A stretch of DNA of 64,000 nucleotides. Source: Escherichia coli. GTDB lineage: Bacteria > Pseudomonadota > Gammaproteobacteria > Enterobacterales > Enterobacteriaceae. The notes under the pieces were generated by a model that saw nothing but the letters and a program-made list of their open reading frames with translations, had not been told where the DNA came from and made no database searches. The DNA is taken from assembly GCF_024700885.2 (NCBI RefSeq), contig NZ_CP117016.1, one strand, 5' to 3'. The translations under genes and the position numbers were made by a program. Positions 1 through 64,000 of this stretch are shown here, piece after piece (within the stretch, counting starts at the first letter, position 1; the number at the start of each line of letters is the position of its first letter).

Positions 1-222
1 GTACTTTCGGTAGAAGCAACAAATTGGAATCTTGGGAATAAGGATGGTTATCAGCAACGCGCAAAAACAGCAGCATTCCCTGCGGGAAATAGCTGGCATG
101 ACGTAAGACTGGATAATCAACAACATATTGATAAGGCACTTCCAGGAAGAATAGAACGTCGCTGCCGTGATGTTATGCGGATAATGCTACCGCTGGTGAA
201 GGAGCTGGCGAAGGCGTCTTGA
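1..222 (+). CDS. iap: 3' end (last 73 codons) of an M28-family aminopeptidase gene, probably iap; 5' part lies upstream of the window
   Basis: Frame 1 is open from position 1 to TGA at 220-222, giving ...VLSVEATNWNLGNKDGYQQRAKTAAFPAGNSWHDVRLDNQQHIDKALPGRIERRCRDVMRIMLPLVKELAKAS*. The WHD..D motif resembles the C-terminus of M28 peptidases such as Iap. Identity is by recall, not search. Confidence 0.55.
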   Translation, partial: VLSVEATNWNLGNKDGYQQRAKTAAFPAGNSWHDVRLDNQQHIDKALPGRIERRCRDVMRIMLPLVKELAKAS

Positions 223-323
223 TGGGTTTGAAATGATTACTCCCTTGCCTGCAGGAAATCAATGCCACCAGAAACAGAGTATAAAAAAGGGGTGCAGGAG
301 GCCAAACTTTAACAATTCAATAC

Positions 324-342
324 GCGGGGTTTTACCCCCGCG
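324..342 (-). terminator. GC-rich hairpin (CGCGGGG-loop-CCCCGCG) 6 nt downstream of hokX stop; putative hok mRNA terminator
   Basis: Perfect 7-bp GC stem read directly; on the minus strand it is followed by the U-containing tract GUAUUGAAUUGUU. Confidence 0.5.
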
Positions 343-348
343 TGGTGG

Positions 349-501
349 CTACTTCTTCGATTCGTAAGCGAGAACTGCCTTAAACTCCATACCACGTTCT
401 CTGATACTCAACTCACACAACGAGTCGCCTACCATCAGCGTGAATCCCAGTACTGTACAACACAGTACGATGATTGCCACAAGGGCATATTTTGTCAGCA
501 T
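349..501 (-). CDS. hokX: Hok/Gef-family type I toxin (50 aa), hokX-like
   Basis: Minus-strand ORF not in the ORF track (under 60 aa): [50 protein letters not shown]. Hydrophobic N-terminal helix plus the C..E..R.G..E.A...YES signature of Hok proteins; GGAGG 7 nt upstream of ATG; stop TAG at 349-351. Confidence 0.75.
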
Positions 502-765
502 GTCTTGCCTCCCTGCAAAGAAGAGACTAACATTCGAATTGCTTAGGTTCGAACGCTGGCCTCAGGTTGATAGAAATATCGCCTGGGGCTTTTGTCCATC
601 TGGAACCTCGCGAATGCTTAACGCCAGACAGCCTCAAGCACCCAACTCCATTCTATACCTGTTAATTCTCCCTGCGATGTTCACCTTTAAATGCCGGAAT
701 GCTGCTCGCAAAATAAAAACGCCCCCATCATTTCTGACAGAGGCGTTTAATTTATCCGGCAATAT

Positions 766-1500
766 TTACCCTTCGTGTAACCCACATTCCCTTTTTAAGC
801 CAAAGAAACGCGTTTCTTCTTCCGCCATGCCGGGTTCCCATTTACGGGTTGTATGGGTATCGCCCACCGATAAATATCCTTCGTCCCATAATGGGTGATA
901 TTTCAGGCCATGTTTTTGCAGGTACTGATAAATAGTTCGGTTATCCCAGTCGATAATCGGCAGCACTTTAAATACGCCACGCTGAATTGCCAGCACCGGT
1001 AAATTGGCGCGGCTGCCGGATTGTTCACGGCGCAGGCCAGCAAACCAGGTTTGCGCGTTAAGTTCTTTCAGCGCCCGGTTCATCGGTTCGACTTTGTTGA
1101 TGTCATTGTACTTTTCAATGCCTTCAACGCCCTGCTCCCACAGTTTGCCGTAGCGCGCTTCCTGCCAGGCGGCGCTTTCGGTAGCGCGGTACACTTTCAG
1201 GTTGAGCTTGAGTTTGTCCGTTAACTCGTCAATAAAGCGGTAGGTTTCCGGGAACAGATAACCCGTATCGGTCAGGATCACCGGGATATCCGGGTGAATC
1301 TGATTCACCAGATGCAGGCTCACCGCCGCCTGAATGCCGAAACTGGAAGAAAGTACATATTCACCGGGCAGATTATCCAGCGCCCAGGCAACGCGGCCTT
1401 CAGCATCCAGTTTTTCCAGTTCGGCGTTAGTTTCTGCCAGCGCCAGAATGCGATCTACCTTCGGCAGTTCGTTCAGGGCGTTTAGATCGAGTTTGGACAT
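766..1500 (-). CDS. cysH: phosphoadenosine phosphosulfate (PAPS) reductase
   Basis: ORF 766..1653 trimmed to internal ATG at 1500 (244 aa, [25 protein letters not shown]...); recognisable CysH sequence; first gene of the cysJIH arrangement read 3' to 5'. Confidence 0.95.
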
Positions 1501-1521
1501 AGATTCCTCACTGTTTGCCTT

Positions 1522-1558
1522 GCCTGATGCGACGCTCACGCGTCTTATCAGGCCTACA
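1522..1558. repeat. REP (repetitive extragenic palindrome) in cysI-cysH intergenic region
   Basis: GCCTGATGCGACGCTCACGCGTCTTATCAGGCCTACA, the typical E. coli REP palindrome. Confidence 0.7.
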
Positions 1559-1573
1559 AGACCGGGCTGATGG

Positions 1574-3286
1574 TTAATCCCACAAATCGCGCGCCGGATC
1601 GAGCACCGGGCGAATGATGCCCGCACGCACCGTAAAGTCGCCGAAGCCTTCACCCGCTTCGCGCTCTTTCGCCCAGCGCCCTATCAGTTCATCAAGCGAC
1701 GCCAGGATTTCCGGCTCGGTGATGTTTTCTTTATACATCCGTGGGATACGTGTCCCAATGCGGTTGCCGCCAAGATGCAGGTTGTAGCGACCCGGCGCTT
1801 TCCCCACCAGACCCACTTCCGCCAGCATCGCGCGACCACAACCGTTCGGGCAGCCTGTTACACGCATCACGATATGCTCATCGCTGACACCATGTTTCGC
1901 CATTAAATTATCGATGTTGTCGATAAAAGACGGCAGGAAACGCTCCGCTTCCGCCATCGCCAGCGGGCAAGTCGGGAATGACACGCAGGCCATTGAGTTT
2001 TCACGTTGCGGCGTGACGGCATTCATTAACCCGCTTTCTTTGGCGATCTTATCGATCTTCGCTTTCTCGCTTTCCGGCACTCCGGCGATGATCAGATTCT
2101 GGTTCGCCGTAATGCGGAAATCACCTTTGTGGATCTTCGCGATCTCCAGCAGGCCGGTTTTCAGCGGACGCCCAGGATAATCAAGGATACGACCATTTTC
2201 GATAAACAGCGTCAGATGCCAGTTATCATCAATGCCCTTAACCCAGCCAATACGATCGCCGCGTCCGGTGAACTCATACGGGCGGATCGGTTCAAATTTG
2301 ATCCCCGCGCGACGTTCAACTTCCGCTTTAAACGTCTCAACCCCTACGCGCTCCAGCGTGTATTTGGTTTTGGCATTTTTACGATCGGTTCGGTTACCCC
2401 AGTCGCGCTGAGTCGTCACGACGGCTTCTGCCACCGCCAGCGTATGCTCCAGCGGCAGATAACCAAACTCACTCGCCGTGCGGGCATAGGTTTTCTTGTT
2501 GCCGTGCTCGATGGAAAGCCCACCGCCCACCAGCAGGTTAAAGCCCACCAGCTTGCCGTTTTCGGCGATCGCCACGAAGTTCATGTCGTTGGCGTGCAGA
2601 TCGATATCGTTCTGCGGCGGGATCACTACCGTGGTTTTGAACTTACGCGGCAGGTAGGTCTGACCAAGGATCGGCTCTTCATCAGTAGTGGCGACTTTTT
2701 CCTGATCGAGCCAGATCTCCGCATACGCGCGGGTACGTGGCAGCAGATGTTCAGAGATTTTCTTCGCCCATTCATATGCTTCCGCGTGCAACTGCGACTC
2801 GTAAGGGTTCGAAGTGCACAGCACGTTACGGTTCATATCGTTGGCGGTCGCCAGCGCATCAAGACCGACCGAGTGCAGCATCTGGTGCACCGGTTTGACG
2901 TTCTTTTTCAGAATGCCGTGGAACTGGAACGTCTGGCGGTTGGTCAGGCGAATGCTGCCATAGATGGTGTTTTCACCGGCAAATTTATCGATCGCCTGCC
3001 ACTGTTTGGTGGTAATCACCCCACCCGGCAGACGACAGCGCAACAGCATTGCATGACGTGGCTCCAGCTTCTGTTCAGCACGTTCGGCGCGGATGTCGCG
3101 GTCATCCTGCTGATACATGCCGTGGAAGCGGATCAGCAGGAAGTTATCGCCCTTAAAGCCGCCGGTCAGACCGTCGTTTAAATCTTCCGCAATGGTGCCG
3201 CGCAGGTAGTTGCTTTCAAGCTTCATGCGCTCGGCGTCTGTCAGTTTTCCTTCGACCACTAAAGGCCCTGGATGTTTTTCGCTCAT
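1574..3286 (-). CDS. cysI: sulfite reductase hemoprotein (beta) subunit
   Basis: 570-aa [25 protein letters not shown]...; siroheme/4Fe-4S Cys motifs near the C-terminus ([25 protein letters not shown]). Confidence 0.95.
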
Positions 3287-5085
3287 TAGTAGACATCTCG
3301 CTGATAACGGCGCTCTACGCGCAGCTCACTTAAAAATTCATCCGCCGCTTCGGTGTCCATGCCACCAAATTCGGCAATCACTTCCAGAAGTGCCTGCTCA
3401 ACGTCTTTCGCCATGCGATTAGCGTCGCCGCAGACATAAATGTGGGCACCGTCATTGATCCAGCGCCACAGCTCCGCGCCCTGTTCGCGCAGTTTGTCTT
3501 GTACATAAACTTTTTCTTTTTGGTCGCGCGACCAGGCAAGATCGATGCGGCTCAATACGCCTTCTTTCACGTAGCGCTGCCACTCCACCTGGTAGAGGAA
3601 ATCTTCCGTAAAGTGCGGGTTGCCAAAGAACAGCCAGTTTTTACCTGGCGCTTCGTCAGCGGCGCGTTGCTGCATAAAGGCGCGGAACGGCGCGATGCCG
3701 GTGCCTGGGCCAATCATAATCACCGGGGTTTCCGGGTTGGCTGGCAGGCGGAAGTTATCGTTATGTTCGATAAAGACGCGGACTTCGCCCTCTTCTTCCA
3801 CGCGATCCGCGAGGAAGCTGGAGGCACCACCGGCACGGGCTCGGCCTTCCACGTCGTAACGCACCACACCAACGGTGACATGTACTTCGTTCTCGACTTC
3901 CGCCTGCGAGGAGGCGATGGAATACAGGCGCGGGGTCAGCGGGCGCAGCAGGTTAATCAGCGCTTCGGCATCCAGTTGCGCCGGAGAGAAACGCACCATG
4001 TCAACAATCGGCGTGGTCGCGGCGTAATGCTGTAACTTCGCTTTATCGCCCACCAGCGGCAGCAGCGTTTCGCTGCGGGTAAGCGTGGCGTAGTTCTCAA
4101 CAATATTCGCGGTGTTGACGGTGAGTTCAAAGTGCCACTGGAGCGCTTCGCTCAGGGTCAGCGTTTTGCCCTCAACGGTGACAGGTTCATCGCCTTTCAG
4201 CCACAGCAGTTCGACAAGTTCTTTCACCAGTGCCGGATCGTTCTGATACCAGATGCCCAGCGCGTCACCCGGCTGATAACGCAGGCCAGAGTCACCTAAG
4301 TCAATTTCGATATGGCGAACGTCTTTTTCAGAGTTACGCCCGGTAATTTTCTGGTTAACCGAAAGGCTCGCCACCAGCGGCGCGTCTTTGCTGTACGGGC
4401 TGGTGTGGATTTCATTTACCGCGCCAGTAGCGACGGATTGCGAAGGTGCCGCGACAGGCGCACGGGACTTCAGAACATCAACCACGCGGGCGCGCCACTC
4501 GCTGGCAGCAGCCTGGTATTCAACGTCGGCATCGACACGGTCGAGCAGGCGTTCACCGCCCAGTTCCGCCAGCTTGCTGTCAAAATCTTTCCCGGACTGG
4601 CAGAAAAATTCATAAGAGCTATCGCCGAGGCTAAACACGGCAAATGCAGTGTTTTCCAGCTTTGGCGCTTTTTTGGAGAACAGGAACTTATGCAGCGCGA
4701 CGGCTTCTTCCGGCGGTTCCCCTTCCCCTTGCGTTGACGTCACCACGATGAGCAGTTTTTCGCTGGCGATTTGTTTGAATTTATAGTCGCCCGCGTTCAC
4801 CAGCTTAACGTTCAGTTTTGCCGCTAATAAATCATCGCGTAATGCTTCAGCAACCCGGCGCGCATTGCCGGTTTGCGAAGCGGAGATAATAGTTATACCC
4901 GGCATTTCTGCGGCGGGCGCAGGCGTCGCTGCAAGCGCTGCAGGCTGCTGGTTGAGTACGCCCCAGAAATAGCCAGAAACCCAGGCAAGCTGGGTGGGAG
5001 TTAAATCGGTCGTGGCCGCCTGAAGGCGTGCCAGTTGCTCCGGGTTCAACGGAAGCAACGCGGAAGGTGGGACCTGTGTCGTCAT
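3286..5085 (-). CDS. cysJ: sulfite reductase flavoprotein (alpha) subunit
   Basis: 599-aa [25 protein letters not shown]...; flavodoxin-like plus FAD/NADPH reductase domains; stop overlaps cysI start. Confidence 0.95.
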
Positions 5086-5400
5086 GCGTCGTTATGTTCC
5101 AGTAAGCAAAGCTGTTTCTGCGCCCTGTCAGCGCCCATAAAACAGAAGAGAAGGTAAGGTTAACGGGGTGAACGGTGTGGATTAAAGACGGGATAGCGAT
5201 AACTAATAACCAAATCGACTAACCTGTTTTAGCAATAGTCTTTAACAACAAAACAGATTAACCAACCCAATGAAAAACAAATGAAATTAGCCAATCATTA
5301 AGATAAATTAGCGATTTTGCGCAACAAAGTCGTTTTAGATAATGCGAAAAAACAGCCTTTCCGGTACTCTACGGCGGTTTTATCGTCCTGTAGAGAAATT

Positions 5401-5766
5401 ATGATGTCCACCACGTTATTTAAAGATTTCACCTTCGAAGCCGCTCACCGCTTACCACACGTCCCGGAAGGGCATAAATGTGGTCGCCTGCACGGGCATT
5501 CCTTTATGGTGCGACTGGAAATTACCGGGGAAGTCGATCCGCATACGGGCTGGATTATCGATTTCGCTGAACTGAAAGCGGCGTTTAAGCCAACTTATGA
5601 GCGCCTCGATCACCATTATCTCAATGATATTCCAGGTCTGGAAAACCCAACCAGCGAAGTTTTAGCAAAATGGATTTGGGATCAGGTTAAACCGGTTGTT
5701 CCGCTGTTAAGTGCGGTTATGGTGAAAGAAACCTGCACCGCAGGTTGCATCTATCGCGGCGAATGA
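5401..5766 (+). CDS. queD: 6-carboxy-5,6,7,8-tetrahydropterin synthase (queuosine pathway)
   Basis: ORF 5317..5766 trimmed to ATG at 5401 (121 aa, [35 protein letters not shown]...); PTPS-family motifs. Confidence 0.9.
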
Positions 5767-5843
5767 TAAGAGTGTGTCGGCGGTCAATTTCCCTTAAGTA
5801 ACGCTATGTTAGGGTGTTGCGCTCTGGATATATGGGGCACGAC

Positions 5844-7115
5844 ATGGAAGACGACTGCGACATTATTATTATCGGTGCCGGCATTGCGGGCACCGCTTGT
5901 GCGTTACGCTGCGCGCGGGCAGGTTTATCCGTTCTGTTACTGGAACGTGCTGAAACCCCTGGCAGCAAAAATCTTTCTGGCGGGCGTTTATACACCCATG
6001 CGCTCGCGGAACTCCTCCCGCAATTTCATCTGACCGCGCCTCTTGAACGACGCATCACTCACGAAAGCCTTTCCCTGTTAACGCCGGATGGCGCAACGAC
6101 GTTTTCCAGCTTACAGCCCGGCGGAGAATCCTGGAGCGTATTACGTGCACGGTTCGATCCGTGGCTGGTTGCCGAAGCCGAAAAAGAAGGTGTCGAATGC
6201 ATCCCTGGTGCGACGGTGGATGCGCTGTATGAAGAAAACGGCAGGGTGTGTGGTGTCATTTGTGGTGACGATATTCTCCGCGCCCGTTATGTGGTGCTGG
6301 CAGAAGGTGCCAACAGCGTCCTGGCTGAGCGTCACGGGTTAGTGACTCGTCCTGCTGGCGAAGCGATGGCGTTGGGGATCAAAGAAGTGCTGGCGCTGGA
6401 AACATCCGCTATTGAAGAACGTTTTCATCTGGAGAATAACGAAGGCGCAGCGTTGCTGTTCAGCGGCGGAATCTGTGATGACTTACCCGGCGGCGCATTT
6501 CTTTATACTAATCAACAAACGCTCTCGTTAGGGATTGTTTGCCCGCTCTCTTCACTTACGCAAAGTCGTGTTCCAGCAAGCGAGCTGCTGGCTCGCTTTA
6601 AAACGCATCCGGCAGTGCACCCGCTTATCAAAAACACGGAATCACTGGAGTATGGTGCGCATCTGGTGCCAGAAGGTGGCTTGCACAGTATGCCAGTGCA
6701 ATACGCCGGTAACGGCTGGCTGCTGGTGGGCGATGCGTTGCGCAGTTGCGTCAATACCGGAATTTCCGTGCGCGGTATGGATATGGCGCTGGCTGGCGCA
6801 CAGGCGGCGGCACAAACGCTGATAAGCGCCTGCCTGCACCGCGAGCCGCAAAATCTGTTTCCGCTTTATCATCACAACGTCGAGCGCAGCCTGCTATGGG
6901 ATGTTCTACAACGTTATCAGCATGTTCCGGCGCTTTTGCAACGACCTGGCTGGTATCGGGCGTGGCCTGCGTTAATGCAGGATATTTCCCGTGATTTATG
7001 GGATCAGGGTGATAAACCTGTTCCGCCGCTGCGCCAGTTATTCTGGCGTCATTTACGTCGTCACGGCCTGTGGCATCTGGCGGGCGATGTTATCAGGAGT
7101 CTGCGATGTCTGTAG
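5844..7115 (+). CDS. ygcN: FAD-dependent oxidoreductase, FixC/ETF-QO-like
   Basis: ORF trimmed to ATG at 5844 (423 aa); N-terminal dinucleotide-binding motif DIIIIGAGIAG. Confidence 0.85.
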   Translation: MEDDCDIIIIGAGIAGTACALRCARAGLSVLLLERAETPGSKNLSGGRLYTHALAELLPQFHLTAPLERRITHESLSLLTPDGATTFSSLQPGGESWSVLRARFDPWLVAEAEKEGVECIPGATVDALYEENGRVCGVICGDDILRARYVVLAEGANSVLAERHGLVTRPAGEAMALGIKEVLALETSAIEERFHLENNEGAALLFSGGICDDLPGGAFLYTNQQTLSLGIVCPLSSLTQSRVPASELLARFKTHPAVHPLIKNTESLEYGAHLVPEGGLHSMPVQYAGNGWLLVGDALRSCVNTGISVRGMDMALAGAQAAAQTLISACLHREPQNLFPLYHHNVERSLLWDVLQRYQHVPALLQRPGWYRAWPALMQDISRDLWDQGDKPVPPLRQLFWRHLRRHGLWHLAGDVIRSLRCL

Positions 7116-7366
7116 CCCGTAATCTCTGGCGCGTTGCCGATGCGCCGCACATTGTTCCGGCTGACTCCGTTGAGCGCCAGACGGTACAACGGTTGATTAA
7201 CGCTTGTCCGGCTGGTCTTTTTTCGCTCACACCGGAAGGTGATTTACGCGTTGATTATCGCGGCTGCCTGGAGTGTGGCACCTGCCGTTTGCTGTGCGAC
7301 GAATCAACACTACAACAGTGGCGCTATCCGCCTTCCGGATTCGGCATCACCTACCGTTTTGGATAA
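7106..7366 (+). CDS. ygcO: ferredoxin-like protein, FixX-like
   Basis: ORF 7070..7366 trimmed to ATG at 7106 (86 aa, MSVARNLWRV...); Cys cluster CLECGTCRLLC; overlaps ygcN end by 10 nt. Confidence 0.8.
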   Translation: MSVARNLWRVADAPHIVPADSVERQTVQRLINACPAGLFSLTPEGDLRVDYRGCLECGTCRLLCDESTLQQWRYPPSGFGITYRFG

Positions 7367-7382
7367 ATAATAAGGATAATTT

Positions 7383-7958
7383 ATGCCCCTCTTACACCTG
7401 CTCCGCCAGAATCCGGTGATTGCTGCCGTTAAAGATAATGCCAGCCTGCAACTGGCAATCGACTCTGAATGCCAGTTTATTTCCGTGTTGTACGGCAATA
7501 TCTGCACCATTAGTCAAATCGTTAAAAAGATTAAAAATGCCGGAAAATATGCTTTTATTCATGTTGATTTGCTGGAAGGCGCGTCAAATAAAGAAGTGGT
7601 GATTCAGTTTTTGAAACTGGTGACAGAGGCGGACGGAATTATCAGTACCAAAGCCTCAATGCTGAAAGCAGCAAGAGCGGAAGGTTTTTTCTGTATTCAT
7701 CGCCTGTTTATTGTTGATTCAATTTCGTTTCACAACATTGATAAGCAAGTTGCGCAATCGAATCCGGATTGTATTGAGATCCTGCCAGGCTGTATGCCCA
7801 AAGTGCTGGGCTGGGTGACGGAGAAAATCCGCCAACCGCTGATTGCTGGCGGGCTGGTGTGCGATGAAGAAGATGCGCGTAATGCGATTAACGCAGGTGT
7901 CGTGGCGCTTTCCACCACGAATACCGGGGTCTGGACGCTAGCGAAAAAATTGCTTTGA
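7383..7958 (+). CDS. ygcP: GlpP-family (glycerol-3-phosphate-responsive type) transcription antiterminator-like protein
   Basis: 191-aa ORF, MPLLHLLRQNPVIAAVKDNASLQLAIDSECQFISVLYG...; AAGGA SD upstream; family assignment by recall. Confidence 0.8.
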   Translation: MPLLHLLRQNPVIAAVKDNASLQLAIDSECQFISVLYGNICTISQIVKKIKNAGKYAFIHVDLLEGASNKEVVIQFLKLVTEADGIISTKASMLKAARAEGFFCIHRLFIVDSISFHNIDKQVAQSNPDCIEILPGCMPKVLGWVTEKIRQPLIAGGLVCDEEDARNAINAGVVALSTTNTGVWTLAKKLL

Positions 7959-7993
7959 CGGGATAATCGTAACGAATTGAATTTGTGTGATTT

Positions 7994-8100
7994 GTAGGCT
8001 GCACGCCACATCCGACATTCAGCGCCTGATGCGACGCTTGACGCGTCTTATCAGGCCTACAAGTCCCCAGCCCAGAACCGTAGGCAGGATCATCCGGCAA
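7994..8100. repeat. REP/BIME cluster between convergent ygcP and ygcQ
   Basis: Contains GCCTGATGCGACGCTTGACGCGTCTTATCAGGCCTAC (8024-8059) plus flanking REP-like GTAGGC palindromes. Confidence 0.7.
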
Positions 8101-8104
8101 CACG

Positions 8105-8965
8105 TTATTGGCAATCTGCGTGAATGTTTGTCACCAGTGCCTCCAGCACCACTTTCCAGTCATCAACCACGCCAACATCTGCCTGTGAAAATACCGCTGC
8201 GCTGGCGTCATGATTAATCGCCACCACAAACTTGCTATTGCGTACGCCCGCCATTAACGCTGCTGCGCCGGAAGCGCCAACAACAATACACACCTCAGGT
8301 GCCAGCAGATGTCCGGAAATACCAATCACTTTTTCAGCATCAACGCCACCGTTCATCACTCGCGCCCGACTGTAGCCCACTTCGGCTCCCAGCTTTTCTG
8401 CCAGCATAGCGATTTCCTGGTTATCTGCCTCTCCGCCCTGCCCCACCACCAGCACCCGTCTGGCTTCAGCTAATGGGTCGCGGGTAACATTTTTCAGGTT
8501 TTCTATGCTAACCAGCCAGTCGGGAAGCGCACCTGGGACAATGTTCAGTTGCTGCATACCAGAGGGCAACGTGGCGTTTTTATCTGCTCCCGCCTGACGT
8601 GCCAGCGAAAGGCATAGCGGGCGTTTTTCTGTTTGCAGCGTCGCCGTTAGCGCATTTCCCCAGTGGGATTTGCGCACGCTTACGGTTGGAATATCTAACG
8701 AAGTCACCTGGCAGATGCTTGCACCATGTAAACGCCAGGCCAGCCGGGTCGACAGTTCATCGCCAAACGTTCCCGGCGGAAAGAGAACAACGTCCGCTGG
8801 CGTTCGCTGCCACTGTTCCACCAGCGCATCCAGCACCTGTTCCGCCACTACGGGCTGAGGTTCAATATGCCAGTGTGCCAGGGTACAACCGCTGAAATCC
8901 TGTTCTGCCAGCCAGCTCGCTATTGCGGCATTCTCCTGATTTATTGTCACAATTGCGATATTCAT
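8105..8965 (-). CDS. ygcQ: electron transfer flavoprotein alpha-subunit-like protein (FixB-like)
   Basis: ORF 8105..8998 trimmed to ATG at 8965 (286 aa, MNIAIVTINQENAAIASWL...). Confidence 0.85.
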   Translation of the reverse strand: MNIAIVTINQENAAIASWLAEQDFSGCTLAHWHIEPQPVVAEQVLDALVEQWQRTPADVVLFPPGTFGDELSTRLAWRLHGASICQVTSLDIPTVSVRKSHWGNALTATLQTEKRPLCLSLARQAGADKNATLPSGMQQLNIVPGALPDWLVSIENLKNVTRDPLAEARRVLVVGQGGEADNQEIAMLAEKLGAEVGYSRARVMNGGVDAEKVIGISGHLLAPEVCIVVGASGAAALMAGVRNSKFVVAINHDASAAVFSQADVGVVDDWKVVLEALVTNIHADCQ

Positions 8966-9741
8966 GGCTGCATCCTTTGGCGTAAATAGTCCTGCCATAG
9001 CTTTTGCGCTTTTTCTGCTACCGTTTGCCCATCAATCAGCGTCGCTCCGCGTTGTTGCTCTGCTCTTGCCAGTTGCAGACACTGCATCGCTGGCGATTCG
9101 GCAGCAACAGTTTTACGGATAATTTCTGCTTTCCCCGCCGCCATACGCTGGCGCATTCCCGGTACTGGCAAGGCCACTTCACCGCACTGACGCACGGCAA
9201 TCACCGCAGGCAAGCGAACCCGGCAACAGCGCAGCCCGTTTTCAGTACGCTGTTCGAGGGTGATAAACGGCGCGTCGAGAGTAAAACGCTCCACCTGGGT
9301 GAAGCAGGGCCAGCCCAGCATTTCCGCCAGCAAAAATGGCGTTTGCCCATTCTGCCCTTCGCTGCTTTGGCAGCCGGTAATTATCAGATCCAGCGGATTC
9401 TGACGCTGCCATTCGGCAATATGGCGAGCGACAAATTCCGGCGCAAAGCGCAGATCTGCCGCCGTCTCCAGCAATACAGCTTCCTCAAACCCAAGCGCCA
9501 TGAGATAGCGCAGCCAGTGCAACGCCCGTTCATCCCCCATGCTCAACGCGGTTAAGGACATCGACGTACCGTTTTTTCTCTGCGCCAACAGCAGCGCGGC
9601 GGCAGCCTGTTCATCAGCACCGAGTAAACTTCGCAGAAGCGAAACATCCGGTCCGCTATTACCCTGAGCCGCCGCCTGCCACTCTTTTTCCGCCAGCATT
9701 CCGGCATCCGGTTCGGCTTTAAACGCTAACAGAATGTTCAT
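8962..9741 (-). CDS. ygcR: electron transfer flavoprotein beta-subunit-like protein (FixA-like)
   Basis: ORF 8962..9747 (GTG-initiated in the track) trimmed to ATG at 9741 (259 aa, MNILLAFKAEPDAG...); stop overlaps ygcQ start by 4 nt. Confidence 0.85.
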   Translation of the reverse strand: MNILLAFKAEPDAGMLAEKEWQAAAQGNSGPDVSLLRSLLGADEQAAAALLLAQRKNGTSMSLTALSMGDERALHWLRYLMALGFEEAVLLETAADLRFAPEFVARHIAEWQRQNPLDLIITGCQSSEGQNGQTPFLLAEMLGWPCFTQVERFTLDAPFITLEQRTENGLRCCRVRLPAVIAVRQCGEVALPVPGMRQRMAAGKAEIIRKTVAAESPAMQCLQLARAEQQRGATLIDGQTVAEKAQKLWQDYLRQRMQP

Positions 9742-11056
9742 TCGCACCTCCTACATTTCCCGCCGCCACCAGCGGGAGTGCTTTGGTTTCTGGTGCCCAT
9801 AGCCAGGTCACAACAAAACCAACCAACAACACTGCCGCCAGGAGCATTAAGGTGACTTGCATTCCCCACTGCGCCAGCACCCACGGCAGCAGGCCAGTAC
9901 TTACCGCCGCCCCCAACCGACTCATGGCGGTGGCAAAACCGACGCCCAGCGAGCGAATGTCAGTAGGAAAACTTTCCGCAGGCAAAATGCCCACCAGATT
10001 ACTGACTGCCGAAATGGTGGTGCTGAAGAGAACAAAAAGCAGCAGCGTTAATGAACTGCCGGAAGGCAAACAAGCCATCACTACCAGCGTTGCCGCCAGC
10101 AGCAAAAAACTTCCCAGCAAAAATTTGCGATGTGCCAGCAGGTGCGTCAGAACTAATCCCAGCAGCGCACCCACAATTAACAACGCATTAAGCATCAGGC
10201 TAGCGGTCAACGCATCTTCCAGACCAATAGTCTGGGCGATAGTTGGCAGCCAGGTATAAATCACAAACCATGGGATTACGAGGCAGACAAAGAAGACGCT
10301 GTTAAACGCCGTGCGCCGCCAGTAGCGCGAAGAGAACAAGGTTTTGATGTGTTTATGGGTCGCCGTTGCCACTTCATCGCCCAGTAAAACATGGGGACCA
10401 AAATAGCGATGCACGATAGCGTGAGCTTCTGCAAAACGCCCCTGCCGCAGTAGCCAGCGTGGCGATTCTGGCGTTCCCCAGCGTAATAACGTAATCAACA
10501 ATGCGGGCAGAGCTGCCGATGCCAGCAGCCAGCGCCAGGCCTCCGGGCTTTCGCTAATAAAGTGATGTCCGGCAATACTTGCCAGCACATAGCCTACGGT
10601 CCACACCACGCTGAATGCGCCCAGCAAAATACCGCGATGGCGGCGCGGAGAAAATTCAGCCAGCAAGGTGTGGCCTACTGAGTAATCGCCTCCCAGACCA
10701 ATGCCGATCAAAATGCGCAGTCCAATAAGATGCTCTGGCGTGGTGGCAAAAAATTGTAAGAACGAAGCGAGCGTAATCAGCAAAAAGCTGAAGGTGAAGA
10801 TTTTTTGCCGACCAATATGGTCGGAGATCCACCCCAAAACCAGGCTACCGATAAACAGGCCAAGTAGCGCCGAGCCGCCAATCATTCCCGCCATAAACGG
10901 CGTCAGTTGCATGGCGGGTGTAAGCTGAATAATGGCGTAACCAATGACGCCGAGAACATAACCGTCGGTCAGGTGCGCGCCGAAAGTGAGCGCAGCAATT
11001 CGACAGTGAAAACGGTTAAGCGGTAAATCATCCATTCGCACCGGTGAAGTGTTCAT
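9719..11056 (-). CDS. ygcS: MFS transporter (sugar-porter type)
   Basis: ORF 9719..11149 trimmed to ATG at 11056 (445 aa, MNTSPVRMDDLPLNRFHCRIA...); multiple hydrophobic spans. Confidence 0.85.
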   Translation of the reverse strand: MNTSPVRMDDLPLNRFHCRIAALTFGAHLTDGYVLGVIGYAIIQLTPAMQLTPFMAGMIGGSALLGLFIGSLVLGWISDHIGRQKIFTFSFLLITLASFLQFFATTPEHLIGLRILIGIGLGGDYSVGHTLLAEFSPRRHRGILLGAFSVVWTVGYVLASIAGHHFISESPEAWRWLLASAALPALLITLLRWGTPESPRWLLRQGRFAEAHAIVHRYFGPHVLLGDEVATATHKHIKTLFSSRYWRRTAFNSVFFVCLVIPWFVIYTWLPTIAQTIGLEDALTASLMLNALLIVGALLGLVLTHLLAHRKFLLGSFLLLAATLVVMACLPSGSSLTLLLFVLFSTTISAVSNLVGILPAESFPTDIRSLGVGFATAMSRLGAAVSTGLLPWVLAQWGMQVTLMLLAAVLLVGFVVTWLWAPETKALPLVAAGNVGGANEHSVSV

Positions 11057-11086
11057 CTTTACCCCTTCATTGTCCGGTAATAAGAA

Positions 11087-11108
11087 CGGCTTCTCGCCTG
11101 AGAAGCCG
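11087..11108 (-). terminator. intercistronic hairpin between ygcU stop and ygcS start (possible partial terminator or processing site)
   Basis: 9-bp stem CGGCTTCTC/GAGAAGCCG with 4-nt loop; on the minus strand followed by UUCUUAUU. Confidence 0.3.
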
Positions 11109-11148
11109 AAAAGGCAACGCCCCTCATAGCGGAACGCTGCCTCACACA

Positions 11149-12603
11149 TTATTTTTCAATCGGATAGATAGTACCCGTATTCATAATGCCGTTAGGATCG
11201 AACTGTTTTTTCAGACCTTCCAGCAACGTCCACGCGCTGCCGTGTTCCAGTTTGCTCCAGTGAACGCGATGTTTACCAATACCGTGGTGGTGCACCATCG
11301 AACCGCCGAGGCGAATGGTTTCTTCGCAGATGATTTTGTTGAGCGGATTGTGGTACTTGTCGATTTCCTCTTCCGGCTTACAGTCGACAACGTTGTAGTC
11401 GTAAACGAAGTACATGTTGGTGCCGTTCTGGTAGCTGTGAGAGGAGTGACCGCCCAGCATGGTGATGTCGTCGGCGTGCGGGAACTCGGTACGAATACGG
11501 TTAATAACGCTTTCGTAGATTTCGTGGATGCAGCTCCAGCAGCCGGACACTTCGGTGGTAAAGCCCATGTTGCCGGTTTTGAGGATCTGCACACGTTCAG
11601 CGGCCACTTTATCCGGCCCCCAGTTCAGGTGATTAAACCAGGTTTCGATCAGCTTGCTGTCCACTCGCTGGCATTGCGGGTAACGTGCCACGATTTCCGC
11701 AATCCCTTCGCCTGTCGCCTTCGCAATGCGAGGGTTACCTTCAGCCATAAAGATCAGCACACATTTACCATCGGCAAAATGGGTGAAGTGTTGGGTGCCA
11801 TCTTCAGCGTCATACAAACGAGCGATCGACGGACGATACCCTTCCACCATGATTTCACGCAGGATGTTGAAGCCGGTTTTCATGTCTTCCAGGATATAGC
11901 CGTAGAAGAGGTTGTTTTCCGGGGTGAACTTAAAGATTTTCACAGTTACTTCAGTGATATAGCACAATGCACCTTCGTTGCCGATGATGATGTGACGAAT
12001 GTCCGGGCCTGCCGCGCGGCGTGGTACGTTTTTAATGCGTGTTACGGTGCCATCAGCCAATACTGCTTCCAGACCAACGACCATATCTTCGATTGCGCCG
12101 TAGAGTGTGGAGAACTGCCCGATACTGCGGGTTGCTACCAGGCCGCCCATCTGCGCCAGCGGCTTTGACTGCGGAGAATGCCCCGTGGTGTAACCTTTTT
12201 CACGCAACGCGTTTTCCAGCACCTCCAGCGGAACGCCACATTGCGCCGTCGCCTGCATATTCTCAATATCAATATTAATGATTTGATTCATGGCGGAGCC
12301 GTCGAGCACCACCGAGTTTTCCACAACGGTTTCCAGCCCACCTTCAGTGGCGGAAGCGCCGGTACGCGGCACACCGTTAATTTTGTGCGCATTCATAAAA
12401 TTCAGCACACGGGAGACTTGTTCTGTGGAACCGAGTTTTACGACCGCTGCCGGAATCGGCAAAGTATAAATACCATGAATATCCGGAAATTTACGAAAAC
12501 GGTCAATACTGTTTTTCTTTAATACTGTTTCATCGGTAATTACGCGATCTGCACCAACAATTTCCTTTAGCTGGTCGACAATCGCTGCGCGAGATAAAGA
12601 CAT
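11149..12603 (-). CDS. ygcU: FAD-linked oxidase (FAD-binding PCMH type; alkyl-DHAP synthase / D-lactate dehydrogenase-like)
   Basis: 484-aa ORF, MSLSRAAIVDQLKEIVGADRVITDETVLKKNS... Confidence 0.85.
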   Translation of the reverse strand: MSLSRAAIVDQLKEIVGADRVITDETVLKKNSIDRFRKFPDIHGIYTLPIPAAVVKLGSTEQVSRVLNFMNAHKINGVPRTGASATEGGLETVVENSVVLDGSAMNQIINIDIENMQATAQCGVPLEVLENALREKGYTTGHSPQSKPLAQMGGLVATRSIGQFSTLYGAIEDMVVGLEAVLADGTVTRIKNVPRRAAGPDIRHIIIGNEGALCYITEVTVKIFKFTPENNLFYGYILEDMKTGFNILREIMVEGYRPSIARLYDAEDGTQHFTHFADGKCVLIFMAEGNPRIAKATGEGIAEIVARYPQCQRVDSKLIETWFNHLNWGPDKVAAERVQILKTGNMGFTTEVSGCWSCIHEIYESVINRIRTEFPHADDITMLGGHSSHSYQNGTNMYFVYDYNVVDCKPEEEIDKYHNPLNKIICEETIRLGGSMVHHHGIGKHRVHWSKLEHGSAWTLLEGLKKQFDPNGIMNTGTIYPIEK

Positions 12604-12672
12604 AGTAATTCCTTCCTGATAATAAAAATGGAATAATCATTAATAAGAGAAAACAGAAACCACCGTTATGGA

Positions 12673-13458
12673 TTAGCGCACTAAATAACCGCCATCGACC
12701 ACTAATAAATGCCCGTTAACATAATTTGAAGCCGGACTTGCGAGGAATACGGCTGCGCCCATTAAATCCTGAGTATCGCCCCAACGGTTTGCCGGAATAT
12801 GATCAAGAACGCGCTGGTTAGTTTCTGGATTACTACGGGTCGCCAGAGTGATATCGGTAGCGTAATATCCCGGGGCAATACCATTCACCTGAATATTATA
12901 TTGACCTAATTCATCGCAATAGGCTTTGGTGAATCCGGCAAGAGCATGTTTAGTGGCAGAATAAGCAGGTGACCATTGTCCACCTAAGTAAGAGAACAAT
13001 GAACAGATATTAATGATTTTACCGCTTTTCTGCGGGATCATAATTTTTGCAGCTTCATAGCTTAACTCGAATGCGGCGGTCAGGTTCACATCAATCATTG
13101 GATCCCAGTCGGCACGACCGAAGTCCAGCACCTTATTCAGCTTACAAATACCGGCATTGTTAACCAGAATATCGACGGTACCGAAACGTTCGCAACAGGC
13201 GGCGATTATCTTCTGCGGCGCGCCTTTTGCGGTGATATCCACCTGCATGAAGTCTACTTCAACACCCTGTTTTTCAATCATTTCCTTTGTTTCGCCGTTA
13301 TCTTTGACGAAGCTTGGAATAAAGATATTTGCGCCTGCTTTGGCCAGCGCCATGGCAAATGCCTGGCCTAAACCGCTATTCCCGCCGGTAACAATTGCGG
13401 TTTTACCTTTCAGGGAGAAAAAATCCATTGAGAACGCATTGAGAGATTCGATTGACAT
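12673..13458 (-). CDS. ygcW: short-chain dehydrogenase/reductase (KduD-like)
   Basis: ORF 12673..13533 trimmed to ATG at 13458 (261 aa, MSIESLNAFSMDFFSLKGKTAIVTGGNSGLG...); Rossmann TGGNSGLG motif; GGAG SD 8 nt upstream. The longer ORF-track N-terminus is encoded by the leader terminator (poly-Phe from the T-run). Confidence 0.85.
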   Translation of the reverse strand: MSIESLNAFSMDFFSLKGKTAIVTGGNSGLGQAFAMALAKAGANIFIPSFVKDNGETKEMIEKQGVEVDFMQVDITAKGAPQKIIAACCERFGTVDILVNNAGICKLNKVLDFGRADWDPMIDVNLTAAFELSYEAAKIMIPQKSGKIINICSLFSYLGGQWSPAYSATKHALAGFTKAYCDELGQYNIQVNGIAPGYYATDITLATRSNPETNQRVLDHIPANRWGDTQDLMGAAVFLASPASNYVNGHLLVVDGGYLVR

Positions 13459-13482
13459 AGTTAGCTCCAATTTCCGTAAGGC

Positions 13483-13530
13483 AAAAAAAAAGAAAGGTAA
13501 CTTCCCCCGCGAGAGGGAAGTTACCTTTCT
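13483..13530 (-). terminator. intrinsic terminator in the 5' leader of ygcW (candidate attenuator)
   Basis: Perfect 16-17 bp stem (13491-13507 / 13514-13530, loop CGCGAG) followed on the minus strand by a run of 8-9 U, ending 24 nt upstream of the ygcW ATG. Confidence 0.6.
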
Positions 13531-13582
13531 CATTATCTCTGGTAACTGGAGATAATTTTTATCATAAGGGCATAATCGCTAA

Positions 13583-13598
13583 TGTGATCGTAATCACA
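13583..13598. promoter_or_regulatory. consensus CRP-binding site TGTGA-N6-TCACA in the ygcW/yqcE divergent region
   Basis: aaTGTGAtcgtaaTCACAgt read directly; both half-sites match consensus perfectly. Confidence 0.55.
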
Positions 13599-13704
13599 GT
13601 GTGATATTCGAATTGTCAAATAATTTTAAAAAGCAGAAGCGTGATTACTCTCACACAACACCACTGCTTTCCATGTTATTTCTTATTGCAATTACTAGAG
13701 ACCT

Positions 13705-13752
13705 GAGAAAAGTAATCCACCTGAAAGGGCGGCTTACTTTTCTCTTTTTTTT
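13705..13752 (+). terminator. intrinsic terminator in the 5' leader of yqcE (candidate attenuator)
   Basis: Perfect 11-bp stem GAGAAAAGTAA / TTACTTTTCTC (18-nt loop) followed by T8 (13745-13752), ending 24 nt upstream of the yqcE ATG. Confidence 0.55.
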
Positions 13753-13776
13753 GTCTATTACAAATGGGAATACGAT

Positions 13777-15054
13777 ATGCAACACAACTCATGTCGCCGT
13801 TGGATAACCCTCGCGATAATTAGTTTTAGCGGCGGCGTTAGTTTCGACCTGGCTTATTTACGTTATATTTATCAAATTCCCATGGCGAAATTTATGGGAT
13901 TCAGCAATACCGAGATAGGTTTAATAATGAGTACCTTTGGTATTGCGGCTATTATTCTTTATGCCCCCAGCGGCGTTATTGCCGATAAATTTTCACACCG
14001 CAAAATGATTACTTCCGCGATGATCATTACCGGATTACTGGGTCTGTTAATGGCAACATATCCACCGCTGTGGGTAATGCTCTGTATTCAGGTCGCCTTT
14101 GCGATAACGACGATTTTAATGCTGTGGTCGGTGTCGATTAAAGCCGCCTCGTTGCTGGGCGATCATAGCGAGCAAGGGAAAATTATGGGCTGGATGGAAG
14201 GGCTGCGCGGCGTCGGTGTAATGTCGCTGGCGGTGTTTACCATGTGGGTCTTTTCTCGCTTTGCACCGGATGACAGCGCCAGCCTGAAAACGGTCATTAT
14301 TATCTATAGTGTGGTTTACATTCTGCTGGGCATTTTGTGTTGGTTTTTTGTTAGCGATAACAACAACCTGCGCAATACCAATAACGAAGAAAAACATTCA
14401 TTCCAGCTTAGCGACATCCTGGCCGTTTTGCGCATCAGAACCACCTGGTATTGCAGCATGGTGATTTTTGGTGTCTTCACCATCTACGCCATTCTGAGTT
14501 ACTCCACCAACTATCTGACCGAAATGTACGGCATGTCGCTGGTGGCGGCGAGCTACATGGGGATTGTGATCAACAAAATCTTCCGCGCGCTGTGCGGCCC
14601 ACTTGGTGGCATTATCACCACCTACAGCAAAGTGAAATCCCCTACCCGCGTGATCCAAATCCTTTCCGTACTCGGCTTGCTGGCGTTAACTGCCCTGCTC
14701 GTCACGAACTCTAACCCGCAATCGGTCGCGATGGGGATTGGCCTGATTTTACTGCTGGGATTCACCTGTTACGCCTCACGCGGGCTGTACTGGGCCTGCC
14801 CTGGCGAAGCGAGAACACCGTCTTACATTATGGGCACCACGGTAGGTATTTGTTCGGTGATTGGATTCCTGCCGGATGTCTTCGTTTACCCGATTATCGG
14901 CTACTGGCAAGACACCCTGCCCGCTGCAGAAGCCTACCGCAATATGTGGCTGATGGGCATGGCGGCGCTTGCCATGGTGATCGTCTTTACCTTTTTGCTG
15001 TTCCAAAAAATTCGTACTGCTGATAGCGCCCCTGCTATGGCTAGCAGCAAGTAA
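13777..15054 (+). CDS. yqcE: MFS transporter
   Basis: 425-aa ORF, MQHNSCRRWITLAIISFSGG...; many hydrophobic spans. Confidence 0.85.
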   Translation: MQHNSCRRWITLAIISFSGGVSFDLAYLRYIYQIPMAKFMGFSNTEIGLIMSTFGIAAIILYAPSGVIADKFSHRKMITSAMIITGLLGLLMATYPPLWVMLCIQVAFAITTILMLWSVSIKAASLLGDHSEQGKIMGWMEGLRGVGVMSLAVFTMWVFSRFAPDDSASLKTVIIIYSVVYILLGILCWFFVSDNNNLRNTNNEEKHSFQLSDILAVLRIRTTWYCSMVIFGVFTIYAILSYSTNYLTEMYGMSLVAASYMGIVINKIFRALCGPLGGIITTYSKVKSPTRVIQILSVLGLLALTALLVTNSNPQSVAMGIGLILLLGFTCYASRGLYWACPGEARTPSYIMGTTVGICSVIGFLPDVFVYPIIGYWQDTLPAAEAYRNMWLMGMAALAMVIVFTFLLFQKIRTADSAPAMASSK

Positions 15055-15080
15055 GTCCAGAAAATTACAGGAGAAAAATC

Positions 15081-16559
15081 ATGTCGAAAAAATACATCAT
15101 AGGGATTGATGGCGGAAGTCAGAGCACAAAAGTGGTGATGTACGATCTGGAAGGTAACGTGGTTTGCGAAGGCAAAGGCTTATTACAGCCGATGCACACG
15201 CCAGATGCCGATACTGCAGAACATCCTGACGACGATTTATGGGCATCATTATGTTTTGCCGGTCACGATTTGATGAGTCAGTTTGCCGGAAATAAAGAAG
15301 ATATTGTCGGTATTGGTCTGGGATCCATCCGTTGCTGCCGTGCGTTATTGAAAGCCGATGGCACGCCAGCTGCGCCGTTGATTAGCTGGCAGGATGCTCG
15401 CGTTACACGCCCTTACGAACATACGAATCCTGACGTGGCATATGTCACCTCTTTTTCGGGTTATCTGACGCATCGCTTAACCGGCGAGTTTAAAGATAAT
15501 ATCGCCAACTATTTTGGTCAGTGGCCGGTGGATTATAAGAGCTGGGCATGGAGCGAAGAGGCTGCGGTAATGGATAAGTTTAATATCCCCCGTCATATGC
15601 TGTTTGATGTGCAAATGCCTGGCACCGTCCTCGGACATATCACACCACAAGCCGCGCTGGCGACACATTTCCCGGCTGGGCTGCCGGTTGTTTGTACCAC
15701 CAGTGATAAACCGGTAGAAGCACTGGGAGCCGGGTTACTGGATGATGAAACTACGGTAATTTCTCTTGGCACTTACATCGCGTTGATGATGAACGGCAAA
15801 GCACTGCCGAAAGATCCGGTAGCGTACTGGCCGATTATGTCTTCTATTCCGCAAACATTGCTGTATGAAGGTTACGGTATCCGCAAAGGCATGTGGACAG
15901 TGAGCTGGCTGCGCGACATGTTAGGCGAGTCGTTAATTCAGGATGCCAAAGCACAGGATCTTTCACCGGAAGATTTGCTCAACAAAAAAGCGTCTTGTGT
16001 GCCGCCTGGCTGTAATGGTCTGATGACGGTGCTGGACTGGCTGACCAATCCGTGGGAACCGTACAAACGCGGGATTATGATCGGCTTTGATTCCAGCATG
16101 GATTACGCATGGATATATCGTTCGATACTGGAAAGCGTGGCGCTGACGCTGAAGAACAATTACGACAATATGTGTAATGAAATGAATCACTTTGCAAAGC
16201 ATGTGATCATTACTGGCGGCGGTTCGAACAGCGATCTGTTTATGCAGATTTTTGCCGACGTGTTCAACCTTCCGGCACGCCGTAACGCCATTAATGGTTG
16301 TGCAAGTCTGGGGGCAGCGATTAATACGGCGGTAGGTCTGGGGCTATACCCGGATTACGCAACGGCTGTCGACAAAATGGTTCGCGTGAAAGATATCTTT
16401 ATGCCTGTTGAGAGCAACGCCAAACGCTACGACGCGATGAATAAAGGCATTTTCAAAGACCTAACCAAGCACACTGATGTGATCCTGAAAAAATCGTATG
16501 AAGTGATGCATGGTGAGCTGGGGAATGAAGATTCGATCCAGAGCTGGTCGAATGCGTAA
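15081..16559 (+). CDS. ygcE: FGGY-family carbohydrate kinase
   Basis: 492-aa ORF, MSKKYIIGIDGGSQSTKVVMYDLEGN...; N-terminal GIDGG sugar-kinase motif. Confidence 0.85.
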   Translation: MSKKYIIGIDGGSQSTKVVMYDLEGNVVCEGKGLLQPMHTPDADTAEHPDDDLWASLCFAGHDLMSQFAGNKEDIVGIGLGSIRCCRALLKADGTPAAPLISWQDARVTRPYEHTNPDVAYVTSFSGYLTHRLTGEFKDNIANYFGQWPVDYKSWAWSEEAAVMDKFNIPRHMLFDVQMPGTVLGHITPQAALATHFPAGLPVVCTTSDKPVEALGAGLLDDETTVISLGTYIALMMNGKALPKDPVAYWPIMSSIPQTLLYEGYGIRKGMWTVSWLRDMLGESLIQDAKAQDLSPEDLLNKKASCVPPGCNGLMTVLDWLTNPWEPYKRGIMIGFDSSMDYAWIYRSILESVALTLKNNYDNMCNEMNHFAKHVIITGGGSNSDLFMQIFADVFNLPARRNAINGCASLGAAINTAVGLGLYPDYATAVDKMVRVKDIFMPVESNAKRYDAMNKGIFKDLTKHTDVILKKSYEVMHGELGNEDSIQSWSNA

Positions 16560-16568
16560 GTGAGGAAG

Positions 16569-16591
16569 GCCGGGCGGGAAACTGCCCGGCC
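16569..16591 (+). terminator. GC-rich stem-loop just downstream of ygcE stop (possible terminator, no U-run)
   Basis: GGCCGGGC-GGGAAACT-GCCCGGCC, 8-bp stem. Confidence 0.4.
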
Positions 16592-16605
16592 TGAACATAC
16601 CTGAA

Positions 16606-16877
16606 TGGTTATCCCCGCTGACGCGGGGAACTCGCCAGTGCCTGGTCATATGTGTAACACCTATCCGGTTTATCCCCGCTCGCGCGGGGAACTCTTGCTG
16701 TATAGAGATTATCGGCGTGGGATTGTCGGTTTATCCCCGCTCGCGCGGGGAACTCGTTTGCGGCTTGCAAACATTTTAATGCGTATTCGGTTTATCCCCG
16801 CTCGCGCGGGGAACTCCCAGCCCGACACAAATAATGCAGCATTGCGCGCGGTTTATCCCCGCTCGCGCGGGGAACTC
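16606..16877 (-). CRISPR. orphan type I-E-like CRISPR array: 5 repeats (29 bp; leader-distal one degenerate, 28 bp) and 4 spacers of 32 bp
   Basis: Repeats at 16606-16633 (degenerate TGGTTATCCCCGCTGACGCGGGGAACTC), 16666-16694, 16727-16755, 16788-16816, 16849-16877, consensus CGGTTTATCCCCGCTCGCGCGGGGAACTC. Spacers: GCCAGTGCCTGGTCATATGTGTAACACCTATC; TTGCTGTATAGAGATTATCGGCGTGGGATTGT; GTTTGCGGCTTGCAAACATTTTAATGCGTATT; CCAGCCCGACACAAATAATGCAGCATTGCGCG. No cas genes in the window. Confidence 0.9.
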
Positions 16878-17040
16878 TCTAAACATAACCTATTATTAAT
16901 TAATGATTTTTTAAGCCAGTCACAATCTACCAACTTTACAGTATCACACAAACAACACATCTATTATGTTAAAGAGCACTTAATCCATTGATTGAAAAGG
17001 TAAATATTTAAAATAACTCTATACAAACTAAAATCTACCA
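16878..17040 (-). other. AT-rich CRISPR leader adjacent to the intact terminal repeat
   Basis: AT-rich sequence abutting the non-degenerate end of the array; extent approximate. Confidence 0.5.
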
Positions 17041-17216
17041 AACTCCGACGTAATAATTTTCACCTCAGAGAAAAATTAACGCCACAGAATTTGTAGAGAA
17101 TGACAATGATTAGTCCGGAATGGGCAAAATGGATGAGTTTTCAGAGGCGACAAAAAATATAAATGAGTGGAAGTCTTTACAGGTTCCACCCATTTATAAC
17201 GCATATAAATGTGTAA

Positions 17217-17888
17217 TCAGGCAATATTTAAATATTTATGTGTTTGCATCGACAAACGCCAGTTACGCGCAATGCAAGTTTCAATGCACAAACGTGTGGC
17301 ATCATCCTTTTGGCTAATCGGCTGCAGTGCAATGACTCGCGGTTTATCATCGGTCAGCGTCGCAAGCAATTCATCCAGTGCTTCGATATCACGTACGCGT
17401 CCAACTGGGTGTTTGATTTCGTTAGCTCGCTCCAGGGCTTGCGACAATACTTCATAACCACCACGCATATTTAGCTTTGGCGACACGGTGACCCAGGTAT
17501 TCGACGTACAACGCACTTCATGAGTACCGCTGGTTTCTATCTGGCAACTGAAACCGTTCTTTTCGAGCAGATCAGTTAGTGGCATCAAGTCATGAATACA
17601 AGGTTCACCACCCGTAATCACCACGTGACGCGCGGTGTATCCCTGACGACCGATGACTGCGAGTAAGTCTTCACTGCTTGCTGCTCCCCACTTATCACTC
17701 TCTTTCGTTTTACCCAGAATGCTGAAAAGGGAAACTTCCCGATCCTCAAGCTTTTCCCATGTGTGTTTGGTGTCGCACCAGGCACAGCCGACCGGGCATC
17801 CCTGTAAACGAATAAAAATGGCGGGAACGCCGGTAAAGTAACCCTCACCTTGCAGGGTCTGGAACATCTCGTTAATCGGGTACTGCAT
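17217..17888 (-). CDS. queE: 7-carboxy-7-deazaguanine synthase (radical SAM, queuosine pathway)
   Basis: 223-aa ORF, MQYPINEMFQTLQGEGYFTGVPAIFIRLQGCPVGCAWCDTK...; radical-SAM Cys motif. Confidence 0.9.
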   Translation of the reverse strand: MQYPINEMFQTLQGEGYFTGVPAIFIRLQGCPVGCAWCDTKHTWEKLEDREVSLFSILGKTKESDKWGAASSEDLLAVIGRQGYTARHVVITGGEPCIHDLMPLTDLLEKNGFSCQIETSGTHEVRCTSNTWVTVSPKLNMRGGYEVLSQALERANEIKHPVGRVRDIEALDELLATLTDDKPRVIALQPISQKDDATRLCIETCIARNWRLSMQTHKYLNIA

Positions 17889-18181
17889 AGCATTCTCTGT
17901 GAAGTGGATAATTGTTAATTATTGCAGATCCTGCCACAACAATCATGTCTTATTAACATTCTGTTACAGGCAGGTTTAAAGAAAAATGAGAAACAGATCG
18001 TTAATAATAAAAGGGAGTAACGTATTATGTCAGAAATAAATAAAGTAAAGGGATTTAATCATGTCAAAAACATTCACCAAAATTATACTTATTTTTTCTG
18101 TGTTCGTTTTTAATTATAACGAATCTCAAATTACCGATGCCGCCGTCAATTTATTTATCCAGCTTTAATGGGACATTTATA

Positions 18182-19054
18182 ATGCGCTATTTCATACCAA
18201 TATTCACATTCGTGTGTTCCTTTGTTGCAGCCCAACCAACTATTGTCCCATCATTACAGCAACAAGTTACGGATCTTACGAGTAGCTTAAACTCACAAGA
18301 AAAGAAAGAACTGACGTACAAGTTAGAATCTATTTTCAATAATACCCAAGTGCAAATTGCTGTATTAATTGTTCCCACAACCAAAGACGAGACAATTGAA
18401 AAATATGCTACACGGGTTTTTGACAATTGGCGTTTAGGAGATGCCAAACGTAATGATGGGATACTGATCATTGTTGCCTGGTCGGATCGTACTGTCCGCA
18501 TCCAGGTAGGTTATGGGCTGGAAGAAAAGGTAACCGATGCTCTGGCTGGAGATATCATCCGTAGCAACATGATACCCGCATTTAAACAACAAAAATTAGC
18601 TCAGGGATTAGAGCTAGCTATAAACGCTTTGAATAACCAACTCACTTCACAACACCAATATCCGGCTAATCCTTCAGAAATTGAATCAGCGTCTTCCAGT
18701 GATCATTATTACTTTGCTATTTTTTGGGTATTTGCAGTGATGTTCTTCCCTTTCTGGTTTTTTCATCAAGGCAGTAATTTTTGTCGCGCATGTAAAAGCA
18801 GTGTCTGTATTTCAGCAATCTATCTTTTAGATTTATTCCTGTTCTCCGATAAAACTTTTTCCATTGCTGTATTTTTCTTCTTTTTTACTTTCACCACCAT
18901 TATGGTCTTTACCTGTTTATGTGTACTTCAGAAAAAAGCATCTGGTAGAAGTTATCATTCAGACAACAGCGGTTCCGGTGGCGGCTCAAGTGGCGGCGGA
19001 TTTAGCGGCGGGGGCGGTTCTTCTGGCGGTGGCGGCGCGTCCGGTCGCTGGTAA
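18182..19054 (+). CDS. ygcG: TPM-domain membrane protein with Gly/Ser-rich C-terminal tail
   Basis: ORF 18137..19054 trimmed to ATG at 18182 (290 aa, [22 protein letters not shown]...); C-terminus [27 protein letters not shown]. Confidence 0.8.
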
Positions 19055-19063
19055 CTCAACCAT

Positions 19064-19095
19064 AAAAAATGCCAGCCCGAAGGCTGGCATTTTTA
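19064..19095. terminator. bidirectional intrinsic terminator between convergent ygcG and eno
   Basis: A-tract, 9-bp stem ATGCCAGCC/GGCTGGCAT with CGAA loop, then T-tract. Confidence 0.75.
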
Positions 19096-19113
19096 AATCA
19101 GATAAAGTCAGAC

Positions 19114-20427
<1,314 letters not shown>

Positions 20428-20499
20428 TCACTAGTTAAACTGAAACTCCAGACAAACAACGCGTACCCAGGGTACGCGTTGCCGTTCTAACTTTTTTAC

Positions 20500-22152
<1,653 letters not shown>

Positions 22153-22363
22153 TTAGGTTGAAAAGACGATGGAATAACCAGGACGGGAAAGCAGTATACC
22201 CGAACATGACCTGTGCCACAAACTTTCATTATCCCTCCTCTTCGCCAGCGCACTATTGAAATCAGGAGTGAGAAAATAGCCCCTTTGGGGTAAATGTTTT
22301 TGACGCAAATCAAGCGCTTGTCATTTAAAAATGACACAAATGGCGCTTGACCGCGTAATTCCC

Positions 22364-23155
22364 TTAGAGATCAATTTCCTGCCGTTTTACCTGTTGCCAG
22401 ACTTCTTCCATTGTTTCGAGGTCAACACCTGTCATTTCCAGTCCACGCGCGGCAACAATACGCTCCACTTCGCGAAAACGACGCTCGAATTTTTCGTTCG
22501 CTTTTTGCAATGCGATTTCCGCTTTTGTCCCTAAATGACGAGCCAGATTGACTGTGGCAAACAGCAGGTCACCCATTTCCTCCTCCAGTTTAGCCTGGTC
22601 GACAACAGCCTGCCGCGCTTCGTACATCACCTCATCGATCTCTTCGTAGACTTTATCGACTACCGGGCCAAGCGTCGTCCAGTCGAAGCCAACGTTGGCG
22701 CAACGTTTCTGGATTTTTTGTGCGCGCATTAAGGCGGGTAAACTACGAGGAATATCGTCCAGCGCCGAATGCTGCGCTTTTTGCGCGCGCTCTTCGGTTT
22801 TGATCTCCTCCCAACGGGCGAGAACTTCGCGGCTGTTTCCGGCAGAACTGTCAGCAAAAACATGCGGATGGCGACGTTCTAATTTATCGCTGATCGCGGC
22901 GCAAATATCATTAAAGTCAAAGCGCCCTTCTTCCTGGGCCATTTGTGCGTAAAACACCACCTGGAACAGCAGATCGCCGAGTTCACCGCGCAGATCGTCA
23001 AAATCTTCACGGGCAATGGCGTCCAGCACTTCGTAGGTTTCTTCAAGGGTGTAAGGCGCAATGGTGGCAAATGTCTGCTCTTTATCCCACGGGCAGCCGT
23101 TTTCCGGGTCGCGCAGGCGCTGCATAATAGTGAGCAAACGGTCGATTTGATTCAT
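22364..23155 (-). CDS. mazG: nucleoside triphosphate pyrophosphohydrolase MazG
   Basis: 263-aa ORF, MNQIDRLLTIMQRLRDPENGCPWDKEQTFATIAPY... Confidence 0.93.
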   Translation of the reverse strand: MNQIDRLLTIMQRLRDPENGCPWDKEQTFATIAPYTLEETYEVLDAIAREDFDDLRGELGDLLFQVVFYAQMAQEEGRFDFNDICAAISDKLERRHPHVFADSSAGNSREVLARWEEIKTEERAQKAQHSALDDIPRSLPALMRAQKIQKRCANVGFDWTTLGPVVDKVYEEIDEVMYEARQAVVDQAKLEEEMGDLLFATVNLARHLGTKAEIALQKANEKFERRFREVERIVAARGLEMTGVDLETMEEVWQQVKRQEIDL

Positions 23156-23225
23156 TGAATTGTCCTGAAAATTGCGGGTCTGTCAGGTGGAAACCTGTGA
23201 CCAGAATAGAAGTGAGTAAGTAACA

Positions 23226-23561
23226 CTACCCAATCAGCACGTTAATTTTGGCTTTAATGAGCTGTAATTCCTCTGGGGCAACCTTTCCTTTCTTCGTTGC
23301 TCCTCTTGCCCGCCAGGCGATACTTTTTACCTGATCAGCTAACGCTACGCCATCACGTTCCTGACCGGATAGAACAACTTCGAACGGATATCCTTTTGAT
23401 TGCGTTGTACAAGGAACACACAGACACATACCTGTTTTGTTGTTGTACATGAACGGACTCAGGACAACAGCCGGACGATGTCCGGCTTGCTCGCTACCTT
23501 TTGTCGGGTCAAAATCAACCCAAATCAGATCGCCCATATCGGGTACGTATCGGCTTACCAT
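23226..23561 (-). CDS. mazF: MazF toxin endoribonuclease
   Basis: 111-aa [40 protein letters not shown]... Confidence 0.95.
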   Translation of the reverse strand: MVSRYVPDMGDLIWVDFDPTKGSEQAGHRPAVVLSPFMYNNKTGMCLCVPCTTQSKGYPFEVVLSGQERDGVALADQVKSIAWRARGATKKGKVAPEELQLIKAKINVLIG

Positions 23562-23809
23562 TACCAGACTTCCTTATCTTTCGGCTCTCCCCAGTCGATA
23601 TTCTCGTGGAGGTTTTCCGGCGTGATGTCGTTGACCAGTTCAGCAAGCGTAAATACGGGCTCTTTACGCACTGGCTCAATAATTAATTTGCCATCCACCA
23701 GGTCAATCTTCACTTCATCATCAATATTCAGATTGAGCGCCTGCATTAACGTAGCCGGGATCCGCACCGCTGGTGAATTTCCCCAACGCTTTACGCTACT
23801 GTGGATCAT
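23561..23809 (-). CDS. mazE: MazE antitoxin
   Basis: 82-aa [36 protein letters not shown]...; stop overlaps mazF start. Confidence 0.95.
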
Positions 23810-23825
23810 AACCCTTTCCTCAAAC

Positions 23826-23876
23826 CGCTATCATATGTAGATACAGTATATATCAATCTACATTGTAGATACGAGC
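23826..23876 (-). promoter_or_regulatory. mazEF promoter/operator 'alternating palindrome'
   Basis: Minus-strand reading GCTCGTATCTACAATGTAGATTGATATATACTGTATCTACATATGATAGCGG matches the known MazE/MazF-bound palindromic operator. Confidence 0.7.
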
Positions 23877-23886
23877 TAATTTCGGC

Positions 23887-26121
23887 CTAACTCCCGTGCA
23901 ACCGACGCGCGTCGATAACGTCTGGCACCTGATTGAGTTTACCCAGCACGCGGCCCAGCACTTGCAGATTGTAAATCTCAATGGTCATGTCGATGGTCGC
24001 CAGTTGCTGTTTGGTGTCGCTACGGCTGGCAACGCCAAGTACGTTCACCTTCTCGTTGGCGAGAATGGTCGTGATATCACGTAACAACCCACTACGATCA
24101 TTAGCCACCACGCGGACCACCAGCGAATATCCGGCGGAGTAGCTCTCGCCCCATACCGCGTCAACAATGCGTTCTGGCGCATGGGAGCGCAGTTCCGCCA
24201 GTTGCTCACAGTCTGCACGATGCACTGAAATACCGCGTCCCTGAGTAATGAAACCAACAATTTCATCACCAGGAATCGGCTGACAGCAGCGCGCGATGTG
24301 GTGCATCAGGTTACCGACCCCTTCAACCACCACACGACCGTTATCTTTACTGCGGTTTTGCGGCGTATAGCTTTTTTGCTGAAGTTGCTTCAGCGCGGCG
24401 GCATCCTGCTCTTCGGCACTCGGCTTATTAAATTGCGATTGCAGGAAGTTCACCATCTGATTGAGACGGATATCCCCGCCACCAATTGCCGCCAGCAACT
24501 CGTCGACATCATTGAAGTTGTAACGCGGCAGCAGATGTTTTTCTGCTTCTTTCAGGCTGATCCCCAGATGTTCCAGCTCGTCGTCAAGGATTTGCCGCCC
24601 AGCCAGAATGTTTTTGTCACGGTCCTGTTTACGGAACCAGGCGTGAATTTTCGAACGCCCACGGCTGGTTGTGACGTAACCGAGGTTTGGGTTTAACCAG
24701 TCACGGCTGGGGTTCGGCTGTTTCTGGGTAATAATTTCAATCTGGTCTCCCATCTGCAGCTGGTAGGTGAACGGCACAATGCGCCCGCCTATTTTTGCCC
24801 CGATGCAGCGGTGCCCGACATCACTGTGGATGTGGTAAGCGAAGTCCAGCGGCGTTGATCCCGCAGGCAAATCAACGACGTCACCTTTCGGCGTAAAGAC
24901 GTACACCCGGTCGTCAAAGACCTGGCTGCGTACTTCGTCGAGCATTTCGCCGGAATCAGCCATCTCTTCCTGCCACGCAATCAGTTTACGCAGCCAGGCA
25001 ATTCGGTCTTCATGTCCCGAACGTGCGCCGCCAGCTGCCGCGCCCTCTTTATATTTCCAGTGCGCAGCAACACCCAACTCTGCATCTTCATGCATCTGTT
25101 TGGTGCGGATTTGGATCTCTACGGTTTTGCCACCTGGTCCCAGAACCACGGTATGAATAGACTGATAACCGTTTGGTTTCGGGTTAGCGACGTAATCGTC
25201 AAACTCATCCGGCAGGTGGCGATAGTGAGTGTGCACTATCCCCAGTGCGGCATAACAATCCTGTAAACGCTCGGCGACAATACGTACCGCACGCACATCA
25301 AACAGCTCATCGAAGGCGAGGTTCTTTTTCTGCATTTTGCGCCAGATGCTGTAGATGTGTTTCGGACGACCATACACTTCAGCTTTAACGCCTTCAGCTT
25401 TCATCTCAGCGCGCAGATGGCCGACAAACTCTTCGATATAGTGTTCGCGGTCGAGACGGCGTTCATGCAGCAGTTTTGCGATGCGTTTGTATTCGGTCGG
25501 GTGGAGATAACGGAAGCAGTAATCTTCCAGCTCCCATTTCAGTTGTCCAATCCCAAGACGGTTCGCCAACGGCGCGTAGATATTGGTGCACTCTTTTGCC
25601 GCCAGTACGCGTTCATCTTCCGGCGCGTCTTTTACTTCGCGCAGATGAGCAATACGCTCTGCCAGTTTGATGACCACGCAGCGAAAATCATCGACCATCG
25701 CCAATAACATCCGGCGAACGTTATCGACCTGTTCGGAGGAAACAGAATCGGTATGCGTCGCTTTCAGCTGGCGGATCGCCGCCATATCACGCACGCCGTG
25801 AATAAGGTTAACGACCGACTTACCGACGCACTCACGCAGCACATCTTCGCTGACTACGTTGGCATCCGCCAGAGGGAACAGCAGCGCCGCCCGCAGCGTG
25901 TCAATGTCCATACTTAATGTCGAGAGGATCTCCACCATCTCAACACCACGCCACAATAACAGACTGGCATCCGGATGCCCCTGCGTCTGTTGCAGACAAT
26001 ACGCCCAGGTTTCGGCTAAGCACTCACACGACTTCTGGCTGGTAATACCCAGACTTGCGATCCATTTTTCCGGATCAAATTCACCAGCCTTATTGATATG
26101 TGCACTTCTTACCGCAACCAT
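23887..26121 (-). CDS. relA: GTP pyrophosphokinase, (p)ppGpp synthetase I
   Basis: 744-aa ORF, MVAVRSAHINKAGEFDPEKWIASLGITSQKSCE... Confidence 0.97.
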   Translation of the reverse strand: MVAVRSAHINKAGEFDPEKWIASLGITSQKSCECLAETWAYCLQQTQGHPDASLLLWRGVEMVEILSTLSMDIDTLRAALLFPLADANVVSEDVLRECVGKSVVNLIHGVRDMAAIRQLKATHTDSVSSEQVDNVRRMLLAMVDDFRCVVIKLAERIAHLREVKDAPEDERVLAAKECTNIYAPLANRLGIGQLKWELEDYCFRYLHPTEYKRIAKLLHERRLDREHYIEEFVGHLRAEMKAEGVKAEVYGRPKHIYSIWRKMQKKNLAFDELFDVRAVRIVAERLQDCYAALGIVHTHYRHLPDEFDDYVANPKPNGYQSIHTVVLGPGGKTVEIQIRTKQMHEDAELGVAAHWKYKEGAAAGGARSGHEDRIAWLRKLIAWQEEMADSGEMLDEVRSQVFDDRVYVFTPKGDVVDLPAGSTPLDFAYHIHSDVGHRCIGAKIGGRIVPFTYQLQMGDQIEIITQKQPNPSRDWLNPNLGYVTTSRGRSKIHAWFRKQDRDKNILAGRQILDDELEHLGISLKEAEKHLLPRYNFNDVDELLAAIGGGDIRLNQMVNFLQSQFNKPSAEEQDAAALKQLQQKSYTPQNRSKDNGRVVVEGVGNLMHHIARCCQPIPGDEIVGFITQGRGISVHRADCEQLAELRSHAPERIVDAVWGESYSAGYSLVVRVVANDRSGLLRDITTILANEKVNVLGVASRSDTKQQLATIDMTIEIYNLQVLGRVLGKLNQVPDVIDARRLHGS

Positions 26122-26168
26122 CGTCCTCTCCTTTAGGGACCAGACCTGCCGAAATCGGCAAATCGCAA

Positions 26169-27470
26169 CTATTTAACGCGCGAGAAAAGTACCATCGATT
26201 CCAGATGTCCCGTGTGTGGGAACATATCCAGCATCGCCAGTCGCGCAATGGTATATCCTGCTTTTAATAACGCTTCGCTATCCCGAGCCAGCGTTGCAGG
26301 GTTACAGGATACATAAACTATACGAATAGGTTCCAGTTTTATAATTTGCTGCATAACACCTGCGGCACCTGCTCGCGCCGGGTCCAGCAACACTTTATCG
26401 AAGCCGTTTTTCGCCCACGGCTGCTTTGTGACATCTTCTTCAAGATTTTCGTGATAAAACGTCACATTGTGTAAGCCATTAAGACGCGCATTCTGCTGGC
26501 CTTTTTCCACCAGCGCCGGAACACCTTCTACACCCACCACACTGGCAGCTTGTGTCGCTAATGGCAGTGTAAAGTTGCCCATACCGCAGAACAAATCCAG
26601 TACGCGATCTTCAGGTTGCACATCCAGCCATTCCAACGCACGCGCTACCATTTTTTGGTTCACACCCGCATTGACCTGAATAAAATCGCGCGGGCTAAAA
26701 GTTAAGCGCAACCCGTTTGAGTCATACCAGGGCATCTCACCAGCGACGGTTTCGAGTATCTCACTATCGGGGGCGAGATACAGATCCAGGCCTTCAGAAT
26801 GCGAAAAGCGTTCCAGTTTTTCGCGATCAGCCGAACTTAGCGGTGCGGTATGGCGCAAAATCATCAGCGTGCCGCTGGTTGCCTGTACCAGTTCAACATG
26901 ACCAAGATGGCGCATAGCTTGTAAGCTGTCCAGGCATGCCCTGACTTTGGGCAGCAATGCTTCAAGTTGGGGCACTAAAATGGGGCATTGTTTAACGTCG
27001 ACAATGTCACTGGAGCCCGCTTTGCGAAACCCCATCTGAAGTTGCTGTGTTTTCGGTAAGTAGTTCAGACTTAAACGCGCGCGACGGCGATAGCCCCAGG
27101 GAACATCGGCGATCACTTCAGAGACTTCGTGTTTCATTAATCGGGCGAGTGCCGCACTTTTGCTTCGCTGCTGTAAATCCACGCTGGCGTGTTGTTGCTG
27201 ACAGCCGCCGCATACGCCAAAATGAGGGCAGCGTGGCGTTTCGCGTTCCGGGCTATCGCTTAACCGGCGCACGACTTTAGCGCGGGCGTATTGTTTTTTA
27301 TCTTCAGTAACAGTAACTTCCGCGTTTTCCTGTGGCAATAATCCAGGAATAAATAACGCTTTGCCGTTATGTCGTGCCACGCCCTGACCAAAAGAGTCGA
27401 GGTCGTTGACTGAAACAGTTATGATCTGACGCGTCGTCGTGCGTCGTTTTGCAGAGTAGAATTGCGCCAT
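26169..27470 (-). CDS. rlmD: 23S rRNA (uracil1939-C5)-methyltransferase
   Basis: 433-aa [40 protein letters not shown]...; TRAM plus SAM-MTase with Fe-S Cys. Confidence 0.92.
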
Positions 27471-27526
27471 TGGCGAGACTTTCTCAATTTAACAGTGTGA
27501 CCTTAATTGTCCCATAACGGAACTCC

Positions 27527-30283
27527 ATGACCAACTACAGCCTGCGCGCACGCATGATGATTCTGATCCTGGCACCGACCGTCCTTATTGGTTTATTGCT
27601 GAGTATCTTTTTCGTTGTGCATCGCTATAACGACTTGCAGCGTCAACTGGAAGATGCCGGAGCCAGCATTATTGAGCCGCTTGCAGTTTCTACTGAATAT
27701 GGCATGAGCCTGCAAAATCGCGAATCTATCGGTCAGTTAATAAGCGTACTGCATCGTCGCCATTCCGATATTGTTCGCGCGATTTCGGTTTATGATGAAA
27801 ATAATCGACTCTTTGTCACCTCCAATTTTCATCTTGATCCCTCATCAATGCAGCTCGGCAGCAACGTGCCGTTTCCTCGCCAGCTCACTGTCACCCGTGA
27901 CGGCGATATTATGATCCTCCGCACGCCGATTATTTCTGAGAGTTACTCCCCCGACGAATCGCCCAGTAGCGATGCCAAAAATAGTCAAAATATGCTGGGA
28001 TATATTGCGCTGGAGCTGGATCTTAAATCGGTTCGCTTGCAGCAATATAAAGAGATCTTTATTTCCAGCGTGATGATGCTGTTTTGTATCGGTATTGCGC
28101 TTATTTTTGGCTGGCGCTTAATGCGCGATGTAACCGGTCCGATTCGCAATATGGTGAATACCGTCGACCGCATCCGTCGCGGGCAACTCGACAGCCGGGT
28201 GGAAGGATTTATGCTCGGCGAGCTGGATATGCTGAAAAACGGTATCAACTCGATGGCAATGTCGCTGGCTGCTTATCACGAAGAGATGCAGCACAATATC
28301 GACCAGGCGACGTCCGATCTGCGTGAAACGCTGGAGCAGATGGAAATTCAGAACGTTGAGTTGGATCTGGCGAAAAAGCGCGCCCAGGAAGCGGCGCGTA
28401 TTAAATCCGAGTTTCTTGCAAATATGTCACACGAGCTGCGTACACCACTGAATGGTGTTATTGGCTTTACCCGCCTGACGCTGAAAACAGAATTAACACC
28501 AACACAGCGCGATCACCTGAATACGATTGAACGTTCGGCAAATAATTTGCTGGCAATTATTAATGATGTTCTCGACTTCTCGAAACTGGAAGCAGGTAAG
28601 CTGATTCTGGAAAGTATTCCATTCCCACTACGCAGCACGCTGGATGAAGTCGTTACCCTGCTGGCACATTCTTCTCACGATAAAGGGTTGGAACTGACGC
28701 TCAATATTAAGAGCGACGTGCCCGATAACGTGATCGGCGACCCACTGCGATTACAGCAAATCATCACTAACCTGGTGGGGAATGCAATTAAATTCACCGA
28801 GAATGGCAACATTGATATTCTGGTAGAAAAACGTGCGCTGAGTAATACTAAAGTGCAGATTGAAGTGCAGATTCGGGATACCGGCATTGGTATTCCTGAA
28901 CGCGATCAATCGCGCTTATTCCAGGCCTTCCGACAGGCTGATGCCAGTATTTCCCGCCGTCATGGTGGCACCGGGCTGGGGCTGGTGATTACACAAAAAC
29001 TGGTTAATGAAATGGGCGGCGATATTTCGTTCCATAGCCAGCCGAATCGCGGTTCAACTTTCTGGTTCCACATTAATCTCGATCTGAACCCGAACATTAT
29101 TATCGAAGGGCCATCCACCCAGTGCCTAGCCGGCAAGCGCCTGGCCTATGTCGAACCAAACTCCGCAGCAGCGCAATGCACGCTGGATATTTTAAGTGAA
29201 ACGCCGCTGGAAGTGGTTTATAGCCCAACGTTCTCCGCGCTGCCTCCCGCGCATTACGACATGATGTTGTTAGGCATCGCGGTGACCTTCCGCGAGCCGT
29301 TAACAATGCAACATGAGCGATTAGCGAAAGCGGTATCGATGACCGATTTCCTGATGCTGGCACTTCCTTGCCATGCACAAGTCAATGCTGAAAAACTTAA
29401 GCAAGATGGTATCGGCGCGTGTCTGCTGAAACCATTAACACCTACGCGCCTGTTACCTGCCCTGACGGAATTTTGTCATCACAAACAAAACACGCTTTTG
29501 CCTGTAACCGATGAAAGTAAGCTGGCAATGACAGTCATGGCGGTTGATGACAACCCCGCTAACCTGAAACTTATCGGCGCATTGCTGGAAGATATGGTGC
29601 AACATGTGGAACTTTGCGATAGCGGGCATCAGGCGGTTGAACGGGCGAAACAGATGCCGTTCGATTTGATCTTAATGGATATTCAAATGCCGGACATGGA
29701 CGGCATTCGGGCCTGCGAACTCATCCACCAGCTCCCCCATCAGCAACAAACGCCAGTTATCGCGGTAACGGCGCATGCAATGGCCGGGCAAAAAGAGAAG
29801 CTGCTTGGCGCAGGGATGAGCGATTATCTGGCGAAACCGATTGAAGAAGAGCGATTGCATAATTTGTTGTTGCGCTACAAGCCTGGCAGCGGTATTTCCT
29901 CTCGCGTCGTGACGCCCGAAGTCAACGAAATTGTGGTGAACCCGAATGCGACCCTCGACTGGCAACTGGCACTACGCCAGGCAGCAGGAAAAACCGATTT
30001 AGCGCGCGATATGCTGCAAATGTTACTCGATTTCCTGCCTGAAGTTCGCAACAAAGTTGAGGAACAGCTGGTTGGAGAAAACCCGGAAGGCCTGGTTGAT
30101 TTGATTCATAAACTGCATGGCAGTTGCGGCTATAGCGGTGTGCCGCGTATGAAGAATCTCTGCCAACTGATCGAACAACAGCTACGTAGCGGTACTAAAG
30201 AAGAAGATTTGGAGCCGGAGCTGCTGGAACTGTTGGACGAGATGGATAATGTAGCGCGCGAAGCCAGCAAAATTCTCGGGTAA
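27527..30283 (+). CDS. barA: hybrid sensor histidine kinase BarA (partner of UvrY)
   Basis: 918-aa [40 protein letters not shown]...; HisKA H-box (SHELRTPLN), receiver and Hpt domains. Confidence 0.95.
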
Positions 30284-30351
30284 CGGACGTCTTGTCGAGT
30301 AGCAATCGGCTTTTTATGACGCTGGTTTCAGATTGGTGACAAAGTGCCTGT

Positions 30352-30392
30352 GTTTATTCCGGATGCGGCGTTAACGCCTTATCCGGCCTACA
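30352..30392. repeat. REP element downstream of barA
   Basis: CCGGATGCGGCGTTAACGCCTTATCCGGCCTAC palindrome. Confidence 0.65.
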
Positions 30393-30476
30393 AAACCAAT
30401 TAAATTCAATGAATTAAAAAGTATGTTGGCCTGATACGTAGCGCAACAGGCAATTTTGCGTTTGGCATCAGTCTCA

Positions 30477-30510
30477 AACCGGCTCCTGACAGAGCCGGTT
30501 TTGGTTTTCT
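30477..30510. terminator. intrinsic terminator between barA and gudD (convergent)
   Basis: 9-bp stem AACCGGCTC/GAGCCGGTT with 6-nt loop, followed on the plus strand by TTGGTTTTCT; lies 6 nt from the gudD stop. Confidence 0.6.
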
Positions 30511-30513
30511 GTC

Positions 30514-31854
30514 TTAACGCACCATGCACGGACGCTTGTTATCGAACGTCCAGCCAGGAATCAGATACTGCATTCCCATTGCATCGTCACGCGCGCCAAG
30601 CCCGTGTTTCTGATACAGCTCGTGGGCTTTCATCACCTGATCCATATCGATTTCTACGCCCAATCCTGGTTTTTGCGGCACCTGTACCAGCCCGCCTTTG
30701 ATCTCAAACGGTTCTTTGGTCAGACGCTGATTGCCTTCCTGCCAGATCCAGTGCGTATCAATAGCAGTAATTTTACCCGGTGCAGCAGCGGCTACATGGG
30801 TAAACATCGCCAGGGAAATATCGAAGTGGTTGTTAGAGTGTGAACCCCAGGTCAGGCCAAATTCATGGCACATTTGCGCCACACGTACCGAACCTTGCAT
30901 CGTCCAGAAATGCGGATCCGCCAGCGGGATATCAACGGATTGTAACGAGAGCGTATGGCCCATCTGCCGCCAGTCGGTGGCGATCATATTGGTTGCAGTC
31001 GGCAGACCTGTCGCGCGGCGGAACTCTGCCATCACTTCACGCCCGGAAAAACCTTGCTCCGCACCACACGGATCTTCTGCATAAGCCAGCGAACCTTTCA
31101 GGTATTTACCGATTTTAATCGCTTCGTTCAGCGACCAGGCACCGTTAGGATCGAGGGTAATACGCGCCTGCGGGAAGCGTTGCGCCAGTGCCACAATAGA
31201 TTCTGCTTCTTCTTCCCCGGCCAGTACACCGCCCTTCAGTTTGAAATCGTTGAAGCCATATTTTTCATATGCCGCTTCCGCCAGGCGCACCACCGCATCC
31301 GGCGTCATCGCTTCTTCGTGACGCAGGCGATACCAGTCACATGAGTCATCCGGCTGGCTTTGATACGGCAGCGGTGTGGCTTTGCGATTACCGACGAAGA
31401 ACAGATAACCGAGCATTTCGACTTCGCTACGCTGTTGACCATCGCCCAGCAGCGATGCCACGTTAACCCCCAGATGCTGCCCCAGCAGATCCAGCATTGC
31501 CGCTTCTATCCCGGTAACCACATGAATAGTGGTCCGCAGGTCAAATGTCTGCAAACCGCGCCCGCCGGCATCACGATCGGCAAATGTATTACGCACCAGC
31601 GTCAGAACGTTTTTGTATTCACCCAGCGTTTTACCCACCACTAGCGGAATCGCATCTTCCAGCGTTTTACGGATTTTCTCGCCGCCGGGAATTTCCCCTA
31701 CGCCGGTGTGACCAGAATTATCTTTGATAATCACAATATTACGCGTGAAGAACGGTGCGTGTGCACCACTCAGATTCATCAGCATACTGTCATGGCCCGC
31801 CACCGGGATGACCTGCATTTCAGTAACAACAGGCGTCGTAAATTGAGAACTCAT
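30514..31854 (-). CDS. gudD: glucarate dehydratase
   Basis: ORF trimmed to ATG at 31854 (446 aa, [23 protein letters not shown]...); enolase superfamily. Confidence 0.93.
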
Positions 31855-31874
31855 ATTTATGTCCTTTTTCAAAA

Positions 31875-33215
31875 TCAATGACGGCCGAAAACGGGACGTT
31901 TACGGTCAAAGGTCCAGCCGGGGATCAGGTACTGCATCGGGCCCGCGTCGTTACGCGCACCGCCAGGCAGACGTTTATAGGCCTCATGCGCCTTTTGTAC
32001 CTGCTCCCAGTCCAGTTCCACGCCCAGACCGGGCGCATCAGGAACTGCAATTTTTCCGTTTTTAATCTCCAGCGGATTTTGGGTCAGGCGACAATCTCCC
32101 TCCTGCCAAATCCAGTGGGTATCGATAGCGGTAGGATTACCCGGTGCCGCCGCACCCACATGGGTAAACATCGCCAGAGAGATATCAAAGTGGTTGTTGG
32201 AATGACAGCCCCAGGTCAGCCCCCAGTCGTCGCAAAGCTGCGCCACGCGGACTGCACCGGAAAGCGTCCAGAAGTGCGGATCGGCAAGTGGAATATCTAC
32301 TGCATTGAGCATTACCGCATGACCCATTTCACGCCAGTTGGTGGCGATCATGTTAGTCGCGACGGGCAAGCCGGTCGCCCGCCGAAACTCCGCCATCACT
32401 TCACGACCGGAGAAACCCTGTTCTGCGCCGCATGGATCTTCGGCATAGGTAAGAACATCATTCAGCCCTTTGCACAAAGAAATGGCTTCATCAAGCAGCC
32501 ATGCACCGTTGGGATCAACGGTAATCCGCGCATCCGGGAAGCGTTTCTTCAATGCACGAACAGTGTCGATTTCTTGCTCGCCAGGTAACACTCCGCCCTT
32601 AAGTTTGAAATCTTTAAAGCCATAACGATCCTGTGAAGCTTCCGCCAGACGCACAACGGCTTCGCTGTTCATCGCTTTCTGATGGCGCAACTGATACCAC
32701 TCATGGTTGCCCGGCGTATTTTCCAGATAAGGAAGATCGGTTTTGGTCCGATCACCGATATAAAACAGATAACCGAGGACGGTAATAGCCTCGCGTTGCT
32801 TGCCTGGCCCCAACAGTTCGCAGACCGGAACATTCAGCGCCTTACCTAGCAGGTCAAGCAAGGCGGCTTCCAGCGCCGCCACGGCATTAACGCGCAATTC
32901 AAAAGTCCAGGCACCTTTGCCGAAGGTATCAAAATCGGCTGCCTGATTACCTTTATGCACCTGCTGAACCACTTTATTCAGGCGCGCAACTTCCTGGCCC
33001 AACACCATCGGAATAGCATCGACAAGCGTCTGATAAATCACCTCTCCGCCTGGCGCTTCACCAATGCCGGTATGCCCGGCGTTATCGGTGAGTACCACAA
33101 TATTGCGAGTGAAATATGCGTTATGCGCCCCACCAATATTAAGCAACATGCTATCGTGCCCGGCGACCGGAATGACTTTCATATCAGTAATAACAGGACT
33201 GGATTGTGTCGTCAT
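31875..33215 (-). CDS. gudX: glucarate dehydratase-related protein
   Basis: 446-aa [34 protein letters not shown]...; paralogue of gudD. Confidence 0.93.
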
Positions 33216-33216
33216 C

Positions 33217-34569
33217 TTATTGCCCCGCGACAGGTTTCAGCTCGATACGCTTGATATCGCCCACCAGCACCAGGTAGCTCAGTACCGCGATTAAGGCATG
33301 AACACCAACATAAATCAGCGCCCCATTAAACGAGCCAGTCGTGCCAACGATATAACCAATTGCGATTGGCGTGACGATGCCAGAAATGTTACCGAACATG
33401 TTGAACAGGCCACCGGAAAGACCGCTGATCTCTTTTGGCGCGGTATCTGCCATTACTGCCCAACCCAGCGCCCCGATGCCCTTACCGAAGAAGGCCAGCG
33501 CCATAAAGCCGATGATCATCCACTCAACGTTGACGTAGTTGCAGAACACCATCACCATCGACAGCAACATGCCCATTACGATCGGTGTTTTACGCGCAAT
33601 GTTCAGCGATCCCGTGCGGCGCATCAGCCAGTCGGAAATAATCCCACCCAGCACACCGCCGATAAAACCGCAAACCGCCGGAACGGAAGCCACAAAGCCC
33701 GCTTTCAGAATCGACATCCCGCGTGCCTGCACCAGATAAACCGGGAACCAGGTAATAAAGAAGTAAGTCAGGGCGTTGATACAGTACTGACCGATATAAA
33801 CGCCGATCATCATCCGTGACCCTAGCAGCTGTTTGATCTGCCCCCACTTCACGCTGAACGGTACTTTAACTTTGGTGTTTTGCTGATCCATATTGATCAG
33901 CGCGCCACCCGCGGCGATGTACTCCAGCTCTTTCTGATTTACACCCGGATGTTGATTTGGCTCGTGGATGACTTTCAGCCAGAAAAAGCTGATGACAATG
34001 CCCAGACCGCCCATAAAGAAGAAGACGTGTGACCAGCCCACTTCATGAGTCAGCCAGCCCATAATCGGCGCGAAGATCACCGTTGCGAAGTATTGAGCGG
34101 AGTTAAAAATAGACACCGCCGTTCCCCTTTCCTGCGCCGGAAACCAGGCCGCAACAATGCGACTGTTGCCGGGGAAAGATGGCGCTTCAGCAAGCCCGAC
34201 CAGGAAGCGCAGAGTAAACAGGGCAACGATAATGCCGAATCCACTAAAAATATCGACGAAGCCTTGCAGCAAGGTAAACATCGACCAGATAAAGATCGAC
34301 CAGAAGTAGACGCGTTTTGAACCAAAACGATCCAGCAACCAACCACCAGGGATCTGTCCGATAACATAAGCCCATGAGAAAGCAGAGAACACATAGCCCA
34401 TTCCCACGGGATCAAGGCCGATATCTTTGGCCATTTCCGAACCGGCAATAGAAAGCGTAGCGCGGTCGCCGTAGTTGAAGGATGTGACGATAAACAACAT
34501 CACCACTATCCAGTAACGAGCATTTGTGCGTTTTTCCACACTGCTCGCAGCCTGACTTAAAGAACTCAT
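33217..34569 (-). CDS. gudP: glucarate/galactarate MFS transporter
   Basis: 450-aa [42 protein letters not shown]... Confidence 0.93.
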
Positions 34570-35003
34570 TGTTGCACTCCTGAAAATTCGCGTTAGCCAC
34601 GCTCACTCTGGACTGCGACATCGCCAGGAAATCAGAGGTGACGTAGGGTGTTTTTTGCCGTTTTTATAGGTCGTTCGCCGAATACGGCGCGTGTTTATAT
34701 CTGGCAATAGCAGTATAAAAAGCGCGCCATAGCGGCTCACCGTGCAACAACACAACATTAATGCGTTCAATGAGGCCCGATTTTGGCATTAGCCCTGGAC
34801 GGTGGAATCCACTTCACGGAAATGAAAACAAGAACAAGAAAGGAAGGGTTAAAACGAAGAAATAAAGAAGAGTATGAAATGGATCGCTTGACTCCAGGCA
34901 AACGCCAGTAAAAATCCGCGCTATGAAGCAGTTTTTACTGGCATTTGCCTGAAAAGATTCGATTCAGCACCGCTAAAACGGCATTTACCGCTCGCTGAAC
35001 GTA

Positions 35004-35453
35004 TCAGGACAACAGCGTGCCCCAATGTTCGACCCACGGATTTGATTCCGTTTCCGGTTCCGGGTTCTCACTGGCGTCAATCAACAGCATTTCTCCCACC
35101 CGCTGAGCGCTCTGTTCCTGCAACAAGGCATCGAACTGTTTGCCGCCATTGCAGAAATTCACATAACTACTGTCGCCGAGCGCAATCACGCCATAACGCA
35201 GATTCGGCTGGAAGCCCAGGGTATCTTTAATTCCCTGAAAGAGCGGCACAATGCTATCAGGAAGGTCGCCCTGCCCGGTCGTGGACGTAACCACCAGAAC
35301 ATACTTATTCTGATAGGGCAGCCAGTCGCTTAATTCAGGATCTTCAAATACCGTTGCTTTGTGGCCCTGCGCGGTCAGAATTGCTTCCGCTTCTTCCGCC
35401 ACTAACAGCGAATTTCCGTACATAGTGCCCACAAAAATACCAATTTCCGCCAT
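35004..35453 (-). CDS. yqcA: flavodoxin-like protein
   Basis: 149-aa [39 protein letters not shown]... Confidence 0.9.
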
Positions 35454-35470
35454 ACCGTTTTCTCCCTGGA

Positions 35471-36253
35471 TTAGGAACTTATCTCTCCATCCTGACCCGA
35501 TGGCGCACTGAACTCAACCCTTTCATTTTCAGGAAGCAGACCCCGCCAGCCAAATTGTGATAACGCCTGCATCCAGGTGCCGTCCAGGCCCGCGTGAATA
35601 GTCAACGGCTCGCCAGTAAAAGGATGCGTCAATGACAACTGACTGGCATGCAGCATTAACCGCTGAAGGCCAAAATGTTCAGCACCGCTGCGATTCTGGC
35701 GTAAATCACCATGTTTGCTGTCGCCAATAATCGGATGGCGCAAATGGGCAAGATGGCGACGGAGCTGGTGCTTGCGTCCGGTTTTCGGCTCCAGTTCCAC
35801 CAGGCCGTAGCGCGTGGTCGGGTAACGTCCGGTCGCTACCGGCATTTCTACGGTCGCCAGACCGCGATAATGCGTCACTGCTGGCTGTGGGCCTTTATCT
35901 TCGCGAGCAAATTTATCAGCGATTTTGTCCAGTTCTTCCACCAGTGGATAATCCAGAACTGCTTCTTCCATCAACCAGCCGCGCACAATCGCATGGTAAC
36001 GTTTCTGGATTTGGTGCTGTTCAAACTGTTGTGCCAGCAGCCGTCCGGCCTCGCTGGATAATCCCATCAACAACACACCAGAAGTTGGTCGGTCCAGACG
36101 ATGAGCAGTAAACACATGCTGGCCTATCTGGTCACGCACGGTTTGCATGACCACTACTTTCTCGTCGCGATCCAGCCAGCTGCGGTGAACCAGCCAGCCG
36201 GAGGGTTTATTTACCGCAACCAGCCATTCATCCTGATAGAGTATTTCCAGCAT
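35471..36253 (-). CDS. truC: tRNA pseudouridine(65) synthase
   Basis: 260-aa [28 protein letters not shown]...; RluA-family HRLDRPTSG motif. Confidence 0.92.
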
Positions 36254-36582
36254 TAGCTCGCATCATCCGCAAAAAGAGCATCCAGTTTTTCCAGCTCAGC
36301 CAGAATAAGCGCGCGTTGCGGGTGGTCCGTCGCCAGCGCCATTTCATAATAGGGAGCAACGGCAAAAGCACCCGGTAACGGCTGGTTGTTTTCTAACAAA
36401 TCGTGCATTCGCGGGATCAGCACCCACTGCAACCACTCCAGTGGTTCCATGGTGTCCATAAAGAACGGTTGGGTACTATTAAATTGATGCGGCTGGGGTT
36501 CATCGTTTCGCCAGTGCTGATGTTCACGCAGTAACGCTTCAAGCGCCTGCAACTGGAAACGAACGCGGTCATGAGTGGTCAT
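36253..36582 (-). CDS. yqcC: DUF446-family protein
   Basis: 109-aa ORF, MTTHDRVRFQLQALEALLREHQHW...; stop overlaps truC start. Confidence 0.85.
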   Translation of the reverse strand: MTTHDRVRFQLQALEALLREHQHWRNDEPQPHQFNSTQPFFMDTMEPLEWLQWVLIPRMHDLLENNQPLPGAFAVAPYYEMALATDHPQRALILAELEKLDALFADDAS

Positions 36583-36624
36583 AAAGCAACCTCAATAAGA
36601 AAAACTGCCGCGAAGGATAGCAGG

Positions 36625-36993
36625 AATAAAAAAAGGGAGCACTGTATTCACAGTGCTCCCGGTTCGTTTCGCAGCATTCCAGCTACTTTTGTTGCTCCCT
36701 GCTCATCCTTGACAACTTTTCCTCTGGCCTTGCGGCCAATCGTTCATCCTGAACTATTGCTTCCTGCTCACACCACCCCGATGTGATACTTCATCCTGAA
36801 GTGTCCCTGGCCTTCCTGACCCACCGAATCATCCTGACCGGTTCTCATTCTCCATCCTGGAGGTGTCCTTTAACGCGTCCTGCGTCATCCTCTTCGCTTC
36901 ATCCAGAAGCCTTTCCCTGAAACACCATCCTGGTGTGTCCTTCAGAAGTGTCATCATCCTGATGTTCACTTCGTTGTCTGACTCCCTGTCGAC
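36625..36993 (-). ncRNA. csrB: CsrB small RNA (CsrA-sequestering)
   Basis: Minus-strand transcript of about 369 nt from GUCGACAGGGAGUCAGACAACGAAGUGAACAUC (5' end at 36993) to hairpin GGGAGCACUGUGAAUACAGUGCUCCC plus U-run (36627-36660). At least 8 exact CATCCT (AGGAUG in the RNA) plus many more CAGGA/AGGA motifs on the plus strand. Confidence 0.95.
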
Positions 36994-37166
36994 GAAGATA
37001 GAATCGTCTTTTTCGCGAAGTCTTACAAGGCGCTTACAGACAATGCCTTAAGGAAAATTTCATATGAAAGTTAAGAATTGACAAGCAATATATTGATTTT
37101 AAATGAAAATAACGATTCTTATCTTTTTAAGTATTCGCTTATTTCCTGGCGATCTCCTACAGAGTC

Positions 37167-37184
37167 TGTAAGAGATCTCTCACA
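37167..37184. promoter_or_regulatory. UvrY-box inverted repeat upstream of csrB
   Basis: TGTAAGAGATCTCTCACA, perfect 18-bp palindrome about 175-190 bp upstream of the csrB 5' end. Confidence 0.75.
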
Positions 37185-37203
37185 ACCAGATGGGGTATTT
37201 GGA

Positions 37204-37749
37204 TTACAGAAGAGGCTTAAGTTGATTAAGGAATTCCGCAAGATTTGAGGCTAAATGCGTCCGTTTACGTGTTCCCAGCGTCTCTTTGCACACTTCACCG
37301 GAGAGATTACACACCGAGATCACCTCTAACTCTTCTTCCAGCGTCGCGATAAATAGCGTGGGCGGCAATTTTAGCCTTTTCTGAGTCACCAGATGACCAA
37401 TCAGATTTTCCTGCACCCGACGGAAGTCGTCTTCACTCCAGGTTTGCAGCAATGTCAGTTTGATATCGCCAAACTGCGCGTGCATATCCCCGGCAAACTG
37501 AGTCGTATAAAAGGTATGAATTGTGGGTTGTATCACAAGATCAAAAGCGCGTTCAACCGCGTTTACATTTTGTTCCCCGGTAAACGGCTGGGGTTGCCAG
37601 TATACGGCATCTTCGGTGGTTGAAATAATGCACGGTGAAGGAACGCCGTACAGTTCCTCACTCAACGGCCAGCTTTTATGCTCTTCATGCCACGCATCGC
37701 AGTAGCGTGCAGTAAAATCTTTCAGGGCTTGTGCGGTCAAATCGTCCAC
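37204..37749 (-). CDS. syd: SecY-interacting protein Syd
   Basis: 181-aa [38 protein letters not shown]... Confidence 0.92.
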
Positions 37750-37816
37750 TAATTTCTCTCTTCACCTAAACCAGATACACTTGTCGTTTAGTTTATCTGG
37801 TTTATGACGGTGAAAC

Positions 37817-38665
37817 ATGTCTTCTTATGCAAACCATCAGGCACTTGCGGGCCTGACTCTTGGAAAATCAACCGATTACCGGGATACCTATGACGCCAGC
37901 CTACTGCAAGGCGTTCCGCGTAGTCTGAATCGCGATCCGCTGGGTCTGAAAGCGGATAACCTGCCTTTTCACGGTACGGATATCTGGACGCTGTATGAAC
38001 TTTCCTGGCTGAATGCGAAAGGTTTGCCGCAGGTCGCCGTCGGTCATGTTGAACTTGATTACACCAGCGCAAATCTGATTGAGTCGAAGAGTTTTAAGCT
38101 CTATCTCAACAGTTTTAACCAGACGCGTTTTAATAACTGGGATGAGGTGCGCCAGACGCTGGAGCGCGACTTAAGCACTTGCGCCCAGGGTAAGGTTAGC
38201 GTGGCGTTATATCGTCTTGATGAACTGGAAGGCCAACCGATAGGTCATTTCAATGGCACTTGCATTGATGACCAGGATATCACTATCGATAACTATGAAT
38301 TCACTACTGACTATCTGGAGAATGCCACCAGTGGCGAAAAAGTAGTAGAAGAGACGCTCGTCAGCCACCTGCTGAAATCAAACTGCCTGATCACCCATCA
38401 ACCAGATTGGGGATCGATCCAAATTCAGTATCGTGGACGCCAAATTGACAGAGAAAAACTGCTGCGTTACCTGGTTTCTTTCCGTCATCACAACGAGTTC
38501 CACGAACAGTGCGTGGAACGCATCTTTAATGACCTGTTACGCTTCTGCCAGCCAGAGAAATTGAGCGTTTACGCACGTTATACCCGTCGTGGCGGTCTGG
38601 ACATTAACCCGTGGCGCAGTAATAGCGATTTTGTCCCATCGACCACAAGACTGGTTCGGCAATAA
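37817..38665 (+). CDS. queF: NADPH-dependent 7-cyano-7-deazaguanine (preQ0) reductase
   Basis: 282-aa [38 protein letters not shown]... Confidence 0.93.
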
Positions 38666-38776
38666 ATTTTTTCTCAATTTTGCGTGCTGGATTCACGCAG
38701 AAGGTTGTGAAAGGTCATCAGGCAGGGCTATTGTAATCAAAGGGAATGACGATATTCGTCCCATAAGGAGTTTTTC

Positions 38777-40141
38777 TTGATTACACATATTAGCCCGCTT
38801 GGCTCCATGGATATGTTGTCGCAGCTGGAAGTGGATATGCTTAAACGCACCGCCAGCAGCGACCTCTATCAACTGTTTCGCAACTGTTCACTTGCCGTAC
38901 TGAACTCCGGTAGTTTGACCGATAACAGCAAAGAATTGCTGTCTCGTTTTGAAAATTTCGATATTAACGTCCTGCGCCGTGAACGCGGCGTAAAGCTGGA
39001 ACTGATTAATCCCCCGGAAGAGGCTTTTGTCGATGGGCGAATTATTCGCGCTTTGCAGGCCAACTTGTTCGCGGTTCTGCGTGACATTCTCTTCGTTTAC
39101 GGGCAAATCCATAACACCGTTCGTTTTCCCAACCTGAATCTCGACAACTCCGTCCACATCACTAACCTGGTCTTTTCCATCTTGCGTAACGCTCGCGCAC
39201 TGCATGTCGGTGAAGCGCCAAATATGGTGGTCTGCTGGGGCGGGCACTCAATTAACGAAAACGAGTATTTGTATGCCCGTCGCGTCGGGAATCAGCTGGG
39301 CCTGCGTGAGCTGAATATCTGCACCGGCTGTGGTCCGGGAGCGATGGAAGCGCCGATGAAAGGCGCTGCGGTCGGACACGCACAGCAGCGTTACAAAGAC
39401 AGTCGTTTTATTGGTATGACAGAGCCGTCGATTATCGCCGCTGAACCGCCTAACCCGCTGGTCAACGAATTGATCATCATGCCGGATATCGAAAAACGTC
39501 TGGAAGCGTTTGTCCGTATCGCTCACGGTATCATTATCTTCCCTGGCGGTGTGGGTACGGCAGAAGAGTTGCTGTATTTGCTGGGAATTTTAATGAACCC
39601 GGCCAACAAAGATCAGGTTTTACCATTGATCCTCACCGGCCCGAAAGAGAGCGCCGACTACTTCCGCGTACTGGACGAGTTTGTCGTGCATACGTTGGGT
39701 GAAAACGCGCGCCGCCATTACCGCATCATCATTGATGACGCCGCTGAAGTCGCTCGTCAGATGAAAAAATCGATGCCGCTGGTGAAAGAAAATCGCCGCG
39801 ACACAGGCGATGCTTACAGCTTTAACTGGTCAATGCGCATTGCGCCAGATTTGCAAATGCCGTTTGAGCCGTCTCACGAGAACATGGCTAATCTGAAGCT
39901 TTACCCGGATCAACCTGTTGAAGTGCTGGCTGCCGACCTGCGCCGTGCGTTCTCCGGTATTGTGGCGGGTAACGTAAAAGAAGTCGGTATTCGCGCCATT
40001 GAAGAGTTTGGTCCTTACAAAATCAACGGCGATAAAGAGATTATGCGTCGTATGGACGACCTGCTACAGGGTTTTGTTGCCCAGCATCGTATGAAGTTGC
40101 CAGGCTCAGCCTACATCCCTTGCTACGAAATCTGCACGTAA
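38777..40141 (+). CDS. ppnN: nucleotide 5'-monophosphate nucleosidase (LOG family)
   Basis: 454-aa [37 protein letters not shown]...; also known as ygdH. Confidence 0.9.
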
Positions 40142-40150
40142 TCTCCCTCC

Positions 40151-40185
40151 CCCGGTGACGTTTGTTGCCGGGTTTTCTCGTTTTT
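40151..40185 (+). terminator. putative intrinsic terminator after ppnN
   Basis: 9-bp stem (two G-U pairs) CCCGGTGAC/GTTGCCGGG with GTTT loop, followed by TTTTCTCGTTTTT. Confidence 0.5.
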
Positions 40186-40696
40186 GGTCACATACCCATC
40201 AATTTATTTCATTTGTTATATGAATGTTTCTTACCACCCTCACGCGATAAATATCATTACAGTTAATATGTCATACAATTTATGTTGTAACGCAAACGTT
40301 TCCCTATTTTCATAAACCACATTTTATCGCTATGAAAAAGAAATTATCGCCATGATTAACTAAAAGTATTGATTTTTTCAGTTCAACCTACATATATTGC
40401 GCGCCCCGGAAGAAGTCAGATGTCGTTTAATGGGCAAATATTGCCCTTAAATTCTCTTTTACTTTTGATTTACAGAGTAAAGCGTTGGGATAATCTATCT
40501 TCCAAGTAGATTATTGTATTTGAGATCAAGATCACTGATAGATACATAACTTGTGTGTATCTTTCCGCCCTCAAATTATTACGGCGGTAAATGATTAAGC
40601 CATCGCCGATAGACAGATTTCATTTTTACGGTCAGGCACCTTCCCGGGCTGAACTGGCTAAAAGCTGAATTATTTGCATTCCTCCAGGAGAAATAG

Positions 40697-41986
40697 ATGG
40701 AAACGACTCAAACCAGCACGATTGCGTCGAAAGACTCTCGTAGTGCCTGGCGCAAGACAGACACCATGTGGATGCTGGGCCTTTACGGCACGGCAATCGG
40801 CGCGGGCGTGCTGTTCCTGCCAATCAACGCCGGTGTTGGCGGTATGATCCCGCTGATCATCATGGCTATCCTTGCGTTCCCGATGACATTTTTTGCACAC
40901 CGCGGCCTGACTCGCTTCGTACTGTCTGGTAAAAACCCAGGCGAAGACATCACCGAGGTTGTAGAAGAACACTTTGGTATTGGCGCAGGTAAACTGATTA
41001 CCCTGCTCTACTTCTTCGCTATCTACCCGATCCTGCTGGTTTATAGTGTGGCAATCACCAATACAGTTGAAAGCTTCATGTCTCACCAGCTGGGTATGAC
41101 ACCACCGCCGCGTGCGATTCTGTCGCTGATCCTGATCGTGGGTATGATGACCATCGTTCGCTTTGGTGAGCAGATGATCGTTAAAGCGATGAGTATTCTG
41201 GTATTCCCGTTTGTTGGCGTACTGATGCTGCTGGCTCTGTACCTGATCCCGCAGTGGAACGGCGCAGCACTGGAAACGCTGTCTCTGGACACTGCATCTG
41301 CAACCGGAAACGGTCTGTGGATGACCCTGTGGCTGGCAATTCCGGTAATGGTGTTCTCGTTCAACCACTCTCCGATCATCTCTTCTTTCGCCGTTGCGAA
41401 GCGTGAAGAGTACGGCGATATGGCAGAACAGAAATGCTCGAAGATCCTGGCATTCGCACACATCATGATGGTGCTGACCGTAATGTTCTTCGTCTTCAGC
41501 TGCGTACTGAGCCTGACTCCGGCAGACCTAGCTGCGGCTAAAGAGCAGAACATCTCGATTCTGTCTTACCTGGCTAACCACTTTAACGCACCGGTTATCG
41601 CGTGGATGGCTCCGATTATCGCGATTATCGCTATCACCAAATCCTTCCTCGGCCACTACCTGGGCGCACGTGAAGGCTTCAACGGTATGGTGATTAAATC
41701 TCTGCGTGGTAAAGGTAAGTCTATCGAAATCAACAAGCTGAACCGTATCACTGCGCTGTTCATGCTGGTAACGACCTGGATTGTTGCCACCCTGAACCCG
41801 AGCATCCTGGGTATGATTGAAACCCTGGGCGGCCCAATCATCGCGATGATCCTGTTCCTGATGCCGATGTACGCAATTCAGAAAGTACCGGCAATGCGTA
41901 AGTACAGCGGTCACATCAGCAACGTATTCGTTGTCGTGATGGGTCTGATTGCAATCTCCGCAATCTTCTACTCTCTGTTCAGCTAA
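40697..41986 (+). CDS. sdaC: serine transporter
   Basis: 429-aa [45 protein letters not shown]... Confidence 0.95.
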
Positions 41987-42043
41987 GTCCTTTCGCGCCG
42001 CTTTCGGGCGGCGCTTCCTCCGTTTTAACGCGATGTATTTCCT

Positions 42044-43411
42044 ATGATTAGCGTATTCGATATTTTCAAAATCGGCATTGGCCCTTCCAGTTCTCATACC
42101 GTTGGACCAATGAAAGCGGGTAAACAATTTACCGACGATCTGATTGCCCGTAACCTGCTTAAAGACGTGACCCGCGTGGTGGTTGACGTGTACGGCTCGC
42201 TCTCTCTGACCGGTAAAGGCCACCACACTGATATCGCCATTATTATGGGCCTGGCGGGTAACCTGCCGGATACCGTGGATATCGATTCCATCCCTGGTTT
42301 TATTCAGGATGTGAATACTCATGGTCGCCTGATGCTGGCAAATGGTCAGCATGAAGTGGAGTTCCCGGTTGATCAGTGCATGAACTTCCATGCCGACAAC
42401 CTTTCTCTGCATGAAAACGGTATGCGCATTACCGCGCTGGCGGGCGATAAAGTCGTTTACAGCCAGACTTACTACTCTATTGGCGGTGGCTTTATCGTTG
42501 ATGAAGAGCATTTTGGCCAGCAGGATAGCGCACCGGTTGAAGTTCCTTATCCGTACAGTTCAGCAGCCGATCTGCAAAAACATTGTCAGGAAACCGGGCT
42601 GTCACTCTCTGGCCTGATGATGAAAAACGAGCTGGCGCTGCACAGCAAAGAAGAGCTGGAACAGCACCTGGCGAACGTCTGGGAAGTCATGCGCGGCGGT
42701 ATTGAGCGCGGTATTTCTACCGAAGGCGTGTTGCCTGGCAAACTGCGCGTACCACGCCGTGCTGCGGCACTACGCCGGATGCTGGTCAGCCAGGATAAAA
42801 CCACCACTGACCCGATGGCGGTTGTTGACTGGATCAACATGTTTGCACTGGCAGTGAACGAAGAGAACGCTGCTGGCGGTCGCGTGGTGACTGCGCCGAC
42901 TAACGGTGCGTGCGGGATTATCCCGGCTGTGCTGGCGTACTACGATAAGTTTATCCGCGAAGTGAACGCTAACTCACTGGCTCGTTACCTGCTGGTAGCC
43001 AGCGCCATTGGTTCTCTTTATAAGATGAACGCGTCGATTTCTGGTGCCGAAGTGGGTTGCCAGGGTGAAGTTGGCGTGGCGTGCTCAATGGCGGCGGCTG
43101 GTCTGGCAGAACTGTTAGGCGCAAGCCCGGCGCAGGTGTGCATCGCGGCGGAAATCGCCATGGAGCACAACCTCGGTCTGACGTGTGATCCGGTTGCTGG
43201 ACAGGTCCAGGTGCCATGCATCGAGCGTAACGCCATTGCGGCAGTAAAAGCGGTGAACGCCGCACGTATGGCGCTGCGCCGTACCAGCGAGCCGCGCGTC
43301 TGCCTCGATAAAGTTATCGAAACCATGTACGAAACAGGTAAAGATATGAACGCCAAGTACCGCGAAACCTCTCGCGGCGGCCTGGCAATGAAGATCGTTG
43401 CCTGCGATTAA
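42044..43411 (+). CDS. sdaB: L-serine dehydratase 2
   Basis: 455-aa ORF, MISVFDIFKIGIGPSSSHTVGPMKAGKQFTDDL... Confidence 0.95.
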   Translation: MISVFDIFKIGIGPSSSHTVGPMKAGKQFTDDLIARNLLKDVTRVVVDVYGSLSLTGKGHHTDIAIIMGLAGNLPDTVDIDSIPGFIQDVNTHGRLMLANGQHEVEFPVDQCMNFHADNLSLHENGMRITALAGDKVVYSQTYYSIGGGFIVDEEHFGQQDSAPVEVPYPYSSAADLQKHCQETGLSLSGLMMKNELALHSKEELEQHLANVWEVMRGGIERGISTEGVLPGKLRVPRRAAALRRMLVSQDKTTTDPMAVVDWINMFALAVNEENAAGGRVVTAPTNGACGIIPAVLAYYDKFIREVNANSLARYLLVASAIGSLYKMNASISGAEVGCQGEVGVACSMAAAGLAELLGASPAQVCIAAEIAMEHNLGLTCDPVAGQVQVPCIERNAIAAVKAVNAARMALRRTSEPRVCLDKVIETMYETGKDMNAKYRETSRGGLAMKIVACD

Positions 43412-44278
<867 letters not shown>

Positions 44279-44284
44279 CGGCGT

Positions 44285-44314
44285 GCCGGATACGCCGCAA
44301 ACGTCGCATCCGGC
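44285..44314. repeat. REP-like palindrome between convergent xni and fucO
   Basis: GCCGGATACGCCGCAAACGTCGCATCCGGC. Confidence 0.6.
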
Positions 44315-44332
44315 ATTATCACATCAGCGCAT

Positions 44333-45481
44333 TTACCAGGCGGTATGGTAAAGCTCTACAATATCCTCAAGCGTTGCTTCACGCGGGTTGCCACCGGTAC
44401 AAACATCATCCAGTGCCGCCTGAGCCAGTGCCGGAATGTCTTCCTTGCGTACACCAACATCACGCAAATGTGGCGGAATACCGACATCACGGTTGAGAGC
44501 AAACACCGCTTCAACAGCGGCATTACGCGCCTCTTCCAGGCTCATACCTTCCACTTTCACGCCCATAACGCGCGCTATATCGCGGTACTTCTCACCGGTA
44601 AAGTCAGCGTTATAGCGCATGACATGCGGTAACAGGATGGCGTTCGCAACACCGTGTGGAGTGTTGTAAAACGCGCCCAGTGGATGCGCCATACCATGCA
44701 CCAACCCTAACCCAACATTCGAGAAGCCCATACCCGCAACATACTGCCCGAGCGCCATTTCTTCTCCGGCATCCTTATCACCAGCAACCGATCCTCGCAG
44801 CGCCCCAGCAATGATTTCAATCGCTTTAATGTGCAGTGCATCGGTTAGCGCCCACGCGCCACGGGTAATATACCCCTCAATAGCATGAGTGAGCGCATCG
44901 ACACCCGTCGCGGCTTTCAGCGCTGGAGGCATACCATCCATCATGTCAGCGTCAATAAACGCCACCTGCGGGATATCATGCGGATCAACGCAAACAAACT
45001 TGCGCCGTTTCTCTTCGTCAGTGATCACGTAGTTAATGGTCACTTCTGCCGCAGTGCCTGCTGTGGTGGGGATTGCCAGAATCGGTACACTGGGTTTATT
45101 GGTCGGGGAAAGCCCTTCCAGGCTACGCACATCGGCAAACTCCGGGTTGTTGCTGATAATGCCAATCGCTTTACAAGTATCCTGTGGAGAACCACCACCA
45201 ATAGCGATCAGGTAATCCGCGCCGCTATTCTGGAATACACCGAGCCCTTCTTTGACGACAGTAATTGTTGGGTTGGGCACTACGCCGTCGTAAATCGCCC
45301 ATGCCAGCCCTGCAGCATCCATCTTATCGGTCACTTTTGCCACCACGCCGCATTGCACCAGCGTTTTATCGGTGACGATCAGAGCCTTCTGATAACCACG
45401 GCGTTTCACCTCATCGGTTAAAGCTCCAACAGCACCCCGACCAAACCATGCCGTTTCGTTCAGAATCATTCTGTTAGCCAT
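44333..45481 (-). CDS. fucO: lactaldehyde reductase (L-1,2-propanediol oxidoreductase)
   Basis: ORF trimmed to second Met (382 aa, MANRMILNETAWFGRGAVGALTDEVKRRGYQKALIV...). Confidence 0.95.
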   Translation of the reverse strand: MANRMILNETAWFGRGAVGALTDEVKRRGYQKALIVTDKTLVQCGVVAKVTDKMDAAGLAWAIYDGVVPNPTITVVKEGLGVFQNSGADYLIAIGGGSPQDTCKAIGIISNNPEFADVRSLEGLSPTNKPSVPILAIPTTAGTAAEVTINYVITDEEKRRKFVCVDPHDIPQVAFIDADMMDGMPPALKAATGVDALTHAIEGYITRGAWALTDALHIKAIEIIAGALRGSVAGDKDAGEEMALGQYVAGMGFSNVGLGLVHGMAHPLGAFYNTPHGVANAILLPHVMRYNADFTGEKYRDIARVMGVKVEGMSLEEARNAAVEAVFALNRDVGIPPHLRDVGVRKEDIPALAQAALDDVCTGGNPREATLEDIVELYHTAW

Positions 45482-45508
45482 CATCCTTCTCCTTGTTGCT
45501 TTACGAAA

Positions 45509-46156
45509 TTACTCTTCAATCCGTAACCCGTAGGTTTTGAATTTCTCCAGCACTACGGCAATCTCTTCATCGCTCAGCACTGGCACCGGGTCCGTAATCG
45601 CCAGGGTCGTCAGGTAAAGTTGCGCCAGCACTTCAACTTCATGCGCCAGCCATAACGCTTTCTCCAGATTCACCTCACAAGCGATAAGCCCATGATGTTG
45701 TAACAAAGTTGCCTTACGATTTTTGAGAGCCAGCGCAACATGTTCAGAAAGTTCGCGTGTTCCAAAGGTCGCATAAGGCGCGCAAGGAATAGAATTACCG
45801 CCAGCCGCCGCAATCATGTAGTGAATAGCGGGGATTGGTCGGTTAAGAATAGAAACTGCCGTGCAATGAACGGCATGATTGTGAACAACCGCGTTGGCAT
45901 CCGGTCTGCTTTGATAGGCCGCCATATGGAAACGCCATTCGCTTGAGGGGAGCTTTCCTTCCTCATGTTTACCGTTGCCATCAATAAAGACAATATGCGA
46001 CTCCGTCAGTTTTTCATATGGAATACCTGTAGGCGTAATCAGCATCCCATCCTGATAACGTACACTGACGTTACCCGCTGTCCCCTGGTTCAGTCCCAGG
46101 CGGGTCATTTCCAGGCAAGTGTCAATAATCTGACGAGCAAGTTTATTTCGTTCCAT
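45509..46156 (-). CDS. fucA: L-fuculose-phosphate aldolase
   Basis: 215-aa ORF, MERNKLARQIIDTCLEMTRLGLNQGTAGNVSVRYQDG... Confidence 0.95.
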   Translation of the reverse strand: MERNKLARQIIDTCLEMTRLGLNQGTAGNVSVRYQDGMLITPTGIPYEKLTESHIVFIDGNGKHEEGKLPSSEWRFHMAAYQSRPDANAVVHNHAVHCTAVSILNRPIPAIHYMIAAAGGNSIPCAPYATFGTRELSEHVALALKNRKATLLQHHGLIACEVNLEKALWLAHEVEVLAQLYLTTLAITDPVPVLSDEEIAVVLEKFKTYGLRIEE

Positions 46157-46702
46157 TAGCTACCTCTCTCTGATTCAAAACAGGGCAATAATGTTGTTCC
46201 TTTCACACTATTGAATTAGCCGTTTAATTACCCACCATCTTCTTCCTGATTAACCAGAAAGAAATTCACAAGCTTATATTTTGTGACCTGGTTCAACTAA
46301 TCACAGTAAATAACTGCAAGTTCTCTTTTTATAACCCTATTAAAAATGACCGCTCTTAAAAATATTTATCAAAACGGTCATTTTTTTATTCACCCAAGCC
46401 AGAAATGCCCGTTTTCGGCACAAACAATTAATACGGTCATCAGGTTTGTGTTTTTTATGATTTATTTTCTGAAACGGGCATGAAATTTCGATTATTAAAG
46501 TGATGGTAGTCACATAAAGTCACCTCCCAGCTAATAAGTGTGACCGCCGTCATATTACAGAGCGTTTTTTATTTGAAAATGAATCCATGAGTTCATTTCA
46601 GACAGGCAAATATTCACTGATATGAAGCCCGAACTCGCTGGTTTTGCACTTTTGAAAACATAACCGATTACGTGCTTAAGCTTCTGAACCTAAGAGGATG
46701 CT
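46157..46702. promoter_or_regulatory. divergent fucAO / fucPIKUR control region
   Basis: 546-bp AT-rich intergenic region between divergently oriented fucA and fucP; individual CRP/FucR sites not resolved. Confidence 0.5.
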
Positions 46703-48019
46703 ATGGGAAACACATCAATACAAACGCAGAGTTACCGTGCGGTAGATAAAGATGCAGGGCAAAGCAGAAGTTACATTATTCCATTCGCGCTGCTGTGCTC
46801 ACTGTTTTTTCTTTGGGCGGTAGCCAATAACCTTAACGACATTTTATTACCTCAATTCCAGCAGGCTTTTACGCTGACAAATTTCCAGGCTGGCCTGATC
46901 CAATCGGCCTTTTACTTTGGTTATTTCATTATCCCAATCCCTGCTGGGATATTGATGAAAAAACTCAGTTATAAAGCAGGGATTATTACCGGATTATTTT
47001 TATATGCCTTGGGCGCTGCATTATTCTGGCCCGCTGCAGAAATAATGAACTACACCTTATTTTTAGTTGGCCTATTTATTATTGCAGCTGGATTAGGTTG
47101 TCTGGAAACTGCCGCAAACCCTTTTGTTACGGTATTAGGGCCGGAAAGCAGTGGTCACTTCCGCTTAAATCTTGCGCAAACATTTAACTCATTTGGCGCA
47201 ATTATCGCGGTTGTCTTTGGGCAAAGTCTTATTTTGTCTAACGTGCCACATCAATCGCAAGACGTTCTCGATAAAATGTCTCCAGAGCAATTGAGTGCGT
47301 ATAAACACAGCCTGGTATTATCGGTACAGACACCTTATATGATCATCGTGGCTATCGTGTTACTGGTCGCCCTGCTGATCATGCTGACGAAATTCCCGGC
47401 ATTGCAGAGTGATAATCACAGTGACGCCAAACAAGGATCGTTCTCCGCATCGCTTTCTCGTCTGGCGCGTATTCGTCACTGGCGCTGGGCGGTATTAGCG
47501 CAATTCTGCTATGTCGGCGCACAAACGGCCTGCTGGAGCTATTTGATTCGCTACGCTGTAGAAGAAATTCCAGGTATGACTGCAGGCTTTGCCGCTAACT
47601 ATTTAACCGGAACCATGGTGTGCTTCTTTATTGGTCGTTTCACCGGTACCTGGCTCATCAGTCGCTTCGCACCACACAAAGTCCTGGCCGCCTACGCATT
47701 AATCGCTATGGCACTGTGCCTGATCTCAGCCTTCGCTGGCGGTCATGTGGGCTTAATAGCCCTGACTTTATGCAGCGCCTTTATGTCGATTCAGTACCCA
47801 ACAATCTTCTCGCTGGGCATTAAAAATCTCGGCCAGGACACCAAATACGGTTCGTCCTTCATCGTTATGACCATTATTGGCGGCGGTATTGTCACTCCGG
47901 TCATGGGTTTTGTCAGTGACGCGGCGGGCAACATCCCCACTGCTGAACTGATCCCGGCACTCTGCTTCGCAGTCATCTTTATCTTTGCCCGTTTCCGTTC
48001 TCAAACGGCAACTAACTGA
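46703..48019 (+). CDS. fucP: L-fucose:H+ symporter
   Basis: 438-aa ORF, MGNTSIQTQSYRAVDKDAGQSRSYIIPFALLCSLFFLWAVANNLND... Confidence 0.95.
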   Translation: MGNTSIQTQSYRAVDKDAGQSRSYIIPFALLCSLFFLWAVANNLNDILLPQFQQAFTLTNFQAGLIQSAFYFGYFIIPIPAGILMKKLSYKAGIITGLFLYALGAALFWPAAEIMNYTLFLVGLFIIAAGLGCLETAANPFVTVLGPESSGHFRLNLAQTFNSFGAIIAVVFGQSLILSNVPHQSQDVLDKMSPEQLSAYKHSLVLSVQTPYMIIVAIVLLVALLIMLTKFPALQSDNHSDAKQGSFSASLSRLARIRHWRWAVLAQFCYVGAQTACWSYLIRYAVEEIPGMTAGFAANYLTGTMVCFFIGRFTGTWLISRFAPHKVLAAYALIAMALCLISAFAGGHVGLIALTLCSAFMSIQYPTIFSLGIKNLGQDTKYGSSFIVMTIIGGGIVTPVMGFVSDAAGNIPTAELIPALCFAVIFIFARFRSQTATN

Positions 48020-48051
48020 ACATATTTTCCGAATAAAGTGAGGAATCAGTA

Positions 48052-49827
48052 ATGAAAAAAATCAGCTTACCGAAAATTGGTATCCGCCCGGTTATTGACG
48101 GTCGTCGCATGGGTGTTCGTGAGTCGCTTGAAGAACAAACAATGAATATGGCGAAAGCCACGGCTGCACTGCTGACCGAGAAACTGCGCCATGCCTGCGG
48201 AGCTGCCGTCGAGTGTGTCATTTCCGATACCTGTATCGCGGGTATGGCTGAAGCCGCTGCTTGCGAAGAAAAATTCAGCAGTCAGAATGTAGGCCTCACC
48301 ATTACGGTAACGCCTTGCTGGTGCTATGGCAGTGAAACCATCGACATGGATCCAACCCGCCCGAAAGCCATTTGGGGCTTTAACGGCACTGAACGCCCCG
48401 GCGCTGTTTACCTGGCTGCGGCTCTGGCAGCTCACAGCCAGAAAGGCATCCCGGCATTCTCCATTTACGGTCATGACGTTCAGGATGCCGATGACACATC
48501 GATTCCTGCTGATGTTGAAGAAAAACTGCTGCGCTTTGCCCGTGCCGGTTTGGCCGTCGCCAGCATGAAAGGTAAAAGCTATCTGTCGCTGGGCGGCGTT
48601 TCGATGGGTATCGCCGGTTCCATTGTTGATCACAACTTCTTTGAATCCTGGCTGGGAATGAAAGTCCAGGCGGTGGATATGACCGAACTGCGTCGCCGTA
48701 TCGATCAGAAGATTTACGACGAAGCCGAACTGGAAATGGCGCTGGCCTGGGCTGATAAAAACTTCCGCTATGGCGAAGATGAAAATAACAAACAGTATCA
48801 ACGCAATGCCGAGCAAAGCCGCGCAGTTCTGCGCGAAAGTTTACTGATGGCGATGTGTATCCGCGACATGATGCAAGGCAACAGCAAACTGGCCGATATT
48901 GGTCGCGTGGAAGAATCACTTGGCTACAACGCCATCGCTGCGGGCTTCCAGGGACAACGCCACTGGACCGATCAATATCCCAATGGTGACACCGCCGAAG
49001 CGATCCTCAACAGTTCATTTGACTGGAATGGCGTGCGCGAACCCTTTGTCGTGGCGACCGAAAACGACAGTCTTAACGGCGTGGCAATGCTAATGGGTCA
49101 CCAACTCACCGGCACCGCGCAGGTATTTGCCGATGTGCGTACCTACTGGTCACCAGAAGCAATTGAGCGTGTAACGGGGCATAAACTGGACGGACTGGCA
49201 GAACACGGCATCATCCATTTGATCAACTCCGGTTCTGCTGCGCTGGACGGTTCCTGTAAACAACGCGACAGCGAAGGTAACCCGACGATGAAGCCACACT
49301 GGGAAATCTCTCAGCAAGAGGCTGACGCTTGCCTCGCCGCTACCGAATGGTGCCCGGCGATCCACGAATACTTCCGTGGCGGCGGTTACTCTTCCCGCTT
49401 CCTTACCGAAGGCGGCGTCCCGTTCACCATGACCCGTGTCAACATCATCAAAGGCCTGGGCCCGGTACTGCAAATCGCGGAAGGCTGGAGCGTTGAGTTA
49501 CCGAAGGATGTGCATGACATCCTCAACAAACGCACCAACTCAACCTGGCCAACCACCTGGTTTGCACCGCGCCTCACCGGTAAAGGGCCGTTTACGGATG
49601 TGTATTCGGTAATGGCGAACTGGGGCGCTAACCACGGGGTTCTGACCATCGGCCACGTTGGCGCAGACTTTATCACTCTCGCCTCCATGCTGCGTATCCC
49701 GGTATGTATGCACAACGTTGAAGAGACCAAAGTATATCGTCCTTCTGCCTGGGCCGCGCACGGCATGGATATTGAAGGCCAGGATTACCGCGCTTGCCAG
49801 AACTACGGCCCGTTGTACAAGCGTTAA
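48052..49827 (+). CDS. fucI: L-fucose isomerase
   Basis: 591-aa [39 protein letters not shown]... Confidence 0.97.
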
Positions 49828-49935
49828 TATATTACTCCCTGATGTGATGCCCGGTCGCTCCGGCTACCGGGCCTGAACAAGCAAGAGTGGTTAGCCGGAT
49901 AAACAATGTTATCCGGCTATATTGCAGGAGCGATT

Positions 49936-51354
49936 ATGAAACAAGAAGTTATCCTGGTACTCGACTGTGGCGCGACCAATGTCAGGGCCATCGCGGTTAA
50001 TCGGCAGGGAAAAATTGTTGCCCGCGCCTCAACGCCTAATGCCAGCGATATCGCGATGGAAAACAACACCTGGCACCAGTGGTCTTTAGACGCCATTTTG
50101 CAACGCTTTGCTGATTGCTGTCGGCAAATCAATAGTGAACTGACTGATTGCCACATCCGCGGTATCGCCGTCACCACCTTTGGTGTGGATGGCGCTCTGG
50201 TAGATAAGCAAGGCAATCTGCTCTATCCGATCATTAGCTGGAAATGTCCGCGAACAGCAGCGGTAATGGACAATATTGAACGGTTGATCTCCGCACAGCA
50301 GTTGCAGGCTATTTCTGGAGTCGGAGCCTTTAGTTTCAATACGTTATATAAGTTGGTGTGGTTGAAAGAAAATCATCCACAACTGCTGGAACGCGCGCAC
50401 GCCTGGCTCTTTATTTCGTCGCTGATTAACCACCGTTTAACCGGCGAATTCACTACTGATATCACGATGGCCGGAACCAGCCAGATGCTGGATATCCAGC
50501 AACGCGATTTCAGTCCGCAAATTTTACAAGCCACCGGTATTCCACGCCGACTCTTCCCTCGTCTGGTGGAAGCGGGTGAACAGATTGGTACGCTACAGAA
50601 CAGCGCCGCAGGAATGCTCGGCTTACCCGTTGGCATACCGGTGATTTCCGCAGGTCACGATACCCAGTTCGCCCTTTTTGGCGCTGGTGCCGACCAAAAT
50701 GAACCCGTGCTCTCTTCCGGTACATGGGAAATTTTAATGGTCCGTAGCACCCAGGTTGATACTTCGCTGTTAAGTCAGTACGCCGGTTCGACCTGCGAAC
50801 TGGATAGTCAGGCAGGGTTGTATAACCCAGGTATGCAATGGCTGGCATCCGGCGTGCTGGAATGGGTGAGAAAACTGTTCTGGACGGCTGAAACTCCCTG
50901 GCAAATGTTGATTGAAGAGGCTCGTCTGATCGCGCCTGGCGCGGATGGCGTGAAAATGCAGTGTGATTTATTGTCGTGTCAGAACGCTGGCTGGCAAGGA
51001 GTGACGCTTAATACCACGCGGGGGCATTTCTATCGCGCGGCGCTGGAAGGGTTAACTGCGCAATTACAGCACAATCTACAGATGCTGGAAAAAATCGGGC
51101 ACTTTAAAGCCTCTGAATTATTGTTAGTCGGTGGAGGAAGTCGCAACACATTGTGGAATCAGATTAAAGCCAATATGCTTGATATTCCGGTAAAAGTTCT
51201 CGACGACGCCGAAACGACCGTCGCAGGAGCTGCGATGTTCGGTTGGTATGGCGTAGGGGAATTTAACAGCCCGGAGGAAGCTCGCGCGCAGATTCATTAT
51301 CAGTACCGTTATTTCTACCCGCAAACTGAACCTGAATTTATAGAGGAAGTGTGA
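49936..51354 (+). CDS. fucK: L-fuculokinase
   Basis: ORF 49906..51354 trimmed to ATG at 49936 (472 aa, [32 protein letters not shown]...); the 482-aa form from 49906 cannot be excluded. Confidence 0.9.
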
Positions 51355-51355
51355 A

Positions 51356-51778
51356 ATGCTGAAAACAATTTCGCCGTTAATTTCTCCCGAACTATTGAAA
51401 GTGCTGGCAGAGATGGGACATGGAGATGAAATTATTTTTTCCGATGCTCACTTTCCCGCCCATTCGATGGGACCGCAGGTGATCCGCGCTGATGGCCTGT
51501 TGGTGAGCGACTTGCTCCAGGCGATTATCCCATTATTTGAGCTGGACAGTTATGCACCGCCGCTGGTGATGATGGCGGCGGTAGAAGGTGACACTCTCGA
51601 TCCTGAAGTAGAACGACGTTACCGTAATGCGCTTTCACTACAAGCCCCGTGTCCTGACATCATCCGCATCAATCGTTTTGCGTTTTATGAACGGGCACAA
51701 AAAGCCTTTGCGATCGTTATCACAGGCGAACGAGCGAAGTACGGGAATATTCTTTTAAAAAAAGGGGTAACACCGTAA
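51356..51778 (+). CDS. fucU: L-fucose mutarotase
   Basis: 140-aa [40 protein letters not shown]... Confidence 0.95.
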
Positions 51779-51835
51779 TCTCATACCGGTACGCCCGCAC
51801 GACGCGGGCGGTTATCGAATGATGGGGTGAAAAAT

Positions 51836-52567
51836 ATGAAAGCGGCACGCCAGCAAGCGATAGTCGACCTGCTGCTGAACCATACCAGCCTGACCACGGA
51901 AGCTCTTTCTGAACAGCTAAAGGTCAGTAAAGAAACCATTCGTCGCGATCTCAATGAATTACAGACGCAGGGTAAAATTCTGCGCAATCATGGGCGCGCT
52001 AAATATATCCACCGTCAAAATCAAGACAGTGGCGATCCCTTTCACATCCGGCTGAAAAGCCATTATGCGCATAAAGCAGATATCGCGCGCGAGGCGCTCG
52101 CGTGGATTGAAGAAGGGATGGTGATAGCCTTAGACGCCAGTTCAACCTGCTGGTATCTGGCACGCCAGTTGCCTGACATCAACATTCAGGTCTTCACCAA
52201 TAGCCATCCGATTTGCCATGAACTCGGTAAACGCGAACGCATTCAACTGATCAGTTCCGGTGGCACACTTGAGCGCAAATATGGCTGTTACGTCAATCCC
52301 TCGCTGATTTCCCAACTTAAATCGCTGGAAATCGATCTGTTTATTTTTTCTTGTGAAGGGATCGATAGCAGCGGTGCACTGTGGGACTCCAATGCCATCA
52401 ACGCTGATTACAAATCGATGCTATTAAAACGTGCCGCGCAATCGTTGTTATTGATTGATAAAAGTAAATTTAATCGTTCAGGGGAAGCCCGCATCGGGCA
52501 TCTGGATGAGGTAACGCACATTATTTCTGATGAGCGCCAGGTTGCAACTTCTTTGGTAACAGCCTGA
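51836..52567 (+). CDS. fucR: DeoR-family transcriptional activator of the fuc regulon
   Basis: ORF trimmed to ATG at 51836 (243 aa, MKAARQQAIVDLLLNHTSLTTEALSEQLKVSKETIRRDLNEL...). Confidence 0.93.
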   Translation: MKAARQQAIVDLLLNHTSLTTEALSEQLKVSKETIRRDLNELQTQGKILRNHGRAKYIHRQNQDSGDPFHIRLKSHYAHKADIAREALAWIEEGMVIALDASSTCWYLARQLPDINIQVFTNSHPICHELGKRERIQLISSGGTLERKYGCYVNPSLISQLKSLEIDLFIFSCEGIDSSGALWDSNAINADYKSMLLKRAAQSLLLIDKSKFNRSGEARIGHLDEVTHIISDERQVATSLVTA

Positions 52568-52610
52568 CGGAAAGGGTAGCAGGCCGGAGACGACGCCCCG
52601 GCCTTGCCTG

Positions 52611-53711
52611 TTATCGCTCGTCGCGACGACCACCCACCGCAGCCCAGATACGGCGGACGTGCACCGTCACTTCTTCGCGATCGTGATACAACTGCCGCGC
52701 CTGGATCTGAGCATTTATGCCATGTTCATCAAGCTGTGCCTGAATATACGCCAGATTGTGTGACACTTCTTCGTAGCGTTTTTTCATCGGCAGTTTGAGG
52801 TTGAAAATGGTTTCACGACACCAGCCATTAACCAGCCACTGCGCCATCAATGCCGCAACTTTCGCCGGTTTTTCAACCATATCGCATACCATCCAGGAGA
52901 TATTGCTGCGCGTCGGACGGAATTTGAAACCGTCTTCCCGCAGCCACGTCACCTGCCCGGTATCCATCAGACTTTGCGCCATCGGGCCGTTGTCGACGGA
53001 ATAAACCCACATGTTGCGCTTCACCAGTTGGTAGGTCCAGCCGCCAGGGCAAGCGCCTAAATCCACCGCCCACATCCCGTTCGCCAGGCGTTCATCCCAC
53101 TCATCCGCAGGAATAAACACATGAAATGCCTCTTCCAGTTTGAGCGTGGAACGACTCGGCGCATCTGCCGGAAATTTCAGGCGCGGAATGCCCATATAGA
53201 ACGGCGAATTATTGTTGCTGTATGAGTAACCGGTATAGCAGCAGCCTGGTGCAATAAAGAATACATGCACAACCGGACGCTTCGGCGTTTCATAGTTCGC
53301 CAGCACACCCGCATCACGCAAGGCAGCGCGTAGCGGCACGGTGAATTTACGGCAGAATTTCAGCAACTCTTTGCTTTCGTTGGTATCGGCAACTTCAACA
53401 CGCAGTTCACCGCCCTTCTCTACTACGCCCTGTAACATACCGACAATGGGGGTAATACGATCTTCAGGCGGCAAATGCTGCAGGAGTTCCCCCACCACAA
53501 ACCACTGGCGGGCAAAAATTAATGAACTGAACGGCAGCTCACGGATTAACTTATCGCCATCATCAGGTTGATAACATTCATAAATGACATAACCCGCATT
53601 CTCTTTCACGCGGGCAAAACCGAAAATTTCCCGCTGACCGGCTTTATCGGTAATTTCTGCGGCGCACTCTTTTTCAAAGCCCGGACGGCACAGCAATACA
53701 ACCTTATTCAT
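52611..53711 (-). CDS. rlmM: 23S rRNA 2'-O-ribose C2498 methyltransferase
   Basis: 366-aa [38 protein letters not shown]... Confidence 0.92.
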
Positions 53712-54099
53712 GACTTACGCCCTTGCGCTTTAAACGGATAGCACCAATTAACATTAACGCCCAGCCCGCAAGGAAGCTCACGCCGCCAACTGGTGTGACA
53801 AACGCCCACAAACGCAGATGGGACAGCGCCAGGCAATAAAGGCTGCCGCTGAACAGCACCGTGCCTAACGCGAGGAAAACGCTACTCCAGTAAAACCAGA
53901 TACTGATGCGACGCTGCATTGCCACCGCCAGACCTAAGATCGCCAGCGTGTGGAACGCCTGGTATTCGAGACCGGTCTGGATCCAGCCCATCTCAACGGC
54001 CCCCATGGTTTTACTTAACACATGCGCGCCAAAAGCGCCCAGAGCCACAAAAATGAAGCCGCTAATGGCGGCAAAAATCAGCATAAAACGGCTGGTCAT
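53704..54099 (-). CDS. ygdD: DUF423 inner-membrane protein
   Basis: 131-aa [33 protein letters not shown]...; overlaps rlmM start by 8 nt. Confidence 0.88.
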
Positions 54100-54117
54100 G
54101 GTCGTACCCTACGTAAA

Positions 54118-55035
54118 TTATTGTTCATAACGAAAGCGGAATTTTTCTTGTTCAGCAGCGGCTTTCGCCAGGATCCATTGGCGAAAGGCGGCTATTTTAC
54201 CCAGTTCTGCCTGGCTGTCATGACAAACCAGATAAAAAGCGTTTTTACTGACCAGAACATCATTAAACGGGCAAACAAGACGTCCGGCCTCAATTTCAGA
54301 TTGCGCCATCACGTTATTTGCCAGCGCCACTCCCTGCCCGTGGATAGCCGCTTGCAGCACCATGGCGCTATGGCTAAAAATTGGCCCTTGCTGAACGTTG
54401 ATATGATTTAACCCCAACTGTCGGGTATATGTCTGCCAGTCACGACGCGACGCATCATGTAATAACGTATGTTTAGCCAGATCTTCCGGGGTCTTCAAGG
54501 GTTTTTCGCCAGTCAGTAGTAGCGGCGAACACACCGGCAATAAATATTCGGCGTACAGTTTTTCCACCCGTAGCCCCGGCCAGTTGCCCCGACCATAAAA
54601 TATCGCCACATCAACATCATCCGCCAGCTTATCTTCCTGACGATCAACCGCCTGGATTCGAACGTCAATTCCCGGATAAGCTGAATTAAAGCTGGAAAGT
54701 CGCGGAACCAACCAATGAATGGCGAAACTGGGGAGTAAACTGACCGTCAACGCCCCCTTGGCGCTACGGGCCTGGAGTTTACGCGTCGCTTCGGTTAATT
54801 GCGAAAATATCTCTTTGATATCGAGGAAATAGCTTTGACCTTCCTCGGTCAGCAGGAGTGAACGATTACGGCGGCGGAACAGTTTTAGCCCCAGAAAATC
54901 CTCAAGAGACTTGATTTGATGACTTACTGCGGCCTGGGTCACAAAAAGCTCTTCTGCTGCGCGAGTGAAACTTAAATGGCGTGCTGCGGCATCAAAAACT
55001 CGTAAGGCATTTAGCGGTGGTAATCGTTTAGACAT
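54118..55035 (-). CDS. gcvA: LysR-type regulator of glycine cleavage genes
   Basis: 305-aa ORF, MSKRLPPLNALRVFDAAARHLSFTRAAEELFVTQAAVSHQIK... Confidence 0.95.
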   Translation of the reverse strand: MSKRLPPLNALRVFDAAARHLSFTRAAEELFVTQAAVSHQIKSLEDFLGLKLFRRRNRSLLLTEEGQSYFLDIKEIFSQLTEATRKLQARSAKGALTVSLLPSFAIHWLVPRLSSFNSAYPGIDVRIQAVDRQEDKLADDVDVAIFYGRGNWPGLRVEKLYAEYLLPVCSPLLLTGEKPLKTPEDLAKHTLLHDASRRDWQTYTRQLGLNHINVQQGPIFSHSAMVLQAAIHGQGVALANNVMAQSEIEAGRLVCPFNDVLVSKNAFYLVCHDSQAELGKIAAFRQWILAKAAAEQEKFRFRYEQ

Positions 55036-55128
55036 GGCTTTTAAACTTTGATGTTAAATGAATTTAACAATTAGATCACACTGTGTAACCTATTAGTTTT
55101 TTTAATCTGAGCCATTATAAATTGTCCG

Positions 55129-55157
55129 TTGAGCTTCTACCAGCAAATACCTATAGT
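55129..55157 (+). promoter_or_regulatory. gcvB promoter (TTGAGC-17-TATAGT)
   Basis: -35 TTGAGC at 55129-55134 and -10 TATAGT at 55152-55157; the recognised gcvB 5' end follows 7 nt later. Confidence 0.6.
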
Positions 55158-55163
55158 GGCGGC

Positions 55164-55369
55164 ACTTCCTGAGCCGGAACGAAAAGTTTGATCGGAATGC
55201 GTGTTCTGGTGAACTTTTGGCTTACGGTTGTGATGTTGTGTTGTTGTGTTTGCAATTGGTCTGCGATTCAGACCATGGTAGCAAAGCTACCTTTTTTCAC
55301 TTCCTGTACATTTACCCTGTCTGTCCATAGTGATTAATGTAGCACCGCCTAATTGCGGTGCTTTTTTTT
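55164..55369 (+). ncRNA. gcvB: GcvB small RNA
   Basis: ACTTCCTGAGCCGGAACGAAAAGTTT... with GU-rich TGTGATGTTGTGTTGTTGTGTTTGCAATTGG region, ending in terminator AGCACCGCCTAATTGCGGTGCTTTTTTTT; divergent from gcvA. Confidence 0.93.
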
Positions 55370-55385
55370 ACCTTGCGATCGCGAA

Positions 55386-55613
55386 TTACTGATCCAGTTC
55401 GACCATCTCTTTCACGTCAGTACGGTTGATCTGCTGTTTGTTGCCATTAGCGTCTTTATACGAAATCATACCGGTATCGTTATCAGTCTGTGGTTTGCCG
55501 TCAGAGACGATGGTACGTCCGTCATTGGTGTGCATCACATAGTTCGAACCGGAACAGGCGCTCAGGGCAAAAGTCAGCATACAGGCAGAAATAATTGCGG
55601 CAGTCTTTTTCAT
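55386..55613 (-). CDS. ygdI: DUF903-family lipoprotein
   Basis: ORF trimmed to second Met (75 aa, [33 protein letters not shown]...); lipobox LSAC. Confidence 0.88.
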
Positions 55614-55804
55614 CATCTTCTCCTTAAAGCGATTAATAAATCTTAATAGTATTGATTAACAGGCTAAAATTAACGCCTAACACTATTCAGCATATGTTAC
55701 TGACGCGGCTTCGCCAGGATATCCAGATAATTCTGATGGTTAGCACTCTCCTTGTATCAAAGTGAATTTTGCGTCACGATCGGTTCATCAAGCCGAGGAG
55801 TACC

Positions 55805-57010
55805 ATGAACGTTTTTAATCCCGCGCAGTTTCGCGCCCAGTTTCCCGCACTTCAGGATGCGGGCGTCTATCTCGACAGCGCCGCGACCGCGCTTAAACCT
55901 GAAGCCGTGGTTGAAGCCACCCGACAGTTTTACAGCCTGAGCGCCGGAAACGTCCATCGCAGCCAGTTTGCCGAAGCCCAACGCCTGACCGCGCGTTATG
56001 AAGCTGCGCGAGAGAAAGTGGCGCAATTACTGAATGCATCGGATGACAAAAATATCGTCTGGACGCGCGGCACCACTGAATCCATCAACATGGTGGCACA
56101 ATGCTATGCGCGTCCGCGTCTGCAACCGGGCGATGAGATTATTGTCAGCGTGGCAGAACACCACGCCAACCTCGTCCCCTGGCTGATGGTCGCCCAACAA
56201 ACTGGAGCCAAAGTGGTGAAATTGCCGCTTAATGCGCAGCGGTTGCCAGATGTCGATTTGTTGCCGGAACTGATTACTCCTCGTAGTCGGATTCTGGCGT
56301 TGGGTCAGATGTCGAACGTGACTGGCGGTTGCCCGGATCTGGCACGAGCGATTACCTTTGCTCATTCAGCCGGGATGGTGGTGATGGTTGATGGTGCTCA
56401 GGGGGCGGTGCATGTCCCCGCAGATGTTCAGCAACTGGATATCGATTTCTATGCTTTCTCTGGTCACAAACTGTATGGCCCGACGGGTATCGGCGTGCTG
56501 TATGGCAAATCAGAACTGCTGGAAGCGATGTCACCCTGGCTGGGTGGCGGCAAAATGATTCACGAAGTGAGTTTTGACGGCTTCACGACTCAATCTGCGC
56601 CGTGGAAACTGGAAGCCGGAACGCCAAATGTCGCTGGTGTCATAGGATTAAGCGCGGCGCTGGAATGGCTGGCAGATTACGATATCAACCAGACTGAAAA
56701 CTGGAGCCGTAGCTTAGCAACGCTGGCGGAAGATGCGCTGGCGAAACGTCCAGGCTTTCGTTCATTCCGCTGCCAGGATTCCAGCCTGCTGGCCTTCGAT
56801 TTTGCTGGCGTTCATCACAGCGATATGGTGACGCTGCTGGCGGAGTACGGTATTGCCCTGCGGGCCGGGCAGCATTGCGCTCAGCCGCTACTGGCAGAAT
56901 TAGGCGTAACCGGCACACTGCGTGCCTCATTTGCGCCATATAATACAAAGAGTGATGTGGATGCGCTGGTGAATGCCGTTGACCGCGCGCTGGAATTATT
57001 GGTGGATTAA
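55805..57010 (+). CDS. csdA: cysteine desulfurase CsdA
   Basis: ORF 55769..57010 trimmed to ATG at 55805 (401 aa, [35 protein letters not shown]...). Confidence 0.93.
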
Positions 57011-57453
57011 TGACGAACCCGCAATTCGCCGGACATCCGTTCGGCACAACCGTAACCGCAGAAACGTTACGCAATACCTTCGCACCGTTGACGCAATGGG
57101 AAGATAAATATCGCCAGTTGATCATGCTGGGGAAACAGCTTCCGGCTTTGCCAGACGAGTTAAAAGCGCAGGCTAAAGAGATTGCCGGATGCGAAAACCG
57201 CGTCTGGCTGGGATATACCGTGGCTGAAAACGGTAAAATGCACTTCTTTGGCGACAGCGAAGGGCGCATTGTGCGCGGCCTGCTGGCGGTGTTGTTGACT
57301 GCCGTTGAGGGGAAAACCGCCGCCGAATTGCAGGCACAGTCGCCGCTGGCATTGTTTGATGAGCTGGGATTGCGTGCGCAGCTTAGCGCCTCACGCAGCC
57401 AGGGGTTGAATGCGTTAAGCGAGGCGATTATCGCTGCGGCGAAGCAGGTTTAA
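57010..57453 (+). CDS. csdE: sulfur acceptor protein CsdE
   Basis: 147-aa [40 protein letters not shown]...; start overlaps csdA stop. Confidence 0.93.
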
Positions 57454-57464
57454 GCACAGAACCA

Positions 57465-57496
57465 GGTCGGATAAGACGTTCGCGTCGCATCCGACC
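57465..57496. repeat. REP-like palindrome between convergent csdE and tcdA
   Basis: GGTCGGATAAGACGTTCGCGTCGCATCCGACC. Confidence 0.6.
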
Positions 57497-57503
57497 TGAT
57501 TGT

Positions 57504-58310
57504 TTACCCCTGACGCGCCGCTTTCGCCATCATCTTCTTCAGCGCATGAGAAACCGCAACAAAACCAAAGGTGGCGGTCACCATCGTCGCAGCACCAAAT
57601 CCAGATGCACAATCCATTCGCTTTGGCCCTTCCGCCGTAGCTTTCATTGCACAGACCGTGCCATCTGACTGCGGGTACACCAGCGCTTCGGTAGAGAACA
57701 CGCAATCCACGCCGAGCTTACCTTTGCTGTTTTTCACTACGCCAAAATCGCTTTTCAGGCGCTCGCGCAACTTCGCCGCCAGCGGGTCCTGAATCGTTTT
57801 CGCCAGATCGGTAACCTGAATCTGCGTCGGGTCAATCTGCCCACCCGCGCCACCAGTCGTGACCAGCGGGATTTTATTGCGCCGACAATAAGCAATCAGC
57901 GCCGCTTTGGGCCGTACGCTATCAATGGCATCAATCACGTACGAATAACCCACGCTCATATACTGCGCTACGTTATCCGGCGTCACGAAATCATCCACCA
58001 CCGTTACACGGCACTCCGGGTTAATCTGGCGAATACGCTCCGCCATAACTTCCGCTTTTGCCAGCCCAACGTTATCGCGCAGGGCATGAATTTGCCGATT
58101 GGTATTGGTGACGCACACATCATCCATATCGATAAGCGTGATTGCGCCAATCCCCGTGCGCGCCAGCGCTTCCGCCGCCCAGGAACCGACACCGCCAATA
58201 CCGACCACACAAATATGCGCGTCAGCAAACAGTTGCAACGCTTTTTCACCATACAGACGCGCTGTGCCACCAAAACGCTGACGCCATGCATCACTAATTA
58301 CCACAGACAT
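57504..58310 (-). CDS. tcdA: tRNA threonylcarbamoyladenosine dehydratase (ThiF/MoeB-like)
   Basis: 268-aa ORF, MSVVISDAWRQRFGGTARLYGEKALQLFADAHICVVGIGGVGSW... Confidence 0.92.
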   Translation of the reverse strand: MSVVISDAWRQRFGGTARLYGEKALQLFADAHICVVGIGGVGSWAAEALARTGIGAITLIDMDDVCVTNTNRQIHALRDNVGLAKAEVMAERIRQINPECRVTVVDDFVTPDNVAQYMSVGYSYVIDAIDSVRPKAALIAYCRRNKIPLVTTGGAGGQIDPTQIQVTDLAKTIQDPLAAKLRERLKSDFGVVKNSKGKLGVDCVFSTEALVYPQSDGTVCAMKATAEGPKRMDCASGFGAATMVTATFGFVAVSHALKKMMAKAARQG

Positions 58311-58385
58311 AGCACCTCAGAATAAAAAGGGCGAGGTTATCCCTCACCCTGTCGTATCCGTAAAAACGGCATACAGAATATCACA

Positions 58386-59483
58386 TCAGCCGCTAAAGAC
58401 GTTACCTGCGCCCGGAGCCGTTTTCAGCACCCAGACACGTCCATAGTGGTTGTACCAACCTGCGCGGTGCCCGGCTTCCGGCCCAATCCCTTGATAGATA
58501 TCGAAGTGTTGGCCTTTGATTGCGCCACCGACATCCAGCGCCACCATCAGACGCAATTCGTACTGACCGTTAAATTTGCCGTTATTATCCAGCAGCGGCA
58601 CTTCTGCCAGCAAGGTAGTACCTGGCGGAATAATTGAACGATCGGAGGCAACAGAAGCACGGCCAACCAGCGGCACCGCACTTGCCCCTTTCACCGGTGC
58701 AAAAGATTGCGGTTTAAAGAAAACGAAAGACGGGTTCTGTTCCAGCAGCTCGCGAACCTCGGCTTCACTGTGTGTTTCACCCCAGTGACGAATCGCCTGC
58801 ATCGACATATCTTCTTTTTTCACTTCGCCACGGTCGATCAGCACCTTACCAATGCTGCGATATGCATGACCGTTTTTCCCTGCATAGCTGAAAAAGTTAA
58901 GCGGACTGCCATCACCAAAGTCGATATAACCACTACCCTGCACATCCATAATGAAGTTATCCATCAGGGAGTTACTGTAAGCGAGAATATATTTATCACT
59001 CAATGCCCCCGCGTAGATCTCCGCACGAGACGGCAGACGACCACGTTTTGGCGGCATACGGTAAATCGGATACTGAAACTCGCCCTGGCGGGTATGGCGC
59101 GCCTGAATTACCGGCGTGTAATAGCCTGTAAACTGCACGTTACCATAGTTGTCGGCACCTTCCATCTGCCAGGCATCAATGCCGAACTGGCGCATATTGC
59201 GGGTATCACCGCCTGCGCGCAGCCACTCTTGCACCGCGTTATAAACATTACTCTGGTTGCCATACAGACGCGGTGACGAATTACGGATATGGTTAATTTG
59301 CTCGGCAAAATCACCGGCGTTAATCGGCGCGCCAACGGCATCTGGCTGGTTCACCAGAGAGAAAGGCTGGGTAAATTTCCCGTCTTTATATTGCTGTCCG
59401 CGATCGGTTGGTTTGGAAGAGCAGGCGGCAAGCATTGCCACAACCGTGCCCATAAGAAGGTACTTTACCCAACGTCCTTTCAT
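58386..59483 (-). CDS. mltA: membrane-bound lytic murein transglycosylase A
   Basis: ORF 58386..59765 trimmed to ATG at 59483 (365 aa, MKGRWVKYLLMGTVVAMLAACSSKPTDRG..., lipobox LAAC); the longer ORF runs antisense through the tRNA genes. Confidence 0.93.
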   Translation of the reverse strand: MKGRWVKYLLMGTVVAMLAACSSKPTDRGQQYKDGKFTQPFSLVNQPDAVGAPINAGDFAEQINHIRNSSPRLYGNQSNVYNAVQEWLRAGGDTRNMRQFGIDAWQMEGADNYGNVQFTGYYTPVIQARHTRQGEFQYPIYRMPPKRGRLPSRAEIYAGALSDKYILAYSNSLMDNFIMDVQGSGYIDFGDGSPLNFFSYAGKNGHAYRSIGKVLIDRGEVKKEDMSMQAIRHWGETHSEAEVRELLEQNPSFVFFKPQSFAPVKGASAVPLVGRASVASDRSIIPPGTTLLAEVPLLDNNGKFNGQYELRLMVALDVGGAIKGQHFDIYQGIGPEAGHRAGWYNHYGRVWVLKTAPGAGNVFSG

Positions 59484-59650
59484 TGTTCTCTTCTTCAGGT
59501 TAAAAAATAAGGCGCAACGAAGATAACAAACCGCCGCGTTTAATGAAATGAGCAGCCTCTCCCTGACGCAAATTTTGCACAAAAAATAGGCTTTAGTGAT
59601 TTGTTTTTGTTCAAAATCATGCCGAATCCGTGATCGGGGTAAAAAAAAGG

Positions 59651-59678
59651 TTGCATGAAAACGCGAGCGGAGTATAGT
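59651..59678 (+). promoter_or_regulatory. promoter of the tRNA-fMet triplet (TTGCAT-16-TATAGT, GC-rich discriminator)
   Basis: -35 TTGCAT at 59651-59656, -10 TATAGT at 59673-59678, then GCGCATCCACGG before the first tRNA; A-tract immediately upstream. Confidence 0.65.
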
Positions 59679-59691
59679 GCGCATCCACGGA

Positions 59692-59768
<77 letters not shown>

Positions 59769-59801
59769 ATTAAAATTTGATGAAGTAAAGCAGTACGGTG
59801 A

Positions 59802-59878
<77 letters not shown>

Positions 59879-59910
59879 ATCAAATTTGATGAAATAAAGC
59901 AGTACGGTGA

Positions 59911-59987
<77 letters not shown>

Positions 59988-59994
59988 ATTATTG

Positions 59995-60020
59995 AACACC
60001 CTAACGGGTGTTTTTTTGTT
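59995..60020 (+). terminator. intrinsic terminator of the tRNA-fMet operon
   Basis: Stem AACACCC/GGGTGTT with TAAC loop followed by T-run TTTTTTTGTTT. Confidence 0.8.
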
Positions 60021-60061
60021 TCTGGTCTCCCATAAAAAAAGCGCCATTCAGCGCCTTTTTA

Positions 60062-61315
60062 TCATCCCCTTCTCGCCAGCGTCGCCCCATCGGCAAAATA
60101 CGCTTTAATCCCCGCAAGAATAGACTCCGCAACTTCCTGCTGGAAAGTCGCCGTTTTCAGTTTACGTTCTTCCTCAACGTTACTGATAAACGCCGTTTCG
60201 ACCAGAATGGAGGGAATATCTGGTGCCTTTAGTACGGCAAACCCGGCCTGTTCAACCTGATTTTTATGCAGCTTGTTGATTTTACCGAGCTTATTCAGCA
60301 CCGCTTTACCAAACTTCAGGCTGTCGGCAATGGTCAGCGACTGCACCATATCGAACATGGTGTGGTCGACATAGCGGTCACCGCTTTTGCTCACGCCACC
60401 AATCAAGTCCGAGGCGTTCTGGGTTTGTGCCAGATATTTTGCCGCAGTACTGGTTGCACCTTTGGTTGAGAGCGCAAACACAGAGGAACCGCTCGGCTGA
60501 CGGCTGGTAAAGGCGTCGGCATGGATAGAGACAAACAGGTCAGCCCGCTGTTTCTGGGCTTTTGCTACGCGCACTTGCAACGGAATGAAGATGTCTTCAT
60601 TGCGCGTCATGTACACCTTCATATTGCCCTCTTTCTCGATCAGAGAGCGCAGACGGCGAGCTATTTGCAATACCACGTCTTTTTCGCGCGTTTTGTATTT
60701 CCCCACCGCACCGGAGTCTTCGCCACCGTGGCCAGGGTCAAGCATAATGACAATCGGACGATCGCGCCCTGCTTTACCCGGTTGTGGACCACTTTGTGCT
60801 GGCGGCACCTGCTTTTCGAGGTCGCCTTTGTTGTAATCCTCCAGCAGCGCCAGCAGCGGGTCCTGCATATCCTGTGCATTGGCCGGATAGAGGTCCATCA
60901 CCAGACGCTCTTTAAACCCGGCGACCGGTGCAAGGGCAAACAGCTGCGGTTTTACGTTTTGCTTTAATTCAAAAACCATGCGTACGGTTTGCGGGTCAAA
61001 TTGCCCGACGCGCGCCGACTTGATGAACGGGTCGTCTGCACGAATTTGTGCCGCCATCCCCTTGAGTACCGAGTTCAGGTTTACATCTTCGATATCCACC
61101 ACCACGCGTTCCGGGTTACTCAACGCGAACTGCTTATATTTCAGCTGACGATTTGATTCTACCGTCACGCGGGTGTAGCTGGACGCAGGCCAGACGCGCA
61201 CCGCCACGACCTGGCTGACCGCAGCCAGACTGACCTGACTTACGCTCAATAGCCACATGGCACCCGCGCCTTGCAGTAAACGACGACGGCTGATTGCAGT
61301 GTTGGATCCTGACAT
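60062..61315 (-). CDS. amiC: N-acetylmuramoyl-L-alanine amidase AmiC
   Basis: ORF 60062..61405 trimmed to ATG at 61315 (417 aa, [31 protein letters not shown]..., twin-arginine signal). Confidence 0.93.
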
Positions 61316-61497
61316 GCCTCTCCCGAGCAAAAGAAATCTAAGCTGTGTAACAAGTAAACGACTAATTTGACCGGAAACTTTAGCGAAAGACGCATAATCT
61401 GTCATCTAATAAACGGTAAACATTCTTTTTATATTCACGGCATTACTGATAAAAAAGTCGCTCTCGCATAAAATTTACACTTGCACCCTGCGAAAAA

Positions 61498-61536
61498 ACA
61501 GAATAAAAATACACTAATTTCGAATAATCATGCAAA
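61498..61536. promoter_or_regulatory. two tandem ARG boxes (ArgR operator) upstream of argA
   Basis: ACAGAATAAAAATACACT (61498-61515) and TTCGAATAATCATGCAAA (61519-61536), separated by 3 bp; each differs from the TnTGAATwwwwATTCAnw consensus at 2-3 positions. Confidence 0.55.
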
Positions 61537-61546
61537 GAGGTGTGCC

Positions 61547-62878
61547 GTGGTAAAGGAACGTAAAACCGAGCTGGTCGAGGGATTCCGCCATTCGGTTCCC
61601 TATATCAATACCCACCGGGGAAAAACGTTTGTCATCATGCTCGGCGGTGAAGCCATTGAGCATGAGAATTTCTCCAGTATCGTTAATGATATCGGGTTGC
61701 TGCACAGCCTCGGCATCCGTCTGGTGGTGGTCTATGGCGCACGTCCGCAGATCGACGCAAATCTGGCTGCGCATCACCACGAACCGCTGTATCACAAGAA
61801 TATACGTGTGACCGACGCCAAAACACTGGAACTGGTGAAGCAGGCTGCGGGAACATTGCAACTGGATATTACTGCTCGCCTGTCGATGAGTCTCAATAAC
61901 ACGCCGCTGCAGGGCGCGCATATCAACGTCGTCAGTGGCAATTTTATTATCGCCCAGCCACTGGGCGTCGATGACGGCGTGGATTACTGCCATAGCGGGC
62001 GTATCCGGCGGATTGATGAAGACGCGATCCATCGTCAACTGGACAGCGGTGCAATAGTGCTAATGGGGCCGGTCGCTGTTTCAGTCACTGGCGAGAGCTT
62101 TAATCTGACCTCGGAAGAGATTGCCACTCAACTGGCCATCAAACTGAAAGCTGAAAAGATGATTGGTTTTTGCTCTTCCCAGGGCGTCACTAATGACGAC
62201 GGTGATATTGTCTCCGAACTTTTCCCTAACGAAGCGCAAGCGCGGGTAGAAGCCCAGGAAGAGAAAGGCGATTACAACTCCGGTACGGTGCGCTTTTTGC
62301 GTGGCGCAGTGAAAGCCTGCCGCAGCGGCGTGCGTCGCTGTCATTTAATCAGTTATCAGGAAGATGGCGCGCTGTTGCAAGAGTTGTTCTCACGCGATGG
62401 TATCGGTACGCAGATTGTGATGGAAAGCGCCGAGCAGATTCGTCGCGCAACAATCAACGATATTGGCGGTATTCTGGAGTTGATTCGCCCGCTGGAGCAG
62501 CAAGGTATTCTGGTACGCCGTTCTCGCGAGCAGCTGGAGATGGAAATCGACAAATTCACCATTATTCAGCGCGATAACACGACTATTGCCTGCGCCGCGC
62601 TCTATCCGTTCCCGGAAGAGAAGATTGGGGAAATGGCCTGTGTGGCAGTTCACCCGGATTACCGCAGTTCATCACGGGGCGAGGTTCTGCTGGAACGCAT
62701 TGCCGCTCAGGCGAAGCAGAGCGGCTTAAGCAAATTGTTTGTGCTGACCACGCGCAGTATTCACTGGTTCCAGGAACGTGGATTTACCCCAGTGGATATT
62801 GATTTACTGCCCGAGAGCAAAAAGCAGTTGTATAACTACCAGCGTAAATCCAAAGTGTTGATGGCGGATTTGGGGTAA
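61547..62878 (+). CDS. argA: N-acetylglutamate synthase
   Basis: ORF 61481..62878 (TTG-initiated in the track) trimmed to GTG at 61547 (443 aa, (M)[38 protein letters not shown]...). Confidence 0.93.
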
Positions 62879-62890
62879 GCGATGAAAATC

Positions 62891-62931
62891 GTCGGATGCG
62901 ACATGCGTAACACTCGTGCGTCGCATCCGGC
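62891..62931. repeat. REP-like palindrome between convergent argA and recD
   Basis: GTCGGATGCGACATGCGTAACACTCGTGCGTCGCATCCGGC. Confidence 0.6.
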
Positions 62932-62939
62932 AATTACGT

Positions 62940-64000
62940 TTATTCCCGTGAACTAAACAACGCCGCCAGACCACTGCGCCGCTCAGTACGCGTGGCGATT
63001 GCCGCACTCAAAATACGCTCATCGGCATACAGAGACAAACGTCGACGCGCGCGGGTTACCGCAGTGTAAACCAGCTCTCGTGTTACTACCGGCGTGCGTT
63101 GGCTCGGTAAAATCAACGCCGCATGGTCGAACTCCGATCCCTGCGATTTATGTACCGTCATCGCCCACGTAGTTTCGTGCTCTGGCAAGCGACTCGGTTG
63201 CACAGACTTAATATTGCCGTCCGGCATCGCAAACCAGACGCGCGTCCCCTGCCCACGATCCAGAGCGATACCGATATCGCCATTAAACAACCCAAGCGCG
63301 CTGTCATTACGGGCAATCATCACCGGTCGGCCTTCGTACCAACGAGAGTGCGGATTACGATGAATTTTGCGCTTCTGTTGCATAAACTGCTCAATTCGCT
63401 CATTCAGTCCAGCCACGCCAAACGGCCCTTCCCGCAGGGCGCACAAAAGCTGGTACTCATTGAACGCCTGAATGATTAAATCCGGCTCGGCACGCGCTTG
63501 CAGCAGATCCAGATAACGTCCGTAACCCGCAAGAGCTTCCTCAAGCATCGCAATATAATCTTCGCCGCTCTGTAAAAGCCGTTTTTCGATATCAGAAAAA
63601 TCCTGCTGAAAAACGGTTTTCACTGCCGTTTTATCACCACGGTTGATCGCCGCAGCTAACTGACCAATGCCAGAATCGCTGCCGAAACGATAGCTTTTTT
63701 GCAGCAGGCAGAGACTGTCGCGCAAAGATGCCGCTTCTGTGCCAGTTCCTGACGGAACGTGAGTTCCCGTCAGGCGGCTCAACTGCCCGGCACGCTCGGC
63801 GGTAAAGCCGGCATTGGCATAAGCGCAGATATCGCCCAGCACAGCCCCAGCCTCAACCGAGGCCAGTTGATCACGATCGCCGAGAAAGATCACTCGCGCA
63901 TGATCGGGCAAGGCGTCGATCAGTCTCGACATCATAGGCAGATCGATCATTGACGCTTCATCTACCACCAGCACATCAAGATGCAGCGGGTTACCGGCAT
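62940..64000 (-). CDS. recD: RecBCD exonuclease V alpha subunit RecD, C-terminal part (N-terminus beyond window end)
   Basis: Minus-strand frame open to the window edge; C-terminal helicase motifs (...[48 protein letters not shown]...); stop at 62940. Confidence 0.9.

Follow-up and report, generated by a model that had tools for sequence, protein, structure and literature searches.

The iap–cysH region of Escherichia coli has been sorted into arrangements A to I by Almendros, Mojica, Díez-Villaseñor, Guzmán and García-Martínez (2014, mBio; PMC3903273). According to that article, only strains with cas-E2 lack hok/sok, and further variants of the region are ascribed to IS186 and another IS. Arrangement B, as described there, lies between the iap and cysH flanks, has no CRISPR2.1 array, leader or cas-E genes, retains hok/sok together with the block IG3 and contains no IS. 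The same article mentions CRISPR2.3 leaders in strains without cas-E. In 2025, a survey covering 237 urinary-tract isolates of E. coli found the iap–cysH region (its Region B) to be empty of CRISPR-Cas in 54% and to contain hok and sokX in 90%, and none of the nine groups defined by that survey is cas-E-less with an array in the ygcE–queE region (PMC12736100).

Here we provide a description of the iap–cysH junction and of a nearby CRISPR array in one E. coli strain, based on a 64-kb stretch of its DNA that we refer to as the window (64,000 nucleotides, positions counted from its first letter). A sequence-only reading of the window had proposed a cas-deleted lineage that carries an orphan array. 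Our analysis supports this proposal, as the junction runs from iap through hok to cysH without a CRISPR-Cas remnant and a type I-E array with its leader is located 16 kb away. The cas-less junction is already known, having been described in 2014 as arrangement B, and we consider it very likely that it represents this known cas-less allele of the CRISPR-I locus, derived from one old loss event. The features of the first 1,500 positions are as follows.

1..222, plus strand: 3' end of iap, residues 273-345, with the stop codon at 220-222 (translation, PRK10199, RefSeq annotation of the identical DNA of strain 1190)
223..233, no strand assigned: 11 bp past the iap stop, still common to cas+ genomes (homology with K-12 and with the O157-type locus ends at 233)
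234..281, no strand assigned: junction-specific filler of 48 bp, TGATTACTCCCTTGCCTGCAGGAAATCAATGCCACCAGAAACAGAGTA (absent from the K-12 and cas-E1 loci examined)
282..348, minus strand: hok mRNA 3' untranslated region, IG3 of Almendros 2014 (homology to the hok–cas3 promoter interval of cas-E1 genomes)
inside 282..348, minus strand: GC hairpin at 320-343, predicted Shine-Dalgarno-pairing element at about 295-305 and U-run at 284-289
349..501, minus strand: hok toxin ORF, 50 aa, intact (ORF list, RefSeq WP_000956458.1, Pfam PF01848)
486..643, minus strand: hok mRNA leader and sok antisense region (Rfam RF01794)
541-599, plus strand: equivalent of K-12 sokX (alignment to the K-12 stretch that includes annotated sokX)
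717..748, minus strand: terminator-like hairpin downstream of cysH (consensus scan only)
766..1500, minus strand: cysH, phosphoadenosine phosphosulfate reductase (NCBIfam TIGR02057, E 1.1e-103; RefSeq)

Frame 1 of positions 1-222 contains 73 codons followed by the stop at 220-222 and its translation ends in MLPLVKELAKAS. The fragment matches the NCBIfam equivalog PRK10199 with an E value of 3.7e-39 over positions 273-345 of a 346-position profile, which bears out the earlier identification of an M28-peptidase-like C-terminus as that of iap, the gene for the alkaline phosphatase isozyme conversion aminopeptidase. In strain 1190, a close relative introduced below, the DNA upstream of the window holds a full iap gene preceded by cysD-cysN-cysC ... 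rpoS, which rules out that 1-222 is a cas gene fragment or that cas genes lie just upstream. The hok and cysH genes are located where the sequence-only reading had placed them, as judged from the ORF list, RefSeq and profile matches, with the stop codons of iap and hok separated by exactly 126 bp and with cysI and cysJ coming after cysH. The distance from the iap stop to the cysH stop is 543 bp in the window versus 9,959 bp in K-12.

The absence of CRISPR-Cas at this junction, and of cas genes from the whole window, rests on several searches. When up to 3 mismatches were allowed, the I-E repeat was found across the whole window in only four copies, all at 16666-16875 (0 expected), so that none occurs in the interval 223-348 that had been read as devoid of repeats. 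The best candidate for a degenerate repeat in this interval is an 11-nt similarity (TTTACCCCCGC) within the hairpin at 320-343, itself shared by cas+ genomes; the similarity is reached by 62 of 2000 shuffles, and we reject it. Comparison of 16 Cas proteins (K-12 cas-E2 and O157-type cas-E1) with all six frames of the 64-kb window by tblastn gave a best E value of 0.017. The genome of strain 1190 is 99.994% identical to the window over 64 kb (3 mismatches and 1 gap), and its RefSeq annotation lists no cas gene over the whole window span; the order given there is iap, hok, cysHIJ, queD, ygcN to ygcE, CRISPR, queE, eno, pyrG, mazEFG, relA, barA, gud, fuc ... recD. The earlier statement that the window has no cas-like ORF is confirmed by these two results. 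Thus, the window does not contain the cas3, Cascade (cse1, cse2, cas7, cas5, cas6e) and cas1-cas2 genes of a complete type I-E system. The first two of the four differences between the window and strain 1190 are a substitution at 19375 and a loss of register at about 22332. The window thus stems from a very close relative of strain 1190 rather than from that very assembly.

When compared with arrangement B as described in PMC3903273, the window exhibits no structural difference. The junction is positioned between iap and cysH in the cysDNC-iap / cysHIJ context and there are no CRISPR2.1 repeats, no CRISPR2.1 leader and no cas-E genes or fragments of them. Additionally, hok/sok and IG3 are retained and IG4 and IG5 are absent (block names assigned from the text of that article), while positions 1-800 contain no IS ORF or IS homology, a property that sets B apart from arrangements C, D-G and I.

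The hok/sok module at the junction is complete in the window, comprising both the toxin ORF and a Sok antisense region that overlaps the mRNA leader. The hok product is annotated in RefSeq as 'Hok/Gef family protein' (WP_000956458.1), the same protein occurs in cas+ and cas-less genomes, and in public genomes the exact protein is found adjoining either cas3 or iap. Public records assign Pfam PF01848 HOK_GEF to the identical protein; NCBIfam Hok models match the 50-aa ORF with E values of 2.6e-14 and 3.6e-10, scores that fall under their curated cut-offs. The sok family RF01794 is matched at 486-643 with 111.7 bits versus a gathering score of 59 in Rfam. A minimum free energy fold of the RNA from 643 to 283, computed from a single sequence with transcript ends assumed by homology to other hok mRNAs, has a z score of -3.45, and in this single-sequence prediction the 3' element GGCCUCCUGCA pairs with the Shine-Dalgarno region of hok.

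To define what is missing we used two reference loci, that of K-12 (L001) and the cas-E1 locus of the O157-type strain 9000 (L003). Positions 1-233 of the window are homologous to the iap side of both loci and positions 282-800 are collinear with the hok–cysH side of the cas-E1 locus. The breakpoints at 233/234, which is 11 bp beyond the iap stop, and at 281/282 correspond to L003 positions 2938 and 12002, such that L003 2939-12001 (9,063 bp) is absent from the window and 48 bp (234-281) stands in its place. The missing segment comprises the degenerate terminal repeat, the CRISPR array, its leader, the cas genes from cas2 through cas3 and the AT-rich promoter region of cas3. Strain 9000 represents arrangement A (cas-E1, O157:H7-type), which shares with the window the iap 3' end plus 11 bp, hok/sok with an identical Hok protein, the hok 3' untranslated region and cysH. 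It differs from the window in having the 9,063 bp, with array, leader, cas2-cas1-cas6e-cas5e-cas7e-casB-casA-cas3 and cas3 promoter region, where the window has the filler. K-12 MG1655 (cas-E2) has the same flanking genes, but with a cas-E2 operon and an array of 12 repeats between them; of the hok locus it keeps only sokX and the leader, the ORF and the 3' untranslated region being absent. Its homology to the hok side consequently starts only at window position 499, with 95.4% identity over 499-800. As the cas-E2 module replaces the hok ORF, K-12 is not the direct precursor of the junction, and the choice of K-12 as comparator in the sequence-only reading has to be corrected in favor of the cas-E1 (O157-type) arrangement. 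More generally, K-12 is a poor reference for the iap–cysH interval, given that most E. coli have hok there and K-12 does not.

The junction is not a clean deletion: nothing in cas+ loci corresponds to the 48 bp at 234-281, and a simple deletion does not account for them. There is no microhomology or IS remnant at the junction. The filler occurs neither in K-12 nor in 12 other loci that we compared, cas-E1 and cas-E2 operons included. A 52-nt probe over the filler, run against 5426 complete RefSeq E. coli genomes, matched 1127, each at a single site and none of them cas+; in 1119 of these 1127 the match is at least 99% identical, and the filler is found nowhere else in any of the 5426 genomes. 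Searches of the plasmid and phage collections likewise gave no match, and neither IS421 nor the insertion sequence in E2348/69 matches the filler. An exact-match scan for an invariant 18-mer of the filler, a scan that would miss diverged copies, found it absent from every Escherichia species-representative genome and from relatives; its 43 matches among species representatives are all chance matches in unrelated taxa, none of them Escherichia. One candidate source was a segment of iap about 150 bp upstream, which matches the filler at 14 of 15 positions in a B2 strain (equaled in 5 of 300 shuffles) and at only 13 of 15 in the window (61 of 300); we do not find this convincing. The text of PMC3903273 does not mention the 48-bp filler. 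A rare second filler allele (L011:6001-6052) differs by substitutions at 5 of 48 positions (about 10%), with flanks that are nearly unchanged. It is carried by GDSC2227PM, XJ34, XJ6-3, 14EC033 and CUWW06, with intermediate haplotypes in three more genomes, and could be an import from a divergent Escherichia lineage.

The cas-less allele is neither specific to this lineage nor new. An identical junction is present in 1127 of the 5426 complete genomes (roughly one in five), and a 251-bp junction probe is covered in one piece in 1123 of the 5426. Among the carriers are Nissle 1917, which has the same junction, and E2348/69, which has the same junction with an IS added between hok and cysH; the lineage of the window additionally keeps a four-spacer CRISPR-II array. 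The window lineage, Nissle 1917 and E2348/69 have identical fillers despite differences at several flanking sites only a few tens of bases away, one being the iap stop codon, which reads TGA in the window lineage and TAA in the other two. An identical filler between differing flanks argues for a single event, and we thus regard the change as having probably happened once. Haplotypes of arrangement B differ by about 4% over 500-800 bp, which indicates that the allele is old. The genomes nearest to the window are labelled O166:H15, O7:H15 'ST70' and PCN033, all of which probably belong to phylogroup D.

This distribution also bears on whether the junction could have arisen by a recent, lineage-specific deletion mediated by an IS, or be an artifact of assembly collapse. 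Insertion sequences are common at the locus. The IS186/IS421 target at 327-338 lies in the hairpin just downstream of hok, where the relatives VTB96933v and GPEC856 have an IS421 inserted with a 12-bp duplication of 327-338, and the cas+ genome FDAARGOS_401 carries IS421 at the window-equivalent position 327, between hok and cas3. The recurrence of insertions at 327-338 agrees with an IS186 hot spot described in PMC3903273, which reports IS186 and another IS at the locus and proposes them as drivers of cas-E loss in other arrangements. However, the junction itself contains neither an IS nor the end of one, and the filler is unlike IS421 and unlike the IS of E2348/69. Furthermore, 1127 complete genomes that were assembled independently and have diverged flanks share this junction. 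The identity of the filler amid these flanks, together with the genome count, effectively refutes a recent IS deletion or an assembly collapse, and we regard either as extremely improbable.

The direction of the change, from cas+ to cas-less, is suggested by the array that remains between ygcE and queE, together with published comparisons with other species. Its features are as follows.

16605..16877, minus strand: probable orphan type I-E array (CRISPR-II / CRISPR2.3) with four perfect repeats, one degenerate terminal repeat and four spacers of 32 nt (pattern search, reading)
16878..17110, minus strand: AT-rich leader of the orphan array (alignment to the K-12 CRISPR-II leader)

An I-E-type array 16 kb from the junction had been noted in the sequence-only reading and was indeed found at 16605-16877, with five repeats of which the last is degenerate. 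Strain 1190 has a CRISPR annotated by RefSeq at the same place between ygcE and queE; Tandem Repeats Finder did not report the array. The array has the 29-nt type 2 repeats, the 32-nt spacers and the AT-rich leader of a complete type I-E system, and its leader plus first repeat are aligned to those of the active CRISPR-II locus of K-12 with 97% mean column identity over 262 columns (a 233-nt leader and a 29-nt repeat). It is 100% identical in 30 complete genomes derived from dogs, chickens, humans, water and a marsupial on different continents, and it is shortened in one more. Three genomes that share the array and fall outside the top junction matches are cas-less too, with only IS421 added (two of them were inspected directly). 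There is thus no spacer turnover among close relatives, and this invariance across 30 genomes fits an array that no longer gains spacers. The orphan arrays of E. coli, namely CRISPR2.3 without cas-E and CRISPR4 without cas-F, are similar in this respect: the leader is conserved, the spacers are invariant and no cognate cas genes are seen, here in the window and at the canonical sites of strain 1190.

An explanation in which the array is not orphan would have the cas genes moved, such that another chromosomal site or a plasmid carries a functional I-E or I-F operon. Room for this is left by the coverage, which consists of 64 kb of the source genome and two canonical sites inspected in a proxy genome. 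However, in E. coli the I-E system is described only at iap-cysH and the I-F system only at clpA-infA, and both sites are empty in strain 1190; its I-F site (infA–clpA) contains no cas genes and only tRNA-Ser and a one-spacer I-F mini-array. The implied lack of any cas operon therefore holds for the window and for both canonical sites of the proxy strain. The invariance of the array among genomes from different hosts and continents is also unlike active acquisition, and we judge relocation of the cas genes to be highly unlikely. Consequently, this strain is most likely without CRISPR immunity, with its I-E locus empty and the I-F site empty in the nearly identical strain 1190. The I-F mini-array of strain 1190 (L006:4960-5047, between tRNA-Ser and clpA) has one perfect and one degenerate repeat that enclose one 32-nt spacer, GCCAACCGAAAGAAAAACTCGATTTTTATACC.

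A different history is that of an ancestral empty site, in which iap-48 bp-hok is the original order, the CRISPR2.1 array, leader and cas-E genes were inserted in other lineages with displacement of the 48 bp, and the lineage of the window never had cas genes at this locus. The restriction of the 48 bp to cas-less genomes, with no source in cas+ loci, counts in favor of such a history. Two points in PMC3903273 also favor it: arrangement B is noted to predominate among the basal MLST groups, and I-E is argued to have arrived later than I-F. The four-spacer I-E array with its conserved leader 16 kb away is difficult to reconcile with it, as an I-E array is built only by the type I-E Cas1-Cas2. 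The presence of the array is thus internal evidence that cas genes were once available to the lineage, and it is the main argument from within the window for reading the empty iap–cysH locus as a loss. Equivalent I-E systems are present at the same locus in E. fergusonii, E. albertii and Salmonella according to PMC3903273, and the filler 18-mer is absent from the Escherichia species representatives and relatives in the exact-match scan, which misses diverged copies. On balance an ancestral empty site appears quite unlikely, and we infer that the change was a loss rather than a failure to gain.

In the loss that we favor, one old event would have taken out the CRISPR2.1 array with its degenerate repeat, the leader, the cas-E1-type genes from cas2 to cas3 and the cas3 promoter region. 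In their place 48 bp would have been left, bounded on one side by the 11 bp that follow the iap stop and on the other by the 3' end of the hok transcript, and the resulting allele would then have been inherited and have diverged in several lineages, including that of the window. Without Cas1-Cas2, Cascade and Cas3 the CRISPR-II array would neither gain spacers nor direct interference, and would persist as a frozen relic with its leader intact.

The right breakpoint appears to be located just past the predicted 3' end of the hok transcript, adjoining its U-run, and this location suggests that hok may have constrained where the loss ended. A related idea is that the filler is the footprint of an unrecognised event in which the whole CRISPR-Cas cassette was excised or exchanged as one module, or else is the original unoccupied site, with the right end possibly set by a need to preserve the 3' fold-back element of the hok mRNA. 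We consider this unlikely; module exchange, like the ancestral empty site, is rated low because of the orphan array and the occurrence of I-E at the locus in related species. Were the right end fixed in this way, the extent to which a neighboring defense island was lost would be dictated by a type I toxin-antitoxin locus. The filler and a breakpoint at the end of the hok transcript are small clues to the way in which E. coli loses or exchanges whole CRISPR-Cas cassettes. The cas-less junction is real but ordinary and matters little beyond correct annotation. The ygcE–queE array, best treated as a frozen relic, has no use other than as a clonal marker.

The spacers of the array were also compared with possible targets. 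An anti-cas role has been proposed for orphan I-F arrays, the spacers of which reportedly target cas-F genes. The four I-E spacers have no match to I-E cas operons or to the window itself, and thus there is no sign of a comparable anti-cas role. Spacers S1 to S3 have no match in the phage or plasmid collections, and the only spacer match in the plasmid collection is to a mislabelled chromosome. Spacer S4 (16634-16665) has the sole candidate protospacer, which lies in the tail protein gene of Escherichia phage phiSTEC1575-Stx2k (OQ243220.1:43619-43652). This match comprises 31 of 34 aligned bases, where the 34 consist of the 32-nt spacer and 2 adjoining bases of the concatenated query. Spacer S3 (16695-16726) is 100% identical to the leader-proximal, and therefore newest, CRISPR2.1 spacer of the unrelated cas-E2 strain 2017.02.03CC (L067:20031-20062). 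Either the two lineages took up one and the same protospacer independently, or the arrays have recombined.

Several additional features of the window are located outside of the junction and the array. A small ORF at about 18027-18168, between queE and ygcG, corresponds to yqcG in K-12; the annotation of strain 1190 treats it as a pseudogene with a frameshift. Three tandem tRNA genes with a 109-bp period are located at 59690-59991 (Tandem Repeats Finder score 583; three Rfam tRNA matches) and are annotated as tRNA-Met in strain 1190. The window also contains full-length genes for the small RNAs CsrB (36625-36984, 382.9 bits) and GcvB (55164-55369, 198.4 bits), both of which are ordinary core content.

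Follow-up and report, generated by a model that had tools for sequence, protein, structure and literature searches.

The hok/sok module next to cysH in Escherichia coli is already known under the name hokX/sokX, and the literature uses it as a landmark of the iap-CRISPR-cysH region. Hok and sokX were found next to cysH in 90% of UPEC strains (PMC12736100), and an additional hok in the cysH-iap intergenic region was described as homologous to hokX of E. coli B (PMC7232551). A 'hok sok system' is an element of CRISPR-I arrangements and is present in all strains except the cas-E2 variant (PMC3903273). The pair is also listed among TA genes (PMC11598369). The hok loci of K-12 were described as non-functional (PMC7232551, citing Pedersen and Gerdes 1999). 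In EHEC EDL933, 93 RNA-seq reads and 28 footprint reads were assigned to 'sok_15/sokX', with an RCV of 0.63, above the 0.355 threshold of possible translation in that paper (PMC5331693 Table 1). The hokX leader region is transcribed at a low level in this strain, with ribosome footprints (PMC5331693).

We analysed a window of 64,000 nucleotides, that is, the whole stretch of E. coli DNA under study. Its first 1.5 kb is 100% identical to E. coli strain 1190 (NZ_CP023386). The initial annotation had proposed a hok/sok-like toxin-antitoxin locus between iap and cysH, and this was borne out by Pfam, by Rfam, by an antisense RNA and by the pairing of the two mRNA ends. These in silico family tests (Pfam, the Rfam leader model, the antisense RNA and the 5'/3' fold-back) all agree with a hok/sok identity and thus support it. 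The region around 349-620 very probably represents the known chromosomal hokX/sokX type I toxin-antitoxin module of E. coli in an intact copy. Every regulatory element is in place in the window and there is no IS. The locus is therefore real but ordinary, with a prior name and a prior literature. The span of 349-620 originally given to it was too short, as the locus extends from about 283 (the 3' U-run) to about 655 (the hok -10 box). The coordinates of the features are listed in Table 1.

Table 1. Features of the hokX/sokX locus and its neighbours, in coordinates of the window.
Feature	Position	Strand	Description and source
iap	ends at 222	+	strain 1190 annotation
U6 run after fbi	283..288	-	predicted 3' end of the full-length mRNA (~361 nt); edge of the conserved module
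fbi-like 3' element GGCCUCCUGCACCC	290..303	-	complementary to the mRNA 5' end; ~20-nt spacer after the GC hairpin
Post-stop GC-rich hairpin	322..343	-	8 bp, -17.7 kcal/mol, z = -4.5; just after the hok stop
hokX CDS, Hok/Gef toxin	349..501	-	ATG start, 50 aa; mechanical ORF list, Pfam, RefSeq
hok mRNA leader	486..643	-	Rfam RF01794 ('sok', CssrC), model 1-157/157, 111.7 bits vs gathering score 59
12-codon uORF, mok-like	495..533	-	starts ATGTTAGTC...TGCTGA; UGA stop overlaps hok codons 2-3 (AUGCUGA, ACATGCTGA)
Predicted sokX promoter	505..533	+	-35 TTGCCT 505-510, 17-bp spacer, -10 TAACAT 528-533, start G541
hok Shine-Dalgarno GGAGG	508..512	-	6 nt before the hok AUG; read from sequence
Sok-target stem-loop of leader	523..563	-	Rfam consensus helix; fold -17.1 kcal/mol, z = -4.4
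SokX antisense RNA	541..599	+	homology to annotated K-12 sokX b4701
5'-terminal element GGGUGCUUGAGGCU (tac-like)	630..643	-	first Rfam model position; predicted TSS near G643; pairs with 290-303
Predicted hokX -10 box TAGAAT	650-655	-	weak -35 near 673-678; conserved in HokX-type leaders
cysH terminator	717-748		intrinsic; just upstream of the hok promoter; consensus promoter/terminator scan
cysH	766-1500	-	strain 1190 annotation

The 50-codon minus-strand ORF described earlier is present, with the motif LCEL..RERG..EF.A.LAYES. Pfam PF01848 (HOK_GEF) matched residues 5-46 over its full length (model 1-42/42, E=6.3e-10). RefSeq annotates the same interval in strain 1190, 349-501 on the minus strand, as WP_000956458.1, "Hok/Gef family protein". 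The alignment to hok paralogs that had been suggested placed the peptide closest to K-12 HokE (39/50 residues identical, 78%), and the suggested Rfam run gave the score of RF01794 in Table 1. Direct comparison gave 24/50 for HokA, 19/51 for HokC, 16/50 for HokB and 21/52 for the R1-type plasmid Hok. The NCBIfam equivalog model of HokA (NF007290) scored 53 bits, below its curated cut-off of 89, and thus the peptide is not HokA. The generic NCBIfam Hok family model (NF007279) gave 39.5 bits, also below its curated cut-off of 73; it is too narrow for the HokX subfamily, which Pfam still matches.

Substitution patterns show strong purifying selection on the peptide, both within E. coli and between genera. 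Relative to O157, we found five synonymous and no nonsynonymous differences. Comparisons with E69, E1V33, three Kluyvera, Pluralibacter, ESNIH1 and Enterobacter gave pN/pS ratios of 0.11-0.23, and pS reached 0.56 at most. Our search of the literature found no published toxicity test of HokX.

The Rfam model RF01794 covers the whole hok leader. To read its orientation we used an R1-type IncFII plasmid, on which the model matched the sense strand (432-603 (+) of the extracted segment, 87.2 bits), spanning from the known 5' end of the mRNA (GGCGCUUGAGG) as far as the hok AUG. Therefore, the 'sok' model is oriented as the hok leader, and Sok is its partial complement. Annotation pipelines that copy the strand of RF01794 would put 'sok' on the wrong strand. 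The 152-nt 'sok_15/sokX' of the EHEC study appears to be such a wrong-strand call.

The sequence TAGAAT, followed by 6 nt and GGGTGC, is common to the HokX-type leaders of Escherichia, Kluyvera, Pluralibacter and Escherichia sp. ESNIH1. This shared arrangement places the predicted -10 box at 650-655 and the predicted start near G643. The hok Shine-Dalgarno sequence is conserved as GGAGGCAA in all HokX/HokE-type leaders, and its complement is the Sok -35 box. The loop of the target stem-loop (CCUAAGCAA) is complementary to the 5' end of SokX, and the AUG of the upstream ORF lies in the 3' arm of the stem. Two strain substitutions, G556A and A534G, keep the pairs of this stem-loop. We also considered a YUNR U-turn motif in the loop; it fits this strain and does not fit the O157 or K-12-type alleles, so no claim is made for it.

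A hairpin had been noted at 324-342. It is real, at 322-343 (Table 1), and its sequence, ACGCGGGG...CCCCGCGU, is conserved in all orthologs. The predicted hok mRNA runs from 643 to about 283 on the minus strand (~361 nt), and its two ends are complementary. The predicted duplex has 6 + 6 base pairs round a 2-nt internal loop, 12 pairs in total, at -24.1 kcal/mol, a value reached by 0/1000 shuffles of the 3' segment. This pairing was absent from the unconstrained MFE fold of the 361-nt mRNA. When the fold was constrained to contain it, the energy was -126.9 kcal/mol vs -127.2 kcal/mol for the MFE, only 0.3 kcal/mol worse; thus the closed and open folds are nearly isoenergetic.

The comparison of loci adds to the picture of the fold-back. 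The fbi element lies at stop+41 to +46 in every ortholog examined, and the two ends show compensatory changes across hokX, hokB-type and Enterobacter loci, that is, covariation across the family. The 5' end GGGUGCUUGAGGC of hokX is partnered by the fbi element of Table 1. In K-12 hokB the 5' end is GGGUGCCUGAGAC and its 3' partner UCUCAUGGCACCC; in the hokB-type locus of Escherichia sp. E1V33 they are GGGCGCC and GGCGCCC; and in an Enterobacter MAG they are ...GAGAC and AUCUC.... Within E. coli, C301U changes a G-C pair of the duplex to G-U. Homology with genomes in which cas3 is adjacent stops at window 281-284, exactly after the U-run.

A plus-strand, Sok-like RNA had been expected across about 500-600, and homology to K-12 places SokX at 541-599. 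The annotated K-12 sokX (b4701, NC_000913.3 2887353-2887411, +, between cas3 and cysH) maps there with 2 mismatches (57/59 identical), and the 42 bp upstream of it (499-540) are identical in K-12 and the window. We read the sokX promoter from the sequence relative to the K-12 sokX 5' end. It matches the consensus at 8/12 positions, as does the hok promoter, and neither was listed by the generic consensus promoter scan, since the threshold of that scan was 9/12. SokX is predicted to fold into a long hairpin behind a single-stranded 5' tail, with CUUUUG after the hairpin (-22.7 kcal/mol, z = -3.6). Its 5' end, GCUUAGG, is complementary to CCUAAGC in the leader loop.

A 12-codon ORF that overlaps the hok start had been reported on the same strand, and we found it at 533..495 with its TGA stop over hok codons 2-3. 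It reads AUG UUA GUC UCU UCU UUG CAG GGA GGC AAG ACA UGC UGA, and its stop lies 7 nt into hok. Its description as mok-like needs refining: the ORF is real and conserved in Escherichia, but it differs from a canonical long mok, and orthologs vary in the frame and length of this ORF. In the hokX leader we found no long overlapping mok in any register, as starts are lacking both in the long-mok register and, upstream, in the hok frame. K-12 mokB and mokC start about 57-58 nt upstream, in the 5' arm of the target stem, where hokX has UCG.

The same uORF peptide is encoded in APEC O2-211, O157:H7, two IS421-bearing strains, the K-12 remnant, E. coli E69 and Escherichia sp. E1V33. The O157 substitution G496A turns the uORF stop from UGA into UAA and is synonymous in hok. 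Outside these genomes the frame is variable. Kluyvera genomosp. 1 has an extra AUG at -50 in the same frame as the uORF (18 codons, same stop), and in K. intermedia the -50 AUG is in frame with hok. In Pluralibacter the upstream frame ends 14 nt short of hok, after 5 or 11 codons. The -33 AUG of K-12 hokE, Escherichia sp. ESNIH1 and the Enterobacter MAG is in frame with hok. An AUG at -32/-33 was nevertheless found in 8/8 HokX/HokE-type loci examined (Escherichia hokX counted once), whatever its frame. E. coli E69 carries two hokB-type loci in tandem, about 500 bp apart on one contig (~12592 and ~13115, minus strand). In place of the mokB frame of 55 codons, one of them has a 20-codon upstream ORF whose end overlaps hok as AUGA.

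The mechanism that we propose is modelled on the established hok/sok of plasmid R1 and is drawn by homology, with the tests made here being those of sequence-level features. The weak hok promoter would give a stable mRNA of ~361 nt, as in the R1 model. In the full-length mRNA the 5'-terminal element would pair with fbi, and this closed fold would bar both translation and antisense binding. Slow 3' trimming would then strip off fbi, so that the leader refolds and the target stem-loop is exposed. The short, unstable SokX would use its single-stranded 5' tail to bind the loop and 5' arm of the target stem and, once bound, would cover the ribosome-loading region of the uORF. Where SokX is lacking, translation of the uORF would take ribosomes through the hok Shine-Dalgarno sequence and end inside AUGCUGA, after which hok might be read. 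On depletion of SokX, the 50-aa Hok would be made and inserted in the inner membrane, and the cell would be depolarised or killed. It is by homology only that we infer the transcript ends, processing, SokX action, uORF coupling and toxicity of the hokX locus. What this study shows directly is the sequence features, the family membership, the conservation and covariation, and the purifying selection.

SokX ends 8 nt upstream of the uORF AUG and would cover the site at which a ribosome loads; this makes mok-like coupling plausible but unproven. It is possible, although we put it forward only tentatively, that the classical long mok was replaced in the HokX/HokE subfamily by a short uORF of variable frame (12 codons in Escherichia hokX, ending in AUGCUGA). 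In that case termination-reinitiation, or unfolding of the hok Shine-Dalgarno sequence by ribosomes, would activate hok, and the uORF peptide would be irrelevant. Another reading, to which we give a similarly modest chance, is that the uORF is untranslated or unneeded and that hok is read directly from its own strong GGAGG after the leader refolds. SokX would then trigger RNase III cleavage or decay, or stabilise an inhibitory fold, rather than block a mok-like ORF. The uORF has no recognisable Shine-Dalgarno sequence (CCUAAGCAAUUCGAAUG), which argues for direct initiation, and mokE is unannotated in K-12. On the opposite strand, the uORF AUG is read as part of the Sok -10 box (ATGTTA / TAACAT); this by itself could account for the conserved AUG. 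Thus its conservation is not attributable to coding alone and is no proof of translation. In keeping with this, K-12 hokB has AUC as the equivalent triplet while the -10 box is kept. The frames of Pluralibacter, which stops short of hok, and of hokE, ESNIH1 and Enterobacter, which are in frame with it, also fit direct initiation better than coupling. However, the AUG at -32/-33 is present in all eight loci, Escherichia keeps the uORF stop over the hok start even where UGA became UAA in O157, and SokX ends where a ribosome would load on the uORF. In plasmid R1, hok expression requires mok translation, as Thisted and Gerdes reportedly found in 1992, and this too speaks against direct initiation.

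The intact module might instead be a decaying and functionally silent relic like the chromosomal hok loci of K-12, hok/sok by descent with a toxin that is never made here. We consider this improbable. It would fit the IS150 and IS186 elements that flank or interrupt K-12 hokA, hokC and hokE, the description of the K-12 hok loci as non-functional (PMC7232551), the loss, truncation or IS disruption of hokX in many genomes, and the low transcript levels in EDL933. However, all elements are intact in the window with no IS, purifying selection on the peptide is strong both in E. coli and between genera, and conservation extends to the leader, promoters, hairpin and fbi, accompanied by compensatory changes. 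That the ORF arose by chance in the iap-cysH spacer, beside an ordinary terminator hairpin, has almost no probability. Its length does fall short of the cut-offs normally set for ORFs, and termination of iap could be all that the hairpin at 322-343 does, but Pfam, Rfam, the RefSeq annotation, cross-genus orthologs and pN/pS contradict this idea and already refute it.

The hok ORF is present in 4,220/5,426 complete E. coli genomes, single-copy and chromosomal only. Identity is 95% or higher in all copies except two, and 40/40 sampled rows are annotated as Hok/Gef. About 22% of the complete genomes do not have the hok ORF, and IS elements often disrupt the locus; hokX is dispensable. WP_000956458.1 lies in the same cysH-adjacent position in diverse strains, including APEC, O157:H7 and ST131-type O25:H4. 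We compared about 15 hok loci at the sequence level and encountered several arrangements. The iap gene is directly adjacent, as in the window, in 1,128/5,426 complete genomes, including O25:H4. In other genomes cas3 is adjacent, with the boundary at window ~282. An IS421/IS186-type element may lie in the post-stop hairpin, with a 12-bp target duplication (327-338) and fbi about 1.3 kb away, or IS1 may lie inside the hok ORF, with a deletion. In the K-12 type all sequence beyond the hok ATG is replaced by the cas3 side, and in some genomes the locus is completely absent. About 850 genomes (4,220 minus 3,369) have the ORF without contiguous 3' sequence, and most of them probably belong to the IS class, judging from two examples.

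The post-stop GC hairpin is a recurrent target of IS186/IS421. IS421 is inserted there with the duplication of 327-338 in two hokX strains, and K-12 IS186A and IS186B lie about 20 bp after hokC and hokE. Such an insertion after the hok stop parts the toxin mRNA from its 3' fold-back element.

HokX orthologs with 45-48/50 identical residues and a cysH-like gene in the locus were found in Kluyvera genomosp. 1, K. intermedia, Escherichia sp. E1V33 and E. coli E69, and hok is beside cysH in 2/3 Kluyvera genomes. As cysH is adjacent in all four, the position of hok predates E. coli. A scan of a genome collection (298 Gb) with the 16-mer GATATTTCTATCAACC gave mostly chance matches in unrelated phyla among the matches listed; after an HMM screen, at least 11 real hok ORFs in at least 10 loci were left. 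Because rearrangement breakpoints fall exactly at the edges of the module, it might influence the turnover of the neighbouring type I-E CRISPR-Cas locus, although this is a weaker possibility.

The end of iap and the hok stop are 126 bp apart, and the interval between iap and cysH (223-348) lacks type I-E cas genes and any annotated CRISPR array. A plus-strand ORF of 44 codons at 233-367 is antisense to the 3' end of hok. K-12 encodes the antisense microproteins YsaE and YncP opposite the 3' ends of hokA and hokB; we asked whether this ORF might be their counterpart and rejected the idea. The start of the ORF lies in iap-proximal sequence that is absent elsewhere, other genomes have in-frame stops, there is no ATG after the fbi complement, and the ORF is not conserved in other hokX genomes.

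On the other side of the module, the region of the cysH intrinsic terminator (708-750, minus strand) has a 14-bp stem and a T-run. It gave a weak ctRNA_p42d match (24.9 bits vs gathering score 50), which we regard as a chance resemblance between terminator hairpins. A sub-threshold Rfam match to naRNA4 (CssrE) was found at 1513-1554 in the cysH-cysI spacer (33.6 bits vs gathering score 59.5), and this palindromic GCCTGATGCGACGC...GCGTCTTATCAGGC unit looks like a REP element. Elsewhere, the window contains CsrB (36625-36984, minus strand, 382.9 bits), GcvB (55164-55369, plus strand, 198.4 bits) and three tandem tRNA genes with identical scores (59692-59984, plus strand), all of which are ordinary chromosomal context of E. 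coli.

This copy of hokX/sokX adds little that is new. Its one mildly unusual trait is the short uORF of variable frame where a canonical mok would stand, and this uORF is a small, testable mechanistic question. The case shows that raw sequence, read without tools, can reveal a toxin-antitoxin locus that is missed by ORF-size filters. Exact coordinates are now given for all regulatory parts of an intact copy, which K-12 does not have. Strains of this kind, not K-12, are therefore the right background for testing chromosomal Hok activity. For rearrangements of the iap-CRISPR-cas-cysH region, the module offers a practical marker as well.

Compared with known systems, hokX has the architecture of R1 hok/sok (parB). 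Both have a 5' end of the form GG(G/C)(U/G)GCUUGAGGC, a structured leader, antisense Sok and hok, in that order. The two next share a GC hairpin after the stop and then a 3' element complementary to the 5' end, and they match the same Rfam model. In the R1-type locus the 3' element, GAAGCGCC, follows the post-stop hairpin and is complementary to the 5' GGCGCUU. The peptides, however, are identical at only 21/52 residues. Another difference is that in the R1-type locus, hokB and hokC, mok starts about 57-58 nt upstream and reads far into or through hok, whereas hokX has no such start. Since hokX is chromosomal, post-segregational killing of plasmid-free cells is inapplicable to it.

Among the paralogs, K-12 hokE/sokE is the nearest. 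Its peptide shares 39/50 residues with HokX, and its leader is laid out alike, with an upstream AUG in the corresponding position and the 5' end of Sok 8 nt upstream of that AUG. IS186 lies just after the hokE stop, as IS421 does after hokX in some strains. However, hokE is located at ybdK-entD, and its spacer is 4 nt longer before the hok AUG, which puts the upstream AUG in frame with hokE. The hokX/sokX of K-12 is the same locus as that in the window, at the same site next to cysH with sokX 57/59 identical, but only the leader and sokX are left there; homology is lost precisely at the hok ATG, and cas3 lies on the far side. The hokX of E. coli B was reported to be inactivated by an IS (PMC7232551), whereas the copy in the window is intact and abuts iap.

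Follow-up and report, generated by a model that had tools for sequence, protein, structure and literature searches.

What do the ten ygc genes of Escherichia coli break down, and do they act as one system? In the window analysed here, a stretch of 64,000 nucleotides, positions 5844-16559 correspond to ygcNOP / ygcWUSRQ / yqcE-ygcE; several E. coli chromosomes match this region at 100% identity, and gene coordinates were obtained by mapping the RefSeq annotation of an identical strain onto the window. A preliminary description had proposed ten adjacent genes in three transcription units. All ten are present at the expected coordinates in three strand blocks, with genes overlapping or closely spaced, as three such units would predict, and the families assigned to the ten proteins hold up in profile and domain matches. 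None of the ten proteins reaches a curated NCBIfam equivalog cut-off, so the earlier statement that no gene indicates a substrate is correct.

The flanks were described less accurately. An orphan CRISPR array does lie on one side (16605-16877, 46 nt past ygcE), with five 29-nt repeats at 61-nt spacing and, in the identical strain, no cas genes within 7 kb. REP elements had been named as the opposite boundary. The REP element (7985..8057) instead sits inside the cluster, in the convergent ygcP/ygcQ gap, with an exact core at 8024-8038, an inverted partner at 8042-8056 (together 8024-8056) and a weak match to the REP-derived naRNA4 (29.4 bits); the queD-ygcN border carries no REP element.

Conservation of the cluster

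Taken together, the ten neighbouring genes look like a single conserved pathway for nutrient breakdown that is tightly switched. The cluster is intact in 5060 of 5426 complete E. coli genomes, all ten genes are under purifying selection (dN/dS 0.012-0.21), gene order is kept across Enterobacterales families, and a core is kept across phyla, from Enterobacterales to Firmicutes. This bears out the earlier picture of a single catabolic-looking system, of which the electron chain and the substrate class need revision. These observations also make it very unlikely that the cluster is a cryptic or decaying leftover, its genes adjacent by history and lacking a common function in E. coli, and its hairpins ordinary terminators. 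Such decay would fit a literature that reports neither phenotype nor inducer, the absence of the cluster from ~7% of complete E. coli genomes, and an ETF alpha subunit without the canonical FAD motif. It does not fit the selection and conserved order just described, nor hairpins that are placed in sense orientation after the promoter and ahead of the start codon and that covary with an arm further upstream, nor a ygcW leader with the identical sequence in 4590 of 5063 E. coli genomes against a divergence of ~3% in the flanking genes.

Leader RNA elements, YgcP and CRP

Both divergent operons start with a common element of ~70 nt, which combines a strong terminator with a covarying antiterminator helix and a GAGA...GAGAAA loop. 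In the ygcW leader (13479..13549, minus strand), a GUUACC arm and a AGAGAUAAUGAGAAAG loop are followed by a 19-bp terminator (13490-13531) and a U9 run (folding -42.4 kcal/mol, z -6.7; covariance model match 81.2 bits). The yqcE leader (13688..13755, plus strand) has the same layout, with an AUUACU arm, a AGAGACCUGAGAAA loop, a terminator and a U8 run (folding z -3.9; 76.9 bits), and RNA-seq and northern blotting in MG1655 have detected a small RNA that lies ahead of yqcE on its own strand (PMC4681348). These are the only two matches to our covariance model, R1, in the 64-kb window, where ygcNOP has none. The element recurs in at least 50 enteric loci and matches no Rfam family. In the leader alignment, 93.9% of cells pair in the antiterminator helix, with compensatory changes (GC 49 / AU 20 at one pair, UA 50 / CG 17 at another), a level matched by 0 of 500 shuffles and compared with 16-55% in slid controls; the terminator helix has 87.5% paired cells and 12 pairs in which both sides have changed. 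This predicted RNA switch before two operons of the cluster is previously undescribed.

The predicted regulator of both leaders is the GlpP-family antiterminator encoded by ygcP (7383..7958, plus strand; dN/dS 0.03), which PF04309 (G3P_antiterm) covers over its full length (E 1.6e-62) and which matches the Listeria GlpP-like structure 3kts at E 8.5e-28. On sequence grounds, the leader terminators are the likely target of YgcP. Outside Enterobacterales, R1 matches 11 of 11 loci with ygcP and 0 of 8 without it, 7 of these 19 loci having been fetched only after R1 was built. Moreover, the free yqcE antiterminator hairpin is weak (-1.4 kcal/mol), which suggests that a protein is needed. Proteins of the YgcP type make up a close-knit subfamily, with 54-62% identity across the span from E. 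coli to Firmicutes, compared with about one third identity, by eye in an alignment, to the Listeria GlpP-like structure. The preliminary description had overlooked the leader terminators, YgcP's likely target.

Bacillus subtilis GlpP, which acts on the glpD, glpFK and glpTQ leaders in a G3P-dependent manner and shares PF04309 with YgcP, provides the closest parallel, and the glpD 5'UTR is an experimentally proven GlpP target (PMC9604022). In both systems a promoter is followed by a short leader and an intrinsic terminator, a short upstream arm can pair with the start of the terminator 5' arm across a purine-rich GAGA...GAGA loop, and this layout operates together with catabolite control. Compared by eye as one sequence, the B. 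subtilis glpD leader consists of GGUC, a UGAGAUGAGGAGA loop and GACC opening the terminator arm. The systems differ in their arms, which are GUUACY/RGUAAC in the ygc leaders and GGUC/GACC in B. subtilis glpD, and in the regulated genes, which here are other than glpFK, glpD and glpTQ. We found no description in the literature of GlpP-type antitermination in E. coli or other Proteobacteria.

Catabolite control is represented by CRP site 1 (13583..13598), a very strong, perfect TGTGATCGTAATCACA between the two divergent operons, which has a ChIP-seq peak in ETEC (PMC4287617) and an in vitro Kd of ~1.7 nM (PMC12871828). CRP-like site 2 (13640..13655), CGTGATTACTCTCACA with one mismatch, lies ~41 nt before the yqcE leader element begins, and yqcE-ygcE is listed as Crp-activated (PMC8085971). 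The evidence for co-regulation within the cluster covers the ygcW and yqcE operons, which share a CRP site and the leader RNA; ygcNOP, which has no leader element, falls outside that evidence.

The enzyme core and the electron-transfer module

Across phyla the core is three enzymes: the SDR YgcW, the FGGY kinase YgcE and YgcU. This triad occurs in all 19 non-enteric loci, with GldA replacing the SDR in Enterococcus, and the smallest operon among relatives is SDR-FGGY-YgcU-BCCT. Gene-neighbourhood comparison, which the preliminary description had proposed as a check, confirms co-conservation for these three; the ETF pair and YgcN/YgcO do not belong to this constant set.

The central enzyme, YgcU (11149..12603, minus strand), shares at least 70% identity with its counterparts in Firmicutes, Desulfobacterota and Vibrionaceae. 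Its earlier label of FAD-linked oxidase is right as to the FAD_binding_4 and FAD-oxidase_C domains and too generic as to function, since YgcU is alkyl-DHAP-synthase-like: its best solved relatives are AGPS structures 4bby (E 4.9e-40) and 2uuu (E 2.4e-38), with glycolate oxidase at 1e-25. YgcU R262, Y398 and H438-H440 align with the catalytic AGPS residues R419, Y578 and H615-617. Ten orthologues from different phyla all have these YgcU residues unchanged. AGPS (EC 2.5.1.26) has the same two-domain architecture. Unlike AGPS, YgcU is soluble-sized, lacks the N-terminal ~150-200 residues (484 vs 658 aa; the alignment starts at AGPS ~215) and is encoded in a catabolic, transporter-linked operon; its gene is translationally coupled to ETF in relatives, which implies a net redox turnover absent in AGPS. 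The AGPS reaction itself is a redox-neutral exchange that needs no ETF, which counts against an ETF-linked reading of YgcU.

The AGPS likeness and retained catalytic residues could also point to a biosynthetic, ether-lipid-type module, with YgcU and the SDR acting as eukaryotic AGPS and acyl/alkyl-DHAP reductase do and the other genes accessory. An SDR is indeed the partner enzyme in the eukaryotic ether-lipid pathway, and one Syntrophomonadaceae locus has a pair of genes for PlsC-like acyltransferases upstream of ygcP. We consider such a module extremely improbable given CRP-activated and predicted antitermination-inducible operons, their constant linkage to uptake transporters and a kinase, and the missing AGPS N-terminal region; ether lipids are, moreover, not known from E. 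coli.

YgcW (12673..13458, minus strand) is a KduD / gluconate-5-dehydrogenase-like SDR (351 bits against the 369-bit cut-off of KduD PRK06935; E 1.7e-58 with 4z9y; dN/dS 0.012) whose closest relatives oxidise R-CHOH-CH2OH. YgcE (15081..16559, plus strand), an FGGY-family kinase, is below all cut-offs (GlpK 99.9 vs 590 bits); among characterised proteins it is nearest to the AI-2 kinase LsrK (5ya0, E 3.2e-30), with glycerol kinases next. The pairing of an FGGY kinase that makes a polyol phosphate with a respiratory-chain-linked flavoprotein that oxidises it recalls GlpK/GlpD for glycerol and EryA/EryB for erythritol in Brucella. However, the ygc flavoprotein belongs to the VAO/AGPS family and not to the GlpD (DAO) family, the SDR is obligatory, the kinase is closest to LsrK, and the clusters lack downstream isomerases.

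The dedicated electron-transfer chain that was proposed earlier does not belong to the constant core. The ETF pair is frequent yet dispensable among relatives: it and YgcN/YgcO are missing from many otherwise complete ones, and YgcN/YgcO are confined to the clusters of Enterobacterales. YgcN (5844..7115, plus strand) is a FixC/YdiS-like FAD-dependent oxidoreductase of the ETF-quinone-oxidoreductase type (381 bits vs PRK10015 and 365 bits vs FixC, each below its cut-off). Its gene overlaps by 10 nt that of YgcO (7106..7366, plus strand), a FixX-like ferredoxin-family protein (84 bits vs the FixX model) with five Cys, among them C54, C57, C60 and C64. On the minus strand, ygcR (8962..9741), encoding a divergent ETF beta / FixA-like subunit, overlaps ygcS by 23 nt and, by 4 nt, ygcQ (8105..8965), encoding a divergent ETF alpha / FixB-like subunit. 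YgcQ and all cluster-linked orthologues examined have SGAAAL in place of the canonical alpha-FAD signature SGxIQH, and the loss of the FAD-contact Gln-His makes the electron-carrier role insecure. In relatives, ygcU, etfB and etfA overlap by 1-4 nt, and anaerobic relatives have a second, very divergent FAD-oxidase after etfA instead of YgcN/YgcO. FixABCX (with CaiA) and YdiQRST of E. coli likewise set ETF alpha/beta, a FixC-like flavoprotein and a FixX-like ferredoxin beside a flavin dehydrogenase, and the LctBCD lactate dehydrogenase-ETF complex of Acetobacterium woodii has a VAO/GlcD-family dehydrogenase directly beside etfB and etfA. The ygc set departs from these systems in an ETF alpha without the SGxIQH flavin contacts, a YgcQ without a ferredoxin domain and a YgcN/YgcO pair confined to Enterobacterales, and in that all four proteins fall below curated cut-offs.

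Proposed substrate class and pathway

Choline/betaine-type transporters (BCCT, OpuA) are under the same leader in relatives: in seven loci, BCCT or OpuA genes either follow the leader element immediately or are co-operonic with the enzyme triad. In E. coli the transporters are of the MFS type instead of BCCT, and an onium head group there would be an extrapolation solely from the high identity of the enzymes (54-78%). YqcE (13777..15054, plus strand) is distantly D-galactonate / anion:cation-symporter-like, with relatives of ~30% identity in Firmicute and Photobacterium clusters, and YgcS (9719..11056, minus strand) is sugar-porter / aromatic-acid:H+ symporter-like. The 19 distant loci contain no dehydratase, aldolase, isomerase or epimerase. 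With a GlpP-like regulator and BCCT/OpuA in the regulon, the lack of aldolase and isomerase points to a glycerol-type diol of three carbons that bears an onium-type head group. This narrows the earlier suggestion of a polyol or sugar-like substrate, favouring this diol over a sugar or a longer polyol.

The same gap in the enzyme inventory makes a sugar-acid or ketose pathway distinctly unlikely. For a 2-keto-3-deoxy-/5-keto-aldonate-like compound or a tetritol, YgcW would oxidise, YgcE phosphorylate and YgcU/ETF serve as a GlcD-type hydroxy-acid dehydrogenase; YgcW does fall barely under the KduD cut-off, D-galactonate transporters are the best family match of YqcE, YgcU also matches GlcD (144 bits), and LctD-type dehydrogenases partner ETF. 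Yet AGPS (E 5e-40) is a far better match for YgcU than GlcD or LctD is (1e-25, 1e-21), YgcU keeps the His-His-His loop, the regulator is of the G3P type, and the regulon includes betaine-type transporters.

The regulator might rather suggest a second glycerol / G3P route, with YgcE as glycerol kinase, YgcU and ETF as a G3P dehydrogenase reaching quinone through YgcN/YgcO, YgcW as a glycerol/dihydroxyacetone dehydrogenase and YgcP as a G3P sensor like GlpP. YgcP belongs to the G3P-responsive antiterminator family, the leader resembles that of glpD, glycerol kinases are among the closest solved relatives of YgcE, Enterococcus canis carries gldA-ygcP-FGGY-ygcU, a GlpD-like gene adjoins one relative, and the G3P/DHAP couple typically needs a flavoprotein. 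We nevertheless hold this route to be unlikely: YgcE is far under the GlpK cut-off, the regulon's transporters are BCCT, OpuA or MFS and never GlpF, the invariable SDR would be superfluous, and YgcU has retained the residues with which AGPS acts on C1 of DHAP. In established E. coli genetics, moreover, the ygc cluster is not known to rescue glpK or glpD mutants.

Our preferred reading, drawn from sequence and given a probability of roughly 0.55, is a single inducible catabolic system, controlled by both CRP and YgcP, that would convert a glycerol-like diol with a charged head group into a DHAP-type product. CRP activates the divergent ygcW and yqcE promoters, as ChIP and footprint data of others show, and by default each transcript would stop at the strong intrinsic terminator ~70 nt downstream. 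YgcP loaded with a phosphorylated pathway intermediate would bind the GAGA...GAGAAA segment and stabilise the weak 6-7-bp helix of GUUACY with RGUAAC, which would sequester the terminator 5' arm and allow read-through into the genes. The substrate, taken up by YqcE and/or YgcS, would probably be a small compound that ends in a glycerol-type 1,2-diol and bears a charged head group, most likely a choline/betaine-like one. YgcW would oxidise the secondary alcohol adjoining the terminal CH2OH and YgcE, before or after that step, would phosphorylate the primary alcohol, giving a 1-substituted dihydroxyacetone phosphate. From this, YgcU could strip the substituent by alkyl-DHAP-synthase-type flavin chemistry at C1, leaving a three-carbon product at the level of glycolysis, either DHAP or, should water attack the flavin adduct, the corresponding 2-oxoaldehyde. 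In the oxidative case, the reduced flavin of YgcU may be re-oxidised through YgcR/YgcQ and then YgcN/YgcO to the quinone pool.

The gene for the second transporter, ygcS, is variable in position among Enterobacterales, and a longer form of it, with a start near 11129-11149, is annotated in K-12-like strains.

Organisation and conservation of the ygc regulon

The preliminary description had viewed these genes as a catabolic cluster with a dedicated electron chain. The cluster of ten genes at 5844–16559 is real and that general idea holds, but a more fitting description is a regulon gated by CRP and by YgcP antitermination, around a triad of SDR (YgcW), FGGY kinase (YgcE) and alkyl-DHAP synthase (AGPS)-like flavoprotein (YgcU), with the ETF as an accessory branch. 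The region is E. coli chromosome, matches several strains at 100% identity and is present over at least 80% of its length in 5060 of 5426 complete E. coli genomes. With coordinates transferred from an identical strain's RefSeq annotation by a shift of 1157 nt, ygcN (5844–7115), ygcO (7106–7366) and ygcP (7383–7958) lie on the plus strand, ygcQ (8105–8965), ygcR (8962–9741), ygcS (9719–11056), ygcU (11149–12603) and ygcW (12673–13458) on the minus strand, and yqcE (13777–15054) and ygcE (15081–16559) on the plus strand. NCBIfam agrees with the protein families first proposed for every protein, and none of the ten reaches a curated NCBIfam equivalog cut-off. The cluster is flanked by queD upstream and by a CRISPR array and queE downstream. 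A REP element had been taken as one border, which is incorrect: the REP at 8024–8056 sits in the ygcP/ygcQ gap, inside the cluster, and the queD–ygcN border has none. The orphan CRISPR array was correctly recognized; it comprises five type I-E-like repeats and four spacers (16605–16877), starts 46 nt downstream of ygcE and has no cas genes nearby, since the iap–cysH interval of the 100%-identical strain carries a hok/gef gene instead.

The block has been catalogued as uncharacterised and is among the larger function-less gene blocks of E. coli K-12. Full-text literature searches, by gene name and by concept, turned up no work on the function of any of the ten, and neither gene context nor literature identified a substrate. 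Besides lists of CRP sites and a leader 'sRNA', the mentions are scattered reports without a mechanistic link: ygcR was named a MazF-dependent 'death gene' (PMC2646832), ygcS over-expression raised NMN production from nicotinamide (PMC8601175), furfural and other inhibitor stress increased YgcE protein (PMC8605246), and D-serine induced ygcU 1.7-fold in EHEC, where its deletion had no phenotype (PMC13012123). The 'ygcO' of a PTS-Ntr review was rejected as a misspelt ycgO.

Purifying selection acts on all ten genes within E. coli, with dN/dS of 0.012 for ygcW, 0.019 for ygcU, 0.030 for ygcP and 0.08–0.21 for ygcN, ygcO, ygcQ, ygcR, ygcS and yqcE. The window carries a rare allele of the cluster, found at 99% identity or more in 30 genomes only, most E. 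coli being about 96.7% identical. Its dS against a K-12-like locus (L071) is 0.07–0.27, which seems high for a within-species comparison, judged without a measured baseline. The cluster is lost in about 7% of complete genomes; genome H39, for example, keeps 5% of it. A 9-bp GC-rich hairpin followed by UUCUUAUU (11087–11108, minus strand) lies between ygcU and the short-form start of ygcS, inside the longer ygcS frame that annotations of K-12-like strains give; as an internal attenuator it could divide ygcW-ygcU from ygcS-ygcR-ygcQ, or the ygcS start may be mis-annotated.

Comparison of the ten proteins by tblastn with 63 loci found through YgcU brought out three arrangements in enterics. All ten genes sit together between queD and queE in Escherichia, Citrobacter, Klebsiella spallanzanii, Raoultella, several Enterobacter isolates, Pluralibacter, Cedecea, Buttiauxella, Yokenella and Mixta, and the same genes occupy other genome positions in Serratia, Rahnella, Budvicia and Limnobaculum. 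Erwinia, Pantoea, Izhakiella, Ewingella and some Serratia have a version with no ETF (ygcS, ygcP, ygcE, yqcE, ygcW, ygcU). A further 19 non-enteric loci come from Firmicutes, Negativicutes, Desulfobacterota, SAR324 and Vibrionaceae; their invariant set is SDR, FGGY kinase and YgcU, a GldA-type dehydrogenase standing in for the SDR in Enterococcus canis. The smallest operon, in Thalassobacillus, reads SDR-FGGY-YgcU-BCCT, and an aldolase, isomerase or dehydratase is found in none of the 19. The regulon is related to known kinds of system, GlpP antitermination and flavoprotein/ETF catabolic modules; what is new is the conserved leader RNA tied to YgcP, the AGPS-type YgcU, the cross-phylum core and the betaine-type transporters.

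A conserved leader RNA and the antiterminator YgcP

The divergent ygcW/yqcE region spans 318 nt and contains a perfect CRP site (13583–13598) and a second with one mismatch (13640–13655). A CRP site was predicted here previously (PMC1794230), CRP binds the region in vivo in ETEC (PMC4287617) and in vitro with a Kd of about 1.7 nM, among the tightest of the genome (PMC12871828), and yqcE-ygcE is listed as Crp-activated (PMC8085971).

Both 5' leaders also hold a strong, sense-oriented intrinsic terminator. The terminator of the ygcW leader has a 19-bp perfect stem followed by U9 (leader fold –42.4 kcal/mol, z –6.7) and that of the yqcE leader a stem followed by U8 (z –3.9). Both leaders are versions of one element of about 70 nt, which runs from RUUACY, AGAGA-N3-4-GAGAAAR and GUAAY through a variable GC-rich hairpin top to UURCYUUUCUC and a run of U8-9, and which more than 50 enteric loci carry at both positions (leader alignment A1). 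The RUUACY arm can pair with the RGUAAY that opens the 5' arm of the terminator, giving an alternative helix of 6–7 bp. In A1 this antiterminator helix is paired in 93.9% of cells, two of its pairs covary (GC 49 and AU 20; UA 50 and CG 17), and its pairing was matched by 0 of 500 shuffles and compares with 16–55% in slid controls. The terminator is paired in 87.5% of cells, with 12 pairs altered on both sides. On its own the antiterminator hairpin has very little stability (–1.4 kcal/mol for yqcE) compared with the terminator-containing folds (about –23 to –38), so that termination would be the default and read-through would need a stabilising factor.

Three further observations are consistent with such a default-termination switch. 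In MG1655 grown with no special inducer, RNA-seq and northern blotting revealed a small RNA 'upstream of yqcE on the same strand' (PMC4681348). No base of the ygcW leader differs in 4590 of 5063 E. coli genomes, as against the roughly 3% by which the whole cluster diverges from most strains. Finally, blastn found no copies of the leader elsewhere in the genome. An extra hairpin, AUUAUCUC...GAGAUAAU, is possible at the 5' end of the ygcW leader (13532–13556) and would rival the antiterminator arm; we rejected it as a part of the switch, as it is Escherichia-specific and absent in Citrobacter, Klebsiella and others.

The candidate for the stabilising factor is YgcP, a full-length member of PF04309 (G3P_antiterm; E = 1.6e-62, residues 12–184 on model positions 1–173 of 173) that also matches structure 3kts (E = 8.5e-28). 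A covariance model built from A1 (R1) matches only the two leaders in the 64-kb window, at 81 bits (ygcW) and 77 bits (yqcE). Outside the Enterobacterales, R1 matched 11 of 11 ygcP-positive loci (L054, L058, L062, L063, L066, L067, L070, L072, L073, L075, L076) and 0 of 8 ygcP-negative loci (L051, L053, L061, L064, L065, L068, L069, L074), in a sample whose members are not all phylogenetically independent, in which L070–L076 and L068–L069 were fetched after R1 was built and L075 and L076 were found through YgcP itself and not through YgcU. These matches, at least one per ygcP-positive locus, always lie between promoter-like sequence and a cluster operon. In Serratia microhaemolytica the leader pair is present and ygcP is on another contig. 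By eye, Hornefia butyriciproducens has an apparent second element upstream of ygcU (L058:9836–9925, plus strand), laid out as GUUACG...AGAGAUUCAGAGACGGUAAC..., hairpin and U run; it falls below the R1 threshold, so R1 under-detects divergent copies.

The precedent is B. subtilis, in which GlpP bound to G3P opens the terminators in the glpD, glpFK and glpTQ 5'UTRs (PMC9604022). The two systems share a PF04309 regulator, a 5'-leader terminator past the promoter and an alternative pairing over the 5' arm of the terminator, and the glpD 5'UTR is laid out like the ygc leaders, with GGUC, a UGAGAUGAGGAGA loop and GACC opening the terminator arm. They differ in the genes controlled, the GlpP regulon being glpFK, glpD and glpTQ, whereas the leaders here stand before ygcWUSRQ and yqcE-ygcE and those of relatives before BCCT, OpuA, SDR, FGGY and YgcU genes. 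On the strength of the protein family, the terminators, the alternative helix, the co-occurrence and the glpD layout, we read the ygc leaders as targets of YgcP, whose binding and ligand we infer. A leader copy was sought upstream of ygcN and none was found; because ygcNOP lacks the element, YgcP is probably made independently of the switch.

If this reading is correct, GlpP-type protein-mediated antitermination would extend to E. coli and other Proteobacteria. Conserved across phyla, the leader motif has no counterpart in Rfam: an E-value-mode scan of 5300–17300 gave no family for either leader, the sole matches being a sub-threshold REP-derived naRNA4 and two chance matches. Both leaders are also ready-made reporters, since a true inducer should raise read-through and bind YgcP, and the long-standing question of the substrate thereby becomes directly testable.

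The enzyme triad and its accessory ETF branch

The precomputed Pfam domains of YgcU are FAD_binding_4 and FAD-oxidase_C, and its best solved relatives are alkyl-DHAP synthases (4bby, E = 4.9e-40; 2uuu, E = 2.4e-38), with glycolate oxidase (1e-25) and LctD (1e-21) well behind. AGPS Arg419, Tyr578 and His615-617 align with YgcU R262, Y398 and H438-440, which are invariant in ten YgcU orthologues of 54–76% identity from five phyla or classes. YgcU therefore shares with AGPS the two-domain FAD architecture and the catalytic Arg/Tyr/His loop. In contrast, it lacks the AGPS N-terminal domain (484 aa against 658 aa), the homology beginning at about AGPS residue 215, which is YgcU residue 60, and, judged from the alignment, the long hydrophobic acyl/alkyl-chain tunnel as well.

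KduD and gluconate 5-dehydrogenases, the nearest relatives of YgcW, oxidise a secondary alcohol adjoining a terminal CH2OH. YgcW scores close to but below the KduD cut-offs (351.3 bits against 369 for PRK06935; 276 against 339 for TIGR01832). YgcE is nearest to the AI-2 kinase LsrK and then to glycerol kinases, and stays below all FGGY cut-offs (XylB 142 against 380 bits, LsrK 140 against 528, GlpK 100 against 590). There are two kinds of YgcE, as seen for example on comparing L061 with L032–L055. The E. coli type is 80–90% identical within Enterobacteriaceae and 72% identical in a Clostridiales MAG. That of Serratia, Rahnella, Erwinia and Pantoea is about 47% identical, where YgcU, YgcW and YqcE are 75–87% identical, which suggests kinase replacement or fast divergence.

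The dedicated electron chain of the preliminary description survives in part: all four component types of a FixABCX-type set are present (ETF beta, ETF alpha, FixC-like, FixX-like), each under its curated equivalog cut-off, but the set is an accessory branch, dispensable in many relatives. Instead of the canonical ETF-alpha signature GxSGxIQHxxG, YgcQ (8105–8965) has GASGAAALMAG, and five distant cluster-linked orthologues (L066:12246–13190, L054:12248–13234, L070:11264–12229, L068:11276–12286, L072:11267–12292) have an SGAAA[F/L]-type sequence with no Gln-His. From these motifs, the cluster-linked EtfA may form an ETF subfamily of its own in which alpha-flavin binding is altered or absent. 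Decay of the E. coli ETF genes was rejected as the explanation, as their dN/dS is 0.08–0.21 and the unusual motif recurs in the distant orthologues. A ferredoxin-fused second EtfA of Photobacterium (L066:15440–16591) retains SGSIQF.

Overlaps of 1–4 nt join ygcU to a following etfB-etfA pair in 11 of the 19 non-enteric loci. They are the sole, indirect support for a putative electron transfer or bifurcation between a partner dehydrogenase and quinone or ferredoxin. Anaerobic and marine relatives carry a second, very divergent FAD_binding_4/FAD-oxidase_C protein after etfA, often overlapping it by a few nt (L066:13187–14647, L068:12283–13845, L069:9789–11417, L070:12267–13670, L072:12267–13796); its only solved relative is LctD, at a very weak E of 1e-12. 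The gene layout suggests that YgcU, EtfB, EtfA and this protein form a four-protein complex in these relatives. YgcN and YgcO never occur in the 19 loci outside the Enterobacterales, the second FAD-oxidase occurring in the anaerobic and marine ones instead. For E. coli, transfer from ETF to ETF-QO to quinone would be the most economical reading, which is not secure because SGxIQH is absent, the scores are below cut-off and the module is dispensable.

Candidate chemistry and neighbouring genes

Genes typical of quaternary-ammonium compounds accompany the triad in 13 of the 19 non-enteric loci: BCCT transporters (L051, L058, L062, L065, L066, L067, L072, L076), with an additional OpuAC/OsmF-like binding protein in L065, OpuA-type ABC systems (L070, L073, L075) or MttB-family methyltransferases (L068, L069). 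Seven loci have the transporter gene immediately after an R1 element or within the triad operon, which makes it part of the regulon. Identity between E. coli and the BCCT/OpuA/MttB loci is high (YgcU 54–78%, YgcW 61–78%, YgcP 39–60%), so the chemistry in E. coli is probably the same, though its carriers are of the MFS type.

A regulator family that senses G3P, three enzymes being enough and a flavoenzyme built for C1 of DHAP together suggest that the pathway acts on a glycerol-like three-carbon end. Oxidation of a secondary alcohol and phosphorylation would give a 1-substituted DHAP, from which YgcU would then strip the substituent. If water, and not an alcohol as in AGPS, were to attack the flavin adduct, we infer that the adduct would collapse to a 2-oxoaldehyde and reduced flavin, which would account for a coupled ETF. 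Candidate substrates compatible with this scheme are, speculatively, glycerophosphocholine-like diesters or the head groups of deacylated betaine lipids. If confirmed, the pathway would assign a part in catabolism to an enzyme family that is otherwise known from ether-lipid synthesis alone. The BCCT/OpuA/MttB link in gut and marine anaerobes suggests a choline/betaine-type metabolic route, which would bear on trimethylamine formation and marine osmolyte turnover.

Taken further, YgcW, YgcE and YgcU might constitute a widespread three-enzyme route, hitherto overlooked, for removing the head group of glycerol conjugates, gated by a new GlpP-family RNA switch, a proposal that we regard as unlikely. 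Such conjugates, for instance glycerophosphocholine or the head groups of deacylated betaine lipids, would be processed from the glycerol end first, to a 1-substituted DHAP; a catabolic AGPS-type flavoenzyme would let water act on the flavin-C1 adduct, freeing the head group and a three-carbon glycolytic precursor; the two electrons would pass to the dedicated ETF; and the switch class would be common to Proteobacteria and Firmicutes.

Several neighbours are inconsistent from locus to locus: a SurE-like phosphatase, betaine-aldehyde-dehydrogenase-like, class-III-ADH-like, aspartase-like and LarA-like genes, an aldo-keto reductase and a Fae-like protein. They hint at downstream handling of the freed head group, the 2-oxoaldehyde or a hydroxy acid. 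The Fae-like protein (TIGR03126, 134.9 bits against a 118-bit cut-off) follows ygcS in ETF-less enterics (L033:1332–2889 and 4488–5402), where its partner is a YghZ/YdjG-like aldo-keto reductase with a divergent LysR gene alongside; L047, L050 and L051:5033–7390 are further loci of this kind of neighbourhood. We rejected the pair as members of the regulon, since no leader element stands in front of it and it has its own LysR regulator. In a SAR324 genome the pair adjoins a BCCT gene.

Follow-up and report, generated by a model that had tools for sequence, protein, structure and literature searches.

In Escherichia coli, terminators acting inside an operon have been described at the rplL-rpoB site and, as T1, between rpsU and dnaG. 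Hairpins located between cistrons can also act on the message itself: in malEFG, intercistronic REP hairpins (malE-malF) stabilise the upstream mRNA. As for processing by RNase III, this enzyme needs roughly 20 bp of double-stranded RNA, that is, about two helical turns. The distance between a terminator and the preceding stop codon is relevant as well. Specifically, the tR2 terminator is nearly fully repressed by the terminating ribosome when it lies 5-9 bp from the stop, its efficiency being under 10% near the stop and about 90% beyond 30 bp; masking is established for terminators lying within about 10 bp of the stop codon, and uncoupling translation relieved the repression (Li et al. 2016, PMC4824070).

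The ygcW operon of E. coli carries a hairpin, here called hairpin 2, between ygcU and ygcS. Together with the interrupted U-tract UUCUUAUU that follows it, hairpin 2 is, with a probability that we put at roughly 0.6, a leaky intrinsic (Rho-independent) terminator at the boundary of the ygcWU and ygcSRQ modules. This judgement is drawn from sequence comparison, and what it proposes is intra-operon termination of a routine sort, hairpin 2 being an unexceptional representative of an established class. If working as proposed, the hairpin would set the ratio between the YgcW and YgcU dehydrogenases on one side and YgcS, YgcR and YgcQ (transporter and electron-transfer flavoprotein) on the other. 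Such a ratio, set within a catabolic cluster, would matter for expressing these y-genes or assigning a function to them.

The ygcU-ygcS gap in E. coli

The stretch of DNA analysed here, referred to as the window, comprises 64,000 nucleotides. In it the ygcW operon spans positions 8105-13458, and the region is 100% identical to E. coli strain 1190 (NZ_CP023386) and about 97% identical to K-12. Convergent with the operon is ygcP, whose product is a G3P_antiterm (GlpP-family) protein (Pfam, E = 1e-62). The ygcU-ygcS gap measures 92 nt (11057-11148) and, from the ygcU stop to the ygcS start codon, its minus strand reads TAA-UGUGU-GAGGCAGCGUUCC-GCUAUGA-GGGGCGUUGCCUU-UUC-GGCUUCUC-AGGC-GAGAAGCCG-UUCUUAUU-ACCGGACAAUGAAGGGGUAAAG-AUG. 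The features discussed below are collected in Table 1.

Two further elements of the neighbourhood were recorded. The convergent ygcP-ygcQ gap holds what is probably a REP-type element, seen as a sub-threshold Rfam match to naRNA4 (7985-8057, plus strand) that scores 29.4 bits where the gathering score is 59.5. The annotation of strain 1190 places a CRISPR array in the interval from ygcE to queE, corresponding to about 16605-16877 of the window (L002:424-696); a 128-aa open reading frame at 16605-16991 probably just runs over the CRISPR repeats.

Table 1. Features of the ygcW operon and of the ygcU-ygcS gap (window positions, except for the inserts of relatives, which are given by locus)
Feature	Position	Strand	Description
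ygcW	12673-13458	minus	SDR dehydrogenase (RefSeq annotation, Pfam)
ygcU	11149-12603	minus	FAD-linked oxidase, 484 aa; 5' neighbour of the gap (RefSeq, Pfam)
ygcS	9719-11056	minus	MFS sugar-type transporter, 445 aa; overlaps ygcR; 3' of the gap (RefSeq, Pfam)
ygcR, ygcQ	downstream of ygcS	minus	ETF beta, ETF alpha (RefSeq, Pfam)
ygcU stop TAA	11151..11149	minus	in this strain overlaps (as TAATG) the ATG of a spurious ygcS ORF of 476 aa
Hairpin 1 (Escherichia-specific)	11143..11111	minus	GAGGCAGCGUUCC-GCUAUGA-GGGGCGUUGCCUU, up to 13 pairs
UUUU run, then C	11109..11112	minus	after hairpin 1 (tail TTTTCGGC); first two U may extend the stem
Hairpin 2	11108..11087	minus (sense)	CGGCUUCUC-AGGC-GAGAAGCCG; 9-bp stem, 4-nt loop
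Interrupted U-tract UUCUUAUU	11086..11079	minus	directly 3' of hairpin 2
Candidate third stem	11078..11040	minus	ACCGG...UGAAG with CUUCACCGGU of ygcS codons 3-6; encloses Shine-Dalgarno and AUG (predicted)
ygcS Shine-Dalgarno GAAGGGG	11068..11062	minus	start codon ATG at 11056..11054
ygcW leader motif	13563..13479	minus	R1, 99 bits
yqcE leader motif (second copy)	13674..13755	plus	R1, 57 bits
ERIC-like inserts	L007:5456-5640, L011:5456-5708, L057:5456-5628		short form at L009:3689-3799

Hairpin 2 lies exactly where a reading of this DNA made earlier from the sequence alone (hereafter the sequence-only reading) had placed a hairpin with a 9-bp stem. Folded alone it reaches -14.9 kcal/mol (z = -4.5), and none of 200 shuffles was equally stable. 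The nine pairs of the stem are perfect, six of them being G-C, and the structure has the properties expected of the stem-loop of an intrinsic terminator (GC-rich, about 5-14 bp, a loop of 3-8 nt, on the transcribed strand). In its immediate surroundings the minus strand reads GCCUUUU CGGCUUCUC AGGC GAGAAGCCG UUCUUAUUACCGG, so that the stem is followed by an AU-rich single-stranded stretch. Intrinsic terminators carry a U-rich tract of about 7-9 nt adjoining the 3' side of the stem. Within the tract UUCUUAUU, six of the eight positions are U, with interruptions at positions 3 and 6, and the hairpin has no A-tract upstream. Since the tract is interrupted and the A-tract is missing, the efficiency of the terminator could be low. 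A terminator scan ranked hairpin 2 third-strongest within 6.1 kb. Perfect 9-bp stems with loops of 3-8 nt occur at about nine places in the window, against 1.9 +/- 0.9 in dinucleotide shuffles, and the 92-nt gap folded as a whole gives -47.8 kcal/mol (z = -4.65).

A search of Rfam found no match at the junction (cmscan of 7900-14000, E <= 1). Two other identities were rejected for this structure. A REP/BIME element is contradicted by this result, by the copy number of the 92-nt gap, whose matches in 5092 E. coli genomes have a median of one per genome, and by hairpin 2 itself, which is devoid of the REP consensus and carries a U-rich tail. An internal promoter within hairpin 2 (TTCTCA-16-TATTAC, spotted by eye) is weak and its -10 element is without the final T; it is unreported by the promoter scan and is not kept in relatives.

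The analysis brought to light two features beyond those of the sequence-only reading. The first is a tandem hairpin located upstream, hairpin 1, with the core GGCAGCG/CGUUGCC. It begins 7 nt past the ygcU stop, has a predicted energy of -21.3 kcal/mol (z = -4.8) and shows a 1-nt indel in its loop between the window and K-12. Hairpin 1 was found in all Escherichia species representatives and is absent from the other genera, in which hairpin 2 or an ERIC-type insert fills that position. Because MAFFT aligns the Escherichia segment AGGCAGCGU, although weakly, with the 3' part of the ERIC-like inserts described below, hairpin 1 might be a remnant of an ERIC-type insertion, a suggestion that is speculative.

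The second feature is the extension of ygcS annotations over hairpin 2. The start of this gene is inconsistent among annotations: the protein has 445 aa in K-12 and in strain 1190, and 469 aa in many RefSeq E. coli genomes (WP_000147666.1, PGAP), where the start is located 21 nt past the ygcU stop, in the loop of hairpin 1. If ygcS did begin upstream, either at this position or, in this strain, at the TAATG that opens the 476-aa frame, hairpin 2 would be coding sequence. In favour of such a barely credible reading, the upstream frame is open across the entire gap in Escherichia, and the RefSeq protein is annotated from it. However, this strain and K-12 differ by a 1-nt indel and hence in which upstream ATG is in frame, the gap of other genera measures 52-62 nt and is not a multiple of 3, many of these gaps contain in-frame stops, and the upstream start codon is missing in most of them. 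In addition, the substitutions found in the stem keep pairing, not codons. An N-terminal extension of YgcS across hairpin 2 was therefore rejected on the basis of the frame-shifting indel, the in-frame stops and the non-triplet gap lengths. On the contrary, the downstream ATG is preceded by a strong Shine-Dalgarno sequence and, together with the N-terminus MNTSPVRMDD, is kept across genera, unlike the frame upstream of it; the cross-genus comparison supports the 445-aa start as the probable one. In terms of annotation, the upstream ygcS starts of many RefSeq E. coli genomes would make the coding sequence cover a non-coding hairpin.

Further downstream, the candidate third stem would enclose the ribosome-binding site of ygcS. 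Its predicted energy is -10.2 kcal/mol, with a z-score of only -1.9, and no pair of this stem is altered on both sides in the alignment, that is, no covariation was found; the block TTACCGGA..ATGAAGGGG is kept in sequence in the Escherichia/Citrobacter/Klebsiella clade. A sequestration of the ygcS Shine-Dalgarno sequence and AUG by this predicted stem is unproven. In one strain, E. coli CFSAN018748, an IS200C element is inserted directly after the UUCUUAUU tail (L067:2569-3275; equivalent to about 11078/11079 of the window), parting the two hairpins from the ribosome-binding site of ygcS.

Conservation of hairpin 2 among relatives

A scan with one genome per species provided 63 YgcU loci, and the hairpin region of 31 distinct Enterobacteriaceae junctions was aligned with MAFFT. 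A recognisable CGGCUUCyC-loop-GrGAAGCCG is shared by Escherichia, Citrobacter, Klebsiella, Raoultella, Superficieibacter, Enterobacter, Pluralibacter, Mixta, Yokenella and others. In Cedecea and Buttiauxella the GC stem at the junction is a related one. The more distant Enterobacterales Limnobaculum, Budvicia, Serratia and Rahnella carry, in the same place, GC hairpins that are unrelated to it, some of them followed by T runs.

Within the 31 junctions, 92.1% of the cells of hairpin 2 are paired, against 40-60% in controls in which the 3' partners were slid. Five of the ten pairs are altered on both sides, C-G alternating with U-A and G-C at the base of the stem and with U-G and U-A near its top, and the observed covariation score was reached by none of 500 shuffles. 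As for the cells that depart from Watson-Crick pairing, on the sense strand 24 are G.U and 6 are A.C. This predominance of G.U points to a selection that operates at the RNA level on the mRNA; neither a DNA operator nor an antisense RNA would fit it well. Hairpin 2 is under RNA-level selection in the sense orientation and is conserved as a structure rather than as a sequence. The loops vary among relatives both in sequence and in length (3-7 nt), from which it follows that nothing reads the loop. RNAalifold, applied to the same alignment, recovered just four central pairs with an energy near zero, a weak result that we attribute to gaps and to three mis-registered rows of the Cedecea type; the assessment of conservation therefore uses the explicit counts of pairs given above.

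The sequence following the stem is also informative. In the 8 nt past the stem a mean of 4.4 T was counted, against 1.8 expected from local composition by a naive test that ignores phylogeny. The T-rich tail is kept in every genus and ranges among relatives from 3/8 to 8/8 T: the lowest value is found in C. koseri and Enterobacter sp. 10-1, and several Citrobacter and Pluralibacter relatives reach T6-T8, with T7 in C. sedlakii. Runs of T6-T8 with matching upstream A-tracts occur, for instance, in L010, L015, L016 and L019. The sequence-only reading had proposed a partial terminator or a processing site; its first half is strengthened by the compensatory changes, by the count of G.U over A.C and by the presence of the T-tail in all genera.

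An ERIC-like repetitive insert of 110-200 nt separates the ygcU stop from the hairpin in K. spallanzanii, in Enterobacter sp. 10-1 and in R. terrigena. C. koseri has a shorter form.

Three contigs in the collection have titles far removed from this family, namely a Planctomycetota MAG (L004), a Chryseobacterium sp. (L026) and a SAR324 MAG (L052), and carry the locus with YgcU 76-99% identical. L004 and L026 especially look like cases of contamination or mis-binning.

Apparent read-through into ygcSRQ and the position of the ygcU stop

The order ygcW-ygcU-ygcS-ygcR-ygcQ holds in Enterobacteriaceae and in several other Enterobacterales. In Firmicutes and Desulfobacterales, the ETF genes come straight after ygcU. 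A ygcWU pair without ygcSRQ is present in some Enterobacterales (Erwinia, Pantoea, Izhakiella, Ewingella, S. proteamaculans and S. liquefaciens), and in several of them a terminator-like hairpin follows ygcU; the other Enterobacterales loci that were fetched have the arrangement ygcWU-hairpin-ygcSRQ. From these three arrangements we infer that the hairpin marks the end of the ygcWU unit. Moreover, a consensus scan of the sense strand between ygcU and ygcS found no sigma-70-like promoter, and the transcription of ygcSRQ therefore appears to depend on read-through. Both the place of hairpin 2, which is that of the operon-end terminator in relatives lacking ygcSRQ, and the empty promoter scan before ygcS favour the terminator half of the earlier proposal.

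The mechanism that we envisage is the following. Having left the ygcW promoter and passed the leader, RNA polymerase would transcribe the GC-rich stem, which would fold at the moment when the active site holds the U-rich tract as a weak rU:dA hybrid. A fraction of the complexes would then release the RNA and the remainder would read through, read-through being the only apparent source of ygcSRQ transcription. The released ygcWU mRNA would end in a stable hairpin and should thereby also be shielded from 3' exonucleases. In Escherichia, the polymerase would meet two hairpins in tandem, hairpin 1 (followed by UUUUC) and then hairpin 2. A partial terminator, as in the sequence-only reading, is the best-supported account of the junction. 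The analysis shows the structure and its conservation, the T-rich tail, the empty promoter scan and the synteny; that termination takes place at hairpin 2, that it is partial, and that it lowers ygcSRQ relative to ygcWU so as to give differential expression, is what we infer.

Protein identity forms a steep gradient within the operon. When E. coli is compared with Citrobacter (L010, L012), it is 96-97% for YgcW, 93% for YgcU, 88-91% for YgcS, 72% for YgcR and 62-63% for YgcQ; YgcP, encoded divergently, is 96-97% identical in the same comparison. The fall along the operon would fit a lower expression of the downstream genes, but it is only suggestive, as other causes are possible. As regards transcript ends, the Term-seq data for MG1655 contain no 3' end for ygcU, ygcS or ygcR, and are uninformative there because transcripts stop at the leader (Adams et al. 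2021). Specifically, a strong 3' end was mapped at K-12 position 2900311(-), which precedes the ygcW ATG by 38 nt, with an intrinsic terminator score of 15.8, no dependence on Rho and no characterised element noted (Adams et al. 2021). With the operon shut at the leader in LB, 3' ends at the junction would be invisible in that dataset. In K-12 coordinates, the tail of hairpin 2 is at 2897893-2897901, that of hairpin 1 at 2897923-2897926, and the leader terminator (13531..13481 of the window) at about 2900298-2900346. SMRT-Cappable-seq has no entry for the junction. A search of the literature returned no paper in which ygcU and ygcS appear together; ygcU alone led to a D-serine study that is unrelated to the junction.

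A purely mRNA-stability role could also conserve a hairpin. According to such an explanation, hairpin 2 would block 3'-to-5' exonucleases after an endonucleolytic cleavage occurring downstream, and ygcWU would outlive ygcSRQ. We regard this as unlikely. The hairpin is stable and conserved, the stretch after the stem is AU-rich and single-stranded, E. coli has an imperfect U-tract and some relatives a poor one, and the tandem hairpins of Escherichia would make a strong exonuclease barrier. Nevertheless, a pure exonuclease barrier needs no U-tract, and the T-rich tail is kept even where the flanks are not; several relatives have textbook terminators, composed of A-tract, stem and T7-8; and the element is single-copy and is not a REP. 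The processing site suggested by the sequence-only reading received no specific support, as the stems of 9 and 13 pairs are too short for RNase III, which was rejected on this ground, and no RNase E-type motif was seen by eye. The stability role and termination are compatible and not mutually exclusive.

The second issue concerns the ribosome that completes ygcU. Counted from the ygcU stop, the start of the hairpin is at 5-17 nt, mostly at 5-9 nt, in 22 of the 31 junctions. In Escherichia, hairpin 2 starts 40-41 nt past the stop and the near position is held by hairpin 1; taking Escherichia and the ERIC-bearing lineages together, the distance between the stop and hairpin 2 is 40-204 nt. The ancestral spacing of 5-9 nt therefore falls in the ribosome-sensitive range, and hairpin 2 of E. 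coli falls outside it. This raises the question of a conditional terminator, in which the ribosome finishing ygcU would mask the nearest hairpin, so that ygcSRQ would be transcribed only if the translation of ygcU keeps step with transcription. The spacing in the 22 junctions and the position of hairpin 1, together with the almost full repression measured for tR2 at 5-9 bp from a stop codon (Li et al. 2016), speak for such a control. Against it, hairpin 2 of Escherichia and of the ERIC-bearing lineages is outside the masking range and its U-tract is not significantly weaker: the difference in U-tract strength between the displaced and the near hairpins of the 31 junctions goes in the expected direction, with a Mann-Whitney p of about 0.15-0.2 (n = 9 vs 22, not phylogenetically corrected). 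Furthermore, the distance from stop to hairpin is not diagnostic, because operon-end terminators often lie near stop codons too. On balance, we consider a conditional terminator of this kind distinctly unlikely.

The boundary terminator could also be combined with translational gating in an evolutionary scenario that we put forward tentatively, as a possibility well short of probable. The ancestral hairpin would have been masked by the terminating ribosome; in Escherichia a new hairpin would have taken the masked site and the old one would have been pushed to 40 nt, yielding a two-step arrangement. If gated in this way, ygcSRQ, and hence the transporter and the ETF, would be transcribed only from actively translated messages, and the two Escherichia terminators would differ in character, hairpin 1 being ribosome-sensitive and hairpin 2 constitutive and weak.

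The leader RNA and comparison with described systems

A second RNA element precedes the operon. The leader of ygcW contains the motif AGUUACY-AGAGA-NN-(A)UGAGAAARGUAAC...stem...T8-9, which is almost invariant from Escherichia to Serratia, Erwinia and Pantoea, and a second copy belongs to the divergent yqcE leader. In the ygcW leader, a terminator helix of 17 pairs has 96.8% of its cells paired, and a competing antiterminator helix, AGUUACY with RGUAACU, has 99.6%; columns 23, 39 and 75 of the leader alignment show a three-way co-variation. Additional copies occur at L063:3807-3897, L055:1531-1609, and L064:576-654 and 2414-2493, and in the ygcU clusters of Firmicutes the copies adjoin GlpP-family (ygcP-like) genes. 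The motif is absent from Rfam 15, and no description of it was found in the literature searched. It is a likely RNA target of YgcP, and it represents a more valuable lead than the junction hairpin. Between the two divergent leaders lies a perfect CRP-type palindrome, TGTGATTACGATCACA, at 13583-13598; ygcW and yqcE are reportedly mentioned in papers on the prediction and binding of CRP sites.

Another role proposed for the junction is that of a second target of the GlpP-family antiterminator YgcP; hairpin 2 would then be a regulated terminator belonging to the same system as the ygcW leader. Such a role may be considered since ygcP encodes a G3P_antiterm protein, the ygcW leader is a terminator/antiterminator switch, and the apical pattern CUUCyC...GrGAAG followed by T's is common to the leader terminator and to hairpin 2, both of which lie in the ygcW operon. 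This pattern matches twice in the 64 kb, where 0.07 matches would be expected, a comparison to be read with the fact that it was chosen post hoc from both sites. The rest of the evidence makes the proposal highly improbable. In particular, the covariance model R1, built here on the leader, which scores 99 and 57 bits on the ygcW and yqcE leaders, gives no match on the junction at E <= 1 with default filters and, with filters off, just 2.6-5.8 bits (E = 0.26-1.3 in 451 nt), these matches spanning only model positions 38-69. Upstream of the junction hairpin, the AGUUACY-AGAGA-GAGAAA block is missing, and the junction hairpin of the Cedecea type loses CUUCCC while the leader keeps it. Membership of the junction hairpin in the leader-attenuator family was rejected, given R1 scores not exceeding 5.8 bits and a CUUCyC..GrGAAG pattern without co-variation between leader and junction. 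Besides, the leader motif has several components that the junction does not, namely a stem of 17-19 bp, a T9 run, the invariant AGUUACY-AGAGA-N-GAGAAA block and the competing antiterminator helix.

Coming back to the leaky terminator at the module boundary, the closest described systems resemble it each in part. One of them is the class of terminators that the ribosome represses near a stop codon, represented by the tR2 position series of Li et al. (2016, PMC4824070) and by the pyrBI attenuator to which that paper refers. In most genera the hairpin begins 5-9 nt past the stop, as hairpin 1 does in Escherichia at 7 nt, which is inside the span of tR2 repression; unlike the near-stop members of that series, hairpin 2 of E. 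coli is at 40 nt, past the masking range. A stable intercistronic hairpin such as this one could give differential mRNA abundance, as the REP/BIME of malE-malF does; in contrast to the latter, hairpin 2 is single-copy (5092 genomes), lacks the REP consensus and has a U-rich tail. With the sites of rplL-rpoB and rpsU-dnaG, the ygcU-ygcS junction shares an intercistronic GC-rich stem-loop followed by a U-rich tract, a gap in which the consensus scan found no promoter and an apparent dependence on read-through. It differs from them in the tandem hairpins of Escherichia, in the interrupted U-tract and in the leader terminator that gates the operon. By analogy with rplL-rpoB and rpsU-dnaG, a stepped expression along one operon would be expected at ygcU-ygcS.

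Follow-up and report, generated by a model that had tools for sequence, protein, structure and literature searches.

The ygcW-yqcE locus

The divergent genes ygcW and yqcE of Escherichia coli are separated, within the 64,000-nucleotide stretch of DNA analysed here (the window), by a 318-bp spacer at positions 13459-13776, of which 13459 is the first intergenic base since the ygcW start codon (CAT) occupies 13456-13458. Open reading frames and annotation identify ygcW (12673..13458, minus strand) as encoding an SDR oxidoreductase at the head of the leftward gene string ygcW-ygcU-ygcS-ygcR-ygcQ and, on the plus strand, yqcE (13777-15054) as encoding an MFS transporter in a rightward operon (13777..16559) with the FGGY kinase gene ygcE (15081-16559). 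The listed open reading frame of 286 aa, with its end at 13533, extends ygcW upstream in frame, across the hairpin of its leader. The region between ygcE and queE, which carries a CRISPR array in K-12, is without a tandem repeat in the window.

The ygcP gene (7383..7958, plus strand), located 5.5 kb from the two leaders in the same cluster, encodes a putative RNA-binding antiterminator; its GlpP-like character, noted in the original prediction, is confirmed by an end-to-end match to PF04309 (Pfam G3P_antiterm, residues 12-184, E = 1.6e-62). By RefSeq gene names ygcP is the sole regulator-like gene in the queD-queE cluster. Relatives of YgcP in the PDB include 3KTS and 1VKF; RNA binding by PF04309 proteins is described for B. 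subtilis GlpP only, and no RNA complex has been solved. The ygcN-ygcE cluster is among the larger catabolic islands of unknown function in E. coli K-12, with neither regulator nor inducer assigned.

Leader terminators

Both leaders contain a strong hairpin followed by a U-run, as had been predicted from the DNA, and folding energies compared with those of shuffled sequences bear this out. The intrinsic terminator of the ygcW leader (13483..13531, minus strand) comprises a stem at 13531..13490, GAGAAAGGUAACUUCCCUC-UCGC-GGGGGAAGUUACCUUUCUU, with 19 pairs (G-U counted in) and a U9 run at 13491..13483, the hairpin having an energy of -31 kcal/mol (z = -6.8 versus shuffles). In the terminator of the yqcE leader (13705..13752, plus strand) the stem at 13705-13744 has an upper part atop 11 perfect basal pairs and is followed by U8 at 13745-13752, with an energy of -20.5 kcal/mol (z = -5.1 versus shuffles). 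A scan of positions 13000-14200 returned nine terminator-like sites, versus 1.2 +/- 1.1 in shuffled sequence. The claimed distance of exactly 24 nt from the end of the U-run to the ATG likewise holds at both genes, the intervening sequences being 13482..13459 (minus strand), with the Shine-Dalgarno sequence GGAG, for ygcW and 13753-13776 (plus strand) for yqcE. Absence of the hairpins from orthologous leaders had been named as grounds for abandoning the idea; instead they are present in all of them, with covariation, and in our alignment of 91 sequences the terminator helix is 91.4% paired and includes seven double-change pairs.

Transcript starts, 3' ends and short RNAs

Published transcriptome maps were placed on window coordinates, K-12 positions being tied to the window through the 61-nt sequences (-50 to +10) that accompany the Term-seq ends and checked against the stated distances of those ends to the start codons, -38 and -36. 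The ygcW transcription start cluster lies at 13547..13551 on the minus strand (class I TSS RVS_(I)-2898388, U00096.2 2898384-88), and the yqcE start at 13690..13691 on the plus strand (class I TSS FWD_(I)-2898527; both from the table of Romero et al. 2014), where it coincides with the first nucleotide of a conserved AAUUACU. These class I sites are 16-20 nt upstream of the respective hairpins, so that starts downstream of the hairpins, named at the outset as an outcome that would speak against leader terminators, are not what the maps contain.

The short terminated leader transcripts that had been proposed as a check also exist in published data. Two RNAs of 73 and 63 nt that extend from start site to U-run, ecr2774 and ecr2775, were reported for E. 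coli K-12 by Romero et al. (PMC4681348) as 'potential novel sRNAs'; ecr2775, the 63-nt, northern-validated RNA, corresponds to 13690-13753. Term-seq 3' ends are found at 13496 on the minus strand in the ygcW leader, i.e. 2900311(-), and at 13741 on the plus strand in the yqcE leader, i.e. 2900556(+). Adams et al. 2021 (PMC7815308) give the former a count of 40640 (LB), a Rho score of 0.50 ('No') and an intrinsic terminator score of 15.8, and the latter a count of 1557, a Rho score of 0.61 ('No') and an intrinsic terminator score of 11.4, leaving the regulatory-element column blank for both; neither end is Rho-dependent. The two 3' ends fall at the base of the upper, G+C-rich stem and not at the end of the U-run, which probably reflects trimming. 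ecr2774 and ecr2775 on the one hand, and 2900311(-) and 2900556(+) on the other, are the same molecules, namely the terminated ygcW and yqcE leaders; the Romero and Adams papers assign them no function and draw no link between the two RNAs, or from either of them to YgcP or an antiterminator.

These observations could also be read as evidence for free-standing, trans-acting sRNAs with their own promoters and terminators, the downstream genes being expressed from elsewhere or by leak-through. The RNAs are abundant and discrete (63-73 nt) and have class I starts, one has been confirmed by northern blotting, a hairpin with U-tail is the usual Hfq-binding module, and the LB Term-seq count for the ygcW leader is high. 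Against this, both RNAs stop 24 nt before a start codon with no promoter in between, and by position they are therefore 5' leaders.

Promoters and CRP sites

The perfect CRP consensus predicted at 13583-13598 is present as TGTGATCGTAATCACA (site 1, no strand assigned). Its centre, 13590.5, is about -40 to -43 from the ygcW start cluster (-39.5 to -43.5 relative to starts 13547-51), which fits class II. This site is already published, through prediction, ChIP-seq (ETEC) and a footprint with a Kd of 1.7 nM, and is bound by CRP in vivo and in vitro. The proposal that it serves both promoters did not survive: yqcE has a CRP-like site of its own, cGTGAttactcTCACA, at 13640-13655. In this candidate site 2, CGTGATTACTCTCACA (no strand assigned), the centre, 13647.5, is -42.5 from the yqcE start at 13690, and across orthologues it lies 42.5-44.5 nt from the P1 reference point (P1 being the hairpin described below) in 51/51 spacers, with a perfect consensus in many species. 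All 51 enterobacterial spacers examined retain two CRP sites, each at a constant distance of about 42 nt from its start, and by position both sites are centred near the class II value of -41.5.

The -10 boxes first suggested fare no better than the shared site. On the plus strand, TAATTT at 13621-26 does not fit the mapped start at 13690-13691; on the minus strand, the start at 13547-13551 fits TG-n-TAAAAA (13564..13556) in place of TATGAT. From position relative to the mapped starts, the probable extended -10 elements are TG-a-TAAAAA for ygcW (13556..13564, minus strand; TG-c-TAAAAA in K-12) and TG-t-TATTTC for yqcE (13674..13682, plus strand; TATTTA in K-12). Orthologues on the ygcW side have a -10-like hexamer (TAAAAA, TAAATA, TACTTT or TAGCGT) 6-7 nt 5' of CAGTTAC, and those on the yqcE side a conserved TGnTATTT 8-9 nt 5' of the P1 motif. 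We assign one CRP site to each promoter because the mapped starts and the conserved second site fit that layout; on the same two observations we reject a shared CRP site with TATGAT and TAATTT boxes. We infer that the ygcW and yqcE promoters are both CRP-dependent.

A conserved hairpin overlapping both terminators

Each leader has a further, 5'-proximal hairpin, P1. In the ygcW leader P1 occupies 13519..13547 on the minus strand, with 5' strand AGUUACC (13547..13541) and 3' strand GGUAACU (13525..13519) enclosing the loop AGAGAUAAUGAGAAA (13540..13526), in which a GAGA box is found at 13539..13536 and a GAGAAA box at 13531..13526. In the yqcE leader P1 occupies 13691..13716 on the plus strand, its pairing beginning 1 nt after the start, with 5' strand AUUACU (13691-13696), 3' strand AGUAAU (13711-13716) and the loop AGAGACCUGAGAAA (13697-13710), which holds a GAGA box at 13698-13701 and a GAGAAA box at 13705-13710. 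In each case a helix of 6-7 bp closes a GAGA-N3-4-GAGAAA loop. The order of elements (CRP site, extended -10, start, P1, terminator, 24 nt, ATG) is the same on both sides, and the two sides align from CRP site to ATG with the common sequence CA(G/A)UUAC(C/U)-AGAGA-N3/4-UGAGAAA(G/A)GUAA; the ygcW and yqcE sides are inverted paralogous modules within the spacer. P1 and the terminator 5' arm overlap by 6-7 nt, the 3' strand of P1 being the base of that arm, and P1 is therefore assigned, on computational evidence, as a putative antiterminator.

Two of the checks proposed at the outset, namely covariation in orthologous leaders and a shared motif upstream of the terminators, accordingly gave positive results: covariation is found for P1 as well as the terminator, and the motif is that which forms P1 and which, by eye, resembles the B. 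subtilis glpD leader. Across the 91 distinct sequences P1 columns are paired in 91.1% of cells, versus 15-54% when the partner columns are slid, with three double-change pairs (G-C/A-U, 59/27; U-A/C-G, 60/22; and one A-U to G-C), a signal that is largely inherited, with roughly three independent compensatory events among the enterobacterial sequences. The figure is lowered by five rows of the MAFFT alignment (A3; L046m, L048m, L049m, L052m and L054p) that were left in although a 3-4-nt insert causes the P1 5' strand to be misplaced. Native P1 strands form a mean of 6.55 contiguous pairs, versus 2.37 after swapping strands between P1 types; when nascent leaders of 20 diverse representatives were folded, 17 had P1 as their minimum-energy structure; and position 38 of the enterobacterial yqcE leaders is paired in P1 and mismatched in the terminator. 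P1 alone has energies of -1.4 to -8.8 kcal/mol, no better than shuffled sequence, against -16 to -40 kcal/mol for the terminators, and the model therefore requires strong stabilisation of P1 by protein.

Transcriptional riboswitches, too, typically have an alternative hairpin that overlaps a terminator within a short 5' UTR, and the P1 loop sequence is strongly conserved, as it would be if the purine-rich loop bound a metabolite directly and, with no protein involved, stopped the terminator from forming. The candidate aptamer is, however, only about 30 nt, i.e. one helix of 6-7 bp and a loop of 14-15 nt with no further conserved structure, and no Rfam family match was obtained even at E = 10. 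With Rfam 15, a 15-kb scan at E <= 1 gave no match within 13459-13776, and the best scores in a 361-nt scan at E <= 10 were 26 bits (gathering 90) and 22.8 bits (gathering 100); a known Rfam RNA family is ruled out at this locus, no match being near any gathering score.

Distribution and linkage to PF04309 genes

The 51 full-length enterobacterial ygcW-yqcE spacers examined all contain exactly two elements, one before each operon, and a covariance model applied to the 64-kb window recovers these two only (E about 1e-14). Sensitive BLAST with the 68-nt element against 5063 E. coli genomes gave a median of two places per genome, none on plasmids. Pattern searches, the covariance model run on the 64-kb window and BLAST in the E. 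coli genomes gave no third copy, whether upstream of ygcN or at any other place.

These counts bear on a reading in which the hairpins would be attenuators with no regulation, or with regulation of another sort, or else plain 5' structures (insulators, mRNA 5' stabilisers or palindromic mobile-element relics), with specific control supplied by CRP and H-NS only. In Romero et al. (PMC4681348) both RNAs come under 'simple stem-loop, perhaps REP-like', H-NS and RpoD binding in the spacer was picked up by genomic SELEX, and glpD mRNA is stabilised by GlpP in Bacillus. Yet a dispersed REP/ERIC-type repeat is ruled out by the median of two places, both of them in this spacer; a constitutive terminator of such strength would permanently silence both operons; and the P1-specific covariation, including at the position mismatched in the terminator, would be left unexplained. 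We regard this reading as improbable.

Outside the enterobacteria, loci were taken via their PF04309 gene, and the strong model matches among them are in leaders adjoining that gene. The element is found beside a ygcP homologue in Vibrio, Sporomusa, Fodinisporobacter, Thalassobacillus, Bacillus and five Listeria species, in front of SDR, FAD-oxidase, FGGY-kinase or transporter operons, and the linkage of PF04309 gene and element is kept in about 60 genomes from four bacterial classes. Weaker matches precede genes resembling glycerol-3-phosphate dehydrogenase/oxidase (glpA/glpO-like) that adjoin canonical glpP in Lachnoclostridium and Faecalibacterium, where model R1 gives 22-28 bits (20-28 bits for Firmicutes overall). 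The glpP locus of Anaerococcus has GA-rich leaders in which a clear P1 copy was not found, and the 18 kb around the YgcP homologue of Serratia microhaemolytica contains neither the element nor the cluster.

For the trans-acting sRNA interpretation introduced above, this pattern is unfavourable: conservation is in P1, the GAGA boxes and the terminator and not in a single-stranded seed, and the same element stands before the same operons in Firmicutes, beside a PF04309 gene. We therefore consider it unlikely that the RNAs are free-standing, and prefer their assignment as cis leaders; a dual role, as cis leader and trans sRNA, may apply.

Comparison with known antitermination systems

B. subtilis GlpP, with the glpD, glpFK and glpTQ leaders, effects glycerol-3-phosphate-dependent antitermination (Holmberg & Rutberg 1991/92 and Glatz et al. 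1996/98, as cited in PMC9604022 and PMC10573289). According to published accounts GlpP binds the antiterminator of the glpD leader and also stabilises the mRNA, and deletion of glpP abolishes induction of the glpD promoter. The glpD 5' UTR reads GGUC-CUGAGAUGAGGAGA-GACC, then the terminator arm, directly 3' of the promoter (PMC9604022). Judged by eye, the layout is the same as that of P1, with GAGA-N4-GAGA boxes: a short helix (GGUC/GACC) surrounds a loop, GAGA-UGAG-GAGA, and the 3' strand of the helix opens the terminator arm. Further parallels are that the gene of the PF04309 protein lies with the operons that the protein targets, that an intrinsic terminator stands in the 5' UTR immediately behind a core promoter, that similar inverted repeats occur at several operons, and that these include an FGGY kinase and a flavin dehydrogenase. 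On these grounds the leaders appear to belong to the known GlpP kind of antitermination. That the similarly laid-out glpD leader needs GlpP, and that strong matches adjoin a PF04309 gene (in loci fetched via that gene), also argue against direct metabolite binding by P1, and we consider a protein-independent riboswitch very improbable.

The preferred, YgcP-dependent arrangement nevertheless differs from the GlpP system in several respects. The host is Gram-negative, the P1 helix is longer than that of glpD (6-7 bp, AGUUACY/RGUAACU), catabolite control would involve two predicted class II CRP sites in place of CcpA/cre, and the two targets, known here from sequence and published transcriptome maps, form a mirror-image divergent pair. 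The target genes encode an SDR, a GlcD-like FAD oxidase, ETF subunits, MFS transporters and a non-GlpK FGGY kinase and are not glpF/K/D/T/Q, and the effector is therefore probably not glycerol-3-phosphate.

Two other groups of RNA-binding regulators offer partial parallels. In BglG/SacY/LicT action on RAT (E. coli bgl, B. subtilis sac and lic) a weak 5' hairpin overlapping the terminator arm is stabilised by a sugar-responsive RNA-binding protein, much as proposed here; YgcP is, however, without CAT or PRD domains, PF04309 being its sole significant Pfam domain, which rules out membership of this group. The RNA motif is also unrelated to RAT (two GAGA boxes in a large loop versus a double-bulge stem), and the cluster is without a PTS gene. 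HutP and TRAP are readers of repeated NAG/GAG triplets, and the candidate contact here is similarly a pair of GAG(A) repeats, 3-4 nt apart, by a terminator. TRAP reads about eleven repeats and promotes termination; in the present case there are two boxes, both in the loop of a hairpin, and the protein has a different fold, of the 3KTS/1VKF type.

Proposed mechanism and implications

In the mechanism that we postulate, each module would have a promoter with an extended -10, activated by CRP from the class II position, and the transcript would open directly with a small RNA switch. Left to itself, the nascent leader would fold into the strong intrinsic terminator, releasing a 60-75-nt RNA 24-40 nt before the start codon. 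We infer that YgcP binds the leader RNA: with inducer present it would contact both GAGA boxes in the P1 loop and stabilise this weak 5'-proximal hairpin, its ligand being, by analogy, the phosphorylated product of the YgcE kinase. Because the 5' arm of the terminator has the 3' strand of P1 at its base, stabilised P1 would prevent formation of the terminator next to the U-tract, suppressing termination and allowing read-through into ygcW and the genes behind it and into yqcE-ygcE. YgcP is probably the switch for this uncharacterised, sugar-like catabolic cluster, because the conserved leader design resembles, as judged by eye, the known target of Bacillus GlpP. As an explanation of the whole, paired leader terminators with P1 antiterminators, CRP promoters and a YgcP switch seem to us likely.

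The overall reading of the original prediction is upheld by sequence, comparative and published transcriptome data as regards conditional leader terminators, CRP input and candidate control by the GlpP-like YgcP, as far as such data reach, and not as regards promoter geometry. Working terminators, start sites, short RNAs and CRP site 1 were already known from published data; the paralogous modules, the putative P1 antiterminator, two-copy conservation, PF04309 linkage and the likeness, by eye, to glpD are new. The two 'novel sRNAs' of the literature, like the pair of orphan Term-seq ends, can now be reread as attenuated leaders, and the cluster gains a complete, testable wiring in which a candidate sensor protein would act on two RNA switches that are off by default, each behind a candidate CRP-dependent promoter. 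Leader-reporter fusions could serve as a screen for the substrate of the cluster.

More broadly, P1 with two GAGA boxes may be the general recognition element of the entire PF04309 family in Bacillota and Proteobacteria, the YgcP branch being retuned to a non-glycerol, phosphorylated YgcE product and the cassette moving between phyla with its RNA switches and catabolic genes, a proposition that we hold to be evenly balanced. If true, it would constitute a second, so far unrecognised class of protein-dependent transcription antitermination in E. coli K-12 and would provide a handle on the substrate of a long-orphan gene cluster. Portable antiterminator parts could be built, for which B. subtilis glpD is the precedent, and a sequence-structure consensus for GlpP-family targets would permit regulon prediction wherever PF04309 occurs. 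In the Sporomusa element the first GAGA box is GUG.

Terminated leaders ahead of both operons

The queried stretch, 97.8% identical to MG1655, comes from an E. coli chromosome other than K-12; its 318-bp ygcW-yqcE spacer aligns with that of K-12 without gaps and was found in 5067 of the 5426 complete E. coli genomes. The genes run in the order cysJ, queD, ygcN, ygcO and ygcP, then ygcQ, ygcR, ygcS, ygcU and ygcW (leftward), yqcE and ygcE (rightward), and queE, with no DNA-binding regulator gene among these cluster genes; YgcP matches the PF04309 'G3P_antiterm' family over its full length (Pfam, E = 1.6e-62) and has relatives of solved structure (3KTS, 1VKF).

The original prediction placed a hairpin and U-run ahead of each divergent gene, ending 24 nt before the start codon, and sequence and folding bear this out on both sides. 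The ygcW leader hairpin (GAGAAAGGUAACUUCCCUC/GGGGGAAGUUACCUUUCUU, then U9; 13531..13490, minus strand) folds at -31 kcal/mol (z = -6.8), and the yqcE hairpin (then U8; 13705-13744, plus strand) at -20.5 kcal/mol (z = -5.1). A 286-aa ygcW from a mechanical ORF list (12673-13533, minus strand) reads through the leader terminator and was rejected; the start at 13458 (261 aa) is the one kept in all orthologues.

Published maps contain two class I transcription starts in the spacer (RVS_(I)-2898388, FWD_(I)-2898527) and one short RNA per strand: ecr2774 (73 nt, minus) and the northern-validated ecr2775 (63 nt, plus), both placed among potential sRNAs under the label 'simple stem-loop, perhaps REP-like' (Romero et al. 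2014, PMC4681348). Term-seq of cells grown in LB to OD 0.4 places 3' ends at U00096.3 positions 2900311 (minus strand, 38 nt before the ygcW ATG, count 40640, intrinsic score 15.8) and 2900556 (plus strand, 36 nt before the yqcE ATG, count 1557, intrinsic score 11.4), both scored 'No' for Rho dependence and both blank in the known-regulatory-element column (Adams et al. 2021, PMC7815308). Transferred through the sequences printed with the Term-seq ends, the starts fall at 13547-13551 (minus) and 13690-13691 (plus), and the ends at 13496 (minus) and 13741 (plus). Transcription thus begins 16-20 nt upstream of the hairpins on both sides, rather than downstream of them, and prematurely terminated leader RNAs do exist. 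Since the Term-seq ends map to the base of the upper, G+C-rich part of the stem, the effective terminator is suggested to be GGUAACUUCCCUC/GGGGGAAGUUACC with its U-rich tract.

Promoters and CRP sites

The perfect CRP palindrome at 13583-13598 (site 1) is present as originally described; it is not new, having been predicted in 2007, detected in ETEC by ChIP-seq (2015) and mapped by in vitro footprinting (2026; estimated Kd 1.7 nM). The original prediction overlooked a second predicted CRP-like site, cGTGAttactcTCACA (13640-13655), 57 bp from the first and absent from the CRP literature examined on this spacer. Relative to the mapped starts, site 1 is 39.5-43.5 nt upstream of the ygcW start cluster (minus strand) and site 2 is 42.5 nt upstream of the yqcE start (plus strand). 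Two such sites, each with at most two mismatches to TGTGA-N6-TCACA, occur in 51/51 full-length enterobacterial spacers, at a fixed 42.5-45.5 nt from the same-side leader motif, and site 2 is a perfect consensus in Serratia, Pantoea and Erwinia. The proposed -10 candidates TATGAT and TAATTT do not fit the mapped starts; fit to those starts instead indicates putative extended -10 elements, TG-n-TAAAAA for ygcW (13564..13556, minus strand) and TG-t-TATTTC for yqcE (13674-13682, plus strand).

A conserved alternative hairpin

The minus- and plus-strand halves of the spacer match each other from CRP-like site to ATG and, judged by this alignment, are copies of one module. The shared motif sought upstream of both terminators, a candidate YgcP target, was found at the very beginning of both transcripts, which read CA(G/A)UUAC(C/U), AGAGA, 3-4 bases, (U)GAGAAA and (G/A)GUAA(C/U), the last segment forming the base of the terminator 5' arm. 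Pairing of UUACY with RGUAA gives P1, a 6-7-bp helix closing a 14-15-nt loop with two GAGA boxes. P1 and terminator are predicted to be mutually exclusive, making the shared motif a putative antiterminator, and P1 formation would take away exactly the lowest seven pairs of the terminator GGUAACUUCCCUC/GGGGGAAGUUACC.

Among 91 distinct elements (P1, GAGA boxes and terminator; MAFFT alignment A3), pairing in the terminator helix reaches 91.4%, and seven of its pairs show double changes. Pairing in P1 reaches 91.1%, as against 15-54% with partner columns slid, and three of its pairs show double changes (G-C/A-U, 59/27; U-A/C-G, 60/22; one A-U to G-C); five rows that MAFFT misaligned are included in these figures. 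Within Enterobacterales, independent compensatory events are few. In enterobacterial yqcE leaders the U of column 38 pairs in P1 and stands opposite C in the terminator, which suggests selection on P1 itself. When leaders are folded as nascent transcripts, without the terminator 3' arm, P1 forms in 17 of the 20 diverse representatives. Taken alone, the hairpin has little stability (-1.4 to -8.8 kcal/mol, no better than shuffles), as would be expected of a hairpin needing protein to hold it. We are highly confident that both leaders contain working terminators and a conserved alternative hairpin; the reading of the hairpins as REP-like structures, the published class, or as constitutive ones is excluded by copy number and P1 covariation.

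Distribution and linkage to PF04309

Loci were collected by YgcP similarity (65) and exact protein look-ups (three). Hairpins are not absent from orthologous leaders: across Enterobacterales the cluster and divergent ygcW/yqcE layout are conserved, and each full-length spacer carries exactly two elements, in genera including Escherichia, Citrobacter, Klebsiella, Enterobacter, Yokenella, Mixta, Pluralibacter, Buttiauxella, Serratia, Rahnella, Ewingella, Pantoea, Erwinia, Izhakiella, Limnobaculum and Budvicia. The spacer of Limnobaculum eriocheiris (L032:13856-13985) is just 130 bp and retains a single hairpin, with an A-run on one side and a T-run on the other, but neither promoter and neither P1 motif; the two terminators of a sister species (L034) are almost the same, and recombination between inverted copies, or assembly collapse, is a likely origin. 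Serratia microhaemolytica (L043) has a YgcP homologue (70% identical) with no ygc genes or leader element in the 18 kb of sequence around it that was examined.

A covariance model (R1) also detects the element elsewhere: in Vibrio hannami, where two divergent copies stand ahead of an SDR operon and an FGGY-MFS-ygcP operon; in Sporomusa, where the first GAGA box varies, ahead of an SDR operon and a BCCT transporter gene; as a divergent pair in Fodinisporobacter; and in Thalassobacillus, Bacillus sp. DNRA2 (two operons) and five Listeria species. The Listeria copy lies directly 3' of a TTGACT-17-TATATA promoter ahead of a ygcU-ygcP-yqcE-ygcW-ygcE operon. P1 strands differ by lineage yet pair (AGUUGCU/AGCGACU, GAAAUUACU/AGUAAUUUC, GUUUGUUUC/GAAACGGAC), with a mean of 6.55 contiguous pairs for native strands and 2.37 after exchange of strands between P1 types. 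Across loci L056-L059 and L063 (Listeria), L060, L061 and L067-L069, YgcW SDR homologues of Listeria and Bacillus are 70-78% identical to that of E. coli and YgcP homologues 55-59%, identities that point to transfer of the whole cassette, RNA switches included, between phyla. In Vibrio, Sporomusa and Fodinisporobacter a BCCT or OpuA-type transporter replaces the MFS protein, which may hint at substrate class.

Weaker R1 matches precede glycerol-3-phosphate dehydrogenase/oxidase-like (glpA/glpO-like) genes by canonical glpP in Lachnoclostridium and Faecalibacterium. The Anaerococcus glpP locus has no clear copy of the element; its glpK-glpO spacer (L066:12085-12170) has a GA-rich run, AGAGAGAGACAGAGCC, before a terminator-like hairpin, AGAGAGAGCC-UAGG-GGCUCUCUUUUCU, and may be a divergent GlpP target of other layout.

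Protein-free riboswitches would also provide alternative leader folds, but are unlikely given so small an element, the lack of an Rfam family match in scans of the spacer, and its constant position beside a PF04309 gene in loci fetched via YgcP. Action of the leader RNAs as trans-acting sRNAs, in keeping with their published class, is possible as a second role, but leaves RNA position, conservation pattern and PF04309 linkage unexplained.

Proposed mechanism

A GlpP-type antitermination regulon is, in our analysis, the most economical reading, and YgcP-dependent antitermination of both operons seems probable. CRP-cAMP would switch on both promoters; transcription would abort in both leaders without ligand-bound YgcP, which, when present, would clamp P1 via the GAGA boxes and so permit read-through. 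As GlpP senses glycerol-3-phosphate made by GlpK, YgcP may by analogy respond to the product of YgcE, the FGGY kinase of the cluster.

In B. subtilis, the glpD, glpFK and glpTQ promoters each combine a core promoter with a GlpP site and a 5'-UTR 'inherent terminator'. GlpP with glycerol-3-phosphate disrupts this terminator, and deletion of glpP abolishes activity of the glpD promoter. The glpD 5' UTR reads ...ACGGUC-CUGAGAUGAGGAGA-GACCACAGC..., then the terminator (PMC9604022). Judged by eye rather than statistically, it resembles the ygcW and yqcE leaders in having a short helix that closes a GAGA-N4-GAGA loop and whose 3' strand opens the terminator arm. This kind of mechanism is known, and four points appear to be new, being found in none of Rfam, RefSeq annotation and the searchable literature: the targets assigned to E. 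coli YgcP, the paired modules with their two CRP sites, an RNA-element consensus that spans phyla, and the rereading of ecr2774 and ecr2775 as leaders. We therefore regard the locus as a probable new case of known GlpP-type antitermination.

Additional observations

Citrobacter youngae (L010:16320-16469) and Klebsiella spallanzanii (L012:12666-12815) carry a ~128-bp insertion between the yqcE leader terminator and start codon; it contains a long imperfect palindrome and may be an ERIC/IRU element. A weak Rfam match to naRNA4 between ygcP and ygcQ (7985-8057), at 29.4 bits against a gathering score of 59.5, probably reflects a REP-type palindrome. The ygcE-queE interval (16500-17300) has no tandem repeat in this strain; K-12 has an annotated CRISPR array between these two genes (L001:12900-13293). 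A further Term-seq 3' end lies ~80 nt inside ygcN (U00096.3 2892741, plus strand; Adams et al. 2021), at about 5926 in the window presuming no insertions or deletions relative to K-12; ygcN is the first gene of the ygcNOP operon, which encodes the putative regulator YgcP.
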